Assembly: GCA_012964275.1 (NCBI GenBank)
Contig: DTUG01000136.1
Location: forward strand, 1 to 42,048
Source: Fidelibacterota bacterium
Lineage (GTDB): Bacteria; Fidelibacterota; Marinisomatia; Marinisomatales; UBA1611
Direction: 5' to 3'
DNA length: 42,048 nt
In this document: one piece after another, positions 1 to 42,048 of the stretch
Numbering within the stretch: the stretch's first letter is position 1
How the letters are laid out: the number at the start of each line of letters is the position of its first letter
Made by a program: the position numbers and the translations under genes
Notes under the pieces: generated by a model
The model's database searches: none
The model's input: the letters and a program-made list of their open reading frames with translations, nothing else
Told to the model about the DNA's origin: nothing

Positions 1-1132
1 GATCTAAATTCACTAACCGATTGAGGTTTAACCCAGCTTTCTGTTTCATTCTCAGCATTTTCAAGGCGGATTCATTGATTCGTTGTTTGGAAATCCGACC
101 ATCCAGTACTGCTTTTTCAACCGCATTGATGGAGCCTTTAAAGTCGTAATTCTGGATAATTATATCACAGCCGGATTGCACAGCTGTTATTAGTGCAAAT
201 TCATCTGAATAATTCTTGGTAATACCACCCATCCCCATACCATCGGTGATGATAATTCCGTTAAAGTTGATCTTTTCCTTCAGAATGTCCGTCACCCAAA
301 ATTTAGACAGAGTTGCGGGATCATCTGCTTCGGGTTGGTAATCCGGTGCATGCACGTGTGAAACCATGACTGCATCAACTCCAGAATTAATTACAGCCTG
401 AAAAGGCTTTAATTCTAGTGACCAAAGCCGGGAAGAATCGCTGGGAATCATAGCCAATGACGAATGGGAATCTGTTTCTGTATCCCCATGACCGGGAAAA
501 TGTTTGGCTGTTGCCAGAACTCCATTGTCCTGGAGGCCTCGAATATACTGGACCGCATATTCACTCACCTGATCCGGATCTTCCCCAAAAGACCGTGTAT
601 TGATTATTGGATTCTCCGGATTATTGTTTACATCTACCACTGGAGAGAGATTCCAGTGAATCCCAACTGCCCGTGCTTCTAGTCCGACAATACGCCCGGA
701 ATCGTATGCGTTCTTGGGATTTCCAGTAGCTGTGATCGCCATCATAGGTGGCAAATCCGTACCGGATGGAAATCGTTCTTTAAGTCCTTTCTCTATATCC
801 GCATCAAATATTATGGGTATCTTTGATAATTCCTGCATTTTATTCATAATAACAAGGGAACTTGATCCGTCTCCAGCCCAGAGGTGGATGCCGCCAATCC
901 CATCGCTCTCAATCAAATTCATAATCTCTTCCCATTTTTCAATAGGAATATCCTTATAACTCATATTCATACGATAAATCATCATTTGGGCAATTTTTTC
1001 GCGGAGGGTTAGTCTCTTTAGCGTATGCTCTGCCCAGTGCGATGATGTACGCATTAACCCGGTACACCCTGTTGTAATAAACAGGACAAAAAGTAAACTC
1101 AGGTAATTAAGTCGGTATAGGTGAAACATCAT
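1..1132 (-). CDS. Glycoside hydrolase family 3 beta-N-acetylhexosaminidase (NagZ-like), probable lipoprotein; C-terminus runs off the window start
   Basis: Absent from the ORF track because no stop lies in the window. Manual minus-strand translation from the ATG at 1132 gives MMFHLYRLNYLSLLFVLFITTGC (lipobox-like) ... KHFPGHGDTETDSH ... FNGIIITDGMGMGGI. These match the GH3 His/Asp and nucleophile-Asp regions. The frame stays open to position 1. Confidence 0.8.
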   Translation of the reverse strand, partial: MMFHLYRLNYLSLLFVLFITTGCTGLMRTSSHWAEHTLKRLTLREKIAQMMIYRMNMSYKDIPIEKWEEIMNLIESDGIGGIHLWAGDGSSSLVIMNKMQELSKIPIIFDADIEKGLKERFPSGTDLPPMMAITATGNPKNAYDSGRIVGLEARAVGIHWNLSPVVDVNNNPENPIINTRSFGEDPDQVSEYAVQYIRGLQDNGVLATAKHFPGHGDTETDSHSSLAMIPSDSSRLWSLELKPFQAVINSGVDAVMVSHVHAPDYQPEADDPATLSKFWVTDILKEKINFNGIIITDGMGMGGITKNYSDEFALITAVQSGCDIIIQNYDFKGSINAVEKAVLDGRISKQRINESALKMLRMKQKAGLNLNRLVNLD

Positions 1133-1139
1133 AAAATGT

Positions 1140-1931
1140 TTACATCTGTTTCTTGAAGAAAACCATATGATAATCTAAGGCATCAATCCAGTAGGACCAT
1201 TGGTGTCCGCCCGGACGCTCTACATAATCATGTATAATACCATGAATCAACAATTCGGAATGTAAAGTTCTATTGATATCAATAAAAAAGTCATCTTCAC
1301 CACAGTCAATCATAATTGGAAACGATATACCCTTTAACGTTTTTACCATGCTCACAATGGAATTTTCATGCCACCGGTTAGGAAACTGTTCATATGAACC
1401 CAGTTTCTGTGATATCTCCCATTTTTTGGTGGAATAGGTTAGATCCACCCCTCCGCTCATACTGCCAACAGCGTTGAACGTGCCCGGGTTTCTCAGGGCT
1501 AAATAAAGAGCACCATGCCCCCCCATACTTAAACCGGTAATTGCAAGTTGATCAATCAAATATTTTTCCCTTAATTGCGGTATTAATTCTTTAATAAAGT
1601 AAGTTTCATATTGGCTGTTTAGATCAACCGGACTATCCAAGTACCAACTGTTCGTACTGCCATCAGGACAAATAATAATAAAATTAGATTCATCAGCTAT
1701 GCTATCCAGATTTGCATGTTTCTTCCAGTCAAGATAATTGCCACCGTATCCATGAAGCAGCATGACTGCCGAAGCGAATGTAATTTCATTTTCATATTCA
1801 TCGGGAATTACAATTAATGATGGAATTTTCTTTTTCATGGCATCACTAAAAACAACCAGAGTATCAATATCAGCACCATACGAAAAAACGGCCAGATATA
1901 TTATTAAGGTCACTAAAACTATTTTTTTCAT
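1140..1931 (-). CDS. Secreted esterase (esterase D / putative-esterase family, alpha/beta hydrolase)
   Basis: 263-aa ORF with an N-terminal signal peptide (MKKIVLVTLIIYLAVFSYG), the nucleophile elbow GLSMGGHGAL, and HGYGGN...DW typical of the esterase D-like family. Confidence 0.7.
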   Translation of the reverse strand: MKKIVLVTLIIYLAVFSYGADIDTLVVFSDAMKKKIPSLIVIPDEYENEITFASAVMLLHGYGGNYLDWKKHANLDSIADESNFIIICPDGSTNSWYLDSPVDLNSQYETYFIKELIPQLREKYLIDQLAITGLSMGGHGALYLALRNPGTFNAVGSMSGGVDLTYSTKKWEISQKLGSYEQFPNRWHENSIVSMVKTLKGISFPIMIDCGEDDFFIDINRTLHSELLIHGIIHDYVERPGGHQWSYWIDALDYHMVFFKKQM

Positions 1932-2185
1932 TATTTATTAATTTTTTTAAGAAAATATCTCAAATCTGTCTATCATCTTTCTTTAGTTTACACAGATGGA
2001 ATCTGAATACTGAAGCGGAAGATTAAACATATGTATCAATTAATTATTTTTTTTGTATAATTAGTGATTGAAAGGTATCCAAGAAGATTGATACACAATA
2101 CCTATTCCATGTCTATTTATTTGGAAACACGAATATTCTTTTTAAAAGTTTTCTAATTCCTACGAAGGTTTAAGTTGATAAAAAT

Positions 2186-3754
2186 ATGACCCATAATTCA
2201 AATTTAACCATCACCTGCATTTTTCACCTTCCGGAAAATAGTATTAAACAAATACAGATCAGAGAAGGGATATGGAAACCTTTAAAAATCGGTTCTTCAT
2301 ATACTGTCCAATGGGTGGCACTGGGGAAAAAGGAAAGCAGTCCTCAATGGTTTAAAGGCACTTGGATAGATTCTATTAATGATACCGAACTTTCCCCAGT
2401 TTTAAATCGGGCTTTTGAGCAATCCCAAGGTTCCCTAATACTCTATATTGATAATTCGGAAAATGAAGTTTCTCTGAAAAATTCTTGTGCTAACTTATTT
2501 CTGCTCGCAGCAGAACGATATCCTAATACGGGAATATTCTATGGCGATTATGACTTGCTATCCGGAGATGAAAAATATCCAATACGATTGTTAAAACACC
2601 ATTCCGGTCGGGTACGAGATAATCAGGACCACGGAAAAATATTTTTATTTCGAAAGGGAATTTTTGACCAAACTAGCGGGTTTGATCAAACGTTAAAATA
2701 CCATGCTTTATATGATATTCGCCTGAAAATGTCTGAACGAGCGGCAATCACCCATATCTCCAACAAAAAAAAAGGTAGCTTATATGAAGTAGCCGCAGCT
2801 AAAAAAGATGCAAATGTCTTTGATTACCTTATGGAAGAAAAAGATAGTCAGTTAGAAGCGGAGTCTGTATTTACAAACCATTTGAAGCGAACCGGTGCTT
2901 TTCTTGCCCCACATAAGTTTATTAACAATCGCCCCCTTCCGTGCCACGATCCCACACTAAAAGCAAGTGTAATTATCCCAGTAAATAATCGCCCTGAATT
3001 CATTGGCATTGCTTTGGAAAGCTGTCTGAATCAATCTGTGCAAAACATTGAAGTTGTTGTGGTGGTCAACGGCGGCGATGATGACCCTACTATAGGGGCC
3101 GTAAAACGATACCAAAAAGGTGGAGATAAATACGTAAATGGGCAAGCTGATATTTGCCTTGAAGTGGTGGATATCAACAATATTGGCTTTTGCCTGAATA
3201 TGGGCGTGTCCATTGCCAAAGGAGAATTTTATGTTCAATTGGATTCTGATGACCGATTAAAACAAAATGCCATAGAGAAAATCCTTGAAATGTTCGATTC
3301 AGATCCAGAGATTGGTATCGTAATCGGAAGTTATAATGTGTGGGAACTGGAAAACGATGGTACTCTTGTTCGCAAGAACGAAATTCCCACTGTCACTCAT
3401 GATGAATGGACAAAAGAAAATGGGCGCAATAACCTGTTGCGTGTCGGAGGTGCCGGTGCACCGCGCTCTATACCCATTCAGTTGATCAAGGATGTCGGTT
3501 ACTTTGGGATGAATGAGGAGCCTTTCTCTCGGAATTACGCAGAAGATTATGAACTGGTTATACGTATCAGTGAATGCTATCGGGTGGGTCGTATTTTCGA
3601 TCCTATTTATGACGTCATTCGTCACCCTGGCGGTACTGACCATAGCATTGATCAAGAGACAATCGACCGCAATGATGAGGCCAAGGATTGGATGCGAAAG
3701 ATAGCTCTGGAGCGACGCATTAAACTAAATCAATCTCAGAATGAGTTCAGCTAA
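2186..3754 (+). CDS. Family 2 glycosyltransferase with a ~260-aa N-terminal extension of unknown function
   Basis: The C-terminal half carries GT2 signatures: ASVIIPVNNRPEFIGIALESCLNQS ... VVVVNGGDD ... YVQLDSDD. The N-terminal half has no motif I recognise. Overlaps the next gene by 14 nt. Confidence 0.7.
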   Translation: MTHNSNLTITCIFHLPENSIKQIQIREGIWKPLKIGSSYTVQWVALGKKESSPQWFKGTWIDSINDTELSPVLNRAFEQSQGSLILYIDNSENEVSLKNSCANLFLLAAERYPNTGIFYGDYDLLSGDEKYPIRLLKHHSGRVRDNQDHGKIFLFRKGIFDQTSGFDQTLKYHALYDIRLKMSERAAITHISNKKKGSLYEVAAAKKDANVFDYLMEEKDSQLEAESVFTNHLKRTGAFLAPHKFINNRPLPCHDPTLKASVIIPVNNRPEFIGIALESCLNQSVQNIEVVVVVNGGDDDPTIGAVKRYQKGGDKYVNGQADICLEVVDINNIGFCLNMGVSIAKGEFYVQLDSDDRLKQNAIEKILEMFDSDPEIGIVIGSYNVWELENDGTLVRKNEIPTVTHDEWTKENGRNNLLRVGGAGAPRSIPIQLIKDVGYFGMNEEPFSRNYAEDYELVIRISECYRVGRIFDPIYDVIRHPGGTDHSIDQETIDRNDEAKDWMRKIALERRIKLNQSQNEFS

Positions 3755-4928
3755 AACTCGATTGCTGGGACTGGATGGCGGAGCTTCCAAGGTTCGCGGT
3801 TCGGAAATCAGCCCCACACCAAGAGGGTTTGAATTTGAAGGTGTTCCAGTTGAAAATGAATATCGGAATCATCCGGACCATTTTAAAGATTATTCTCCTG
3901 TCGATATTGATCAGCAATTAAGTGAAAAAAAATCCGGAAAAATCAATCTGCGAAAAGATGAAATAAAGTATGGGCATGTCATCACGGATACTATTGTTAA
4001 AACTATTGTCGATCTGGTTGGCCAAAAATCCGGTCCCTGGATTATCGGACTTGGGTTCCCTGGTTTGAAAACCGAAAATAACCGCGGTATAGCTGCCATG
4101 ACTAATGGACCCCGCCTCCCTCATCTGACATCTGATATCGAGATTAAATTGAAATATGAACAAATAGATTTACTCAATCCAATTCATCAATTGGGTAGTG
4201 ATGCAGATTATTGCGGTTTGGGTGAGGAACACGGTACTGGCGGACTGTTCAAAAACATAGATAATGCATATTATATTGGCGGGGGTACAGGTGTGGCAGA
4301 CGCACTAAAACTTCATGGTAAACTTGTTCCGTTGAACAATACGCAGGATTGGCTCCGCAAATCATGGGAGATGAAGATTGGTGGATTCTCGTTTGAAAGT
4401 ATCTTATCTGTTCGAGGAATTCAAAAGCAATATTCACTGAAAGCAGGTGTACATATTCATGAGTTATCAGAAAAAGGCATATACGCGCAACAAATCCTTC
4501 AGCAAGCTCAAAATAATAACCAACAGGCAATAGACACTCTGTGTGAAACGGGGAAAACATTGGGAATGCTTCTTTTTGAGCGGATAGAAACTATCGCTTG
4601 CGGATGGCAGAATCGGTTCGAGTTTATCAACGTAAAACGTAACCATTTGTTCCCAGACCATAGTTATTTAGGTACAATTTTAGAGCGAGGGATTATTGGT
4701 CAAAGGTTGGGATCTCTGCTCCAACTAGATCTAGATTCACGAATCATTTGGGAAGAATTGGAAAACACTCTTTCTTTAATGATAGGCAAAACTGAAAATC
4801 TTCCAGAACCGTTCAAACTCAACTTCAAACCTAAAAATTTTATTCGTATTTCTTCTCTGAGGAATGCGCCAGTTCTGGGCGCTGCTGTAGATGCGTGGAA
4901 TACATTTTTGAAGGACACCGATGCTTGA
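3741..4928 (+). CDS. BadF/BadG/BcrA/BcrD-type ATPase, N-acetylglucosamine/MurNAc-kinase-like sugar kinase
   Basis: N-terminal phosphate-1 motif LGLDGGASKVRG, GLGFPG, and the adenosine motif YYIGGGTGVAD. Overlaps both neighbours, which fits an operon. Confidence 0.65.
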   Translation: MSSAKTRLLGLDGGASKVRGSEISPTPRGFEFEGVPVENEYRNHPDHFKDYSPVDIDQQLSEKKSGKINLRKDEIKYGHVITDTIVKTIVDLVGQKSGPWIIGLGFPGLKTENNRGIAAMTNGPRLPHLTSDIEIKLKYEQIDLLNPIHQLGSDADYCGLGEEHGTGGLFKNIDNAYYIGGGTGVADALKLHGKLVPLNNTQDWLRKSWEMKIGGFSFESILSVRGIQKQYSLKAGVHIHELSEKGIYAQQILQQAQNNNQQAIDTLCETGKTLGMLLFERIETIACGWQNRFEFINVKRNHLFPDHSYLGTILERGIIGQRLGSLLQLDLDSRIIWEELENTLSLMIGKTENLPEPFKLNFKPKNFIRISSLRNAPVLGAAVDAWNTFLKDTDA

Positions 4929-6240
4929 AAAAGGTGTAATTCCCAATCAGGAGCCTTTAGTTAGCGTAGGAATTCATCTGCCTCAAGACAAATTCAATGC
5001 CACGACTATTTCATTCACTGATCCAAAACTGTTTGAAATTACCATAAATGGCAATCCAATATCGATCCAATCTGAATTAAAACTTAAAGTCAAGGATGGA
5101 TATATAGAAAATGAGGCAGCAAGTATTGTAAATATTTCCCAATTATCCATATTAAGAAAAGATCAATGTCTATCTGAGAACCAAGGACTTATTATTCATT
5201 CCGTAGTTGCCGGAAGAGGCTTTCATTGGCAGAAAGAAATATCAGTTCAATTACCAGGACATGTTATAATAGAGGTTCGAGATGACTTTCTATTTACAGT
5301 AAACGAAGTACCACTGGAACAATACCTCATTTGTGTTGCTACATCGGAAATGAGTGCTAATTGCCCCGATGCATTATTGGAAGCCCAAACCATTGCAGCT
5401 CGTTCCTGGGTTTTAGCAGCATCAGAGAAAAAACATGCTGACCTTGGCCTGGATGCTTGTAATGATGATTGCTGCCAGCGTTACCAAGGTATCGGTAGCC
5501 GATCGCCATCAGCAAAAAAGGCATCATTAAGCACTCGAGGAAAGGTCTTAATAGTTAATGAACAAATATGCGATACCCGATATTCTAAGTGCTGTGGTGG
5601 CAGAACAGAAGACAATGAATTGACTTGGAAAACTGAACAGAAATCGTACCTACGATCGGTTTTTGATGGTCCTGAAGAAATAAAAAATAATTTATCCAAT
5701 GAAAATGTTGTGAAATCCTGGATTGAGTCACAACACGGTTGTTATTGCGGACCAAAATATGTATCTGCCAATGATATAAATGAATACCTAGGGGAAGTTG
5801 ATAAAATAGATAATTATTACCGCTGGTCGGTGCATTACACCCAAAGAGAAATTGTAAATCTTATTTCAGAAAAGACCGGGAATTACTTTGATTTCATTTC
5901 AGCCATGATACCTATTCTCAGAGGCAAATCGGGGCGAATTATGGAACTCAGAATTGATGGTATTGTGAATGGTGATAATTCTAGTATCATGCTTAAATCA
6001 GAATATGAAATCCGTAGAGTGCTCCACCCTGATTTTTTATATAGTTCTGCATTTATCATTGAAACAAATTCAAGCGTAGGCAAAGAGCAATTACAGTTCA
6101 CTCTGCACGGCGCTGGATGGGGTCATGGTGTAGGCTTATGCCAGATCGGTGCTTTGGGAATGGCTTTAGCTGGCTATGATTCAAAGACCATTTTAGCTCA
6201 TTATTATCAGTCATCAGAATTGATAAATATTTATGATTGA
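4921..6240 (+). CDS. SpoIID/LytB domain protein (lytic transglycosylase / amidase-enhancer family)
   Basis: LEQYLICVATSEMSANCPDALLEAQTIAARSW, CNDDCCQRYQG and GHGVGLCQIGALGMA are characteristic SpoIID/LytB motifs. Confidence 0.75.
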   Translation: MLEKGVIPNQEPLVSVGIHLPQDKFNATTISFTDPKLFEITINGNPISIQSELKLKVKDGYIENEAASIVNISQLSILRKDQCLSENQGLIIHSVVAGRGFHWQKEISVQLPGHVIIEVRDDFLFTVNEVPLEQYLICVATSEMSANCPDALLEAQTIAARSWVLAASEKKHADLGLDACNDDCCQRYQGIGSRSPSAKKASLSTRGKVLIVNEQICDTRYSKCCGGRTEDNELTWKTEQKSYLRSVFDGPEEIKNNLSNENVVKSWIESQHGCYCGPKYVSANDINEYLGEVDKIDNYYRWSVHYTQREIVNLISEKTGNYFDFISAMIPILRGKSGRIMELRIDGIVNGDNSSIMLKSEYEIRRVLHPDFLYSSAFIIETNSSVGKEQLQFTLHGAGWGHGVGLCQIGALGMALAGYDSKTILAHYYQSSELINIYD

Positions 6241-8074
6241 AGCACCACAACTTCACTGGATCGACTGGGCCATTATACTGGTTTATCTGATCTTTTCCAT
6301 TGGGGTTGGTGTGTATTTTTCCCGCCGCGCTGGTTCCAGTACAGAAGAATATTTTCTTTCCGGAAGAATATTACCCTGGTGGATAGTGGGTACATCCATG
6401 GTAGCAACAACATTTGCTGCAGATACGCCGCTGGCCATAACTGAATTCGTTCGCGGACCCGGCATTTGGCAAAACTGGTTTTGGTGGAATATGTTATTGG
6501 GAGGATTATTAGGTGTATTTCTTTTTTCAAGGCTCTGGCGAAGAGCTGAAGTCCTTACAGATAATGAACTGTGTGAACTTCGTTATAGCGGTAAACCGGC
6601 AGCTTTCCTTAGAGTATTCAAGGCTGGTTATTTTGCCATTTTATATAACTTTATTGTTATGGGCTGGGTTATTAATGCCATGGCAGCTATCGTATCCGTA
6701 GTTCTGGATATGGATCGTTGGACTGCCGTTTGGATCTGTGTAGCCATTGCTTTGATCTATGCTATTCTCTCTGGATTCTGGGGTGTGGTCATTACAGATT
6801 TTGTACAGTTTTGTATCGCTATGTTCGGATCCATCGTGCTGGCAATCATTGCGGTAAATCACATTGGCGGTATGGATATACTACTGAATAAAATTAATAC
6901 TTTGGCAATAAACAGTGATGTAGCACATGATACAACATTGAATTTCATCCCGCCCATACCAGACACTGGAATAACAACAATTGGATTCTGGGAATCACCC
7001 TTTTCCAAATTTCTGGTTTTTATTACAATAATGTGGTGGAGTCACCATGGCACCGATGGAGGCGGTTATATTATTCAGCGAATGTCCTCTGCCAAGAATG
7101 AACGACATGCTCTAATCGCCACCCTTTGGTATAACCTGGCGCATTACGCTCTTCGAGTATGGCCTTGGGTAGTGGTCGCCATGGTGTCAATTGTTATGTT
7201 CCCGCAGATTCCAAATGATTTCCAAGACCTTGGAGTAAAAGTCGGATATCCATTGGTGATGAACCAGTTACTGGGACCTGGATTAAAAGGAGTCCTGATT
7301 GTATCATTTTTAGCCGCTTTTATGTCAACAATCGATACACATCTGAATTGGGGCGCATCATACCTGATAAATGACATCTATAAACGTTTCATTAAAAAAG
7401 ATGGGAATGAAAAACATTATGTTTTTGCTGGGAAAATCATTACGGTACTACTTATGATAGTGGCAGCATTTGTTGCTTTAAAAATGCAGAGTATCTCCAA
7501 AGCCTGGGAATTCATATATGCAATGGGTGCTGGAATAGGTTTGGTGCTTATCCTGCGCTGGTTCTGGTGGCGAATTAATGCCTGGAGTGAGATAACCGCA
7601 CTAGCAACATCTTTTCTCATGACAATTGTACTTGAAATTATTGCCGCAGTACAAACAATCTCTTCTGGCGGAGTCTACGTGCTGTTTGAAAAAGCACCTG
7701 TTTTGTTTGGAATGACCTTGCAGGTGCATCACAAATTGCTAATCATTGTACCGTGTGCCATTATATCCTGGGTTACAGTTACTTTTCTAACAGAACCCGA
7801 ACCTTTTGACCGTTTAACAGCATTTTACCAAAAGGTTCAGCCAGGTGGTTGGTGGCAACCAGTTATAGGTAATATTGATCATACTCTGCAACCCGTCAGC
7901 AGTGGTTTTTTTCCACAATGGATCGCAGGAATCATGATGATCTATGGTGCCACTTTTGGCATTGGCAATATTGTATTTGGACAGATGCAGAACGCTGTAC
8001 TCCTGTTCACTATTGCTGGAATTGGTTTCTATTTTGTTTGGAATAAAACAATCAAAGAATTGGATCATCAATGA
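6233..8074 (+). CDS. Sodium:solute symporter (SSS) family transporter
   Basis: 613-aa polytopic membrane protein. SGRILPWWIVGTSMVATTFAADTPL matches the SSS N-terminal signature. 8-nt and 4-nt overlaps with the flanking genes. Confidence 0.75.
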   Translation: MIEAPQLHWIDWAIILVYLIFSIGVGVYFSRRAGSSTEEYFLSGRILPWWIVGTSMVATTFAADTPLAITEFVRGPGIWQNWFWWNMLLGGLLGVFLFSRLWRRAEVLTDNELCELRYSGKPAAFLRVFKAGYFAILYNFIVMGWVINAMAAIVSVVLDMDRWTAVWICVAIALIYAILSGFWGVVITDFVQFCIAMFGSIVLAIIAVNHIGGMDILLNKINTLAINSDVAHDTTLNFIPPIPDTGITTIGFWESPFSKFLVFITIMWWSHHGTDGGGYIIQRMSSAKNERHALIATLWYNLAHYALRVWPWVVVAMVSIVMFPQIPNDFQDLGVKVGYPLVMNQLLGPGLKGVLIVSFLAAFMSTIDTHLNWGASYLINDIYKRFIKKDGNEKHYVFAGKIITVLLMIVAAFVALKMQSISKAWEFIYAMGAGIGLVLILRWFWWRINAWSEITALATSFLMTIVLEIIAAVQTISSGGVYVLFEKAPVLFGMTLQVHHKLLIIVPCAIISWVTVTFLTEPEPFDRLTAFYQKVQPGGWWQPVIGNIDHTLQPVSSGFFPQWIAGIMMIYGATFGIGNIVFGQMQNAVLLFTIAGIGFYFVWNKTIKELDHQ

Positions 8075-9183
8075 CAAGTCCCAGACGTATTTATGCCATT
8101 GACATTTTTCGGGGTATGACTATCGCACTAATGATCCTAGTAAATAATCCTGGTAGTTGGGCCCACGTTTACCCTCCATTACTCCATGCAAAATGGCATG
8201 GCTGCACACTGACCGATCTGGTTTTTCCCTTTTTCCTATTTATTGTGGGTACAGCCATGCGCTTTGCCTTTGTCCGCTGGCATTATTACCCATCCAAAGA
8301 ATTTTTTATCCATGTGTTCTGGCGAACCTTTTCCATCTTTATGGCAGGTTGGCTTATCCATGCATATCCATTTATCCGCCAGGATTGGGACTGGAGCACA
8401 TTCCGCATAATGGGAGTGCTGCAGCGTATTGCCTTGGCGTATGGTATCACAGCAATCCTGGTAATGTATCTTGACTTTCGAAAACTCTTGATAGCTGGGA
8501 CCGGGATACTTGTTTTTTATTGGGGACTGCTCTGGATCGGAGGTGGTGGTGACCCTTATGGATTAGAAATCAACATGGCCCGAAAGATTGATTTAATGAT
8601 TCTAGGTGAAACACATCTCTATGGCGGCACAGGCATTCCTTTTGACCCGGAAGGATTGCTAAGCACTCTACCGGCAATTGTAACAGTGATTCTTGGGTAC
8701 CTGGTAGGCGGAATGCTCCATACAACAAAAGACTTTTTAGATAATATAAAACGGATGGCGATTTGGGGAAGTGGTTTAATAGTAAGCGGATGGATATGGG
8801 GATTCATTTTTCCCATAAATAAACAACTCTGGACCAGTTCTTACGTGCTTTTCACTTCCGGAATCGCTACACTGACACTTGCGATTTTGGTTTGGATGGT
8901 TGACATTCAAAAGTGGAAAAATCAATTTTGGGTTTTCGAAATATTTGGGACCAATTCTATTTTTCTTTTTGTTATGTCAGGCCTTTGGACAAAAACTATA
9001 TTAAAAATAAAATTTGATCTTGAAGGACAGTTAACATCAGGGTATTCTTATTTATATGAAACTTTGTTTGTGCCCGTTGCGGGAAATTTAAATGGGTCCT
9101 TCCTGTTCGCACTTACCCACGTAGTTGGCTGGTGGCTGGTTCTGTATTGGCTGTACCGTAAAGAGATTTTCATAAAACTCTAA
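8071..9183 (+). CDS. DUF5009/DUF1624 membrane protein (heparan-alpha-glucosaminide N-acetyltransferase-like, NagX-like)
   Basis: RIYAIDIFRGMTIALMILVNNPGSW plus about 10 TM segments is typical of the HGSNAT/NagX family. Confidence 0.65.
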   Translation: MTSPRRIYAIDIFRGMTIALMILVNNPGSWAHVYPPLLHAKWHGCTLTDLVFPFFLFIVGTAMRFAFVRWHYYPSKEFFIHVFWRTFSIFMAGWLIHAYPFIRQDWDWSTFRIMGVLQRIALAYGITAILVMYLDFRKLLIAGTGILVFYWGLLWIGGGGDPYGLEINMARKIDLMILGETHLYGGTGIPFDPEGLLSTLPAIVTVILGYLVGGMLHTTKDFLDNIKRMAIWGSGLIVSGWIWGFIFPINKQLWTSSYVLFTSGIATLTLAILVWMVDIQKWKNQFWVFEIFGTNSIFLFVMSGLWTKTILKIKFDLEGQLTSGYSYLYETLFVPVAGNLNGSFLFALTHVVGWWLVLYWLYRKEIFIKL

Positions 9184-9191
9184 TTCATATT

Positions 9192-10121
9192 TTGATCAGG
9201 TTATCATTAACCATACTTGTATTAGGTTCGCTGGCTTTTGGATCAGAGTTTAATGATACACCCAAGGATAAACCTTATGCAGTAGTTTTAGGTATCGCTC
9301 AGGATGGCGGGTATCCCCATGCGGGGTGCATGAAACTCTGCTGTAGAGATTTATGGGATAACACAAGACCCAAAGAAAAAGTGGCCAGCATCGCCATTAT
9401 TGACCCACGCACCAGACTGGCCTGGATCATTGATGCAACCCCTGACTTTCCCGAGCAATTACATACAGTAACGCAAAAGCACGGTGCCAGATTAGCAGGG
9501 ATCTTTATCACTCATGCTCACATTGGTCACTATACTGGGTTGATGCATTTGGGACGTGAAGTCATGGGCGCCAGAAATATAACTGTTTATGCCATGCCAA
9601 GAATGAAACGATTCCTGGAAAATAATGGCCCCTGGAGCCAGCTAGTAAAGCTAAAAAATATTCACCTGAATCCGATTATGGACCAACAAGAAATTATCCT
9701 GGGCAAGCAATTGATTATTGAACCTTTTCGAGTACCTCACCGAGATGAATTTTCTGAAACAGTAGGATTCACTATCGTTGGACCAAATGAGTCGTTGATC
9801 TATATCCCCGATATTGACAAATGGGAACGCTGGGAGCACAATATTAGCCTATGGATTGAACAACATAGCTATGCACTTCTTGATGGTTCTTTTTATTCCA
9901 TAGGCGAACTTACAAATCGCAACATAGATGAGATTCCACATCCTTTCATTTTGGAAAGTATATATCACTTTAGCAACCTTTTAGATAAAGATCGCCGGAA
10001 AATACATTTTATACATTTTAACCACACAAACCCAGCTCTGAATAAGCAATCGGCTACATCCTATAACATAGTAAAAGAAGGGTATCACACTGCCAGGGAA
10101 GGAATGATTTTTCCATTTTGA
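9192..10121 (+). CDS. Secreted MBL-fold metallo-hydrolase (PqqB-like subgroup)
   Basis: TTG start, signal peptide MIRLSLTILVLGSLAFG, the metal motif ITHAHIGHYTGL, and later HRDE / HFNH. Confidence 0.6.
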   Translation: MIRLSLTILVLGSLAFGSEFNDTPKDKPYAVVLGIAQDGGYPHAGCMKLCCRDLWDNTRPKEKVASIAIIDPRTRLAWIIDATPDFPEQLHTVTQKHGARLAGIFITHAHIGHYTGLMHLGREVMGARNITVYAMPRMKRFLENNGPWSQLVKLKNIHLNPIMDQQEIILGKQLIIEPFRVPHRDEFSETVGFTIVGPNESLIYIPDIDKWERWEHNISLWIEQHSYALLDGSFYSIGELTNRNIDEIPHPFILESIYHFSNLLDKDRRKIHFIHFNHTNPALNKQSATSYNIVKEGYHTAREGMIFPF

Positions 10122-10137
10122 ATGAAGGAGCAATGAA

Positions 10138-10893
10138 ATAGAAAAAAGAATTTTTATCACTGGTGCCAGCAGCGGCATAGGAAGGTCTTTAGCAGAGTAT
10201 TATGCGCAGCAAAAAGCTATCCTAGGGTTAGCTGCGCGGCGAGTTAATCTTCTTGAGGAAGTTGCCGAACTATGCCGCCAATCAGGCTCAAAAGTTTATG
10301 TGTTTCAACTTGATGTACGGAAACCAGATGATTGTGCCCAAGCTGCGCGTGAATTTATTGCTGTTGCGGATGGTATCGATATTGTTATAGCCAATTCCGG
10401 GATTGGAGGCAACGATAAATTACTTTCAGGAAATAGCGAACAAATAAATAATATTCTTGCAACAAATTTACTCGGAGTCACTAATACCATATTCCCATTC
10501 ATCCCGACTCTCATACAGCAGCAATCCGGAACAATCGTGGGTATTAGTTCAGTTGCCAGTTTTCTGTCTCTCCCAATACATGGTGGTTATGCAGGATCAA
10601 AAGTGGCAATGCGCCGTATGTTTGATTCCTGGCGTATCACTATGAAAAATGATGGTATTAAATTAGTTACAATTTGTCCTGGGTTTATCGAAACACCTAT
10701 GACGGCAGAAATAAAATCTACACCATTTATTAAGAGCCTCGAACAAGCAACACCCATCTTTGCGAATGCAATCGACAAGGGAGTTCCAACCTTTATTTAT
10801 CCATGGCAAATGCGGTGGCTTATAAAACTGGTGAATATATTGCCAAATTCAATGGTGACGTGGATTCTAAGCCAGATGAAGGCAAATTCGTAG
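10138..10893 (+). CDS. Short-chain dehydrogenase/reductase (SDR); start codon unresolved
   Basis: The track ORF starts at GTG 10300. However, the in-frame upstream sequence encodes the Rossmann motif (RIFITGASSGIGRSLAEYY, about 10147-10200). Downstream are NSGIG and the catalytic Y-x3-K (GGYAGSKVA). No ATG/GTG/TTG lies between the stop at 10123 and 10300. AAGGAG (10125-10130) sits 7 nt before ATA 10138. Confidence 0.6.
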   Translation: MEKRIFITGASSGIGRSLAEYYAQQKAILGLAARRVNLLEEVAELCRQSGSKVYVFQLDVRKPDDCAQAAREFIAVADGIDIVIANSGIGGNDKLLSGNSEQINNILATNLLGVTNTIFPFIPTLIQQQSGTIVGISSVASFLSLPIHGGYAGSKVAMRRMFDSWRITMKNDGIKLVTICPGFIETPMTAEIKSTPFIKSLEQATPIFANAIDKGVPTFIYPWQMRWLIKLVNILPNSMVTWILSQMKANS

Positions 10894-10902
10894 ACTTATA
10901 GG

Positions 10903-11184
10903 TTACAGTTTAATTGCATCCGTTTCTATTGCCATTTGCAGACATTTTTCTGTCACTCCGCCCTGATCATGAGATGTAAAGGCAACTTCGACACGGCACC
11001 AGCCAATGACCAAATCCGGGTGATGATTAGCCGCTTCGGCTTTGTTTGCCAGCTTATTCACAAATTTGATTCCATCCATATAAGCACTAAAAGTGAATAT
11101 TTTTGTAATCGCATTATCTTTGAACACCCAGCCATTTAATCCTGTGAGTTTGGATTTTATTTCAGAACCTGATAGACGACTCAT
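10903..11184 (-). CDS. 4a-hydroxytetrahydrobiopterin (pterin-4-alpha-carbinolamine) dehydratase
   Basis: 93 aa. GW...F.F..F..A..F...VA..AE..NHHPDL..GW..V.V..T.H pattern (ANHHPDLVIGWCRVEVAFTSHD). Confidence 0.8.
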   Translation of the reverse strand: MSRLSGSEIKSKLTGLNGWVFKDNAITKIFTFSAYMDGIKFVNKLANKAEAANHHPDLVIGWCRVEVAFTSHDQGGVTEKCLQMAIETDAIKL

Positions 11185-12578
11185 ATCGGAACTTTTTCTA
11201 GTCTGTTTAATTTATTCATTTCTATTCTTACCCAACTTACAGCGATCACAAATGCAATACTTGTGGATATCATCATAGCATACCAATTCCACTCCACAGG
11301 TTTGCTCAATACAAAACTAAAATACATTGCGAGTGGAGCAGACACACCAAGTACCCGGATTATTGTAATAACCAAAACTGGGATACCATTCCCTAAACCC
11401 TGCATCACCCGACCAGATATGATCGCAATGGCAACGAATGGATACACCAAGGTCATTAAGCGTAAAAACTCTACCGCTACATTCTGAATCTCAACGTCAC
11501 TAGTAAAAAACTCTGAAAACGTAGGGGCGAAGGCATAGACAAATGCCGATGAACCTACGGTAATAAAAAAAGCGCGAGATATTCCATAGTTGACTATGGA
11601 TTTCAGAGATTTAATTTCTTTCGCTCCATAAAACATTCCTACCAGTGTCGTCAATGCACCGGCAATAGCAAAGATGGGCAGAAAAATGAGCATATCCAAT
11701 CGCCCCGCTACCTGGTATGCCGCAACTGTCTGTGATGAATAGTGAATCAGGATTCTATTAAATACTCCCTGCCCAAGTGCCATGATGACCATGGATAACG
11801 ACGCAGGCATTCCGACCTTAATGATATCCCATAAAATAGTTTTTGATGGTGAAAAAAATTGTAATCGAAATGTTATATAAGCATGCTCCTTCACAAAAAG
11901 CATAAAAATAAATATAACAAAAACTGTGGCCTGGCTAATAACAGTTGCTATAGCGGCACCTTTGACACCAAGACCAAATCCAATGCTACCAAATTGTTTC
12001 AATTCAAAAATAAAAAGGGGATCTAAAATAATATTTAAAATAGTTCCCAATGCTGCCACTATCATGGGGAACTTCATGTCACCTTCTCCTGCCAGAATTG
12101 ATCGGAAAAACCCAGAGAAAATCATAAATGGCAAACCAATACAAATCACAAAGAGATAATCCCAGCCTAGTTCAAGGATCTTTCCATCAGCACCCAGTGA
12201 CTTCAAAATATCCTGACCGTATACCAATCCAAGGGATGTAAATATCAGGCTGATGATAGCACCCAACGCAAGGGCGTGCTCTGCACTATTATCCGCGTTG
12301 GATTTATTGTTTTCGCCGATAAATCTAGCGATAGATGCTGTCACGCCAGTACCCAAACCCATGGTGAGCCCAAGCATCAAAAAGAAAAGCGGCATGTTGA
12401 ATGCAATCCCCGCAATTGCATCACCGCCTAAACGACCAATGAATATCATATCTACCAAGTTGTAGAGTGTATGAATTCCCATACCAAACATAATAGGAAT
12501 TGCCAAAGACCATAGGGCTTTCGATGGATTTTCCAGAAAGGTTTTAAGACGAGATTCAGGTTTAGAATTCAGATCCAT
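11181..12578 (-). CDS. MATE family efflux transporter
   Basis: 465 aa, about 12 TM, with an N-terminus LWSLAIPIMFGMGIHTLYNLVDMIFIGRLG typical of NorM/MATE. 4-nt overlap with the downstream dehydratase gene. Confidence 0.75.
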   Translation of the reverse strand: MDLNSKPESRLKTFLENPSKALWSLAIPIMFGMGIHTLYNLVDMIFIGRLGGDAIAGIAFNMPLFFLMLGLTMGLGTGVTASIARFIGENNKSNADNSAEHALALGAIISLIFTSLGLVYGQDILKSLGADGKILELGWDYLFVICIGLPFMIFSGFFRSILAGEGDMKFPMIVAALGTILNIILDPLFIFELKQFGSIGFGLGVKGAAIATVISQATVFVIFIFMLFVKEHAYITFRLQFFSPSKTILWDIIKVGMPASLSMVIMALGQGVFNRILIHYSSQTVAAYQVAGRLDMLIFLPIFAIAGALTTLVGMFYGAKEIKSLKSIVNYGISRAFFITVGSSAFVYAFAPTFSEFFTSDVEIQNVAVEFLRLMTLVYPFVAIAIISGRVMQGLGNGIPVLVITIIRVLGVSAPLAMYFSFVLSKPVEWNWYAMMISTSIAFVIAVSWVRIEMNKLNRLEKVPI

Positions 12579-12670
12579 AAACTTGGAATTTAGAGATTAA
12601 CTAGATTAAGATTATATTTTTGATTTGCAATTATAAAGAATATCTGCTGTGAAGTCAGATCAGAAATATT

Positions 12671-14464
12671 TCAAACCGGCCAGATCATTGGTAGAAATAT
12701 AATAGCAGAAACCCAAAACAATATCGCTAGTGGAAACCCTACACGAATAAAATCACTGAATTTGTATCCACCAGGTCCATACACCATTAGATTAGTCTGG
12801 TAACCTACTGGTGTTATAAATGAAGCCGATGCCGCAAAGGCCACAGCAAAAATAAAAGGGCGTGAATCAAATCCCATTTGCACCGAAACGGCAAGGGCAA
12901 CAGGTGTCATGATAATAGCTGTAGCCGCATTGGATGAAATTTCTGTAAGAATCATAGTGATAAGATAGATCAATGCCAGCAAGAAATGGGCGTGCCATTC
13001 TGGAGATGACATTCGTGCTATTTTAGAAATAATCTTACCAATCCATTCGGCTGTTCCTGTAGTCTGAATAACAATTCCAACAGGAATCAACGCAGCGATT
13101 AGAACTATCACCTGCCAGTGAATGGATTGATAACTTTCCTGAGGAGTTAATACCTTAAGTGCTAAAAGAAGTGCTACACCAATAAGAGTGCCCTTCATAA
13201 TGGGCATGATGCCTAATGCGGCAAGAATAACAGCACCCAGAATAATAATAATACTCACCCACCAGAATCGTTGTTTCCGCAATTCTGCTTTAACCTCCCC
13301 AAGTACAATAAAATCGCCTTTGTTTGACAAACTTTCAATATTTTTAGCAGGGCCATAAACAAGCAGTGTGTCATAAGCCTGTAATATTACATGGGCAATC
13401 TTTTTCCGAAAAATATCGCCTTCCCGACGAATGGCCAGAATAAACGCTCCAAACCGTTGTCGAAAATTAGATGCCATCAAGCTTTTTCCAACAAGATCAG
13501 ATTGATCTGTCAAAAGACATTCCACCAGCACATTATCTTCCTGCTCCAATTCAGATTGGGTGAGTTTTTCATCTGTCAATAGCGTGATTTTTTCCACTTC
13601 TTTCATTCGGAGAAAATTCTCGAGAGTGCCCCGGACAAATAATGTATCGCCAACTTGTAATGGTGTTCTGCGAATATTTCGCGTGATGAGTTGCTTTTCC
13701 CGAAGAATATCTAACACCATGACATCATAATTATAATTGATTCCACGGTCTAAACAGGTTTTGCCTATTAAAGGCGATCCTGCAATAATCTTCATTTCAG
13801 TAAGATACCCACCGAGATGGTAACTCTTTGTTAAACTGGATGTAACTGTTCGTGATGGCAATAGTTTTGGAGCAATAAACAGTATATAGATCAATCCCAA
13901 GCTCATAAGTATTACACCGTATCTGGTGAATTCGAACATACCGAGTGGTTCCACACTTCCACTACCGGAATAGATAGAATTCACAAGCAGATTAGTGGAT
14001 GTCCCTACTAAAGTTAAGGTTCCACCCAGAATCGCAGCATAACTCAGTGGAATTAACATTTTGGATGGACTAACCTGGTATGTGTGGGCCAATCGAATCG
14101 TTACTGGCATAAAAATAGCTACAACTGCTGTATTGTTTACCAACGCTGATGCAAATCCAATGGCCATCAAATATACTGCAGTTCCAAGAGTCCGTGATTT
14201 GCTTGCAAGACGATTGATACGGACTACCAAGTATTCCAATACACCCGTTTTTTGCAGTGAATGACTTAATACAAATAAAAATGCTATGGTAATCACAGCG
14301 GGATTAGAAAACCCAGACACGGCTTCGAGAGGTGATAAATACCCTAGTAGAAAAAGGATCGATAAAAGAATCAAGGCAGTCACGTCAAGACTAAAGGTCT
14401 CCGCCACAAATAGTATAAAGCCGAGGGCCAAAAGCCCCAGGATAATGGCAATATCGGGTGTCAT
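12671..14464 (-). CDS. SLC13/DASS family permease with two central TrkA-C (RCK C-terminal) domains
   Basis: 597 aa. Two polytopic membrane halves flank a soluble ~200-aa insert (GKTCLD...VMVLDILR..., GKSLMAS...FILAIRREG) in the TrkA-C pattern. The C-terminal motif ASFITPVGYQTNLMVYGPGGY is DASS-like. Confidence 0.7.
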   Translation of the reverse strand: MTPDIAIILGLLALGFILFVAETFSLDVTALILLSILFLLGYLSPLEAVSGFSNPAVITIAFLFVLSHSLQKTGVLEYLVVRINRLASKSRTLGTAVYLMAIGFASALVNNTAVVAIFMPVTIRLAHTYQVSPSKMLIPLSYAAILGGTLTLVGTSTNLLVNSIYSGSGSVEPLGMFEFTRYGVILMSLGLIYILFIAPKLLPSRTVTSSLTKSYHLGGYLTEMKIIAGSPLIGKTCLDRGINYNYDVMVLDILREKQLITRNIRRTPLQVGDTLFVRGTLENFLRMKEVEKITLLTDEKLTQSELEQEDNVLVECLLTDQSDLVGKSLMASNFRQRFGAFILAIRREGDIFRKKIAHVILQAYDTLLVYGPAKNIESLSNKGDFIVLGEVKAELRKQRFWWVSIIIILGAVILAALGIMPIMKGTLIGVALLLALKVLTPQESYQSIHWQVIVLIAALIPVGIVIQTTGTAEWIGKIISKIARMSSPEWHAHFLLALIYLITMILTEISSNAATAIIMTPVALAVSVQMGFDSRPFIFAVAFAASASFITPVGYQTNLMVYGPGGYKFSDFIRVGFPLAILFWVSAIIFLPMIWPV

Positions 14465-14512
14465 TGAATCAAATTTATATTAGGAGAATGGGAGATGCAA
14501 TGCAGGTAAAAT

Positions 14513-14830
14513 CTAACAAAAAGGGTGATCAGTATTTTCAACCGATTTATCATCTCGGTCAGAATTTGACCATCCAGATGTAACTTCATCATCCAAAATA
14601 GAATTAAGAATGGTTTCAATTATAACTTTCCGACGTACATTGTTTAAAACAGCCATAACGAAAATGGGGTATTCCGCATCCGGCAGCACTTTTTCCCATT
14701 CATCAAACAGATCGGTATGATCCAGGAATTTATCTACATCAGGGTCCACTTTAAGTTTATCGGAAACCTCATCCTGAATTGCAAAAAGTTGCATCCTCAG
14801 GTCTTCTTTTGATAAAGATCTTAAACTCAT
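14513..14830 (-). CDS. Hypothetical acidic 105-aa protein, translationally coupled to the HD-GYP gene
   Basis: ORF whose ATG overlaps the upstream gene's stop (ATGA at 14827-14830). No motif recognised. Confidence 0.4.
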   Translation of the reverse strand: MSLRSLSKEDLRMQLFAIQDEVSDKLKVDPDVDKFLDHTDLFDEWEKVLPDAEYPIFVMAVLNNVRRKVIIETILNSILDDEVTSGWSNSDRDDKSVENTDHPFC

Positions 14831-16434
14831 CTCTTTGCAAGGGTTAGTTCTTCATCCACTTCATCGATCTGGTTTTTCGCAACGAACTTATCAGCATATT
14901 TTTTATATACACCGGTTTTTACAAAAATTTCAAACAGGTCTTCATCAATATGGTAATCATTTTTCATAAAACCCATGATCCGCATGGCATCTGATATTTT
15001 CTTGCCATCTTTGTACGGTCGGTCTGGAGCAGTAAGCGCTTCATAAATATCAGCAATGGCCATAATCTTCGCCTGGGGGGACATTTGGTCTTCCTTAAGT
15101 CCTTTTGGATATCCGGTTCCATCCATTTTCTCATGATGACCGCCAGCAAACTCTGGAACATTCTTCAGTTGCTTGGGATAGGGTAATTGCTCCAACATTT
15201 CGATTGTTATGACAATGTGATCATTGATTATTTCCCTTTCCTCAGGCAAGAGTGTGCCTTTTTTTATACTCAAATTTTCAATTTCATTATCAGTAAGAAA
15301 ATTTTCATTATTACCGAACATTAATACTTTTTTTTGTCCAATAGACTTGACTTTTTCCTGATCTTCAGGTTTCATGAATTCACCACCCACATTACTTTTC
15401 TCAAGAAATGCCATGTTTTCTTCCAACTCTTTTATGGAAGAATTGTATTCCTCATCATAATCCTGCGATGGTTCACCATTTAACTGTCTCTTTAAAAAAG
15501 CAATTTCAGCATCTTTCTTCAAGAGTGCCATTCGAGTTCTTATTAATTCAATTCGATCAAAGATTGTCTCTAACTTGGTCCCTTTATCCACAACATGGGG
15601 TGGTGTGGCAACTTTTCCGCAGTCATGTAGCCAGGCAGCAATGTAAAGTTCATAGCGCTCATCTTCTGTCATTGAGAAATCTTTATACTTTCCTTCTGTA
15701 GTCTCCGCGACAGCATCAGCCAGCATCATCGTAATCACCGGAACCCGGGTACAATGACCACCGGTGTACTCGGATTTTTTGTCGATGGCAGTTGCTATAA
15801 GTTGGATAAACGATTCAAAAAGTGTTTTCAATTCTTCAACCAGTTTCTTATTTGTCAGGGCTACAGCACCCTGAGATGCAAGAGATTCCACCTGTTCCTG
15901 CATGTCATCATTAAAAGGAATCACATTGTCATTTTTATCTCTCGCATTGATAAGCTGAACCACACCAATAATATCATTTTCATGGTTTTTTAGTGGAACT
16001 GTTAAGAAGGATTTTGAACGATAGCCGGTATTTTTATCAAATGCTTTCGTTCCCGTAAAATCGAATCCTTCTTCTTCGTATGCATCTCCAATATTCACCG
16101 TTTTCCCAGTAAGCGCCACATAAGCTGATACATTTGTTTGATTTGGAGTTGAATCGTCAATCCAAAGTTGTACGGGATCATAAGGAATGTCCACGCCAGA
16201 TGTTCCACCCATTATTGTATTCATGGTATCATTGCGTAGAATTTCAAATTGTAGATTTCCTTCTTCATTTTTTGAATAAAGTGTCCTACCATCTGCATTA
16301 GAGATATTTCTGGCTTGCTTCAAGATCATTTCAAATAATTTATTGGAATTTCTTTCTGTTGAGAGAGCAATACCGATTTCGCTCAAACGGTGAATTCTTT
16401 CCTCGAGTATTTTTATTTTCTTTTTGTAATCCAT
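14827..16434 (-). CDS. GAF domain / HD-GYP domain c-di-GMP phosphodiesterase
   Basis: HD (AAWLHDCGK) and GGHHEKMDGTGYPKGL (HD-GYP signature). The N-terminal half is GAF-like. Start set to the ATG at 16434 (MDYKKKIKILE...) because the longer track ORF runs into the divergent gene. Confidence 0.8.
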   Translation of the reverse strand: MDYKKKIKILEERIHRLSEIGIALSTERNSNKLFEMILKQARNISNADGRTLYSKNEEGNLQFEILRNDTMNTIMGGTSGVDIPYDPVQLWIDDSTPNQTNVSAYVALTGKTVNIGDAYEEEGFDFTGTKAFDKNTGYRSKSFLTVPLKNHENDIIGVVQLINARDKNDNVIPFNDDMQEQVESLASQGAVALTNKKLVEELKTLFESFIQLIATAIDKKSEYTGGHCTRVPVITMMLADAVAETTEGKYKDFSMTEDERYELYIAAWLHDCGKVATPPHVVDKGTKLETIFDRIELIRTRMALLKKDAEIAFLKRQLNGEPSQDYDEEYNSSIKELEENMAFLEKSNVGGEFMKPEDQEKVKSIGQKKVLMFGNNENFLTDNEIENLSIKKGTLLPEEREIINDHIVITIEMLEQLPYPKQLKNVPEFAGGHHEKMDGTGYPKGLKEDQMSPQAKIMAIADIYEALTAPDRPYKDGKKISDAMRIMGFMKNDYHIDEDLFEIFVKTGVYKKYADKFVAKNQIDEVDEELTLAKR

Positions 16435-16564
16435 AATAATAGAGAATTGAGTGGGAAAGTTTTGTTCCCTTAATGAATGTACAGAATCAGGGTCTATTGG
16501 GCAATATTTCATTCCGCGAAATACTACCATTTATGATGAAGCCATTAAAATCATAATTTTGAGC

Positions 16565-19500
16565 ATGAATCAAGTAAATCAAAGAAGTATTTCAGAACTT
16601 TTTGATCTAGCAGGGAAAAATCGGGTAGATATGGCCAATTTTCGAACGGTACTTGATAATATTGATTCTTCGGACACTGATCACCAAACAATACATCATT
16701 TCTTAGAATGTTTCCATCTTCCGGCAGTAAATAGGATAATTGTGGAAAATCAAGCCACAGATTACTGGTTTGATAAAATAACCCACTTAATACAAAAATC
16801 TCGGTATCATGTTGGACACCTTATAAAACAGCGAACATCTCGTTACGGTGAAAAACCTCTTTTTCTTACTATCGAGGGTGACTCTGTAATATCAGTTTCG
16901 TATAATAAGGTATGGTACGACGTGATCCAAATCGGGCGCGCTTTAGACATGCTTTCGGAAGAAGAAATGGAACCTGTTATTGGCTTGCTTTCTTATAATC
17001 AATATAGGTGTGCTTTATTGGATTTAGCCTGCTTATCATTTGGATTCCGGGTAGTTCCAATTCCGCTAAATACCACTATTGAACATTTGTCGCATATTCT
17101 ACATGAAGCAGAGATCACACACCTTTTTATCGGTGGAGAAAAAGGGGCTCGGCTCTGGAATGCGATATTTAAAGGGTATGATTTGGCTATTATTGATCTT
17201 AACGAAATAAATTCTTTGAAAGGTCAAATAACATCTTGGGAAACGTTTCGGGATCTTTCAGATAAAAATGAAAAATTTGATTTAAATCATCGTTTGGAGA
17301 GCCAGGATATGACTTGGCCCATCACTATCATGTATACATCTGGTTCTACCGATCAGCCAAAGGGCGTCATATTCAATCAGGTAAACCTGATGTCAAAACG
17401 ATTTGCGAGAGCTATGGCCTTGCCTGAATTTTCCTCATCAGACACATTCTTATGCTATTTACCCTTGTTTCACACTTTTGGTCGTTATTTTGAATTATTA
17501 GGTTCGATTTTCTGGGGAGCGACTTATGCCTTTGCAGAATCGCCAGCATTCAATTCGTTATTAAAGGATTTCCAACTGGTTTCGCCCAGTATATTTATTA
17601 GTATACCAAAACGCTGGATACAATTATATGAATATCTGGAAGAAAAACTTGAACTTGATTCCGCTTCTGATACAATAATCTGTCAGAAATTAACGGATAT
17701 CACTGGCGGGCAATTACAATGGGGATTATCTGCTGCAGGATATTTAGACCCTGATTATTTTAAGTTTTTTCAGGAGCATGGTATACAATTGCTGAGTGGA
17801 TATGGTATGACGGAAGCAACCGGTGGGATCACCATGACTCCCCCAGGGAATTATTTGGATAATTCGGTTGGAAAATCTCTGCCTGGCATAAAACTGAAAA
17901 TAGCTGAGGACGGAGAACTGTGTATGCAAGGACCGTATGTTTCAAATGGATTTTATAAAACCAAAGATTCAGAATCATTTAAGAATGGGTGGTTCCATAG
18001 CGGAGATATTTTTGAAAAAAGAGGTAATCATTTTTTTATTATAGATAGAAAAAAAGATATATATAAAAATAGTCGCGGCCAGACGATCGCACCCCAAAAG
18101 ATCGAGAATCTTTTTCAGGATTTTGATTCGGTGCAATCTGTTTTTCTTGCCGGTGATGGCCGGGAGTTTAATACGGTGCTCATTTATCCTGATAAGGAAA
18201 ACATACCATATGATTTATATAATGTGGACAATCAGAAAATTCGTGATCTTTTCAGCGGCATGTTGGTATCGGTAAATAGTTTTTTATCAGCTTTTGAACG
18301 TATCGTGAATTTTGCAATTATTGATCGGGACTTTAGTATAGAAAAAGGCGAACTGACTCAAAAGGGAACATTTAACAGGAAAAATGTCCTAAAAAATTTT
18401 TCTAAAATGATTGAACCCATGTACGAACGAAACTATGTCAGCTTGCACTCAGGTACAAAAGAAATATGGTTCCCCAATTGGTTGATACGAGAAAAAGGTA
18501 CTGTAAAAACAAATCTGAGTTGGGATGGCAATAAAATTTCTATAAAAGGACAAGACCAAACGCTAAGACTAATATGGACCGATTCAAATCTGCAGGTGGG
18601 CGAATTCAAATATCATACCGATTCGCAGATTCTGGATTTACAATCATTTGTTAATTCTCCAAATCTCTGGCTGGGGAATAATGAGTTTACGCTATTCACA
18701 TCTGAAACTGTTTTCAGGATCAAAGAGGCAGACCTCACTACTGAGATTCGGGTCAAAATTGATTCTGATACATTTGCATTAACTAAGATCGATAAAAAAG
18801 ATAATGAAAATGAAACCAATTCATTAGAAAAGATTCATCATTCCGTTCGTTCTTATCTTTCTAATGAGCAATCCTTTTTTGATGCCTTAATACATATCCT
18901 GAATCTTGATATCTTTGAATGGTCCGACGTTATCCTGGATACATTACTGCAATACCAAGAACATCCAGATCCAAATTTCAGGTTGAAAATGATCGAGGCC
19001 ATTGCTCCAATATTATCGGGTGATTTTTTTATTAATCTCCTTGAAACTACTTATCACTATTACCGAAAAAACAATGGTAAGAAGGAGTTTGCATTTGATA
19101 TTGATCGATTAACAGAATCGCAATACCGCTCTCTTATTCTATTTCTAAATGATACGCATGAAAATGTTAATGATCTGGAACAGGCTGATTTTGACTTTAT
19201 TCAAACAGTGCTTTTCATGATATCAGAATATGGTGTGATCCATCCTACTCAATTTATTTTGGCTAGGTCGGAATTGGTCTCTTGGCAATTCTCTAATGTA
19301 CCAAAACCGATCTATTCAGCTGCACAGAAGGCATATTACAACCTTGTAAACGGGTTTCGAACGTGGATTGGTCCCAATACATCCATAACAGTTGACAGAA
19401 ATACACAAGAGGAATATTCTTGGAAAGATGTTATTGAATTTGATGATAATGTGCGTACTCGACATAAAAAGGTACTCTTGGAAACATTGAGTAAAACAGC

Positions 19501-21148
19501 GTTAATCAGAGAAGCAGTATTTATTTTTTCCTCCAATTGTCTAATTCAATTAGCTGATATCCCTAAAGAGGGTGTGTGGGTAACACACCTAGGAACAAAA
19601 CACGGGAAAAGCGTATTTCGTGTACTCATACATACCCTGACACTTGGAACTCATAATCTTGTTATCAATCTAAATGAAGACCTTGACCGGAATTTTCTCG
19701 AAGATGAGATCCGGTGGCTCATTTTAATGGGATCCGGTTTCAAGGACAAACAGTTAGTTGAAAATTTTGGTGGTTACTGGCCAGAATACCTGTTGTATAC
19801 GGAGGAATATATACCCGGAGAAACACTTATCCAGTATTTCAAACGAAATAAGGCTGAAATAAAGGATGAAACTGCCCTTGATCGGTGGCAAATGCGGTGG
19901 CTTCATTTTATATGGAACGGGATTCAGGCCTATTTGGAATTCTGGAGTCGAACAAATTTCAAGTTAGGAATTCAACCACCCATTCCAGATAATCTTATCA
20001 TTCCGCCACATGATTATACTACTGGAACTCGTCTCATCTCTATATCAGGGCGGCAGGAAATCAAGTCTGTAGGTGAATATTTTCTCAACCTGTTTACGCT
20101 ATTTATAGCCAAAACAGAATCACAATTCCCTGGATTAAAACATATGGCTGATTGGGAAGTGATCTTTACTGCTGCTCTTCAGGCAACAAAAGTGAAAAGG
20201 GGTATTCCGCTACTGGAAGAACTGGGAAAGGATCTCAAAAATCGTAAGCTTAAAAAACAATTTCGGGAAATTGGACTTACTCAGGACCGAATTAATAAGT
20301 TTATTAAAGAATTCGATAATTTTGGCGTTTTAACAAAACCAGTTGTTTTTGCCGCCTTAAGATATGAACGTTGGCTGGATTTAAATCCGGGAGCAACCGA
20401 TCAGGCCAAGGCATCTATCCTGCGAGAACTCTACAATGATTATGATTTGAATTCATTGCTTGAAGAGTATCCTGAAACCCGCGTACGATTTTTTATGATG
20501 ACCTGTCTAAAGGATTCAGGTCCTGAACTCACAAACTTTTTTCAATCCATAATCCAAGAAATGAGACGAAAAGAATTAAGCCCATGGAGCCTGAAAGATC
20601 GCATAGAGGATATCCAGCAAAAAACGTCCTTGACTGAAAAGGAAAAATATTTTCTCGCCAGAATGCTTTTCCCACATGTGGACGCTGCCGATTATGTAGA
20701 ACTTGTCACTACAGCAAAAGGTGATAAGGAAAAATTAAACCTAATTTATGGAACAGAAGGTGCTGATGGTCAATTATATCGTATTCGCCCTCCTTTCCAT
20801 CCAAAGGAAATAGCCCGTTTCTACTCTCTAATGACTAAAGAAACTTTATCTGGGACTTTTACTTCCAGTCATGAATTTCTATTTATTTTCAATTCTCGGA
20901 ATAGACTGGTTGGCGGTCTATATTGGAATACTCCCAGTGATTCACGTATCCATTTGGAATGGATCATAATTCGCAACAAATATCGGCAATTACTGTTGAG
21001 CAAACGATTAATGACGGAATTTTATCACCGTATGAAACAGCGGGGTATCAAAGTCATTACTGTAGGGTTTTATTTAGAAAGCTTTTTCTATAAACAAGGA
21101 TTTAAAATTGATCGACATTATGGCGGTCTGGTTAAAAAATTAAATTAA
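16565..21148 (+). CDS. Giant fusion protein: long-chain acyl-CoA synthetase-like ANL adenylating domain + ~800-aa unknown (weakly kinase-fold-like) region + C-terminal GNAT acetyltransferase
   Basis: ANL motifs: IMYTSGSTDQPKGV, GYGMTEATGG, WFHSGDIF, IIDRKKDIYKNSRGQTIAPQKIEN, LTQKGTFNRKNV. C-terminal GNAT-like region: LVGGLYWN...IHLEWIIIRNKYRQLLLSKRLMTEFYHRMKQRGIKVITVGFY. Start set to ATG 16565; the track's GTG 16451 overlaps the divergent gene. Confidence 0.7.
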   Translation: MNQVNQRSISELFDLAGKNRVDMANFRTVLDNIDSSDTDHQTIHHFLECFHLPAVNRIIVENQATDYWFDKITHLIQKSRYHVGHLIKQRTSRYGEKPLFLTIEGDSVISVSYNKVWYDVIQIGRALDMLSEEEMEPVIGLLSYNQYRCALLDLACLSFGFRVVPIPLNTTIEHLSHILHEAEITHLFIGGEKGARLWNAIFKGYDLAIIDLNEINSLKGQITSWETFRDLSDKNEKFDLNHRLESQDMTWPITIMYTSGSTDQPKGVIFNQVNLMSKRFARAMALPEFSSSDTFLCYLPLFHTFGRYFELLGSIFWGATYAFAESPAFNSLLKDFQLVSPSIFISIPKRWIQLYEYLEEKLELDSASDTIICQKLTDITGGQLQWGLSAAGYLDPDYFKFFQEHGIQLLSGYGMTEATGGITMTPPGNYLDNSVGKSLPGIKLKIAEDGELCMQGPYVSNGFYKTKDSESFKNGWFHSGDIFEKRGNHFFIIDRKKDIYKNSRGQTIAPQKIENLFQDFDSVQSVFLAGDGREFNTVLIYPDKENIPYDLYNVDNQKIRDLFSGMLVSVNSFLSAFERIVNFAIIDRDFSIEKGELTQKGTFNRKNVLKNFSKMIEPMYERNYVSLHSGTKEIWFPNWLIREKGTVKTNLSWDGNKISIKGQDQTLRLIWTDSNLQVGEFKYHTDSQILDLQSFVNSPNLWLGNNEFTLFTSETVFRIKEADLTTEIRVKIDSDTFALTKIDKKDNENETNSLEKIHHSVRSYLSNEQSFFDALIHILNLDIFEWSDVILDTLLQYQEHPDPNFRLKMIEAIAPILSGDFFINLLETTYHYYRKNNGKKEFAFDIDRLTESQYRSLILFLNDTHENVNDLEQADFDFIQTVLFMISEYGVIHPTQFILARSELVSWQFSNVPKPIYSAAQKAYYNLVNGFRTWIGPNTSITVDRNTQEEYSWKDVIEFDDNVRTRHKKVLLETLSKTALIREAVFIFSSNCLIQLADIPKEGVWVTHLGTKHGKSVFRVLIHTLTLGTHNLVINLNEDLDRNFLEDEIRWLILMGSGFKDKQLVENFGGYWPEYLLYTEEYIPGETLIQYFKRNKAEIKDETALDRWQMRWLHFIWNGIQAYLEFWSRTNFKLGIQPPIPDNLIIPPHDYTTGTRLISISGRQEIKSVGEYFLNLFTLFIAKTESQFPGLKHMADWEVIFTAALQATKVKRGIPLLEELGKDLKNRKLKKQFREIGLTQDRINKFIKEFDNFGVLTKPVVFAALRYERWLDLNPGATDQAKASILRELYNDYDLNSLLEEYPETRVRFFMMTCLKDSGPELTNFFQSIIQEMRRKELSPWSLKDRIEDIQQKTSLTEKEKYFLARMLFPHVDAADYVELVTTAKGDKEKLNLIYGTEGADGQLYRIRPPFHPKEIARFYSLMTKETLSGTFTSSHEFLFIFNSRNRLVGGLYWNTPSDSRIHLEWIIIRNKYRQLLLSKRLMTEFYHRMKQRGIKVITVGFYLESFFYKQGFKIDRHYGGLVKKLN

Positions 21149-21182
21149 TCTGTTTTACAGCAACTAATCGATCCCATAAAAT

Positions 21183-21707
21183 TTAATACAGCATCAAATA
21201 AACCATAACCCCCGTAATAGAAACATATAACCATAAAGGCAGGGTTATTCTTGCAATTGTCCGATGTTGTTTGAGTTGAGAATTCCAACCTCGATAAAGC
21301 GTGAGCATGGCTAACGGAAGAATAACAACTGCAAGTATAATATGTGAAATCAGAATAATAAAATAAATGGTAGTCCAGTCCCCTGTGTAGGTCTTTGGGC
21401 CACTTTTAAACCAATGGTAAATCACATAGCTAATGAGGAAGAGCGCAGATGTCCCAAATGCAGTAAGCATCACATTTTTATGAAATTCCCGTTTCTTTTT
21501 TTTTATTAATAAAAAGCCCCATACAAGTAATATTGCTGTTGTTATATTTAATGTGGCGTTCAATTTAGGTAATAAGGATACATCCAGCACCCCTTCGATC
21601 CCATCCGGCCGTGGGCCTAAAATTAGAAATGCTACCGCCAAGCTCAAGACCGCAGAAACAATGTAAATAATTTTCACGAAGAAGCGATCTTGATCCACGT
21701 TTTTCAA
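21183..21707 (-). CDS. DUF420 membrane protein (commonly linked to heme-copper oxidase biogenesis genes)
   Basis: 174 aa, 4-5 TM, with LPKLNATLNITTAILLVWGFLLIKKKKREFHKNVMLTAF typical of DUF420. 4-nt overlap with ctaB. Confidence 0.65.
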   Translation of the reverse strand: MKNVDQDRFFVKIIYIVSAVLSLAVAFLILGPRPDGIEGVLDVSLLPKLNATLNITTAILLVWGFLLIKKKKREFHKNVMLTAFGTSALFLISYVIYHWFKSGPKTYTGDWTTIYFIILISHIILAVVILPLAMLTLYRGWNSQLKQHRTIARITLPLWLYVSITGVMVYLMLY

Positions 21708-22585
21708 TAATTTAAGTCAACCAAGATTAATACCAGTAAACAAGGTAAATACATTACCGATACCTTTAACAGCAATTTTGCATTATTTATAGAATAATTC
21801 TTAATCAGCGGTAAACTAGCCATTAAATAGGTAATCCCGAATAACACAGCACCCCATAAATAGAGCGAACCCAAAACACCGGTAAAAACCGGTAAGACTG
21901 ATATGGGAATCAATAAAAATGCATGCCAAATAATTTGGCGATTTGTCCTTCTGCCATCATTTTCCATCACAGGCAACATTTTAAATCCCGCTTTCGAATA
22001 ATCATCCTTGCACATTAAGGCAATTGCATAAAAATGGGGGTGCTGCCATAAAAAAAGGATAGCAAATAAAATCCAAGCGTCCAAATTTACATGTCCAGTC
22101 GCAGCGGCCCAGCCTCCCAGCGGTGGTAGTGCCCCAGGCACAGCACCAATAGTCGTATTTAACCAGGTAATCCGTTTTAATGGAGTATATACAAAAATAT
22201 AAAGAAAAGTTGTGAGAAACGCCAAAAAGGCTGTCAACAGATTGGCACCCAATAATAATATGATTAGTCCACATAAAACCTGGATCAGACCAAATGTCAA
22301 GGCAGTATTGGCACCAATGATCCCAGCTGGAATAGGTCGGGACCGTGTTCTTTCCATCAAGATATCAAAATCCCGCTCAATATAATGATTCAATGTACCG
22401 GCACCACCTGATACCATGGCCGCACCGAGCAAGGTCAGAATGAAATGGTAAGCCTGAATGATTCCTGCTCCACCGATATAGTAGCCTAGAGCGGTCGATA
22501 TTAAAATCATTAAGGTAATCTTCGGTTTGGTCAGTTCAACATAAGCCTTAAACTTAGTTTTTGCGGGTTGCGGATGGCGTTTCAT
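21704..22585 (-). CDS. ctaB: Protoheme IX farnesyltransferase (heme O synthase)
   Basis: 293 aa UbiA-family protein: YVELTKPKITLM, NHYIERDFDILMERTRSRPIP, YTPLKR, WQHPHFYAIA. Confidence 0.9.
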   Translation of the reverse strand: MKRHPQPAKTKFKAYVELTKPKITLMILISTALGYYIGGAGIIQAYHFILTLLGAAMVSGGAGTLNHYIERDFDILMERTRSRPIPAGIIGANTALTFGLIQVLCGLIILLLGANLLTAFLAFLTTFLYIFVYTPLKRITWLNTTIGAVPGALPPLGGWAAATGHVNLDAWILFAILFLWQHPHFYAIALMCKDDYSKAGFKMLPVMENDGRRTNRQIIWHAFLLIPISVLPVFTGVLGSLYLWGAVLFGITYLMASLPLIKNYSINNAKLLLKVSVMYLPCLLVLILVDLNY

Positions 22586-22586
22586 T

Positions 22587-23186
22587 TCAAGAATCTAAAT
22601 TTTTTAAAAATAAGTTTAAATGAGCCTGCAGAATAGCAATACTTGCTTTATCGGTACCGTCATAATATTGTCGAATCCGTCCTTTATCATCGATAAGGAC
22701 AAATTTAACTGAATGACCAGCAGGCAGATCATCGGAAAACAACATAAAACCATCCCGGGTTAATTCTTTTACTGATTTTATATCGGAACGAATAAATATC
22801 CAGCGGTCATCATTTACACCATTTGCATCTGCATAAGCAGCTAAAACATCTTCCGTATCAGTATCTGGATCAACAGTGACTGATACAAACTGAACATCTG
22901 GAATAGATCTGTATTGTTCATATAACCTGCTCATATTGGACGCCATTATTGGACATGGACCTGTACAACTTGTAAACATAAAATCCAGCACAGTTATTTT
23001 ATTTCTAAAATTTTCCATTGTAAAGGTGTACCCATCATGAGTTTTAAATTGAAAATCCGGAACAGATTTAATAATCGGTGGAGGTGTTTGATGTGCTTGA
23101 TCAGCTTTATTAATCACCCAGGTTGCACCTATCCCTAAAATCAAAATGAAAAGACCAGCAATATATACCGTATGAATTTTTTTCAT
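22587..23186 (-). CDS. SCO1/SenC family copper chaperone (thioredoxin fold)
   Basis: TM anchor plus FMFTSCTGPCP (CxxxC) and a downstream H (AGHSVKFVLID). Start set to the ATG at 23186 (MKKIHTVY...), which overlaps the ctaA stop as ATGA. Confidence 0.8.
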   Translation of the reverse strand: MKKIHTVYIAGLFILILGIGATWVINKADQAHQTPPPIIKSVPDFQFKTHDGYTFTMENFRNKITVLDFMFTSCTGPCPIMASNMSRLYEQYRSIPDVQFVSVTVDPDTDTEDVLAAYADANGVNDDRWIFIRSDIKSVKELTRDGFMLFSDDLPAGHSVKFVLIDDKGRIRQYYDGTDKASIAILQAHLNLFLKNLDS

Positions 23187-24112
23187 CAGTTCAAGCGCGA
23201 CATTTCCCAGGCTGTATATTGAATCACGCAAAGGCCTAAAATCAAGGACGCGAACCACATGTGGAATAACTGAATTAGAGGTTTCACATCAAAAAATACT
23301 AATGATTCACCTAAGATAATTTGAACAATAATCATTCCCAGCATGGCCTGTGCAGAACCAATGATCAACCTTGACGGATTTAAACTTTCTATGATTAGAA
23401 TTTTTCTTATAAAATATGCTAAACCAACCAGAAAAATACCCAGGATGGTGTGCATGTATTTAAATGGGCCAAGCATCCTTAAAAGAAAGATGCTATTTAC
23501 AAGGGGATTTTGATTCCGAATCATTTCCAGCCCGCCGCGAATCTCAGTGCCTATTATAATTTCGATTAAGACAATTAAACCTGTAGCATATATAAACCAT
23601 TTCAAGCTATTTGGGTAGTCACTTTCAACCTCGGCACTTTTATGATACAGATAGTAAGATTGCAGTGAAGCATAGATAAGAAGCACCACAATCAATAAAG
23701 CTAACAGTAAATGGAGCGTAATTGTAAACGGATTTAACACTGTATCAACCAATACTCCCCCAAGCCACCCCTCTATGATTGTCAGGATAAAAGCTCCAAT
23801 GACTGGAACCATTATTTTAATCTCCTTTCTGTAGCACCGTATGGCCAGATAACACGTGATCGTGATCATGAGTCCGGTTACAGCACCAAATAATCGATTG
23901 CAATATTCGATCCAGGCCAACACAACATTAAACTGATCCTGGAATTCCAGCGGGACCTGATCTAAACTGGTTGGAGGAATCCAGCGATCAAAACATTTTG
24001 GCCAATCAGGACAGCCCATTCCGGCATCGGACACACGGACTAACCCACCGACAAAAATAAGGAGGTAAGTCATCAAAATTGTAAGCACAGAAAATCGAAA
24101 AAAATATTTCAT
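23186..24112 (-). CDS. ctaA: Heme A synthase (COX15/CtaA family)
   Basis: 308 aa, 8 TM, GGLVRVSDAGMGCPDWPKC, and conserved His in TM segments (TLHLLLA, MHTILG). Confidence 0.85.
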   Translation of the reverse strand: MKYFFRFSVLTILMTYLLIFVGGLVRVSDAGMGCPDWPKCFDRWIPPTSLDQVPLEFQDQFNVVLAWIEYCNRLFGAVTGLMITITCYLAIRCYRKEIKIMVPVIGAFILTIIEGWLGGVLVDTVLNPFTITLHLLLALLIVVLLIYASLQSYYLYHKSAEVESDYPNSLKWFIYATGLIVLIEIIIGTEIRGGLEMIRNQNPLVNSIFLLRMLGPFKYMHTILGIFLVGLAYFIRKILIIESLNPSRLIIGSAQAMLGMIIVQIILGESLVFFDVKPLIQLFHMWFASLILGLCVIQYTAWEMSRLN

Positions 24113-24250
24113 AAAAAGCCACCGAAATTATGGTAACTCATTCTTAGATAGCTCAATACTTTTATCGTATTATCCGTGGGGATGATATTAATTTTCGATC
24201 CAAATTTTCTCAGCTTTAATACCATAAACAAACCAAAATCACTATGATCC

Positions 24251-25567
24251 ATGGCGAAAGCTTTGCACCAGATTGAGCCCGGAACTGCCTGTACGATTAA
24301 AACCACAGGTCAAGGGGGCGAGTTAAAGAAAGTTTTCTATTTTCCTACCAAATATGAAGTGCAATTAAACACCGGCGAAATCCATCATTATACATCACAT
24401 GAAGTCATTTTTGAAGGATTTGAACATCCTGAAGTCAAATTAAAGACCCCTGAAATACCCCATGCTGGAATTGGAGATAAATGGTCTTCATGGTCCCCAT
24501 TTATAGCCCGAAGCGAAATCAAACACCATTTTTCCACGACTAAAGAAATCATGTGGAAAATGATTACAAATCTGGACACATATAATATATGGTTCGTAGG
24601 AATCCAGCGTGCTTTACCAATTCTAAACTCAGACCGCTATGTTCATCAGTTTTCCTTTGACAAGTTTACTCTAGAACCAGGGGCGTTTTTTAAAATTCGT
24701 CCTGCATCTCTGGCACCCTATTTTAAATGCAGAGTTATGACCATTGAGAAAGAGAAAGAATTCGGGTTTGAATTCAGAACCACACCATTTTACAAAGAAT
24801 ATATTTCATTCAAGATTGATGAATCAAAGAAAGGTGTCTGGGTTACGTGCAGAAGAACTTCTAAGGGAATTTTTTCTCTATTATCTCTGTATAAATGGAA
24901 CAGTCGCAAATCAATGATTTTGCAGCTACTATCCAATATTATACCTGAGGTTAACTTTGATAAAGATAAGGATGATTTAAGTACAGATAATGGAACAGCT
25001 TCACAATGGATTGGATTTGCTGCGCGCGAAGATTACATCAATTATGCTGTTAACATGGGGTTGAAAGGGGATATGGATATTATTAATTCTATCTCGGATA
25101 AACCTACCCGCGGCAAAGCAAAAGCAGCTTTGGTTCGTGCCAAACGTACCGGAGAATCTCCGCCAATGCCGGAGAAGCCCAAAGGCGGAGTATCGCCAGC
25201 CGAAGGAAGCACTAAAACCGGTTTAAGCGGTGAACCGCTTATTGCTTTTGTTGTTAACAAAGCTCTAGATGGGGATATGGACCCCCTCAATGCCATAGCA
25301 GAGAAAGTCACCCGCGGCAAAGCAAAAGCACTGCTTGTGAAAATCAAACGGGGTTCAGCAGAACGACCGGCAATGCCTGAACTTCCTTCGCATGATCAAG
25401 AAACTAGTCTTGTAACTCCAGAAGAATCTGAAGAACAGCTTATGGAACGACTTATCGCAAAGGGTCTGGAAGGTGATATGGAAGAGATTAATGCTCTAGA
25501 TAACAAGGCATTACGGGGAAAAATTAAAGCTGCTATCGTCAAAGAAAAACGAGCTCAAAAAAAATGA
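24251..25567 (+). CDS. Hypothetical 438-aa protein: possible SRPBCC/START-like core followed by three ~45-aa basic helical repeats
   Basis: First gene of the Rieske/cyt b operon. C-terminal repeats: GLKGDMDIINSISDKPTRGKAKAALVRAKR / ALDGDMDPLNAIAEKVTRGKAKALLVKIKR / GLEGDMEEINALDNKALRGKIKAAIVKEKR. Confidence 0.6.
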   Translation: MAKALHQIEPGTACTIKTTGQGGELKKVFYFPTKYEVQLNTGEIHHYTSHEVIFEGFEHPEVKLKTPEIPHAGIGDKWSSWSPFIARSEIKHHFSTTKEIMWKMITNLDTYNIWFVGIQRALPILNSDRYVHQFSFDKFTLEPGAFFKIRPASLAPYFKCRVMTIEKEKEFGFEFRTTPFYKEYISFKIDESKKGVWVTCRRTSKGIFSLLSLYKWNSRKSMILQLLSNIIPEVNFDKDKDDLSTDNGTASQWIGFAAREDYINYAVNMGLKGDMDIINSISDKPTRGKAKAALVRAKRTGESPPMPEKPKGGVSPAEGSTKTGLSGEPLIAFVVNKALDGDMDPLNAIAEKVTRGKAKALLVKIKRGSAERPAMPELPSHDQETSLVTPEESEEQLMERLIAKGLEGDMEEINALDNKALRGKIKAAIVKEKRAQKK

Positions 25568-25677
25568 ACATGTCAGACAACAAAATATCAGGAATGACCA
25601 CAACTCAACTGGTTTCAATGATCGCATGTACGATTTTACTCATTATATATATCACTTTAGTTACTTGGGTATTATGA
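25564..25677 (+). CDS. Unannotated 37-aa single-TM micro-protein
   Basis: Manual translation: MNMSDNKISGMTTTQLVSMIACTILLIIYITLVTWVL*. The ATG overlaps the upstream stop (ATGA). Below the ORF-track size cut-off. Confidence 0.45.
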   Translation: MNMSDNKISGMTTTQLVSMIACTILLIIYITLVTWVL

Positions 25678-25680
25678 TCC

Positions 25681-25824
25681 ATGGATTTCGAATGGTTTAC
25701 TTTTTCCTGGCTCATGGAGCACTTGGAATGGGCGGTTGGATTACTTCTCATCGGGATAATAATCCTTTTCTTCTTCCCCATAATGCTTGGCTGGCAATTG
25801 AAACAGAGAGAGAAAGAATTATAA
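25681..25824 (+). CDS. Unannotated 47-aa single-TM micro-protein
   Basis: Manual translation: MDFEWFTFSWLMEHLEWAVGLLLIGIIILFFFPIMLGWQLKQREKEL*. Starts 3 nt after the previous stop. Confidence 0.5.
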   Translation: MDFEWFTFSWLMEHLEWAVGLLLIGIIILFFFPIMLGWQLKQREKEL

Positions 25825-25833
25825 ATAACACAA

Positions 25834-26001
25834 ATGGATGCTCTCCCGCTCATATCAATCCTTGCTCTTATATTTGCCTTGATACTCATGAGTGAAGTAT
25901 TCCGATTGAAAAGAGATCTGCGGAAATTGAAGAAACTTATGAAACACTTGCGGGACGATATGGAACTGCTGAAAAACACAGAAAAAAGAGAGGGTAAATA
26001 G
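25834..26001 (+). CDS. Unannotated 55-aa micro-protein (N-terminal TM + charged amphipathic helix)
   Basis: Manual translation: MDALPLISILALIFALILMSEVFRLKRDLRKLKKLMKHLRDDMELLKNTEKREGK*. Confidence 0.5.
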   Translation: MDALPLISILALIFALILMSEVFRLKRDLRKLKKLMKHLRDDMELLKNTEKREGK

Positions 26002-26066
26002 AGTTTTATTTTTGCCGTCCGGTTTATTATGTCAGTAAGTTTTAGTCTTTAGAATTCCCTGGGAAT

Positions 26067-26957
26067 ATGGTTAACGTGGATAGTAGCAATCAAATATCTG
26101 GCAAGGAATCCAGCAGAATTTATGTTCTCTTTTATTCTTTTTTTTTGATTCCATTCATGATTGCAGTTTTTGGAGCGTTATTCTTTTTACTCTTTCGTTT
26201 TATTACCTTTGAAACAAATAGTGCTGAAGATCTTTTAAACCAGGTTAAGGTTGGATCAGCTTCGAAACGATGGCAGTCAGCTTTTGAATTAGCCAAAATA
26301 TTAAATAACCCAGATCTGGTTCCGTTAAGCAACTCATTCAAAGATCAGATGATCTCGGCATACCAGCGTTCTATCCATGACGATCCTCTGGTCAGGTCAT
26401 ATCTTGCTATGGCTATGGGTGCTACAAGAGATACTACTTATGGATCAACCTTGCTGAATGGCCTTAATGATGATAACCTCGAATCTCAAATAGCTGCGAT
26501 CCAGTCCGTAGGACTAATCGGTTACTCGCCGGCTGTCCCAGAATTGAAGGATATCACGATCAGATCAGAATCTCATAGTGAACGCCTGGCTGCCACAATT
26601 GCTCTGGGAATGATTGGTGATCAGACATCTATCCCGCATTTAACCAGTTTATTAGACGATGAAGAACCCAACATTCGCTGGGACGCAGCAGTCGCTCTCG
26701 CCAAGATGGGCAATAATTCCGGAGTTTCCATCATTGCAAGTCTATTGGATCGAGAATACCTCAACCAATTCAAGGAAGTTGATGAAATTGAGAAAAAACA
26801 AGTCTTGATGGTAGCCATACAGGTATCATCTCTACTTGTAGATCAACGATTCAAATCAAAACTGATTACCCTAGCTGAAACTGATGTGGATCTGAGTATT
26901 CGAGATGCAGCAATTAAAACCCTGGAAAAAAAGTATAGTGCTTCAATAACGTCTTAA
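26067..26957 (+). CDS. Membrane-anchored HEAT/PBS-lyase-type repeat protein
   Basis: N-terminal TM (IYVLFYSFFLIPFMIAVFGALFFLLF) followed by 5-6 HEAT-like repeats: DPLVRSYLAMAMGATRD, ESQIAAIQSVGLIG, ERLAATIALGMIGD, EPNIRWDAAVALAKMGN, DLSIRDAAIKTLEK. Confidence 0.65.
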   Translation: MVNVDSSNQISGKESSRIYVLFYSFFLIPFMIAVFGALFFLLFRFITFETNSAEDLLNQVKVGSASKRWQSAFELAKILNNPDLVPLSNSFKDQMISAYQRSIHDDPLVRSYLAMAMGATRDTTYGSTLLNGLNDDNLESQIAAIQSVGLIGYSPAVPELKDITIRSESHSERLAATIALGMIGDQTSIPHLTSLLDDEEPNIRWDAAVALAKMGNNSGVSIIASLLDREYLNQFKEVDEIEKKQVLMVAIQVSSLLVDQRFKSKLITLAETDVDLSIRDAAIKTLEKKYSASITS

Positions 26958-26958
26958 T

Positions 26959-27516
26959 ATGAGTGAAAATAAACAAGCACCACGTGCTGCGGTTGGTAGT
27001 AGTACAACATCACCAGGGTCCGATAATAATGATATTCGCAGACGTGGGTTTTTCAGATGGCTTGCTTTAGGCTGGCTTGCATTTGCGGCAGCAACTGGCG
27101 GATTTTTCATTGTCATTATACGATTTCTCTATCCGAATGTATTATTCGAGCCTCCTCAAACGTTTAAGATTGGCTTTCCCGATGAATTTTCTCCAAACAG
27201 TGTTGATACGAGATTTAAAAAGAAACATAATGCCTGGGTCGTTCGAGATGACGAATCTATCTTTGCTCTTTCGACCACCTGTACACACCTTGGATGTACA
27301 CCTAACTGGCTTCTAACAGAAAACAAATTTAAATGCCCCTGTCATGGAAGCGGATTTAGAATAACTGGCATTAATTTTGAAGGACCAGCGCCCAGGCCCC
27401 TTGAAAGGTTCAAGATTGGACTATTAGATGACGGACAGATCCTGGTAGATAAAACAAAAAGCTATAAGTGGGAAAAAGGGGAGTGGGAAAATAAAGACTC
27501 ATTCCTAAAGGTATAG
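26959..27516 (+). CDS. Rieske [2Fe-2S] subunit of a cytochrome bc/b6f-type complex (Tat signal/anchor)
   Basis: Twin-arginine IRRRGFFRWLALG plus a TM segment. Cluster boxes CTHLGC and CPCHGSGF. Confidence 0.9.
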   Translation: MSENKQAPRAAVGSSTTSPGSDNNDIRRRGFFRWLALGWLAFAAATGGFFIVIIRFLYPNVLFEPPQTFKIGFPDEFSPNSVDTRFKKKHNAWVVRDDESIFALSTTCTHLGCTPNWLLTENKFKCPCHGSGFRITGINFEGPAPRPLERFKIGLLDDGQILVDKTKSYKWEKGEWENKDSFLKV

Positions 27517-27519
27517 AAT

Positions 27520-28314
27520 TTGGAAAAGCCTGATAATAAGAAACCATTGCTTGAACGAATGGGAGAGTCCCAGGTCTGGAAATCAATTATTCGATCCGGG
27601 GTTCCAAGAACAAGGCGTCAGCGCATGCATGCAATTCTTGGCAGTGTATTCTTGCACCTGCATCCAGCAAGGCTGCCAAAGCATGCGGTTAAAGTCGGTT
27701 ATACATGGTGTATGGGTGGGCTCTCGTTTTTTCTTTTTGTAAATCTGACAATCACTGGGATATTGCTCATGTTTTACTACCGACCGACAGTAGAATATGC
27801 ATTCACCGACATTATCGATCTTGCCGAACAGGTCCCTCTTGGTATAATGCGAGAACTACACCGCTGGACGGCGCATGCCATGGTTCTTATTGTATGGCTT
27901 CATATGGTAAGGGTTTTCATGACTGGGTCATATAAGCCGCCAAGAGAATTTAACTGGGGTGTGGGTGTGATTCTGATGACACTAACCCTGCTCCTATCAT
28001 TTACAGGATATTTGCTTCCCTGGGACCAGTTGGCCATTTGGGCTGTCACAGTTGGATCAAATATGGCTAGGGCAACACCTTTTCTTGGTCATGAGGGGCC
28101 TGGAGCGGCTCTTTTAGCAATTGGTGATATAAATTTGATTCATGTGGGCTCTGATGTGCGCTTCGCACTGCTTGGAGGAAGGTTCGTAGGAGAAGCAACA
28201 CTCCTACGTTTTTATGTGTTACACTGTATTGGAATTCCTTTTATTGCCATGATATTCATGGCAGTCCATTTTTGGCGCATTCGTAAAGATGGTGGAATAT
28301 CGGGGCCATTATAA
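27520..28314 (+). CDS. Cytochrome b6-type subunit (N-terminal four-helix half of cytochrome b)
   Basis: Heme-ligand pairs LHRWTAHAMVLIVWLH and LHCIGIPFIAMIFMAVH. CMGG matches the b6 heme-ci Cys context. Ends ...RKDGGISGPL like cytochrome b6. TTG start. Confidence 0.85.
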   Translation: MEKPDNKKPLLERMGESQVWKSIIRSGVPRTRRQRMHAILGSVFLHLHPARLPKHAVKVGYTWCMGGLSFFLFVNLTITGILLMFYYRPTVEYAFTDIIDLAEQVPLGIMRELHRWTAHAMVLIVWLHMVRVFMTGSYKPPREFNWGVGVILMTLTLLLSFTGYLLPWDQLAIWAVTVGSNMARATPFLGHEGPGAALLAIGDINLIHVGSDVRFALLGGRFVGEATLLRFYVLHCIGIPFIAMIFMAVHFWRIRKDGGISGPL

Positions 28315-28329
28315 AACTTAGAAATTTTT

Positions 28330-29451
28330 ATGAGTTTAGCTGCACTTAAATCTGTAATTGATGCCATTTCTGCGCCAACTATCAGTTTTACAATATTAAC
28401 TGTGGCCTTCCCATTTTTCTTCCCACCAACAGACTGGTTTGAAAAAATCCATCGTAAACTGGGATTTTGGCGTTTATGGACAAAAAAGGGCGGCATAATT
28501 GGATTATTGCTGATTACAGCCTTTTTCGTATTAGGCTATTTTGATAAAAACTTCAATATCACACTAACAAAACCGGACAATTTCCCAATTGTTCTCTTGA
28601 TATACTCCATGTTTTTTTATATCTGGCTTGGAATGTATAAAGCCTATCAGAATGATGAACGATTGGATGCAGGATTAAAACCTAATGAATATAATGACCC
28701 TGATGACAAAGTCCTGGTTTGGCCAGATCTGGTCTATATCGAGTTCATAGCGCTTATCCTATTTCAAGTATTTCTTATCGTTTGGTCCATACTGGTGGCT
28801 GCACCAATAGAAGAACCGGCAAACCCAGCCGCAACGCCAAATCCATCTAAAGCTCCCTGGTATTTCCTGGGTCTGCAGGAAATGCTTGTCTATTTTGATC
28901 CATGGTTGGCGGGTGTCGTTTTTCCAACAATGATCATATTAGGACTAATGGCTATCCCTTATATGGATATTAATAAAAAGGGTGATGGTTACTATACATT
29001 TAAAGAAAGGCGAGTTGGCATTTTCATTTTTATGTACGGTTGGATCGTTCTATGGCTGTTTCTCATAGTTATCGGTACATTTTTCAGAGGACCTAATTGG
29101 AACTTTTTCGGACCTTTTGAATATTGGGATACACATAAGGTCGTAGCCCTAAATAATGTGAATTTATCCGAATTATTTTGGGTTAAGTTATTAGCAAAAG
29201 GACTACCCAGTAATATCCTAATAAGAGAATCTTTAGGTTTTATAGCGGTGTTTGTTTATTTGTTTGTTTTACCAGTAATTCTTATTAAAACAAAACTAAA
29301 AGGCACGTACGAAACTTATGGTCCAACAAGATTTGTAAGCCTAATGATATTTGGTCTGGGGATGCTTGCACTGCCAATTAAAATGTACCTGCGATGGGCA
29401 ATTAATCTGAAATATATTGTTGCAATCCCTGAATGGTTTTTCAATATCTAG
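28330..29451 (+). CDS. Extended subunit-IV-like protein (C-terminal half of cytochrome b) with extra TM helices
   Basis: VWPDLVYIEF ... NPSKAPWYFLGLQEMLVYF aligns with the subunit IV / cyt b PEWY region. At 373 aa it is far longer than the ~160-aa PetD. Confidence 0.75.
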   Translation: MSLAALKSVIDAISAPTISFTILTVAFPFFFPPTDWFEKIHRKLGFWRLWTKKGGIIGLLLITAFFVLGYFDKNFNITLTKPDNFPIVLLIYSMFFYIWLGMYKAYQNDERLDAGLKPNEYNDPDDKVLVWPDLVYIEFIALILFQVFLIVWSILVAAPIEEPANPAATPNPSKAPWYFLGLQEMLVYFDPWLAGVVFPTMIILGLMAIPYMDINKKGDGYYTFKERRVGIFIFMYGWIVLWLFLIVIGTFFRGPNWNFFGPFEYWDTHKVVALNNVNLSELFWVKLLAKGLPSNILIRESLGFIAVFVYLFVLPVILIKTKLKGTYETYGPTRFVSLMIFGLGMLALPIKMYLRWAINLKYIVAIPEWFFNI

Positions 29452-29472
29452 TTTAATTTTCAAGAAACGTAA

Positions 29473-32442
29473 ATGTTTAAAAACGACGAAAGATATTGGG
29501 ATATAAACCAACTAAATAAGTGGTTCGGGATTTCATCTCTGATATTTCTTATTTCTATGGTTTGGGTGTTTATTGATGACAATGATGATGAATTTAAAAT
29601 CTACCAGAAAGAGTTCAGAAAACTGCAGATCGAAATAACCCAAAAAAACCTGGATAAAGAATTAGGCGCTGTAAAAGATAGTAGGGAAAAATTCGAAGAA
29701 AGGCTTGTTGCTACGCAAGAGATTTACAGTTCACATGCTAATGAAGTTGCATCAATCGAAAAAGCGCTAAGCGACCTTCAAGGAAAATTTTATAAAGCAA
29801 ATATGAATTATCAGGGACAAAAAGCAAAAGTAGATGAAATTAAGTTTCTGGTCGAAAGCGAAAATGTTCATGAAAACTCCCACGAAAAGAGTCACCGGGA
29901 CAACTATAATAAAGCACTGGTAAAACTAGACGGATTAAAACTAACAAAAGAAAATTATGAAATAGAAATCAAAGATAATGAAGAAAAATTAAAAGGCTTG
30001 AATAATGAACTAAAAAAAAGCCAGGAAGAACTAGATTTTATACTCCGTGATGTTACCATAGCTGATGGCAAGTTAATATCATTAGATAGGTCGAGAATGA
30101 GTTTTCTAAATAGAATCGGTGATATTGTCAGGGACTTACCAATTCTTGATTTTATGGACCCATACTACAAGGTCAATCAAATCGTCGTAAAGGATGTACA
30201 TTATGATGTGAACTTTACTACCATGCCGGTAGTAGACCGCTGTACAAGCTGCCATCTTGAAATTAGCAATCCTGATAATATTGATGCAGAACAGCCCTTT
30301 ACCACACACCCAGATCTGGATCTTTATCTCACAAGTTCTTCGCCGCATCCATTAGAGTCTTTTGGCTGTACATCGTGCCATGCAGGACGAAGCCGGGGTA
30401 CATCCTTTGTATCTTCCGCACACACACCAAACTCAACAGAGCAAAAACACGATTGGGAAGAAAAACACGATTGGGAAAAAATTCACCACTGGATGCAACC
30501 AATGTTCCCAAAAAGATATACACAGGCAAGCTGTTTCAAATGCCATATGAATACTAGTGATCTGGCTGGTGCAGAAAAATTAAACTTGGGGCTTACATTG
30601 GTGGATAAAGCAGGCTGCAATAGTTGCCATGTTGCTGGTAATTGGCGTTCTTCAGGCAAAACGGGTCCTGATCTCAGGAAAATTAATGAAAAGTTGAAAC
30701 CCGACTGGGTTGCCAAATGGATCAAGAACCCGCGAAGTTTTCGCTATAATACACGTATGCCAAGCATATTTGAGCAAGACAACCAAACAACAGAAAAAAT
30801 AGCCAAACGCAATATTAATGAAATTGCTTCTATAACTCACTATCTCTTCAACAATAAGCACCTTGATAATGGAAAAACAATCAATAAGTATCTGGGCAAT
30901 CCACAAAATGGTGAAAAAATATTTCAAACTGTCGGCTGCATGGGATGCCATATCAGCGAAACCGATGCATCGCTTGCTCCATCACCAACAACATTTTCTA
31001 ATTTGACCAAACTACAAGGGCCGAACCTGGTTGGAATGGGATCGAAGGTATCCGCTGAATGGCTCTATAATTGGCTTAAGAATCCACATGATTATATGGC
31101 TTCTACCCGCATGCCAAACTTGCGGCTTAGTGATCAAGAAGCTAAAGATCTTACTGCTTTCCTGCTGGATAGCAGGATTTATGAATTTGATAAATTAGAA
31201 ACACTAGAGTTGGATACGATTGTCTTAAATGAACTAACTGTGGATTGGCTACGAAAAATGAATCCAGAGAAATTCGCTGTTGCAAAAGCATCAAAAATGT
31301 CAACAAAAGAAAAATTAGCCTTTGTTGGAGAAAAAAGTATTCGACATTATGGCTGTTTTGGTTGCCACAACATTGATGGATTCATGGATGCCAAACCTAT
31401 TGGAACTGAAATTACTTATCAAGGCTCCAAAACTTTAGATAAGTTGGACTTTGGTTTGTTGCATGACATAGAACATACAAATTTCGCTTGGATCGAAAAC
31501 AAGTTGCGTACCCCGCGAATATATGATAGAGGTAAGGAAAGTGATCCACTTGATCTCTTAAAGATGCCTAACTTTTATTTCACTGAAGATGAAATTGAAG
31601 CTATCACAACAGCTATTTTAGCATTTAATACAGATGGGGTCGGCAAAGATCTTCTAGCACATGAAAACCTACCCAAATATAACAAAGATGGTCATCGACT
31701 AGTGAAAAAGTACAATTGTCAGGGGTGTCATCTAATAGAGAATCGCGGCGGACAGTTAGTGGAACAAATTGGGCCTGCTGAATATGGTCCCCCAAACCTA
31801 AATACAGAAGGAAAAAAAGCGAACCCTAACTGGCTTCTTAGCTTTTTCAATAAACCAATAACCATTCGCCCCAACATTCAGGTTAGAATGCCAAGCTTTC
31901 ACCAAATCAACGATAAGGAGTGGGATACTATCATTAAATATTTTCAAGGTATTGATGATGAAAATATCGGTTACAGAGCTGATTATATTGTAAACGAAAA
32001 AAGTACTGAATTTCATGCTGGGGAAAAACTCCATGAATTAGGAGCTTGTAATAACTGCCACTTCTACGGGACAGAATTTCCAATACAAACCGCATCAACA
32101 TGGGCAGCAAACTTAGCCATGACAAAGGTGCGCCTTAATCCAGATTGGGTAGTAGAATGGCTAAGGGAACCTCAGGATATTATGCCCGGCACCAAAATGC
32201 CGGCACCCTACATACCCACTTCAGATATTCTGGATGTGGATGATGCAGAAGCTACCTGGGGCAACAATCTTGTAAAATTGAGCGGTAATCAGGATGCTAT
32301 GCTGGAAGGATTGCGGGATTATTTGTGGACCATTGATGGGAAAATAGATATCTCTCAGGAGGTGAAGGATTATTTCGAAGAGAACGGATATGATTTTTCC
32401 GATGCAGACGATGAAGATGAATGGGATGAGGAAGATTGGTAA
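29473..32442 (+). CDS. Membrane-anchored octaheme c-type cytochrome with N-terminal coiled coil and acidic C-terminal tail
   Basis: Eight CxxCH motifs: CTSCH x2, CFKCH, CNSCH, CMGCH, CFGCH, CQGCH, CNNCH. The last five are each followed by (R/K)MP, as in class-I cytochrome c. N-terminal TM (WFGISSLIFLISMVWVFI) plus ~170 aa of K/E-rich heptad-like sequence. Ends DADDEDEWDEEDW. Confidence 0.85.
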   Translation: MFKNDERYWDINQLNKWFGISSLIFLISMVWVFIDDNDDEFKIYQKEFRKLQIEITQKNLDKELGAVKDSREKFEERLVATQEIYSSHANEVASIEKALSDLQGKFYKANMNYQGQKAKVDEIKFLVESENVHENSHEKSHRDNYNKALVKLDGLKLTKENYEIEIKDNEEKLKGLNNELKKSQEELDFILRDVTIADGKLISLDRSRMSFLNRIGDIVRDLPILDFMDPYYKVNQIVVKDVHYDVNFTTMPVVDRCTSCHLEISNPDNIDAEQPFTTHPDLDLYLTSSSPHPLESFGCTSCHAGRSRGTSFVSSAHTPNSTEQKHDWEEKHDWEKIHHWMQPMFPKRYTQASCFKCHMNTSDLAGAEKLNLGLTLVDKAGCNSCHVAGNWRSSGKTGPDLRKINEKLKPDWVAKWIKNPRSFRYNTRMPSIFEQDNQTTEKIAKRNINEIASITHYLFNNKHLDNGKTINKYLGNPQNGEKIFQTVGCMGCHISETDASLAPSPTTFSNLTKLQGPNLVGMGSKVSAEWLYNWLKNPHDYMASTRMPNLRLSDQEAKDLTAFLLDSRIYEFDKLETLELDTIVLNELTVDWLRKMNPEKFAVAKASKMSTKEKLAFVGEKSIRHYGCFGCHNIDGFMDAKPIGTEITYQGSKTLDKLDFGLLHDIEHTNFAWIENKLRTPRIYDRGKESDPLDLLKMPNFYFTEDEIEAITTAILAFNTDGVGKDLLAHENLPKYNKDGHRLVKKYNCQGCHLIENRGGQLVEQIGPAEYGPPNLNTEGKKANPNWLLSFFNKPITIRPNIQVRMPSFHQINDKEWDTIIKYFQGIDDENIGYRADYIVNEKSTEFHAGEKLHELGACNNCHFYGTEFPIQTASTWAANLAMTKVRLNPDWVVEWLREPQDIMPGTKMPAPYIPTSDILDVDDAEATWGNNLVKLSGNQDAMLEGLRDYLWTIDGKIDISQEVKDYFEENGYDFSDADDEDEWDEEDW
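30445..30480 (+). repeat. In-frame 18-nt tandem duplication (KHDWEE/KHDWEK) inside the octaheme cytochrome gene
   Basis: aaacacgattgggaagaa followed by aaacacgattgggaaaaa; 17/18 identical. Confidence 0.8.
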
Positions 32443-32471
32443 AAGCACCTGCATATTTATTTATAAAAAAA

Positions 32472-32498
32472 GCCCCTACAATTGTAGGGGCTTTTTTT
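32472..32498. terminator. Rho-independent (bidirectional) terminator after the Rieske/cyt b operon
   Basis: Stem GCCCCTAC, loop aatt, stem GTAGGGGC, followed by T7 and preceded by A7. Lies 30 nt after the stop at 32442. Confidence 0.85.
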
Positions 32499-32507
32499 GG
32501 AACAGAG

Positions 32508-32613
32508 TCATTCAGAGCAAAGCAAAGAATCTACATTGAATTAGACCGAATCATTATTTCAGTTACCCGAGAAGATTCTTCACTCCCCGATTTCAGCGGT
32601 TCGTTCTGAATGA
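32508..32613. repeat. Nested imperfect inverted-repeat element (~106 bp) between convergent genes
   Basis: TCATTCAGA (32508-32516) pairs with TCTGAATGA (32605-32613). AAGAATCT (32525-32532) pairs with AGATTCTT (32573-32580). Starts 3 nt past the stop of the minus-strand gene. Confidence 0.5.
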
Positions 32614-32615
32614 TT

Positions 32616-33476
32616 TTATAATTTCATCAAAACTTCTATAGCATTTTTTACGTCACCGGCTCTCCAGACATCTCCCGGCCAAGAGCCAACCACTTCCCGG
32701 TTTGGTCCAATTAAAACGGAGCGAAGTGTATGGCCAATCTTCCCTTCCTCAATGCCCCAAAAGTCACACCCTGATTGTTTCGCCAATCGGTAAACATCTT
32801 CAATGTGATTTGTACTGGACCACACCGTCCAATTGTCATAGCCTGAAATCGCCGGACCATAAAAGTCCTTTAATATTCCAGGACTGTCATAAAGATAATC
32901 AAAACTGACCACAATGAACTCAACTTCATCGCTAGATTGAAATGCCTTTGCAAGTACCTCGTTTTTTATGACTACTGCTGGACACATAGTGGGCATCGGA
33001 CAGCGAGTAAAAATGAAAGATAAAAACCGGTATTTCCCATCGGAGTCAGACAATCGTACCAATGAACTGTCCAGATTTAATAAAGTCACATCATCAATGG
33101 TCTCGCCGATCTTTCTTTCAGCATATTCTCCATCTTTAAAAAAACCATTCTCAGTCTCAGGAAGTTGCCCCTTACCAATAACCCTGAAATTCTTTGCATA
33201 AGTAACTGTATCCGCCCAGATAAATTCAAAGTGGATGCTGTCGCCGATAGAAAGTCCATCGAAATCTTTCAAGTCTTTTAAGTTAAAAGGCATGACCATG
33301 GGCATCATTAGGTCAGGAATTGTATCATGGTCCACCACTACAATTTTTTCACCTGGTTTCAAATCGACAATAACCCCTTTTACGGGGTATGTCTTTACCG
33401 GATCAGAACAATGAATTCCAAATAAGGTAATCGCAAGGAATGACAGAAATCTTATTTGAATCATGTTCAAGCACAA
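32616..33476 (-). CDS. Fusion of a CusF-like Cu(I)-binding domain and a SCO1/SenC thioredoxin-fold copper chaperone
   Basis: N-terminal signal peptide. VKGVIVDLKPGEKIVVVDHDTIPDLMMPMVMPF is a CusF-type H...M.M motif. FIFTRCPMPTMCP is the SCO CxxxC motif, followed by ...GHTLRSVLIG. The start may be the internal ATG at 33464. Confidence 0.7.
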   Translation of the reverse strand: MCLNMIQIRFLSFLAITLFGIHCSDPVKTYPVKGVIVDLKPGEKIVVVDHDTIPDLMMPMVMPFNLKDLKDFDGLSIGDSIHFEFIWADTVTYAKNFRVIGKGQLPETENGFFKDGEYAERKIGETIDDVTLLNLDSSLVRLSDSDGKYRFLSFIFTRCPMPTMCPAVVIKNEVLAKAFQSSDEVEFIVVSFDYLYDSPGILKDFYGPAISGYDNWTVWSSTNHIEDVYRLAKQSGCDFWGIEEGKIGHTLRSVLIGPNREVVGSWPGDVWRAGDVKNAIEVLMKL

Positions 33477-33525
33477 TAAAAAAGGTGGGGCATCATCCGC
33501 CTTTTAAAATAAGACTGCTTTGGTA

Positions 33526-34233
33526 TTATTTTTTTTTAGGACGTGTAAAGGTAAAATCTTTAGTTACAGCTTCATCACCTACATTAACAGTGGTTGTCAG
33601 TTGATTTTTTTTAAATTTCTCCTGCCAGCAAACCATTTCATAGGTCCCAGCTGGTATATTTTCGATTAAATAATTACCATTTGTATCTGTGACAGCGAAG
33701 TAAGGGTGATCTAAAACTAAGGCCCAACTTTTCATCCATGGATGTACGTCACATTTGATGTAAAATGGATCTTCTGGTTTTTCAAATGTTGATTTTCTCT
33801 CTTTCACAACTTTTGGCATTGCAAAATTAAACTCCTTATTTATCTTCGGCATGGCGTGGATATTGTGCAGAGTTAGATCGCTATTTTTTATTAATAGTTC
33901 CTGACCAGCCTGCATGCCGAAAACGTGGGGAATGTAAATGCATCCTTTTTGGTCAATAACAGCAGGTTCTTCAGAGATTCCGCCAGAATACTCAACATTT
34001 CTGAGCCATATCAAACATTCTGCCAAATCCCCAGCATCATTGACTTTGAAACTTTCAGTATATACCGGTCCGGAGTGAGCAGAACCACAGACAGGATCGG
34101 CATCCATTCTTAATGTTTTTTTCTTAGGCGGCTTACCATCAAACTTTACATGGCCTTTTAACGAACCGGCATGTAAATAAATAGATATTGTCGAAAATAA
34201 CAGTACCGTTGCAAGAAACCTGATTAGATTCAT
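33526..34233 (-). CDS. Secreted cupredoxin-like (type-1 copper) protein with C-terminal CarboxypepD_reg-like beta-sandwich
   Basis: Signal peptide. IKNSDLTLHNIHAMP and CDVHPWM (C-x2-H-x2-M) resemble a His/Cys/His/Met blue-copper ligand set. TDTNGNYLIENIPAGTYEM is CarboxypepD_reg-like. Lys-rich (PPKKKT, RPKKK). Confidence 0.55.
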   Translation of the reverse strand: MNLIRFLATVLLFSTISIYLHAGSLKGHVKFDGKPPKKKTLRMDADPVCGSAHSGPVYTESFKVNDAGDLAECLIWLRNVEYSGGISEEPAVIDQKGCIYIPHVFGMQAGQELLIKNSDLTLHNIHAMPKINKEFNFAMPKVVKERKSTFEKPEDPFYIKCDVHPWMKSWALVLDHPYFAVTDTNGNYLIENIPAGTYEMVCWQEKFKKNQLTTTVNVGDEAVTKDFTFTRPKKK

Positions 34234-34319
34234 TTTATTCCTTCCATTTAGGTTTCGAATTTAAATTTTTATCTGGTTCCCTTCAAAGGTATTAGACCAA
34301 TCAATTTATCAAAAGTTAG

Positions 34320-34337
34320 AAAACCACTAGTGGTTTT
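34320..34337. promoter_or_regulatory. Perfect 18-bp palindrome, candidate operator in a divergent promoter region
   Basis: AAAACCACTAGTGGTTTT reads identically on both strands. Lies between the cupredoxin gene (-) and the membrane-protein/ferredoxin/cox genes (+). Confidence 0.5.
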
Positions 34338-34848
34338 TGGTCTTAATTTTCATCAACAAACAAGGTTGCAAATGTGGTTATTCATGATCATTTGTTATAT
34401 CATGATGGCCAGTAATTTTCTCAACATTTTACTGACCGGATTGATGGGGTATTTTAAATTTACTGTTTGGGGTGCAACCCATGCCCGGTTCGCAATTTTT
34501 ACTATCCTAGTATTTATTCTAACAGAAACTTTAGTGATGTTCTTTTTTATAGCTACTGGAAAAAGTATAAAACAGATGATACAGGACGGCCGCGGGGATA
34601 CCAAACATTGGCAGCGAGTTAAAAAGGTCAAGAAATGGGTTTTTCCGCAGATCATTCTTACAATAATACTGGTTGGAGCTGTATTTATCCATGGTGGAGT
34701 TGTTGACAACAACCTAGCCCTTTCCTGGCTTCACGGTCCCTTATTTCTACTTGCATTTTTCCAGCACATGTGGTCTCTAGTTATAAAGAACCGCTCATTC
34801 AGAGAACAAGTCAATATAGCCGCAGAAATATCTAAAGAATTGGAATAG
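34330..34848 (+). CDS. Hypothetical 4-TM membrane protein with His residues in or near TM segments
   Basis: 172-aa track ORF with a GTG start inside the palindrome. The ATG at 34372 (MWLFMIICY...) is a more likely start. No family recognised. Confidence 0.5.
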   Translation: MVFGLNFHQQTRLQMWLFMIICYIMMASNFLNILLTGLMGYFKFTVWGATHARFAIFTILVFILTETLVMFFFIATGKSIKQMIQDGRGDTKHWQRVKKVKKWVFPQIILTIILVGAVFIHGGVVDNNLALSWLHGPLFLLAFFQHMWSLVIKNRSFREQVNIAAEISKELE

Positions 34849-34850
34849 CT

Positions 34851-35009
34851 ATGTACTATATGTCTAAAGGGTTAGAACTCCTGGGAATGATCGTGATTGT
34901 AACCGGTTTTATTGTGAAATTTCCTGGTTTAATGGACCCAAAACTGCTCATAGTAGGCTTAGCATGCTTTGGTGCAGGATGGATCATAGAAAAATACACC
35001 CTTCAATAA
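34851..35009 (+). CDS. Unannotated 52-aa two-TM micro-protein
   Basis: Manual translation: MYYMSKGLELLGMIVIVTGFIVKFPGLMDPKLLIVGLACFGAGWIIEKYTLQ*. Starts 2 nt after the preceding stop. Confidence 0.4.
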   Translation: MYYMSKGLELLGMIVIVTGFIVKFPGLMDPKLLIVGLACFGAGWIIEKYTLQ

Positions 35010-35071
35010 ATTTCTTTCTATCATTTTAAACATTATATCTTAACTTCGCCGTCTAATTTCTTCCGTTATCC

Positions 35072-35395
35072 ATGGCAATATATAATCATTTAAAAGGCAT
35101 ACCTGAACTGCCGGATTTACCACATATAAAAAAGAAACGCCCCAAGGAAATGGCAGTGGTTGATGAAGACAACTGCACCGGCTGCCTAGCGTGTGTACCC
35201 TTCTGTCCAGTAGATTGTATAGAATCCGTTCCAAAGGAAAAATACGACATCCCAATACCACCTGTGCAAGTTCGCTTTAATGAATGTATCGGCTGTAAGG
35301 TATGTGCCCGGGTCTGCACAAAAATGACCTGGGATGCAATTCGAATGATTAATATAGATACCTTTGAAGAACTATATAATATTACGATTGACTAA
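35072..35395 (+). CDS. 2x[4Fe-4S] dicluster ferredoxin
   Basis: CTGCLACVPFCP and CIGCKVCARVC (C-x2-C-x2-C-x3-C twice). 107 aa, no signal peptide. Confidence 0.85.
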   Translation: MAIYNHLKGIPELPDLPHIKKKRPKEMAVVDEDNCTGCLACVPFCPVDCIESVPKEKYDIPIPPVQVRFNECIGCKVCARVCTKMTWDAIRMINIDTFEELYNITID

Positions 35396-35415
35396 ATAAA
35401 TACCGGAGAAAAATA

Positions 35416-37128
35416 CTGAGCTCTGATTCACACCACCAGGAAGGTTTCATACGAAAGTATATTTTTTCAATTGACCATAAGATAATTGCTATTCAGTATG
35501 GTGTCACTTCCCTGCTGTTTCTTTTTTTTGGTTTCTCCCTGATGATGGTCATGCGCTGGCAGTTGGCCTACCCGGAGACCGTAATTCCATTTCTTGGATA
35601 TCTGTTTGGCGAAGCAGGTATTATGCTTCCGGAGCAGTATAATTCCCTAGGAGCTATGCATGGCACTATTATGATTTTTCTTGGGGTAGTTCCGCTTGCA
35701 GTTGGCGCCTTTGGGAATTATGTGGTTCCACTCCAGATCGGAGCACCAGATATGGCTTTCCCCAAACTGAATGCCGCCAGCTACTGGAGTTATTTTGTTG
35801 GCGGAGTCATCATGGTGGCCAGTTTTTTCATGCCCGAAGGCGCTGCCCGATCCGGGTGGACATCTTACCCACCTTTATCTATTTTTGAATCTGGACAAAC
35901 TATGTGGCTCATTGGCATGGTGTTTTTGATTACATCTTCCTTGCTAGGTTCAATGAATTTCATTACAACAATCATACAACTTCGCGCACCGGGGCTTACC
36001 TGGATGAGACTACCTATTTTCGTATGGGCTCAATTTGTATCATCTTTTTTATTGGTATTGGCATTCCCCCCGCTCGAAGCAGCAGCAATATTGCAATTAA
36101 TGGACCGTATCGCAAGTACAAGTTTCTTTATGCCCAGCGGTTTGGTCTACGCTGGAGCGCCCGTTGATGTATCGGGATATGGCTCACCATTGCTCTGGCA
36201 ACATCTCTTCTGGTTCCTGGCTCATCCCGAAGTATATGTTTTGATTTTACCTGCCATGGGTATTGTGGGCGAAATATTAGCCAATAACACGCGAAAGCCA
36301 ATCTGGGGATATAAATCTATTGTTTTTGCCCTAGTTATCCTTGGATTTCTCTCTTTTATTGTTTGGGCACACCATATGTTCTTGACTGGCATGGGTCAGG
36401 TTATGAGCAGTTTTTTCCAGACCACTACAATGATCATTTCTATTCCATCCGTCATTATTTTGACAGCTTATTTCATGTCCCTGTGGGGCGGCTCAATACG
36501 GTTTAATACCCCCATGCTGTTTGCACTGGCATTTCTGCCAATGTTTGGAATTGGCGGCCTTACCGGCCTGCCGCTAGGATTAGCAGCCGCAGATATCTAT
36601 CTTCATGACACCTATTATGTGATTGGCCATTTTCATTATGTTGTTGCACCAGGTACCCTTTTTGCGTTATTTGCAGGCATCTACTATTGGTTTCCCAAGA
36701 TCACCGGTAGAAAAATGAATGAGGCATTAGGCAAGCTTCATTTCTGGCCATCATTAATTTTCATGAACGGTGTTTTTATGCCCATGTTTATTCAAGGACT
36801 GGCGGGAGTGTCAAGAAGGTTATATGATGGCGGAGAGATGTATGCCCACGCTTCAGATGTACTGCAATGGAATGAATTTATGTCAATTTCTGCATTTTGC
36901 CTTGGTGCAGCCCAGATTCCATTTATTATTAATTTCTTCATGTCCATATTCGTTGGTGAAAAAGCGGATAGAAATCCATGGAAGTCCACCACGGTTGAAT
37001 GGGCAGCTCCATCTCCGCCTATAGGACACGGAAATTTTGACACTAAAATAATCGTTCACCGTGAAGCCTATGAATACGGTGTGCCAGACGCGAAAAATGA
37101 TTTCACTCCCCAAACGGAAGAAACCTGA
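35416..37128 (+). CDS. ctaD: Cytochrome c oxidase subunit I (A-type heme-copper oxidase); non-canonical start
   Basis: Motifs: GAPDMAFPKLN, WFLAHPEVYVLILP, WAHHMF, HDTYYVIGHFHYV. The conserved helix-I region (RKYIFSIDHKIIAIQYG...) is in frame upstream of the first ATG (35542), and no ATG/GTG/TTG follows the in-frame stop at 35389. Start placed at CTG 35416, with GGAG 7 nt upstream; ATA 35413 is an alternative. Confidence 0.85.
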   Translation: MSSDSHHQEGFIRKYIFSIDHKIIAIQYGVTSLLFLFFGFSLMMVMRWQLAYPETVIPFLGYLFGEAGIMLPEQYNSLGAMHGTIMIFLGVVPLAVGAFGNYVVPLQIGAPDMAFPKLNAASYWSYFVGGVIMVASFFMPEGAARSGWTSYPPLSIFESGQTMWLIGMVFLITSSLLGSMNFITTIIQLRAPGLTWMRLPIFVWAQFVSSFLLVLAFPPLEAAAILQLMDRIASTSFFMPSGLVYAGAPVDVSGYGSPLLWQHLFWFLAHPEVYVLILPAMGIVGEILANNTRKPIWGYKSIVFALVILGFLSFIVWAHHMFLTGMGQVMSSFFQTTTMIISIPSVIILTAYFMSLWGGSIRFNTPMLFALAFLPMFGIGGLTGLPLGLAAADIYLHDTYYVIGHFHYVVAPGTLFALFAGIYYWFPKITGRKMNEALGKLHFWPSLIFMNGVFMPMFIQGLAGVSRRLYDGGEMYAHASDVLQWNEFMSISAFCLGAAQIPFIINFFMSIFVGEKADRNPWKSTTVEWAAPSPPIGHGNFDTKIIVHREAYEYGVPDAKNDFTPQTEET

Positions 37129-37139
37129 GGAAAGATATT

Positions 37140-37739
37140 TTGGAAATCCCTTATATAGTTGACGAGCGTGAAGATACTGGTTTAATCAATTCCAAACTAG
37201 GGATCTGGATTTTTCTGGCATCGGAAGTGATGCTTTTTGGCGGGCTATTTTCCGCCTATGTTTTCCTGAGAATGGCTGCCCCTCCGGGAGATTTTGCCCA
37301 CTGGGGCGCCGAGCTGAATGTACCCCTGGCCACCCTTAATACCCTGGTGTTGATTACATCTAGTGTCACCATGGTTATGTCATGGGCATCCCTAAAACTC
37401 AAGGATTTTGAAAAATATAAAATATATATGGCGCTAACATTATTATGCGCAGCTATTTTCCTTGTGGTAAAATACTTTGAGTATACCGCCAAGTTTCACC
37501 ATGATATTTTTCCATCGTCCAGTACCTTCATGGCAATCTATTTCACGCTTACGGGGCTTCATGGTCTGCATATTATTGGTGGTATGATTGTGATAACATA
37601 TTTATGGATGCCCTTTGGAAATAAAATATGGCATACCAATCCTGAACATTTTACGAACCGCGTTGAGGTAATAGGATTATACTGGCACTTTGTGGATCTC
37701 GTTTGGATCTTCCTGTTCCCTGTACTCTACCTGATTTAG
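37140..37739 (+). CDS. ctaE: Cytochrome c oxidase subunit III
   Basis: 199 aa, 5 TM: GIWIFLASEVMLFGGLFSAY, YFTLTGLHGLHIIGG, GLYWHFVDLVWIFLFPVLYL. TTG start after GAGGAAAG. Confidence 0.85.
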   Translation: MEIPYIVDEREDTGLINSKLGIWIFLASEVMLFGGLFSAYVFLRMAAPPGDFAHWGAELNVPLATLNTLVLITSSVTMVMSWASLKLKDFEKYKIYMALTLLCAAIFLVVKYFEYTAKFHHDIFPSSSTFMAIYFTLTGLHGLHIIGGMIVITYLWMPFGNKIWHTNPEHFTNRVEVIGLYWHFVDLVWIFLFPVLYLI

Positions 37740-37748
37740 GATAAAATA

Positions 37749-38051
37749 ATGAGTGACCACGATACAGTATCAATCCAAGAACATATTCGAGTCTATTTGA
37801 CGGTATTTGGTGCACTAGCTGTTTTAACTGTTACTACAGTATTAGCTTCGTATCTGGACATCAGTACATCAGAAGCAATATTCCTAGCGTTAGTTATTGC
37901 ATCGGTGAAAGGATCCCTCGTTGCAGGCTACTTCATGCACCTGATCTCGGAAAAAGCTACAATCACATGGATACTGATGATGACAGCGTTATTTTTTTTC
38001 GTACTGATGTTTCTGCCATTAATGTCTATAACAGATCAAGTCAATATCTAA
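37749..38051 (+). CDS. Prokaryotic cytochrome c oxidase subunit IV family protein
   Basis: 100 aa, 3 TM. HIRVYLTVFGALAVLTVTTV ... VIASVKGSLVAGYFMHL matches the COX4_pro pattern. Confidence 0.7.
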   Translation: MSDHDTVSIQEHIRVYLTVFGALAVLTVTTVLASYLDISTSEAIFLALVIASVKGSLVAGYFMHLISEKATITWILMMTALFFFVLMFLPLMSITDQVNI

Positions 38052-38249
38052 ATGATATCACTTAAAACATTTCATTTTTTTTTCATTGCTGTTTCTACCA
38101 TATTGACCTGCTGGTACGGAGTATTTGAAATGACTACTCCTACGAATCCAGGTTTTATTTCATTACTGCTTGCCGGGTGTTCTTTTGCAGCAACAGCAGG
38201 TTTATGCATTTATGGTCTATCAATTCTTAAAAAATTCAAGAATCTATAA
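38052..38249 (+). CDS. Hypothetical 65-aa two-TM protein within the oxidase operon
   Basis: The ATG directly abuts the preceding TAA. Two hydrophobic helices. Confidence 0.5.
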   Translation: MISLKTFHFFFIAVSTILTCWYGVFEMTTPTNPGFISLLLAGCSFAATAGLCIYGLSILKKFKNL

Positions 38250-38254
38250 TAACT

Positions 38255-38488
38255 ATGAATAAAATCATTTCAATCTTCACTTTTACGTTAATTATGTTTT
38301 TTATTGCGGAACCAATACAGGCTTGTGCAACCTGCTATGGTGCTACCGACGCAGCAGCAACTGAGGGGCTGAATTGGGCTATTATTTCATTGCTGGGAAC
38401 AACCGGTGGTGTCTTAACCGGAATTATTATAGCCATCATTTCCATAGTGAAAAAGGCCGAAAAACACGGTAAAATAATTGAAAAATAA
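38255..38488 (+). CDS. Hypothetical 77-aa protein: signal peptide, short CxxC-containing periplasmic segment, TM anchor
   Basis: MNKIISIFTFTLIMFFIAEPIQA / CATCYGATDAAATEGLNW / AIISLLGTTGGVLTGIIIAIISIV / KKAEKHGKIIEK. Confidence 0.5.
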   Translation: MNKIISIFTFTLIMFFIAEPIQACATCYGATDAAATEGLNWAIISLLGTTGGVLTGIIIAIISIVKKAEKHGKIIEK

Positions 38489-38500
38489 AAAAGGATAATT

Positions 38501-39343
38501 TTGCTAGGACTACTTCAACACTTTGGTTTACCTGTTAATGCATCAATTCAGGGGGAACATATTGATAATGCCAATGTACTGATGCACTGGCTGATGCTGA
38601 TATTATTTATTGGTTGGGGTGCATTCTTTATTATAAGTCTGGTCAGATTTCGAGCGTCAAAAAACAAGACTTCAGATTATACCGGTGTGAAATCTCATAT
38701 ATCTTCACTGCTTGAAGCTGCGGTTGCCATCATTGAGATCATTGCTTTATTCGGTTTTTCATATCCGGTTTGGGCTTACAGGGTGAATGAAGTTCCTGAC
38801 ACCAGGGACGCTGAAAATATCAGGGTAGTAGCCCAGCAATTTGCCTGGAATATTCATTATCCCGGCAAAGATGGCTTATTTGGAACCACACGATCTGATC
38901 TAGTAGATGAACAGGAAAACCCGATTGGTCTTGATCGTGGCAGTCCAAACGCTTCCGATGATTTTTTCACTATCAATCAACTCCATATTCCAGCGCACAA
39001 AAAGATACGAATTGATTTAACCACTAAAGATGTAATTCATAATTTTAAATTACCTGAGTTACGTGTTTCGCAGGATGCTATCCCCGGCATGGTGATCCCG
39101 GTACATTTCGAGGCTACTATGACATCAGAAGAATTTTTAGAAACCGTCAAAGGCACCCCTAGAGAAGGCAAGGGTTTAGAAATTTCATGTGCCCAGCTTT
39201 GTGGTTTAGGCCACTACCGTATGAAGGGTTTTTTAACAATACATGATCAAGATGGATATCGTGTCTGGCTGGATGAAGAAGCAGAATATCTGCTTGAATC
39301 CGGTGATGATGAAGATGATTGGGGCGACGACGAAGATTGGTAA
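38501..39343 (+). CDS. ctaC: Cytochrome c oxidase subunit II (CuA domain, no fused cytochrome c) with acidic C-terminal tail
   Basis: Two N-terminal TM segments. CuA ligands DVIHNFKLPEL and CAQLCGLGHYRM. Ends ESGDDEDDWGDDEDW. TTG start after AAGGA. Confidence 0.85.
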   Translation: MLGLLQHFGLPVNASIQGEHIDNANVLMHWLMLILFIGWGAFFIISLVRFRASKNKTSDYTGVKSHISSLLEAAVAIIEIIALFGFSYPVWAYRVNEVPDTRDAENIRVVAQQFAWNIHYPGKDGLFGTTRSDLVDEQENPIGLDRGSPNASDDFFTINQLHIPAHKKIRIDLTTKDVIHNFKLPELRVSQDAIPGMVIPVHFEATMTSEEFLETVKGTPREGKGLEISCAQLCGLGHYRMKGFLTIHDQDGYRVWLDEEAEYLLESGDDEDDWGDDEDW

Positions 39344-39391
39344 GTTCTAGGCTAGTAGCTAAAGATTAATAAATCATAAACTTTAAATAAT

Positions 39392-39416
39392 GCCGCTGAA
39401 AAGCGGCTCTTTATTT
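39392..39416 (+). terminator. Rho-independent terminator after coxII
   Basis: Stem GCCGCT, loop gaaa, stem AGCGGC, followed by tctttattt. Confidence 0.7.
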
Positions 39417-39419
39417 CTG

Positions 39420-39503
39420 TGCCGCGGAAAGGACTCGAACCTTCACGCCCGTTAGAGCACCAGATCCTAAATCTGGCGTGTCTGCCAATTCCACCACCGC
39501 GGC
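39420..39503 (-). tRNA. tRNA-Leu (anticodon TAG), no encoded CCA
   Basis: The reverse complement is GCCGCGGTGGTGGAATTGGCAGACACGCCAGATTTAGGATCTGGTGCTCTAACGGGCGTGAAGGTTCGAGTCCTTTCCGCGGCA. It has a 7-bp acceptor stem and an anticodon stem CCAGA/TCTGG with loop TT-TAG-GA. A long variable arm and a GTTCGAGTC T-loop are also present. Confidence 0.9.
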
Positions 39504-39542
39504 AAAATGAATAGAAAAATTACAAAGACGGCAAAATAAAAA

Positions 39543-39566
39543 GGGCAGTAAAACCTGCCCTTTTTT
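39543..39566. terminator. Bidirectional rho-independent terminator (serves the T9SS-cargo gene on the minus strand)
   Basis: Stem GGGCAG, loop taaaac, stem CTGCCC, flanked by an A-run upstream and T6 downstream. Lies 26 nt beyond the stop at 39592. Confidence 0.75.
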
Positions 39567-39591
39567 ATTCTGAAATATTCGTATAAAAAGA

Positions 39592-42048
39592 TTATTTCAT
39601 CAGTATCATTTTTCGGGTAAAGGTTTTGTCACCTCCATGAAGCCGGTATAGATAAACGCCAGCACTCACAGGATTTCCAAAATCATCCGTAGCATACCAA
39701 ACAGCGGTTTTGCGACCCGCCAACTCAACATCATTGATCAATGTTTTCACCTTACGACCCATTAAATCATAAATAACCAGCTGAATATCACTCTCGGCGG
39801 GCAGATCATAGGTGATGAGTGTTGCCGGGTTGAATGGATTCGGATAATTGGGATGAAGTGCAAATTTACCAGGAAGAACCACATCTGCACTACTGGATAG
39901 ACTTACAGTAAATTGCCCAAAACCTTCAGCAACGGATGTAACTGGATTTGCGCCATCGTCACCGGTCGCTACTGACTCGAACAGGAGCATCACACTTGGG
40001 TTTTGAATATTTTGATTCATCTCAACATCAACGCGAAGGATGGGTCCTTCACCCGGCATGATACCTGTTGCAAAATCATAGCCAAGAAAATAGAACATTT
40101 GATCGTCATCTTCTCCGGAACTACCATCAATGGTTCCATTCTCGAACCTGTCCAAAGGAGTAATTCCTGTTACTGTTAAATACTCTGGTACATCAGCAAT
40201 ACGCAGTTCTAGAATAAATGCATATGCGGTATTGGTCATATGGATATCGAACGAACCTGTGCCACCTGGTGTCAGACCTCCGGTCACATTATGAATACTA
40301 TACGCCACCGGCGGTTGCCCGATATAAACATCAGCTGGAGATCCAACCGTATGCATGGGCAGGTTATTGATATCTGCAATCACTGTTTCACCAAATCCCA
40401 GTGTAATCATTTCGCCTTCAGGAGAGCCATCCAGCATATCCAAATTAATATTTGCTAGATGTCGCAAGCCTGGAGGAATCGGTTGGGATAGTGTATTGTC
40501 ATAAAGAAGGATTCGATATGCGGCACCGATTTGATCACCACTAATTGACCAGGTGCTGAAATCGATCAAATCACTGACTTCCAACCCAGCTCCCATCATA
40601 AAAGGCGGATCGGCAATAATATCGATCTGGATACCAAACACAGGTTGAGTATTCTGTAAAAGCAGAGAAGATGTCATCTGCGCTCCGGGTATGCCATACC
40701 CGCCAGTCAGGGTTAGATACTGGGTTTCAATAGTGACTTCATAGACGGCACTTTCAGCGGTCCAATTCATTTCAACATAGTTAATATCCTGGACGCTGGC
40801 ATCAGCATAGGTCAAAGTAACCGTAGTGTCCGCATCAGAGATTGGATATACCACTGCCCGGCAAACGACACCATCTCCCGGTTCCAAAGGTTCACCGAGA
40901 CTGATACCTGTGATTGCCATGTTCCCGTTGGCCACATCTACAATCTCCAGGGCCCAACTTTGGGTCCTCTCGGTTGTCAGTACAAACACGCTATGCAGGA
41001 TATCCGGCCAATCCTCGATCTCAAAATAAAACAGCCCTACTTGTGATTCATTATTCAAATAAAAATTCAATGTATCCATTTGTCCGGACAGGGAAGCACC
41101 ATCATCCATCCAGAGTTCTACCCACTCTACAGGGGTCGCTTCAACCGTGTTGGTGGGGCCAGATTCAACACCGGAAGGGTAAACCGCTGTTACATAATAG
41201 TAGTAGGTGGTACTGTTAACAACATTTTCGTCCAAATAAGATGTCTGATCACCGTCAACAGATTCCAGGAACTCGAAGTTTTGATCATCGCCAACTGATC
41301 GGTAAATATTATACTCATCAATATCAACCGGCCTGTTTTCAGGCGGTAGCGGATTATCTAAATCAATTCTCCAGTCAAATGGGACACCGCTGGGATAGGT
41401 CCCAACCACTTCTTCCTTATCAGCAGTAACAAACCATTGTCCCAATTCTGTCAATTCAAAATGCAGGTTCCTTGATACCTGTGCACTTGAGAATGTGATC
41501 AGAATATCATCAACGGCCCAACCGGAAGCCCAGGCTCCATTATCATTCCCATGGAAAGCAATAGTGACATTCTGCTGGTCACCATATTCGGAAAGATCCA
41601 CCGCAGTCATGACCCATTCAGTGGCAGCAGAAACTGTATGAACTACTTCAAAATTAACGCCATCTGTACTCGCTTCTACCGTGGCGATCTCACCATAAGC
41701 ACCATCGTAATATGACGCAAAGTTCAGGATTACATTCGTGGCACCGGACATATTAAACGATGGCGTTAGTAGATAATCATTACCATCATTATCAGGCGTA
41801 TTCTCACCATTAAACCCGTCATCATTAGTTACCGCGTAATACGTATGGCTGGGAATGGTCCAAAAAGCGCTCGAACCATTTTCCGTCACGTTCCAGCCAT
41901 TACCATTGGTAAGCACAGTCCAGTCTGCTGGAATTTCTCCACCTTCAAAATCTTCCGTAAATTCAGGCGGAATCGGTCCGTATGGCGGATCCCAGGTTAA
42001 TAGAACCTGTGCATCCATTCCTGACTGCGCTGCCAGATTATGTGGCTC
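39592..42048 (-). CDS. Large secreted multidomain protein with C-terminal T9SS (Por) sorting domain; N-terminus runs off the window end
   Basis: The frame stays open upstream of the M at 42018 to the window edge (…EPHNLAAQSGMDAQVLLTWDPP, FN3-like). It has a MAM/choice-of-anchor-like domain (FEGGEIPADWTV...WAVDDILI) and an FN3-like segment (YNIYRS...YYYYVTAVY). Three cohesin-like modules follow. The C-terminus is LHPNYPNPFNPATLITYDL...GVYLYRL...KMILMK. Confidence 0.75.
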   Translation of the reverse strand, partial: EPHNLAAQSGMDAQVLLTWDPPYGPIPPEFTEDFEGGEIPADWTVLTNGNGWNVTENGSSAFWTIPSHTYYAVTNDDGFNGENTPDNDGNDYLLTPSFNMSGATNVILNFASYYDGAYGEIATVEASTDGVNFEVVHTVSAATEWVMTAVDLSEYGDQQNVTIAFHGNDNGAWASGWAVDDILITFSSAQVSRNLHFELTELGQWFVTADKEEVVGTYPSGVPFDWRIDLDNPLPPENRPVDIDEYNIYRSVGDDQNFEFLESVDGDQTSYLDENVVNSTTYYYYVTAVYPSGVESGPTNTVEATPVEWVELWMDDGASLSGQMDTLNFYLNNESQVGLFYFEIEDWPDILHSVFVLTTERTQSWALEIVDVANGNMAITGISLGEPLEPGDGVVCRAVVYPISDADTTVTLTYADASVQDINYVEMNWTAESAVYEVTIETQYLTLTGGYGIPGAQMTSSLLLQNTQPVFGIQIDIIADPPFMMGAGLEVSDLIDFSTWSISGDQIGAAYRILLYDNTLSQPIPPGLRHLANINLDMLDGSPEGEMITLGFGETVIADINNLPMHTVGSPADVYIGQPPVAYSIHNVTGGLTPGGTGSFDIHMTNTAYAFILELRIADVPEYLTVTGITPLDRFENGTIDGSSGEDDDQMFYFLGYDFATGIMPGEGPILRVDVEMNQNIQNPSVMLLFESVATGDDGANPVTSVAEGFGQFTVSLSSSADVVLPGKFALHPNYPNPFNPATLITYDLPAESDIQLVIYDLMGRKVKTLINDVELAGRKTAVWYATDDFGNPVSAGVYLYRLHGGDKTFTRKMILMK

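Follow-up and report, generated by a model that had tools for sequence, protein, structure and literature searches.

The window, the whole stretch of 42,048 nucleotides that was analyzed, comes from a marine SAR406 (Marinimicrobia) bacterium and carries a gene whose stop-free translation on the plus strand gives a protein of 1,527 amino acids. The longest frame opens upstream at a GTG (position 16451), and the ATG at position 16565 is the likely start, because a 99%-identical database protein, encoded on a 69.5-kb contig, is also 1,527 amino acids long. The protein was analyzed by a Pfam scan, by comparison with the NCBIfam equivalog cut-offs, by profile searches against Pfam and PDB sequences, and with Foldseek, and two AlphaFold models (pLDDT 87 and 92) cover the middle region and the GNAT domain. 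Table 1 shows the features of the locus. In the AlphaFold models, the order after the ligase is a small beta domain, an ARM/HEAT-like solenoid, a protein-kinase-like fold, a conserved helical bundle, and the GNAT. The Pfam domains and the full-length homologues show that the three-part layout described in the first-pass annotation (ANL ligase, middle region, and GNAT) is real.

Table 1. Features of the fusion gene and its upstream neighbors in the window
Feature	Positions	Strand	Evidence
Whole gene, ligase-solenoid-pseudokinase-GNAT fusion (stop codon 21146-21148)	16565..21148	+	ORF, Pfam, full-length homologues
N-terminal extension before ligase core, residues 1-89	16565..16831	+	Conservation
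ANL (AMP-binding) large N-terminal subdomain, residues 90-464	16832..17956	+	Pfam PF00501, E 2.9e-47
ANL C-terminal subdomain, residues 503-622	18071..18430	+	PF23562 (AMP-binding_C_3), LACS/CAR type, E 5e-12
Small beta-rich domain directly C-terminal to ligase, residues ~640-740	18482..18784	+	Model m90afc8f73c6a
Alpha-solenoid, ARM/HEAT-like, residues ~753-935	18821..19369	+	Helix pattern of predicted model
Small alpha/beta lead-in and bilobal protein-kinase-like fold, residues 939-1190	19379..20134	+	Model md2f5daca287b, pLDDT 92
Helical bundle, residues ~1197-1370	20153..20674	+	Predicted model, conservation
GNAT acyltransferase domain with extra N-terminal beta-hairpin, residues ~1378-1527	20696..21145	+	Pfam PF13673, Foldseek
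CitMHS / TrkA_C anion transporter	12671..14464	-	Context only
GAF + HD-GYP protein, divergent from fusion gene	14827..16530	-	Context only

A phyletic survey, which the first-pass annotation had proposed, found the identical layout in proteins of about 1,500 to 1,650 amino acids in 111 of 301 Marinimicrobia genomes, and the fusion was likewise found in MAGs bearing the labels Gemmatimonadota, Latescibacteria, Krumholzibacteria, Eisenbacteria, Polyangiaceae, Methylomirabilis, and Xanthomonadales. When 1.84 billion database representatives were searched exhaustively, 430 clusters at 50% identity were obtained. In every one of the full-length matches listed, the middle region lies at about residues 620 to 1560 of proteins of 1,500 to 1,710 amino acids. 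The order of the parts is constant among the full-length members listed, and it can therefore be argued that the parts work together. An assembly chimera or a mis-joining of genes, to which we give almost no weight, was excluded because the same continuous frame recurs in hundreds of metagenome contigs and in more than 100 genomes that were assembled independently, from several phyla. As far as they could be searched, the family libraries and papers contained no match to the ligase-pseudokinase-GNAT architecture, in agreement with the earlier statement that the fusion was not recognized as described.

Judged by its sequence, the region from residue 90 to residue 622 is an intact AMP-forming (ANL) ligase of the LACS/CAR type, with both Pfam domains above cut-off. 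The core motifs of the large subdomain are present (MYTSGSTDQPKG, LPLFHTFGR, and SGYGMTEATGG), the hinge DRKKDIYK (residues 494 to 501) lies just upstream of the C-terminal subdomain, and the A10-like segment ELTQKGTFNRK contains an invariant lysine, K600. When 28 sequences from several phyla were compared, about 70 of the 90 invariant residues fell in the ligase, among them TSGxT..PKG, GxGMTE.TGG, GD, DRxK, and E596/T598/K600/R605. The comparison showed that every predicted adenylation and thioester-forming motif is kept in the ANL domain, and that conservation within the protein is strongest there. The N-terminal region contributes L47, W68, and R90, which are invariant across phyla. The first-pass annotation had noted all core motifs of long-chain acyl-CoA synthetases in the N-terminal part. 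The core motifs are there, but they do not establish a long-chain specificity: the ligase scored 137 bits, far below all of the NCBIfam equivalog cut-offs (950 for FadD11 and 476 for PRK06187), and its likeness to CAR and LACS ligases is generic only.

The GNAT-like C terminus noted earlier has a GNAT fold. Pfam Acetyltransf_10 matched residues 1410 to 1514 with 29.2 bits against a cut-off of 23.6, and the Foldseek matches to GNATs reached a TM of 0.71. Protein or general acetyltransferases come closest to it among the matches, and one family member with a canonical motif A weakly matched Tetrahymena GCN5 (E 0.02). The beta-4 acidic residue is present as E1465 (E or D in 367 of 392 family members), R1489 is retained in 385 and G1451 in 391 of the 392 members, and the helix FFYKQGF is present. 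Motif A, the CoA-phosphate loop, is degenerate here, reading RQLLLS instead of R/Q-x-x-G-x-G/A. The glycine of this motif (canonically R/Q-x-x-G-x-G/S) is kept in 220 of the 392 members; because it is lost in the host clade, CoA binding may be weakened or altered there. Y1509, a candidate catalytic tyrosine in helix alpha-4, is found in only 124 of the 392 members and is not conserved.

For the approximately 760 amino acids between the ligase and the GNAT, no Pfam, NCBIfam, or PDB-sequence match was found, and the Pfam scan gave nothing credible for residues 640 to 1405. The sole result of the profile searches against Pfam and PDB sequences was a weak ARM/HEAT-like signal at residues ~753 to 903; apart from this signal, the domain search came back empty, as expected from the earlier description of the middle as having no nameable family. 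The solenoid is poorly conserved in sequence, and its profile gives a weak match to designed ARM-repeat proteins (E 8e-6). The small beta-rich domain has invariant residues across phyla (P637, W639, G679, Y683, W702, N705, and F711). The helical bundle is the most conserved portion of the middle region, with A1263, W1270, N1274, A1281, Y1293, and T1313 invariant and R1266 and R1306 present in at least 90% of sequences.

Foldseek searches of the PDB with the kinase-like fold gave 261 hits at E <= 1e-3, and the matches listed at the top were all kinase folds. The best match was PRPK/Bud32 (E 4e-5, TM 0.60), and small-molecule kinases such as corramycin phosphotransferase were among the matches. 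Residue analysis found neither the beta-3 Lys nor the HRD Asp nor the DFG Asp; the domain is thus a pseudokinase. A PxN remnant persists (P1141 and N1143), D1150 is invariant, and G1003, R1019, and W1112 occur in at least 90% of sequences. Neither the protein nor the middle-region profile matched Pfam Pkinase, APH, ABC1, or RIO. The first-pass annotation had seen a kinase-like pattern without HxD/DFG, and the predicted fold and Foldseek confirmed it. The impression was correct because the strings it quoted sit in elements of the high-confidence predicted kinase-like fold: VFRVLIH (1017-1023) is beta-2, YTEEYIPGETL (1078-1088) is the hinge, IPDNLIIPPHD (1140-1150) occupies the catalytic-loop position, and TRLISISG (1155-1162) is beta-8.

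Among 107 loci, the fusion gene has no universal operon partner and is mostly solitary, with divergent upstream and convergent downstream neighbors, which fits a self-sufficient enzyme. The GAF + HD-GYP gene is the immediate upstream neighbor in 53 of the 107 loci, all of which belong to the Marinimicrobia-type loci that resemble the window most closely, and 51 loci (26 sequence groups) have the CitMHS / TrkA_C gene upstream at a distance of two to three genes. The most recurrent cross-lineage neighbor is citrate synthase: 10 of 64 sequence groups have it one to four genes away, and its arrangement takes several forms; it is often convergent with the fusion gene and therefore not co-transcribed. 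Citrate synthase is absent from the window and was near the fusion gene in none of 34 hand-checked genomes of the host's order, and in the host genome the two genes are on separate contigs. The repeated adjacency in other lineages suggests that the family has its role in central metabolism, at the acyl-CoA/citrate node. Two related loci have an LPG_synthase_TM membrane protein gene immediately upstream in the same orientation, a few loci have a PAP2 gene downstream, and across the 107 loci neither a membrane segment nor a lipid-synthesis gene shows a consistent link. The lipid or amine acceptor offered in the first-pass annotation thus finds little support, and the neighborhoods in other lineages favor the citrate/acyl-CoA node. 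Most relatives have two to five stand-alone LACS genes of about 600 amino acids, and the host genome also encodes a canonical Acs and an acetoacetate-CoA ligase.

Like the fusion, Pat (Salmonella), PatZ/YfiQ (E. coli), and PatA (Streptomyces lividans) are large multidomain proteins that join an acyl-CoA-synthetase-related domain to a GNAT, and PatZ (9it0) is among the Foldseek matches of the fusion's GNAT. For these type I/II bacterial protein lysine acetyltransferases, a sensing or regulatory role is assumed for the part outside the GNAT (PMC8556138). While the synthetase part of Pat is NDP-forming and catalytically dead, that of the fusion is an AMP-forming ANL ligase that looks catalytically intact, and the Pfam scan found no CoA_binding, Succ_CoA_lig, or ATP-grasp_5 domain in it. 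Pat also has no solenoid or kinase fold. The Pat-likeness proposed earlier therefore extends to the logic but not to the kind of synthetase. The Acs-Pat and AcsA-AcuA switches likewise pair an ANL ligase with a GNAT, but as separate proteins acting in trans, whereas the fusion is a single chain with 760 amino acids between the two. PX4GK is the motif recognized by Pat-type enzymes, and the A10 context of the fusion differs from the PX4GK site of the ligases in these switches.

The bilobal kinase fold is shared with PRPK/Bud32, corramycin phosphotransferase, APH, and Cex1p/SCY1-like proteins (TM 0.55 to 0.60 to PRPK), and Cex1p, like the fusion, has helical repeats together with a pseudokinase. 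Unlike PRPK/Bud32 and the small-molecule kinases, the fusion has lost the three catalytic residues and conserves its own R1019, W1112, and D1150. The bifunctional aminoglycoside enzyme AAC(6')-Ie/APH(2'')-Ia carries a GNAT and a kinase-fold domain in one chain, but there both domains are active, independent, and directed at one antibiotic, whereas the fusion has a dead kinase fold and an extra ligase. In mycobactin synthesis (FadD33/MbtL/MbtK), an adenylating enzyme gives an acyl thioester to a GNAT-fold amide-forming domain. In this system and in Ebony, as described, the acyl group is carried on the phosphopantetheine arm of a carrier protein, and there is no pseudokinase or solenoid. Since the Pfam scan detected no carrier domain in the fusion, free CoA would be the acyl carrier.

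The simplest interpretation is still that of an AMP-forming ligase feeding a GNAT in cis. We propose it tentatively, as plausible though short of probable. The ligase would convert a free carboxylic acid, probably fatty or otherwise hydrophobic, to acyl-CoA with ATP and CoA, and the GNAT would consume the acyl-CoA on site to N-acylate an amine, most likely a lysine on a target protein. Protein docking or ligand binding is the typical function of ARM/HEAT solenoids and of pseudokinases, and the solenoid, pseudokinase, and helical bundle may form a platform that selects or positions the target or binds an allosteric ligand. The logic has precedents. In Ebony, the Drosophila beta-alanyl-amine synthase, an adenylating enzyme forms an acyl thioester, whose acyl group the GNAT-type condensation domain couples to an amine through an amide bond (Izore et al. 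2019, as cited in PMC8072286). In glycine conjugation, ACSM2B makes the acyl-CoA that the N-acyltransferase GLYAT uses, but these two mitochondrial proteins are separate, have known substrates, and lack scaffold domains (PMC8003330). Because most relatives have stand-alone LACS genes, channelling is not forced by want of another acyl-CoA source. The RQLLLS motif A, the variable Y1509, and the lack of a nearby citrate synthase in the host's order speak against this reading.

The protein could instead be a self-regulating acyl-CoA synthetase with a metabolic acyl-CoA output, in which the GNAT would acylate K600 of its own A10 segment, much as Pat and AcuA modify Acs in trans, and the pseudokinase and helical module would sense a nucleotide or metabolite and set the switch. 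Control of ANL ligases through acetylation of their A10 lysine by GNATs is well known (PMC4053389, PMC11619455, PMC8556138). The invariance of K600 and the strong conservation of the ligase agree with this reading, fused ligand-binding domains serve type III GNATs as sensors, and citrate synthase proximity would fit a ligase feeding the TCA cycle. We nevertheless consider it unlikely: the A10 region reads ELTxKG(T/S)xxRK and not PX4GK, 760 amino acids would make a very large sensor for a switch of this kind, the genome already encodes Acs and acetoacetate-CoA ligase, and to our knowledge there is no case of a GNAT writer fused to its own ANL substrate.

Less probable is the proposal of the first-pass annotation, a small-molecule or lipid N-acyltransferase that would transfer an activated fatty acid to an amino acid, a polyamine, or a lipid head-group amine; the product would be an N-acyl amino acid or aminolipid, and the dead kinase fold would be the acceptor-binding pocket. 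The LACS/CAR-type ligase with its FACS-signature-like segment (NGWFHSGDIF...IIDRKKDIYK), the small-molecule kinases among the fold matches, the LPG_synthase_TM and PAP2 neighbors, and the N-acyl products of ANL and GNAT pairs elsewhere (PMC8003330) are consistent with it. However, the LPG_synthase_TM link is limited to one lineage, no lipid-synthesis gene or membrane segment is consistently linked, the top cross-lineage neighbor is citrate synthase, and the nearest matches of the GNAT are protein or general acetyltransferases. Still less probable is a specialized acyl-CoA ligase whose GNAT and pseudokinase would be structural or acyl-CoA-sensing appendages without transferase activity in the host clade. 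The motif A glycine is missing from the window's clade and from 172 of the 392 members, Y1509 varies, the kinase fold is clearly dead, and Pat is a precedent for an enzyme-derived domain kept purely as a regulator. Yet the beta-4 acidic residue, R1489, the G1450-G1451 bulge, and the FxxGF helix persist even in the clade without the glycine, which argues for continued selection on the active site.

The fusion gene is a single open reading frame of 1527 codons without a stop on the + strand. The ATG at position 16565 is supported as the start by a 99%-identical protein, likewise of 1527 aa, from a metagenome contig of 69.5 kb. The first-pass annotation had proposed that a ligase, a middle region and a GNAT are joined in this protein, and the Pfam matches at both ends agreed with that layout; residues 640-1405 had no credible Pfam domain. 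We rejected the alternative of an assembly chimera, since the same architecture recurs in other genomes, in metagenome contigs and across phyla.

Positions of the features discussed (nucleotides in the window unless a locus is named; residues in the 1527-aa fusion protein)
Feature	Position	Strand	Remark
Fusion gene	16565-21148	+	
GAF + HD-GYP phosphodiesterase gene and overlapping 105-aa ORF	14513-16564	-	divergent from fusion gene
CitMHS-family anion transporter, 597 aa, two TrkA_C domains	12671-14464	-	
LPG_synthase_TM gene	L050 8769-9971		same strand as fusion
LPG_synthase_TM gene	L055 4810-6000		same strand as fusion
Histidine kinase + OmpR-type regulator	L056 4190-6004		precede fusion gene
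Histidine kinase + OmpR-type regulator	L058 4203-6001		precede fusion gene
Fusion called as two genes (387 aa + 1049 aa)	L059 3574-8150		
Fragment 64% identical to fusion residues ~1330-1399	L003 (G000:C148) 6-215		
AMP-binding, PF00501	residues 90-464		Pfam, E 2.9e-47, 161.7 bits vs cut-off 29.9
AMP-binding_C_3, PF23562	residues 503-622		Pfam, E 5e-12, 46.7 bits vs cut-off 20.8
GNAT Acetyltransf_10, PF13673	residues 1410-1514		Pfam, 29.2 bits vs cut-off 23.6
Small beta-rich domain	residues ~640-740		model 1
Run of paired helices	residues 753-935		model 1
Short alpha/beta lead-in + bilobal domain	residues 939-1190		model 1
Helical bundle	residues 1197-1370		model 1
GNAT fold + extra N-terminal hairpin	residues 1378-1527		model 1

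Of the 301 genomes sampled across the Marinimicrobia phylum, 111 (36 of 104 genera) contain the middle region, with identities down to 26% and an open frame that was almost always 1500-1650 aa; within this sample, the clade whose genomes measure ~1 Mb lacked the fusion. When 1.84 billion representative proteins were searched exhaustively with a profile, 430 clusters (50% identity) matched at E <= 1e-3, of which 185 reached E <= 1e-30. Every full-length protein among the best 150 matches was 1500-1710 aa long and had the middle at the same place. When the search was started from a distant member, the same architecture was found in MAGs labelled Polyangiaceae, Eisenbacteria, Krumholzibacteria, Latescibacteria, Methylomirabilis, Xanthomonadales/Lysobacterales and Gemmatimonas, and likewise in MAGs labelled Longimicrobiales/Gemmatimonadota. 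The database names were limited to "GNAT family N-acetyltransferase", "AMP-binding protein" and "long-chain acyl-CoA synthetase". The family is large, and its members occur in abundant uncultured lineages such as SAR406/Marinimicrobia, Gemmatimonadota and Latescibacteria.

Shorter proteins that seemingly lack the ligase proved to be fragments or frameshifted genes. The ~1050-aa proteins without PF00501 (e.g., P0285), which we had considered a natural split, were rejected as such: they represent one gene with two frameshifts in a long-read assembly. At locus L059, where the fusion is called as two genes, tblastn traced one continuous gene through three reading frames with two frameshifts, which are long-read assembly errors or mark a pseudogene. 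The same assembly as the window contains a 2.3-kb contig (L003) on which an open frame of 198 aa includes a fragment of the fusion. This fragment represents a second, diverged copy, or else the contig stems from another strain (contamination 2.6%).

At the N terminus, both PF00501 and the C-terminal subdomain PF23562 scored above their gathering cut-offs, placing this part in the ANL superfamily. We then examined the core motifs A3 (T/S)SG(T/S)TGxPKG, A5 GYGxTE, A7 (S/T)GD, the A8 hinge D-R-x-K and the A10 lysine. The window protein reads YTSGSTDQPKG, SGYGMTEATGG, HSGDIF, IDRKKDIYK and ELTQK600GTFNRK, with core residues invariant across phyla; compared with CAR or ACSL, the A10 lysine (K600) is shifted two residues towards the N terminus. 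Of the 90 residues that are invariant across phyla, about 70 fall in the ligase, and they cover all motifs for the adenylation and thioester steps plus K600 in its A10-like ELTxKG segment. Since these motifs and K600 are retained, the ligase looks fully active as judged from its sequence.

The closest solved relatives of the ligase are CAR adenylation domains, luciferases and a Drosophila long-chain ligase. FadD11, FadD, PRK06187 and the other NCBIfam equivalogs gave no score above a curated cut-off (the best were FadD11 with 137.6 bits against 950 and PRK06187 with 135.9 bits against 476), and the similarity was generic only. The "long-chain" label of the first-pass annotation was therefore not upheld as the substrate class of the ligase. 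Pfam found no PP-binding carrier domain (PF00550) after the adenylation domain or elsewhere in the fusion protein; the segment after the ligase is modelled as beta-rich rather than as a four-helix bundle.

Besides the fusion, the window's assembly (82% complete) has genes for a canonical acetate-CoA ligase (1017 bits), an acetoacetate-CoA ligase and four acyl-CoA dehydrogenases, and PF23562 occurs there in the fusion alone. Because most relatives own two to five stand-alone PF23562 ligases of ~600 aa, the fusion is an additional, specialised paralogue and not the housekeeping fatty-acid ligase. A role as substitute for an ordinary long-chain ligase, which would hold in this assembly and in the single-contig genome G186 but not in most relatives, was rejected. 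In at least 15 genomes the PF23562 match of a stand-alone ~600-aa paralogue spans one in-frame stop (e.g., G160:C11, G029:C1, G146:C84 and G058:C26), and the alignment may merely overrun the gene end.

We next turned to the middle region. A weak armadillo-repeat signal was all that the sequence methods yielded (Pfam on the 29 homologues, NCBIfam and PADLOC, as well as phmmer and hmmsearch against the PDB, for which three profiles were used): residues ~753-903 weakly matched designed armadillo-repeat proteins (E 8e-6, PDB sequence profile search). PADLOC gave no match that would indicate a defence-system role. We relied on AlphaFold2 models. Model 1 covered residues 640-1527 from an alignment of 29 homologues of the same phylum (mean pLDDT 87.3, pTM 0.76). 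When it was searched with Foldseek against the PDB, two classes of matches were obtained, protein kinases (VPS34, LRRK2, PRPK/Bud32, KIT, JAK2 and corramycin phosphotransferase) and GNATs (SACOL1063, HP0935, PaiA, Ard1, tGCN5 and PatZ). Model 2 covered residues 939-1374 only, from 35 sequences of which six came from other phyla, and reached a pLDDT of 92.0 and a pTM of 0.88. Foldseek returned 261 PDB matches for it at E <= 1e-3; the best 50 of the 261 were all of kinase fold, with human PRPK at the top (E 4e-5, TM 0.60), and Cex1p, a pseudokinase-plus-HEAT protein, was also among the matches. Residues 939-1190 are thus modelled as a bilobal kinase fold. Of the domain and structure searches that the first-pass annotation had suggested, those by sequence were negative apart from the weak armadillo signal, and those by structure revealed the kinase fold; "kinase-like" was right at the level of fold.

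Conservation was taken from 28 and 21 multi-phylum sequences and mapped onto the model. The N-lobe has no conserved lysine, and its beta-3 strand is LVINLN in the window and, in other phyla, YDLLL. G-I-Q-P stands at the HRD position, I-S-I-S-G (LISISG, i.e., I/S) takes the place of DFG past beta-8, and P1141-x-N1143 alone remains of the catalytic loop, conserved in at least 90%. The missing HxD and DFG motifs noticed at first pass are indeed missing, and judged by these residues the domain is catalytically dead, that is, a pseudokinase. Profiles of kinase families (Pkinase, APH, ABC1, RIO1 and others) had no Pfam match in the window protein or in the 29 homologues, and PDB sequence searches of the middle gave no kinase match. 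Membership in ABC1/UbiB or APH was rejected, as there is no profile match and the catalytic residues are missing. The kinase fold has conserved residues of its own, R1019 in beta-2, W1112 in helix E and an invariant D1150 in the beta-7/beta-8 turn. The helical bundle is the best-conserved part of the whole middle, with A1263, W1270, N1274, A1281, Y1293 and T1313 invariant and R1266 and R1306 each kept by 90% or more of the sequences. Good conservation extends to the beta domain that follows the ligase (P637, W639, G679, Y683, W702, N705 and F711).

The C-terminal end belongs to the GNATs by its Pfam match and by its fold (Foldseek TM up to 0.71, for SACOL1063). Over 392 full-length family members, the acidic residue of beta-4 (E1465) is E or D in 367, R1489 is kept in 385, E1415 in 382, and G1451 of the G1450-G1451 bulge in 391. 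The phosphate loop of motif A is R/Q-x-x-G-x-G/A (PMC8556138). The window protein departs from it, reading R1474-Q-L-L-L-S1479 with leucine in place of glycine; this glycine is present in 220 of the 392 members and was lost in the window's clade. Members from other phyla carry canonical versions such as QGGGIGG and QGRGISG, and the GNAT of one canonical member marginally matched Tetrahymena GCN5 by sequence (E 0.02).

All domains of the fusion come from known superfamilies, and the combination itself is undescribed: the literature searched gave no description of a ligase-pseudokinase-GNAT architecture. Bacterial GNAT acetyltransferases have been grouped into five types, with NDP-forming synthetase-like domains, with cAMP, NADP or ACT sensor domains, as GNAT-only proteins or as tandem GNATs (PMC8556138). 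An AMP-forming ligase is part of none of these types, nor is a kinase fold, whereas the fusion protein has both. Type I/II Pat-like enzymes are defined by an NDP-forming acyl-CoA synthetase-like domain fused to a GNAT (PMC8556138). Pfam matched neither CoA_binding_2, Succ_CoA_lig nor ATP-grasp_5 in the 1527 aa at E <= 1, and membership in the Pat type was rejected. ACSM2B with GLYAT (PMC8003330) has a similar working logic, but the two are separate proteins. In Ebony (cited in PMC8072286), a GNAT-type condensation domain works with a carrier domain. NRPS, CAR, Ebony and FAAL-ACP systems are all carrier dependent; the fusion protein has no PF00550 match.

To place the gene in context, we surveyed 107 loci from genomes and metagenome contigs, which fall into 64 groups when their fusion proteins are clustered at 70% identity. 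In the window the fusion gene stands alone. Divergent upstream are the GAF/HD-GYP gene, the 105-aa ORF, the CitMHS/TrkA_C transporter and a MatE gene; convergent downstream are DUF420, ctaB, SCO1 and ctaA. In 53 of the 107 loci, representing 26 sequence groups, HD-GYP is immediately upstream, and in a subset of these the two genes are separated by as little as 24-81 nt. This adjacency could reflect shared regulation or simple synteny. The CitMHS transporter is found at -2 or -3 in 51 loci, and DUF420 immediately downstream in 48. Such an order of neighbours is common in those Marinimicrobia-type loci that most resemble the window. It was not seen in the more distant loci inspected and so may have been inherited as synteny. 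At L051, from another lineage, a CitMHS + response-regulator gene lies ~7 kb upstream of the fusion.

Citrate synthase (recognised as PF00285) adjoins or lies near the fusion in 10 of the 64 sequence groups, across lineages and in several arrangements. In L122, L123, L127 and L138 it directly precedes the fusion in the same orientation (gap 108-391 nt), in L124 it lies four genes upstream, also on the same strand, and in L035, L044-L046, L059 and L125 it is convergent, one or two genes downstream. Two genes with succinyl-CoA/citryl-CoA-synthetase-type domains come after the citrate-synthase-family gene at L059. A comparison of coordinates showed fusion and citrate synthase within 4 kb of each other in ~22 genomes from two deep families of the phylum, and in none of the 34 genomes checked from the window's order; in the window's genome the fusion is on contig C136 and citrate synthase on C4. 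With one citrate synthase per ~2000-3000 genes, ~0.1 would be expected by chance among 64 groups. By this rough estimate the number of independent arrangements is far above chance, although the link is absent from the window itself. The recurrent adjacency is a concrete, testable functional lead. In L044-L046 (C48), from one deep family, a protein of 131-157 aa that by eye resembles a single-domain response regulator lies between fusion and citrate synthase, and the divergent upstream neighbour is, by eye, glutamate dehydrogenase.

Our reading starts from a solitary gene whose product has its parts in a fixed order: the ligase is intact, the kinase fold is dead, and the GNAT fold retains its conserved acidic residue. 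The ligase would make an acyl-CoA, and the GNAT would spend it in cis, with a protein lysine as the favoured acceptor. We hold this reading tentatively, with somewhat less than even confidence. Solenoids and pseudokinases are typical docking modules. A protein lysine is favoured because such modules typically serve docking, because the GNAT resembles protein and general acetyltransferases, and because the sole neighbour shared across lineages is a central metabolic enzyme and not a lipid gene. If the ligase feeds the GNAT in cis, the fusion would be the first known acyltransferase to make its own acyl-CoA donor within one chain, and also a new bacterial use for a pseudokinase. It is conceivable, if rather unlikely, that the family forms a new class of protein acyltransferase, a "writer" that makes its donor from free acid and ATP and picks targets through its solenoid/pseudokinase/bundle platform, with citrate synthase or another enzyme of the acetyl-CoA/citrate junction as candidate target. 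In that case the supply of a given organic or fatty acid would bear directly, through acylation, on how the entry of carbon into the TCA cycle is controlled. The identity of acid and acceptor could reveal a new regulatory acylation at TCA entry or else dark-ocean N-acyl metabolites of a new family.

Other explanations draw on the same observations. The GNAT might acylate K600 of its own chain, so that the ligase regulates itself; this lysine is invariant. We consider this unlikely. N-acylation of a small molecule or lipid, as proposed at first pass, finds a possible lipid link in the membrane protein LPG_synthase_TM (PF03706, MprF flippase-like), whose gene abuts the fusion upstream, 0-30 nt away, in two related loci from outside the Marinimicrobia. 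That link is limited to one lineage and the cross-lineage neighbour is not a lipid gene; we regard this explanation as quite unlikely. A ligase with non-catalytic appendages is plausible in the window given its degenerate motif A; the acidic residue of beta-4 is conserved across the family, and we judge this explanation quite unlikely as well.

The remaining neighbours vary with lineage. At L056 and L058 the stop of the regulator gene overlaps the start of the fusion, and a PrsW protease gene is convergent downstream in these two loci and in L049. The neighbours of distant loci are heterogeneous and include CTP synthase, a TPR protein, an M28 peptidase, phytoene/squalene synthase, an esterase, PAP2 and an amylase.

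Follow-up and report, generated by a model that had tools for sequence, protein, structure and literature searches.

The nine-gene operon studied here, which belongs to the APWY/octahaem class, probably gives an aerobic SAR406 (Marinimicrobia) bacterium its complex III, a quinol oxidoreductase with a b6-type Rieske/cytochrome b core. The translated genes show a Rieske protein exported by the TAT system, a b6-type cytochrome that has the haem-cn Cys and all four His ligands, a subunit IV (SUIV) on which the Qo loop lies, and a membrane-anchored periplasmic octahaem cytochrome. The core of such a complex is already known, and the operon is the marine SAR406 version of a widespread complex III class. 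A sequence-only reading of the same DNA had called the composition undescribed, which is not borne out: the core fits the APWY clade (PMC4122944) and the octahaem operons reported previously (PMC3578206; PMC12954380).

Operon layout and core subunits

Within the window (the whole 42,048-nucleotide stretch of DNA that was analysed), nine same-strand open reading frames, g1 to g9, fill positions 24251-32442 (Table 1). The sequence-only reading gave ten genes, a miscount, as its own list also totals nine. Its statement that all gaps but one of 65 nt are 21 nt or less agrees with the measured values, which from g1 to g9 are -4, 3, 9, 65, 1, 3, 15 and 21 nt. Folding confirms the strong terminator proposed for the 3′ end, a 16-bp stem followed by a T-run that none of 200 shuffled sequences equals and that is common to the operon and a convergent SCO1/CusF gene. 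A consensus terminator scanner made no call at this hairpin, the likely reason being that the A/T runs are themselves base-paired within the stem.

Table 1. Features of the operon and its neighbourhood (positions of the window).
Feature	Coordinates	Strand	Evidence
Divergent oxidase-biogenesis genes CtaA, SCO1, CtaB, DUF420	21183..24112	-	Pfam
g1, cytoplasmic protein, 438 aa	24251..25567	+	SH3-like barrel, SRPBCC/START fold, repeats
g2, single-TM micro-protein, 37 aa	25564..25677	+	kept C-terminus ...LIYITLVTWVL
g3, single-TM micro-protein, 47 aa	25681..25824	+	FEWxTxSWLxxxLxWAVGxL...ILFFFP
g4, single-TM micro-protein, 55 aa	25834..26001	+	strongly charged C-terminal helix
g5, TM-anchored PBS-lyase-type HEAT-repeat protein, 296 aa	26067..26957	+	HEAT_2 9.5e-21; HEAT_PBS 1.1e-13
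g6, Rieske [2Fe-2S] subunit, 185 aa	26959..27516	+	Pfam Rieske 3.7e-11
g7, cytochrome b6-type, four helices, 264 aa, TTG start	27520..28314	+	Cytochrome_B 1.4e-40
g8, extended subunit IV, 373 aa	28330..29451	+	Cytochrom_B_C 2.7e-06
g9, octahaem cytochrome c, 989 aa	29473..32442	+	eight CxxCH; Pfam Cytochrom_C 1.4e-20
Bidirectional intrinsic terminator hairpin, operon 3′ end	32464..32499		-23.4 kcal/mol, z = -5.95
Secreted type-1 copper cupredoxin + CarboxypepD_reg Ig-like domain fusion	33526..34233	-	ligands HN..H, CDVHPWM
A-family haem-copper oxidase genes COX1, COX3, COX4, COX2	35542..39343	+	Pfam

The domains named by the sequence-only reading were all recovered (as HEAT_2, Rieske, Cytochrome_B, Cytochrom_B_C and eight CxxCH in g9), and the domains and motifs of g6-g8 support its view that the operon encodes a b6-type variant of the Rieske/cytochrome b complex. 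The Rieske protein carries a twin-arginine signal/anchor (RRRGFF) and, as read from the translation, the cluster boxes CTHLGC and CPCHGSGF; it is 72-75% identical to its relatives and matches NCBIfam PetC at 1.4e-19, under that model's cut-off. The g7 protein, 89% identical to its relatives, retains the two His pairs and, as TWCMGG, the CxGG motif, the covalent haem-cn site, whose Cys aligns with Cys35 of b6. Among solved structures, its nearest matches are chains of cytochrome b6 (1q90_B, 3.2e-40).

The SUIV protein g8 has about eight TM helices predicted from hydropathy and the Qo motif APWY. It resembles b6f subunit IV (1vf5_B, 2.1e-08) over its core, residues 112-244, only; two to three extra helices lie N-terminal and two C-terminal to this core. 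Its family comprises 2178 clusters (50% identity, E <= 1e-3). PNP(A/S)KAPW is invariant and is followed by Y, or by F in 3 of 25 sequences.

The octahaem protein g9 has its CxxCH motifs at residues 257, 299, 354, 382, 489, 628, 749 and 859, with further Pfam matches to Cytochrome_CBB3 and FixO. Its N-terminal TM anchor leads into a long hairpin formed by an antiparallel coiled coil (~39-204); a multihaem segment comes next, then class-I cytochrome c domains, and the protein ends in an acidic tail (...DEDEWDEEDW). The AF2 model (pLDDT 52) is confident for the hairpin and some class-I domains only. The hairpin recalls the long helices wrapping the complex in a model from Kuenenia (PMC12954380).

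Distribution and comparison with known systems

We found at least 600 related stretches, all confirmed as relatives by tblastn, and examined the best 80, which come from at least six phyla. Among these 80, the order Rieske-b6-SUIV-octahaem is found in Marinimicrobia, Acidobacteriota, Planctomycetota, Omnitrophota, Verrucomicrobiota and Bdellovibrionota. This check of synteny in related genomes shows that the operon arrangement is real: genes g5-g9 keep their order in at least six phyla, and the order of the g1-g9 type is repeated in relatives whose octahaem protein is only 52-59% identical. The gene arrangement is far beyond chance. After SUIV, 53 of 64 evaluable loci have an ORF with one TM segment and exactly eight CxxCH, supporting the earlier placement of the octahaem protein in the c1/f position. 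Deeper Marinimicrobia have the same core, with g1-g4 absent.

The APWY clade is described with a Rieske class of Mid+ to high potential (PMC4122944), and a Rieske/b6/SUIV/octahaem operon is known from Nitrospina gracilis, Ca. Kuenenia and Ca. Methylomirabilis oxyfera (PMC3578206). A Kuenenia model combines an enlarged SUIV with a large multihaem subunit, the long helices of which wrap around the complex (PMC12954380). N. gracilis, Kuenenia (Kustd1480-1485, Kuste4569-4574) and M. oxyfera resemble the window in the Rieske protein, the four-helix b6 with CxGG and the APWY SUIV. Based on published descriptions, the APWY-clade systems and the window are also alike in a membrane-anchored hexa- or octahaem cytochrome that replaces c1/f, and both have long helices in the multihaem subunit and an enlarged SUIV. 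There are differences, however. The window SUIV has about eight predicted TM helices compared to five in the published APWY/octahaem systems, and the NAD(P) oxidoreductase and HAO-like subunit of Kuenenia are both absent from the window operon. Upstream, the window has a HEAT gene, three micro-ORFs and an SRPBCC protein, which are unmentioned in PMC4122944, PMC3578206 and PMC12954380.

Three further systems share parts of this design. Cyanobacterial and chloroplast b6f has the split b6 and SUIV, the haem-cn Cys and small single-helix accessory proteins, and b6f chains are the closest solved structures of both g7 and g8. Unlike b6f, the window has no cytochrome f, its SUIV has about five extra helices and APWY instead of PEWY at Qo, its micro-proteins are not homologous to PetG/L/M/N and its context is respiratory, beside an aa3-type oxidase. 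The actinobacterial bcc-aa3 system (QcrABC + CtaCDEF) is alike in clustering bc genes with oxidase genes and in using a multihaem cytochrome c to wire complex III to the oxidase, bypassing soluble cytochrome c. It differs in its dihaem QcrC, in a fused cytochrome b without haem cn and in having neither cupredoxin nor HEAT protein, and NCBIfam QcrA/B/C scores for the window proteins are far under the cut-offs. The top NCBIfam models for g7 and g8 are the cytochrome b ExtP and the membrane subunit ExtQ of the Geobacter ExtH-S selenite/tellurite cluster, which relates the b6/SUIV lineages, although both scores stay under the curated cut-offs (265 vs 290 bits and 63 vs 150 bits) and the composition and context of the Ext cluster are unlike those of the window operon.

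Accessory genes upstream of the Rieske gene

The sequence-only reading made its case depend on synteny of the five upstream genes with Rieske/cytochrome b in relatives. Such synteny holds for the HEAT gene: a family HMM places it immediately 5′ of the Rieske gene, and in the same direction, in 46 of 66 evaluable loci from six labelled phyla. It fails for g2-g4, limited to a close Marinimicrobia subclade, and for g1, confined to the window and related stretches L001-L007 and L009 among the best 80 of at least 600. The upstream half is thus not one unit. The companion claim, that no bc complex is known in which these genes play a part, is upheld; they are coupled translationally to the core.

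In g5, the TM anchor lies N-terminal to the HEAT repeats, and among natural proteins of solved structure CpcE is the closest (5n3u, 1.3e-18). On sequence evidence, g5 is a widely conserved, unstudied partner of the complex class, and there is a slight preference for an N-in topology that would put its HEAT domain in the periplasm. Its synteny across phyla suggests a dedicated subunit or assembly factor. We think it quite doubtful that g5 is instead a maturation factor and not a structural subunit, either a CpcE/F-like haem-cn thioether lyase or an octahaem-loading chaperone. Such a role would suit the membership of g5 in the PBS-lyase HEAT family, where natural proteins link tetrapyrroles to Cys, and the CxGG Cys kept in g7. 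Dibrova et al. also remark that how haem cn is inserted outside cyanobacteria "remains a mystery" (PMC5600118). Nevertheless, the charge distribution favours a periplasmic HEAT domain while haem cn lies on the n-side, and lyase equivalog scores are far under cut-offs (34 vs 300 bits). Most Planctomycetota loci with a CxGG-type core also have no HEAT gene (7 of 24 have one), and the gene is therefore dispensable for the core. To our knowledge, Firmicutes have no g5-like HEAT gene. Haem cn is reportedly made by Firmicutes (PMC5600118).

Each of g2-g4 encodes one hydrophobic helix, matching the earlier description as single-TM micro-ORFs. The g2 protein has 53-63% amino acid identity at the same position in five relatives and no family match, even at E <= 5; its divergence is minimal at codon position 2 and maximal at position 3. 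Best conserved of the three is g3 (45-76% identity in relatives; divergence 0.06-0.19 at position 2 vs 0.62-0.72 at position 3), and its acidic N-terminus and basic C-terminus suggest an N-out/C-in orientation. For g4 (38-52% identity, coding-type substitution pattern), six K/R immediately past the TM segment precede a C-terminal helix that is probably cytoplasmic. Divergence at position 2 far below that at position 3 indicates that g2-g4 are under purifying selection. Together with translational coupling, this suggests that g2-g4 are peripheral single-helix subunits specific to the lineage, counterparts of PetG/L/M/N without homology to them.

The g1 protein consists of an SH3-like barrel (~13-54), an SRPBCC/START-fold domain (~74-230) and, as the sequence-only reading had described, three repeats. 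These are basic and helical (...GLxGDMDxxN...K..RGKAKAxxVKxKR), with Pro-rich linkers between them. We found no TM segment and no Pfam or NCBIfam family in g1. The AF2 model (mean pLDDT 66) gave Foldseek matches to PYR1/PYL and MLL2253 SRPBCC proteins (E ~1e-5). There are 673 homologues; among the 120 listed none has a Pfam domain and the few named are Marinimicrobia, and the matches listed are 428-506 aa long, with three or four repeats in the aligned members. Within the close Marinimicrobia subclade, g1 is conserved and under purifying selection. Residues ~74-230 share the fold of Coq10/SRPBCC (START-fold) lipid/quinone binders (Foldseek), but there is no sequence-family match to them and g1 has the extra N-terminal barrel and three basic repeats. 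Our most tentative suggestion is that g1 could be an n-side accessory that holds a hydrophobic ligand in its SRPBCC pocket, perhaps quinone or lipid, like Coq10.

A different account, which we regard as possible but rather unlikely, puts g1-g4 outside the bc complex, as genes that this lineage has inserted between ctaA and the bc operon and that serve haem A/oxidase biogenesis, or with g1 as a regulator exerting ligand-sensing control of the two divergent operons. The core works without these genes outside the close subclade, and in L008, where g1 is absent, a co-directional ctaA stands immediately before the micro-ORFs, which could thus be oxidase-biogenesis genes. As for a regulator, g1 lies at the divergent promoter region, and its modelled fold is of receptor type (best matches PYR/PYL hormone receptors), with basic repeats that may bind nucleic acid. 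The spacing, however, is that expected for co-translated subunits and not for a regulator: the g1 stop and g2 start overlap by 4 nt, g2, g3 and g4 follow each other closely, and in L001 no nucleotide lies between g4 and the HEAT gene (6614/6615), so that the 65-nt gap of the window is not conserved. Between g4 and g5 there is neither a terminator nor an enriched promoter signal, and small single-helix subunits are routine in b6f and other bc complexes.

Probable electron route and the oxidase island

By analogy with the bc1/b6f paradigm, quinol would be oxidised at Qo, one electron passing through the Rieske cluster to the octahaem chain and the second through the b haems to haem cn, where quinone would be reduced at Qn. 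Such a Q cycle would build proton-motive force. This forward direction is an extrapolation, since the literature on the APWY/octahaem class holds no member that has been purified or biochemically characterised. The conserved gene neighbourhood suggests that the octahaem wire passes electrons to a neighbouring type-1 copper cupredoxin, straight to CuA in the A-type oxidase encoded alongside, or to both.

The cupredoxin is a probable electron shuttle. Its family profile matches blue copper protein (5fc9, 9.6e-06) and amicyanin (2.1e-05), with the His, Cys, His and Met ligands all invariant. A homologue is near in 37 of 57 evaluable loci, mostly directly 3′ of the octahaem gene; none was found in the Bdellovibrionota or Verrucomicrobiota loci among these 57. 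A-type oxidase genes often come after octahaem/cupredoxin in related loci.

We consider it improbable that the complex does not mainly feed an oxidase, with the octahaem chain acting as a periplasmic wire to different partners (reductases for N-oxides or sulphur, or extracellular acceptors), which might accept or donate electrons, or with the complex run in reverse, drawing on a high-potential donor to reduce quinone. Eight haems far exceed the need of one hop, and g7 is near ExtP of the selenite/tellurite-reduction cluster. Kao and Hunte tie APWY to possible reverse operation (PMC4122944), a role already proposed for APWY-clade complexes of Geobacter and nitrite oxidisers, and reverse electron flow is required in Nitrospina (PMC3578206). 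Oxidase adjacency is also not universal: only 16 of 47 loci have COX1 at a distance of 10 kb or less.

Against this, the Marinimicrobia operon sits inside an oxidase island, preceded by CtaA/CtaB/SCO1 and followed by SCO1-CusF, cupredoxin and COX1-4, and nearby genes encode no other reductase. The CtaA/SCO1/CtaB/DUF420 layout is repeated in L001-L006 and L009 and partly in L007, and the association with cupredoxin and oxidase is repeated in Planctomycetota, Acidobacteriota and Omnitrophota. Feeding of the oxidase is further favoured by a unique C-terminal tail common to the octahaem protein and COX2, which ends in the same acidic residues (...DDEDDWGDDEDW).

The operon and its electron-transfer core

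Between positions 24251 and 32442 the window carries nine co-directional ORFs, g1 to g9 (438, 37, 47, 55, 296, 185, 264, 373 and 989 aa), spaced by -4, 3, 9, 65, 1, 3, 15 and 21 nt. The sequence-only reading had counted ten genes; a tenth was sought and not found, the remaining ORFs in the interval overlapping the nine, mostly on the opposite strand. Its description of short gaps or overlaps with a single 65-nt gap agrees with these spacings, and the strong terminator with which it closed the operon is borne out by a 16-bp hairpin with a T-run behind it (-23.4 kcal/mol, z = -5.95). No internal promoter or terminator was found that would split the unit: promoter-like sites are not enriched within the operon (24 observed, 29 expected), terminator-like sites in its coding sequence are weak, and the 65-nt gap between g4 and g5 contains no hairpin. 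This gap is missing in the related locus L001, where g4 abuts the HEAT gene, so it does not represent a conserved break. No Shine-Dalgarno sequence lies 5′ of any of the nine genes.

The Rieske protein g6 (Pfam Rieske, 3.7e-11) has both 2Fe-2S boxes, CTHLGC and CPCHGSGF, and a twin-arginine motif, RRRGFF. The S-F of box II corresponds to the 'Mid+' class, at about 260 mV, in the scheme of ten Brink as quoted in PMC4122944. g7 is a four-helix cytochrome b (Pfam Cytochrome_B, 1.4e-40) that is closest, among solved structures, to cytochrome b6 chains (1q90_B, 3.2e-40). In the alignment to 1q90_B the two His pairs are kept (HRW...H and H...H) and TWCMGG of g7 falls on FYCIGG of b6, the CxGG motif with the haem-cn-binding Cys. 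This cysteine and the split of b6 and subunit IV (SUIV) into separate genes, g7 and g8, are b6f-like. However, b6f sensu stricto has a three-helix SUIV with PEWY, whereas g8 has about eight TM helices predicted by hydropathy, with APWY as its Qo motif; it resembles b6f subunit IV over residues 112-244 only, with two or three N-terminal and two C-terminal helices flanking the SUIV core. PNP(A/S)KAPW is invariant in 25 members of the g8 family, followed by Y or, in three of them, F.

The last gene, g9, encodes one N-terminal TM helix, eight CxxCH motifs and several class-I cytochrome c domains; acidic residues after the helix place the remainder of the protein in the periplasm. Its family matches are confined to class-I, c3, c7 and FixO-type cytochromes, and cytochrome f (PetA) was not found in the operon. 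The earlier proposal of a variant Rieske/cytochrome b complex, with an octahaem protein at the cyt f/c1 position, is in line with all these motifs. In an AF2 model of g9, confidence is limited to a long antiparallel coiled-coil hairpin (residues 39-204) and to some of the class-I domains; at pLDDT 52 the model was too poor for a fold search.

On its sequence, the core is a predicted member of a known but uncharacterised class, and the sequence-only reading, which took the composition for undescribed, was therefore wrong on novelty while right on the kind of complex. The APWY clade of cytochrome b, as defined by Kao and Hunte (PMC4122944), spans diverse phyla and had no characterised member; they tied it to Rieske proteins of Mid+ to high potential and, as a possibility, to operation in reverse. 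As in that clade, APWY here stands on a split SUIV and an octahaem gene adjoins the Rieske, b6 and SUIV genes. The Nitrospina gracilis operon described by Lücker et al. (PMC3578206) combines Rieske and a split b6/SUIV with an 'atypical octaheme cytochrome c', an arrangement they also noted in Kuenenia and M. oxyfera; we liken g9 to the octahaem proteins of Nitrospina and Kuenenia by description. Modelling of the Kuenenia complexes (PMC12954380) gave a b6-like cytochrome and a five-helix SUIV, with cytochrome f replaced by hexa- or octahaem subunits and the large multihaem subunit wrapping the complex with long helices. Complexes of this kind fall in the diverse subfamily G of Dibrova et al. 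(PMC5600118). Two Geobacter equivalogs score below their NCBIfam cut-offs, ExtP on g7 (264.9 bits, cut-off 290) and ExtQ on g8 (63.2 bits, cut-off 150).

A HEAT-repeat partner across phyla and four genes of close SAR406 relatives

Large homologue searches with g9, g1 and a HEAT profile were dominated by near-identical marine Marinimicrobia and gave no cross-phylum view. That view came from querying 1.84 billion representative proteins with g8 and from scanning one genome of each species with a profile. The g8 family comprises 2178 clusters (E <= 1e-3, 50% identity), many of which span the extra C-terminal helices. The scan returned at least 600 matching stretches, all confirmed relatives, and the best 80, which we examined, belong to Marinimicrobia, Acidobacteriota, Planctomycetota (including the cultured Schlesneria sp. 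T3-172), Omnitrophota, Verrucomicrobiota and Bdellovibrionota; the octahaem proteins of Nitrospina and Kuenenia do not occur in this set. Among these best 80 of at least 600, an ORF with one TM helix and exactly eight CxxCH follows SUIV at 53 of the 64 evaluable loci, and a HEAT gene of the g5 family lies directly 5′ of Rieske on the same strand at 46 of 66 (Marinimicrobia 8/8, Acidobacteriota 18/19, Omnitrophota 4/4, Verrucomicrobiota 2/2, Bdellovibrionota 4/5, Planctomycetota 7/24).

The HEAT protein g5 is TM-anchored and of the PBS-lyase type. With the phycobilin lyases CpcE/F it has the generic HEAT_PBS repeat alone in common, and the lyase equivalogs score far below their cut-offs (CpcE 32 bits against 330, NblB 34 bits against 300). 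K/R residues just before the TM helix are followed by acidic residues, and the soluble domain is acidic and nearly Cys-free; judged from these features, a periplasmic location of the domain is mildly favoured. Haem-cn insertion outside cyanobacteria has been called a mystery (PMC5600118), and a haem-cn lyase was considered for g5. This role was down-weighted on topology and distribution, as the periplasmic lean argues against it. Most likely g5 is a dedicated subunit or an assembly factor.

Planctomycetota loci without the HEAT gene have Rieske ORFs of 378-398 aa, with some 200 extra residues at the N terminus, beginning with a conserved ...DILAK(I/V)RA...; this extension may replace the HEAT protein.

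Outside the close Marinimicrobia clade the operon begins at the HEAT gene. Iterated HMMs for g1-g4, run over 15,431 ORFs from 85 loci, matched in L001-L009 only. The deeper Marinimicrobia L010-L013 and L030 have g5-g9 and lack g1-g4, and in 20 other loci the region 5′ of the HEAT gene contains unrelated genes and no conserved small TM ORFs. The association of the upstream genes with Rieske and cytochrome b in relatives thus holds across phyla for the HEAT gene and is confined to L001-L009 for g1-g4. GC content is about 39%, a protein with a T9SS tail is encoded near the operon, and homologues carry the name Candidatus Marinimicrobia, all of which marks the source as a SAR406/Marinimicrobia genome.

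g2-g4 encode single-helix micro-proteins whose order and place are kept in relatives at 38-76% amino-acid identity. They diverge least at codon position 2 and most at position 3 (in g3, for example, 0.06 against 0.64), which indicates coding sequence under purifying selection. None has a Pfam family match even at E <= 5, and the b6f-type small subunits PetG, PetL, PetM and PetN were not found; homology to these four was rejected on this account. The micro-proteins are best read as private peripheral subunits. L008 lacks g1 and has a co-directional ctaA, with micro-ORFs like g2, g3 and g4 immediately behind it and the HEAT gene next, a layout by which the micro-proteins may relate equally to haem A/oxidase biogenesis and to the bc complex; they could accordingly belong to oxidase biogenesis.

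g1 has neither a TM segment nor a sequence family. AF2 and Foldseek suggest an SRPBCC/START-fold domain placed between an SH3-like barrel and three basic helical repeats. The central domain matches SRPBCC with Foldseek probability 1.0 (E 1.6e-05, TM-score 0.48-0.73 on the target), on a model that is weak over part of the domain, with pLDDT < 50 at residues 115-139, 144-146, 150-157 and 165-168. Homologues (P0124, P0145, P0188 and others) have three basic repeats (about 432-438 aa) or four (about 500-506 aa), and the RGKAKAxxVKxKR helix may be likened to the KAAVEAAIARAKARK repeats in E. coli RsxC/RnfC. Among the nine proteins, g1 is the one with the least certain role.

The oxidase island and a shared acidic tail

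Divergent genes 5′ of the operon encode CtaA, SCO1, CtaB and DUF420. To its 3′ side lie a SCO1/SenC-CusF fusion, a 235-aa secreted protein, a small membrane protein and a ferredoxin and, further on, COX1, COX3, COX4 and COX2. The entire island is kept in Marinimicrobia with an octahaem protein merely 52-59% identical, and COX1 occurs within 10 kb at 16 of 47 evaluable loci among the best 80 of at least 600. The SCO1-CusF fusion, in which a CusF-like copper-binding domain is joined to an SCO1/SenC domain, is kept in the close relatives L001-L009 and is presumably a copper chaperone for CuA or the cupredoxin.

The 235-aa protein is a predicted type-1 copper cupredoxin. Ligands H123, C161, H164 and M167 (HN..H, CDVHPWM) are invariant in 22 homologues, and the family profile finds the blue copper protein 5fc9 (9.6e-06) and amicyanin (2.1e-05); the Pfam Copper-bind match is sub-threshold. 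Homologues were found at 37 of 57 evaluable loci (best 80 of at least 600), in most of them directly 3′ of the octahaem gene. COX2/COX1 frequently come next, and Planctomycetota often have two or three cupredoxin copies in tandem. The secreted cupredoxin is fused to a CarboxypepD_reg Ig-like domain and annotated merely as 'carboxypeptidase regulatory-like'.

g9 and COX2 end alike, in an acidic tail ...(D/E)nW(G)(D/E)nW-COOH, such as DEDEWDEEDW and DDEDDWGDDEDW, which is also present in L001, L004, L006, L008 and L010-L013. Only 20 of 6157 ORFs (at least 60 aa; window plus 85 loci) have this ending, all of them g9 or COX2 homologues from shallow and deep Marinimicrobia clades (L006 and L013 unlabelled). 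This likeness points to a putative docking or tethering partner shared by the two proteins. A basic cupredoxin as common binder of the tails was rejected, the pI among Marinimicrobia ranging inconsistently from 5.9 to 9.7.

In open-access text we found no mention of the HEAT protein or the cupredoxin, nor of the micro-proteins or the putative SRPBCC protein. What is new here is apparently the cross-phylum HEAT partner, the conserved cupredoxin with its oxidase linkage, the acidic-Trp tail common to octahaem and COX2 and, apparently specific to SAR406, the three micro-proteins and the putative SRPBCC-repeat protein.

Coordinates of features in the window and in related loci (L numbers)
Feature	Locus	Position	Strand	Remark
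g1 basic repeats	window	25020-25567	+	
g9 C-terminal acidic tail	window	32395-32439		
COX2 C-terminal acidic tail	window	39296-39340		
Terminator	window	32464-32499		
SCO1/SenC-CusF fusion	window	32616-33476	-	convergent with operon, terminator in common
Predicted cupredoxin	window	33526-34233	-	
Predicted cupredoxin	L045	15242-16147		
Predicted cupredoxin	L050	14475-15293		
172-aa membrane protein	window	34330-34848	+	accompanies ferredoxin in Marinimicrobia
Ferredoxin	window	35072-35395	+	
Ferredoxin	L034	7219-7665		
Ferredoxin	L027	~7297		
Ferredoxin	L048	~7058		
Ferredoxin	L052	~7099		
Ferredoxin	L014, L029			upstream
ctaA, micro-ORFs, HEAT gene	L008	5721-7473		
Long Rieske ORF	L045	7516-8652		
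Long Rieske ORF	L040	7232-8377		
Long Rieske ORF	L051	7397-8593		
Long Rieske ORF	L072	7528-8676		
Long Rieske ORF	L079	7637-8821		
1565-aa protein	window	16451-21148	+	
tRNA	window	39420-39503	-	

Proposed electron path and neighbouring genes

The cofactor-binding motifs of the core are read directly from its sequence, and the rest of the mechanism we infer. By homology with bc1 and b6f, quinol would be oxidised at the APWY Qo site, the first electron passing to the Rieske cluster and the octahaem chain and the second through the b haems and haem cn to an n-side quinone site. The gene neighbourhood suggests that the next acceptor after the octahaem protein would be the cupredoxin, CuA of the adjacent A-type oxidase, or both.

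A broader reading, which as a whole we regard as rather doubtful, would join HEAT anchor, Rieske, b6, 8-TM SUIV, octahaem, cupredoxin and A-type oxidase into an unrecognised, phylum-spanning complex III-IV unit. The HEAT protein would be a true periplasmic subunit that docks electron-transfer partners; SAR406 would have gained three private micro-subunits and an n-side SRPBCC subunit binding quinone or lipid; and the matching acidic-Trp tails would tether donor and acceptor to a common partner, giving a hard-wired supercomplex.

In the dark ocean, SAR406/Marinimicrobia rank with the most abundant uncultured bacteria; the operon appears to link their quinone pool to oxygen. We know of no member of the octahaem class that has been purified or solved. 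The co-occurrence of the HEAT protein (across phyla) and the cupredoxin (in several phyla) offers concrete hypotheses for the function of the class, and carriers in groups with cultured members (Schlesneria, Bacteriovoracaceae, Vicinamibacteria) open a path to cryo-EM and genetics. These findings bear on two open questions, the reason for eight haems in complex III and haem-cn insertion outside cyanobacteria.

Two neighbours deserve mention. The small 2x[4Fe-4S] ferredoxin adjoins the module in several phyla, at some loci directly 5′ of the HEAT gene. The 1565-aa protein, found beside the respiratory island in L001-L003 and L005 as well, carries an AMP-binding, acyl-CoA synthetase-like domain at its N terminus and a GNAT acetyltransferase domain at its C terminus, with about 750 residues between them that have no domain call. 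The one Rfam match in the window is a tRNA.

Follow-up and report, generated by a model that had tools for sequence, protein, structure and literature searches.

Two unrelated respiratory proteins encoded in a 42,048-nt stretch of Marinimicrobia (SAR406) DNA (hereafter, the window), an octaheme c-type cytochrome and the CuA-bearing subunit CoxII of an aa3-type oxidase, end in the same acidic, Trp-terminated tail. Judging from sequence and from analogy to known systems, we tentatively read both tails, with a probability of about 0.4, as electrostatic capture motifs for a basic cupredoxin carrier. Marinimicrobia, which have not been cultured, abound in dark-ocean and oxygen-minimum-zone waters; what is known of their respiratory chain therefore comes from genes only. 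The shared motif offers a testable handle on how electrons pass from the non-canonical Rieske/cytochrome b/octaheme complex to the aa3 oxidase without a soluble cytochrome c, and it nominates a specific carrier. Our literature search found no published account of an acidic Trp-terminated tail on CoxII, on multiheme cytochromes or in Marinimicrobia.

Two acidic, tryptophan-terminated tails in the window

The octaheme cytochrome ends in DADDEDEWDEEDW followed by its stop codon (32401–32442, plus strand), and CoxII in GDDEDDWGDDEDW followed by its stop codon (39302–39343, plus strand). We compared these termini with those of all six-frame, stop-to-stop open reading frames (ORFs) of at least 60 aa in the window (n = 187). 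Acidic residues account for 10 (octaheme cytochrome) and 9 (CoxII) of the last 13 positions, with 5 in the runner-up ORF, and the two proteins are the only real genes ending in W. The statement of a first-pass annotation that no other protein in the window has such a tail thus held, with two carriers among 187 ORFs.

Within the window, the 12-mer GAAGATTGGTAA is confined to the two tail sites. This 12-nt identity is uninformative by itself: given the codon usage of the window (GAA 79%, GAT 78%), two genes both ending in EDW-stop are expected to show it ~17% of the time. At conserved Asp positions in orthologues, GAT and GAC are used about equally. Together, these two observations place the similarity at the protein level, and on the same grounds we rejected recent recombination or gene conversion as the source of the identical 12 nt. 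The synonymous variation at conserved Asp codons moreover indicates purifying selection on the encoded peptide.

Conservation of the tail in both protein families

Orthologues of the two proteins share the consensus W-(G)-D-D-(E/D)-D-W-COOH, with the second W located five to six residues upstream of the terminal one in both families. The fuller pattern (D/E)n-W-(G)-DD(E/D)DW-COOH was kept in 125 of 132 unique octaheme orthologue tails. Position −1 was W in 56/58 CoxII and 125/132 octaheme unique orthologue tails, position −2 was D in 58/58 and 125/132, and position −4 was D in 56/58 and 118/132, respectively. The tails comprise 13–34 residues, exclusively D, E, G and W, with no hydrophobic segment and no basic residue in the last 15 positions of the orthologue tails; their length varies with one to three (D/E)nW units. 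Among the clusters listed, the tail was present on 116 of 120 for the octaheme cytochrome (52–100% identity) and on nearly all of the best 120 for CoxII (68–100% identity), and in a few species-genome loci the tails of both families persist at about 48–52% identity. The first-pass annotation had proposed a short linear motif shared by the electron-donating and electron-accepting complexes, a proposal borne out by the common consensus in two unrelated proteins and, for the octaheme cytochrome and CoxII alike, by orthologue data that rule out non-conservation.

We further surveyed 80 related metagenome loci totaling 977 kb and 3036 ORFs. The octaheme cytochrome and CoxII families were the only tail carriers (74/75 and 25/25 members, respectively), none of the remaining ORFs (about 2900) had such a tail, and all 25 loci holding both genes encoded both tails. 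Consistent with this pattern, every match from a species-level genome scan that fell in genomes labeled Marinimicrobia or Neomarinimicrobiota was CoxII or the octaheme cytochrome. With no further carrier among the 187 window ORFs and the ~2900 related-locus ORFs, we rejected, for the DNA examined (the window and the 977 kb of related loci), genome-wide low-complexity composition as the origin of the tails, and with it the concern that such termini are common in this genome. The tails are neither chance nor compositional drift.

The tail-bearing complexes

The octaheme cytochrome (29473–32442, plus strand; 989 aa, eight CxxCH motifs) is annotated as the c subunit of a Rieske/cytochrome b complex. 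It features an N-terminal transmembrane (TM) helix, several CxxCH motifs in class I cytochrome c-like domains and a coiled-coil-like region of about 200 aa with a weak SMC-like match. Upstream lie genes for a Rieske 2Fe-2S protein (PF00355), the N-terminal part of cytochrome b (PF00033) and a cytochrome b C-terminal/subunit IV-like protein (PF00032) at 26959–29451 (plus strand). The adjacency of Rieske, split cytochrome b and 8-CxxCH genes at 26959–32442 is that of a Rieske/cytochrome b complex with a multiheme c subunit, and this gene order is kept in related loci. As deduced from these features, the Rieske protein, the cytochrome b parts and the octaheme cytochrome form a quinol-oxidizing donor complex. 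A second CxxCH protein was not found in the cluster.

On the acceptor side, CoxI, CoxIII and CoxIV of the aa3-type oxidase (35542–38051, plus strand) are syntenic in related loci; CoxI probably starts upstream of 35542, since its stop-to-stop frame is 578 aa long. CoxII (38501–39343, plus strand; 280 aa) has two N-terminal TM helices followed by a cupredoxin domain; a C-terminal helix then leads into the tail. It matches PF00116, which places it in the COX2/CoxB family, scores 109 bits against TIGR02866, under the cut-off of 147.7 bits, and aligns with Paracoccus CoxII at E = 5e-15. The CuA motif reads C-A-Q-L-C-G-L-G-H-Y-R-M, and H180 and C230-x3-C234-x3-H238-x2-M241 are invariant among orthologues. 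An AlphaFold2 (AF2) model places helices at residues 19–53 and 67–96 and the C-terminal helix at 250–268, while residues 267–280, the tail, have pLDDT values <50 and no secondary structure, predicting a flexible or disordered segment. The closest solved CoxII structures (Paracoccus and Rhodobacter) provide no template for the tail, the alignment stopping at the C-terminal helix. Between the two operons, a CusF-like and SCO1/SenC-like protein (32616–33476, minus strand), co-oriented with the cupredoxin gene and found in 68 related loci, is probably a copper chaperone for CuA assembly.

A putative amicyanin-like cupredoxin as candidate partner

The candidate partner, encoded at 33526–34233 (minus strand), is putatively a type-1 copper protein of the periplasm that combines an amicyanin-like domain with a CarboxypepD_reg-like beta-sandwich. 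Its gene sits between the two operons, is syntenic in 56 related loci and encodes a signal peptide, and the product is the only soluble redox protein that the conserved cluster encodes. It has no Pfam cupredoxin match. In a profile search, a 90-residue stretch matched amicyanin at E = 0.002, with the H and C-x2-H-x2-M ligands lining up; the conserved ligands read LHNIH...CDVHPWM, and the His...Cys-x2-His-x2-Met set is invariant. Foldseek searches with its AF2 model, in which the ligand-loop region has low pLDDT, gave no significant match (E values of at least 0.009, amicyanin probabilities of 0.15–0.3), and the JGI product name is ‘plastocyanin’. All 46 orthologues are net basic, with a mean mature net charge of +7 (range +1 to +14); besides the terminal KKK, conserved Lys residues are K130, K133, K160 and K168. 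Nearly all end in ...F(T/S/K)RPKKK, and this polybasic C-terminus, RPKKK-COOH (33529–33543, minus strand), is charge-complementary to the acidic tails.

Against capture by the tails, the cupredoxin of the window itself carries only a slight positive charge (net +2 with the signal peptide counted; pI 8.2), and polybasic C-termini are no rarity in a genome this AT-rich. In one lineage (L203/L204), CoxII bears the tail with neither octaheme cytochrome nor cupredoxin near its oxidase cluster. Across 41 loci, the acid content of the octaheme tail showed no significant correlation with cupredoxin net charge (Spearman 0.21, p 0.19). The cupredoxin had been suggested earlier as a possible common partner; synteny, signal peptide, copper ligands, basic charge and the RPKKK terminus made this more plausible, and the charge correlation did not. 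From gene context, we infer that the cupredoxin may be the shuttle.

Two other proteins were considered as tail partners and set aside. A HEAT-repeat membrane protein upstream of the Rieske gene (26067–26957), a possible ‘carboxylate-clamp’ receptor, is uniformly acidic across 43 orthologues (mean net charge −8), and a basic 438-aa protein (24251–25567) lacks a signal peptide, a cytoplasmic location being probable.

Proposed role of the tails and alternative explanations

Heme c and CuA domains are periplasmic; both tails must therefore be periplasmic as well. In the proposed mechanism, they would be copies of one periplasmic motif, a disordered poly-Asp/Glu stretch followed by D-D-(E/D)-D-W and a free carboxylate. 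The octaheme copy would sit on the last heme domain, next to where electrons leave the Rieske/cytochrome b complex, and the CoxII copy would adjoin the electron-entry CuA domain of the oxidase. Through long-range electrostatics, both could capture the same positively charged mobile carrier, most likely the amicyanin-like cupredoxin, with the terminal Trp adding a specific hydrophobic contact, for example with a hydrophobic patch around an exposed Cu-ligand His. The carrier would thereby stay concentrated at donor and acceptor and shuttle between them. Three elements of this scheme we infer: binding by the tails, which partner they bind and what the Trp contributes. For FCB-group bacteria without soluble monoheme cytochromes, carriers of the plastocyanin type have been put forward before (PMC5317091). 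The mechanism would provide a bacterial, periplasmic case in which an electron-transfer partner is recognized through a short linear motif instead of a patch on a folded surface. Searching for the motif and synthesizing it are simple, and testing would cost little should it prove non-specific.

A more far-reaching version, which we consider doubtful, is that D-D-(E/D)-D-W-COOH constitutes a dedicated periplasmic docking code forming a ‘leashed shuttle’ with the basic cupredoxin, and that acidic Trp-COOH is perhaps a general bacterial motif. Such a code would engage the hydrophobic patch and Lys ring around the copper site of the cupredoxin, its KKK tail or both. If true, a phylum that ranks among the most abundant uncultured ones of the deep ocean would respire through a leashed shuttle.

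Both tails lie at the presumed electron-transfer interface, a location that would suit a supercomplex. In that reading, each tail would fit into a basic groove, either of the partner complex or of its own, and the tails would hold the Rieske/cytochrome b/octaheme complex and the oxidase together; the last heme would reduce CuA directly, with no mobile carrier. The strict co-occurrence of the tails (25/25) and a cluster encoding no soluble cytochrome c agree with such glue, and Actinobacteria possess obligate bcc-aa3 supercomplexes with direct c-to-CuA transfer. We nevertheless regard it as unlikely, because like-charged tails at one interface would repel, the octaheme cytochrome and CoxII are both strongly acidic overall (net charges −38 and −20, respectively), the cluster includes a conserved secreted cupredoxin, and CoxII can carry the tail where no octaheme gene adjoins it (L203/L204). 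Quite improbable, in our view, is a biogenesis or quality-control tag, an acidic Trp-COOH that aids export or folding, is read in the periplasm by a protein recognizing C-termini, for instance a PDZ protease or a chaperone, or is removed on maturation; in the first of these variants, it would help the C-terminal periplasmic domain to be exported by way of the membrane potential or to fold. In its favor, both proteins acquire their cofactors in the periplasm, Paracoccus and Rhodobacter are known to process the C-terminus of CoxII, PDZ domains classically recognize C-terminal residues, and unrelated periplasmic or membrane proteins bear such tails. The other exported proteins of the cluster (Rieske, SCO/CusF and cupredoxin) lack the tail, however, and the conserved cluster contains no candidate reader protein. 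The tail is also unlike known sorting signals: it has no TM segment with a basic cluster and no T9SS C-terminal domain (CTD), and comparison with PEP-CTERM, LPXTG, GlyGly-CTERM, T9SS CTD and OMP beta-signals gave no correspondence, the marks looked for being a signature motif with TM helix and basic cluster, a beta-sandwich CTD of about 80 aa, or alternating hydrophobic residues up to a final Phe/Trp. A genuine T9SS CTD occurs on a neighboring 808-aa protein.

The varying length and repeat number (one to three (D/E)nW units), a low-complexity sequence expandable by slippage and distant CoxII relatives with other acidic, non-Trp ends would all befit a non-specific polyanion, either an Mg2+/Ca2+ binder or solubility and anti-adhesion ‘bristles’ without a defined partner. 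A pure charge function, however, needs no fixed Trp at the carboxy terminus, and although the members of the two unrelated families have diverged by about 50% overall, the terminal W and the D residues at −2 and −4 are near-invariant. The last 15 positions additionally lack basic residues. We give this explanation a slim chance.

Comparison with known systems

Capture of a cupredoxin by the two tails would resemble the docking of cytochrome c, whose basic face binds acidic surfaces on both of its partners. The donor there is cytochrome c1, aided by the acidic hinge protein QCR6/UQCRH or, in Paracoccus, by an acidic N-terminal domain of cytochrome c1 itself; the acceptor is CoxII. In both systems, donor and acceptor have negative clusters adjoining the electron exit and entry cofactors in the periplasm or intermembrane space, which serve one basic carrier in the known case and would do so in Marinimicrobia. 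The Marinimicrobia element differs in being an identical C-terminal linear motif with a near-invariant Trp, rather than a folded patch or separate subunit, and its likely carrier is a cupredoxin instead of cytochrome c. Cupredoxin shuttles include amicyanin with MADH and cytochrome c551i, pseudoazurin with nitrite reductase, auracyanin with alternative complex III and plastocyanin with cytochrome f or oxidase. There, too, a small type-1 copper protein moves electrons between complexes, as proposed for the Marinimicrobia protein, and docks through a hydrophobic patch at the Cu-ligand His and surrounding charges; the Marinimicrobia cupredoxin differs by its extra CarboxypepD_reg-like domain and polybasic tail.

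An architectural parallel comes from the SSB tail (...DDDIPF-COOH), which likewise presents a disordered acidic stretch, an aromatic end and a free carboxylate and docks into basic-rimmed hydrophobic pockets of partner proteins. With pLDDT values <50 in CoxII and position-specific conservation, the Marinimicrobia tails have the features of this type, namely an acidic segment of predicted disorder with a conserved aromatic C-terminal residue. SSB differs in being cytoplasmic, acting in DNA metabolism, sharing no homology and ending in Phe rather than Trp, and its partner pockets are known. Trp residues within D/E runs, sometimes in tandem, also serve as short linear docking motifs in the WASP/Scar acidic region, which binds Arp2/3, and in the ‘W-acidic’ cargo motifs of kinesin light chain; these are eukaryotic, cytosolic and not bound to a carboxy-terminal position, and the likeness is only chemical.

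Similar tails on unrelated proteins

Acidic, Trp-ended tails also recur on unrelated prokaryotic proteins, including a Nostocales DnaK paralogue, Woeseiaceae single-TM proteins, Prevotella small proteins and a Treponema lipoprotein (L019). Among more distant CoxII relatives, there are weaker acidic-aromatic ends as well as acidic ends without Trp; where we traced tail-less or variant relatives to their contigs, these were too short to show the surrounding genes. The uniqueness implied by the first-pass annotation was therefore overstated. Judging from these sequences, acidic Trp-COOH could be a general, unrecognized bacterial interaction motif.

Gene cluster and acidic C-terminal tails

A respiratory gene cluster in the window (26067-39343) opens with genes for a HEAT-repeat membrane protein (26067-26957), a Rieske protein (26959-27516), cytochrome b (27520-28314), a cytochrome b C-terminal/subunit IV-like protein (28330-29451) and a 989-aa cytochrome with eight CxxCH motifs (29473-32442). 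A CusF/SCO1-like protein (32616-33476) and a 235-aa secreted protein, the candidate cupredoxin (33526-34233), are encoded on the opposite strand, followed by a small membrane protein and a ferredoxin (34330-35395), CoxI, CoxIII and CoxIV (35542-38051), two small membrane proteins (38052-38488) and CoxII (38501-39343). Proteins identical or nearly identical to those encoded here carry source names that identify the organism as Candidatus Marinimicrobia (SAR406, Neomarinimicrobiota).

The octaheme cytochrome ends in DADDEDEWDEEDW (32401-32442) and CoxII in GDDEDDWGDDEDW (39302-39343); re-reading the sequence confirmed both positions in the first-pass annotation as exact. The claim that these two proteins alone carry such a tail also held. 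Among 187 six-frame ORFs of at least 60 aa in the window, the last 13 residues contained 10 and 9 acidic residues in the tailed proteins and at most 5 elsewhere, and no other real gene ended in Trp. The identical 12 nt noted at both gene ends, GAAGATTGGTAA, were present and occurred in the window only at these two sites; because codon bias alone predicts such identity ~17% of the time for two proteins ending in EDW, however, they add nothing beyond the peptide similarity.

Several further features accompany the cluster. The HEAT-repeat protein is membrane anchored and uniformly acidic, with repeats of the PBS-lyase type, and its gene, conserved at the head of the Rieske/cytochrome b operon, is present in 54 related loci. 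Between haem A synthesis genes and this operon lies a gene for a conserved basic 438-aa protein (24251-25567; 42 related loci) with three repeats of L(K/D/E)GDM(D/E)xxNxxxxKxxRGK(A/I)KAxxV+x+R, for which a family search returned no match. The octaheme cytochrome has an N-terminal region (residues 1-240; 29473-30200) that is unusual for the c-type subunit of a Rieske/cytochrome b complex. It opens with an invariant cytoplasmic motif, NDERYWDI...LNKWF, and a TM helix; between these and the first haem motif lies a charged, coiled-coil-like stretch of ~200 residues with a weak SMC-like match. Directly 3' of the octaheme stop codon, a GC-rich perfect palindrome and T-run (AGCCCCTACAATTGTAGGGGCTTTTTTT; 32472-32499) looks like an intrinsic terminator closing the Rieske/cytochrome b/octaheme operon; it was not among the sites listed by a consensus scan.

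Conservation, specificity and phylogenetic reach

Conservation of the acidic-Trp terminus in orthologues was borne out for both proteins. Nearly all of the 120 closest CoxII clusters (68-100% identity) end in DDWGDD(E/D)DW, and 116/120 listed octaheme clusters (52-100% identity) finish in an acidic run and W, with between one and three (D/E)nW units that differ in length. Unique tails pooled from proteins and loci (58 CoxII, 132 octaheme) followed the same position-specific pattern in both families: W at position -1 (56/58 CoxII, 125/132 octaheme), D at -2 (58/58, 125/132), E or D at -3 (58/58, 129/132) and D at -4 (56/58, 118/132). Most have a second W 5-6 residues upstream, often followed directly by G, and 55/58 CoxII and 127/132 octaheme tails lack basic residues in the last 15 positions. 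Conserved Asp codons are split about evenly between GAT and GAC, which indicates that the tail is under selection as a peptide rather than preserved as inherited DNA identity.

Scanning metagenome contigs with the octaheme alignment yielded 80 related loci (977 kb; octaheme 57-98% identical) with 3036 six-frame ORFs of at least 50 aa. Of these, only octaheme (74/75) and CoxII (25/25) had an acidic tail whose last three residues include W. The single octaheme exception ends in DDWDDEDY, and both tails were present in 25/25 loci holding both genes. The pattern W-x-[DE]4-W-TAA, scanned in one genome per GTDB species, matched at least 119 loci. CoxII or octaheme genes made up 25 of the listed matches, all in genomes labelled Marinimicrobia/Neomarinimicrobiota or in marine bins, and no other protein family appeared among the matches listed for genomes with the former labels. 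Specificity of the tail to CoxII and octaheme is thus established for the scanned neighbourhoods and the strict pattern only.

The survey of more distant CoxII relatives used 50%-identity cluster representatives, which share 35-62% identity with the query. The C-terminus could be assessed in 91: nine are acidic there and finish in W, 18 are acidic with an aromatic residue among the final four (SGDDFW, DPFWE and DPFR, for example), five are acidic but lack an aromatic residue, and 59 are unrelated. These counts mark the full motif as a lineage-specific elaboration, which may go back to an older inclination of this CoxII subfamily to acidic-aromatic ends. In one lineage (loci L203 and L204), a tailed CoxII ending in DEDDDWNDEW occurs in an oxidase cluster with no adjoining octaheme or cupredoxin gene. 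L203 also contains a second, apparently split or frameshifted CoxII-like frame upstream of CoxI (5037-5643), ending in GEEGEEVW.

A probable basic cupredoxin as candidate partner

The conserved cluster encodes no CxxCH protein besides the octaheme cytochrome. For a related bacterium of the FCB group that has no soluble monohaem cytochromes, a carrier of the plastocyanin type has been proposed (PMC5317091). The secreted protein at 33526-34233 was present in 56 related loci, a number limited by contig extent, and has a signal peptide with a conserved AG(T/S)LKG junction. H123, C161, H164 and M167 (LHNIH...YIKCDVHPWM) are invariant in its orthologues. Its best solved-structure match in a profile search was amicyanin (E=0.002, 90 residues), with the His and C-x2-H-x2-M loop in register, and JGI annotates it as 'plastocyanin'. 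Pfam recognises only a CarboxypepD_reg-like C-terminal domain, and Foldseek returned nothing significant for an AlphaFold2 model of moderate quality (pLDDT 76, with low values near the ligands). We therefore regard its assignment as a cupredoxin as probable, though unproven.

In mature form, all 46 unique orthologues have a net positive charge (+1 to +14, mean +7), the mirror image of the tail charge. Lysines flank the ligand loops, a basic GKxPKKKxLRMDADPVCG stretch is conserved, and so is the C-terminal RPKKK-COOH, although polybasic protein ends are nothing exceptional in this AT-rich genome. No significant co-variation linked the acid content of the tails to the charge of the cupredoxin (rho 0.21, p 0.19).

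Tail location and possible roles

As haem c attachment and CuA assembly are periplasmic, both tails must lie in the periplasm, each joined directly to the domain expected to give (octaheme) or take (CoxII) electrons. An AlphaFold2 model of CoxII (29-sequence alignment; low confidence, mean pLDDT 62) comprises two N-terminal helices, a beta-rich domain and a C-terminal helix (250-268). Residues 267-280 have pLDDT <50 and lack secondary structure, consistent with a flexible tail.

In the best-supported model, to which we assign a probability of roughly 0.4, the tails would be copies of one docking motif through which both complexes capture a common basic carrier, most likely the 33526-34233 cupredoxin. 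It is rather unlikely that the tails instead act as glue holding the complexes together in a supercomplex, and a role as a biogenesis or quality-control tag seems somewhat less probable again. Least plausible is a non-specific polyanion, which is disfavoured by the invariant terminal Trp.

Electrostatic docking of a shared carrier, as in the preferred model, is an old concept in respiratory chains. It is established in mitochondria and Paracoccus, where cytochrome c docks through its basic face on acidic surfaces of both CoxII and cytochrome c1, the latter together with the acidic hinge protein or, in Paracoccus, with an acidic domain of its own. The apparent novelty here is that donor and acceptor complexes carry one and the same C-terminal linear motif, of putative function. 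In agreement with the first-pass annotation, which knew of no described function, our literature search turned up no account of such tails, whether on CoxII, on multihaem cytochromes or in Marinimicrobia. The tails share the architecture of the SSB C-terminal hub motif (a disordered acidic stretch and an aromatic residue with free carboxylate) and chemically resemble eukaryotic acidic-Trp motifs, likenesses that we take as analogy, not homology.

At CoxII Q113-F114 (38837-38842; AQQFAW), Phe or Tyr aligns with the canonical electron-entry Trp, which we take to be bovine W104/Paracoccus W121 in HQWYW. Phe occupies this position in 114/120 close homologues and 124/138 matched representatives, and the replacement is the same as that reported for ba3 oxidases. 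Relating it to the terminal Trp of the tail is pure speculation.

Similar tails on other proteins

The matches listed by the pattern scan also included other proteins. Six Nostocales loci among them encode a ~700-aa DnaK/Hsp70 paralogue with a long low-complexity C-terminal extension ending in SRPSYQDNWDDDDDW, giving a cytoplasmic chaperone an acidic Trp-COOH tail. A family of ~60-aa single-TM proteins ending in SKLKEW(E/N/Q)DDDEW occurs in Woeseiaceae and other Gammaproteobacteria (eight loci). Putative archaeal ORFs of 30-80 aa, composed of little but Glu/Asp and Trp (such as EEEWEEEEELWEEFEEEWEEEEEW), recur in Thermoproteales, Desulfurococcales, Thermococcus and Bathyarchaeota (16 loci). 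Small proteins ending in (S/G)xWDD(D/E)(D/E)W were found in Prevotella (nine loci) and, with repeated GFxSSWDDDDD units, in Ruminococcus (four loci). Lastly, a single 325-aa ORF in a Treponema sp. MAG (locus L019, 6241-6264), lipoprotein-like by sequence, ends in GDDDWGDDEDW, almost identical to the Marinimicrobia CoxII tail.
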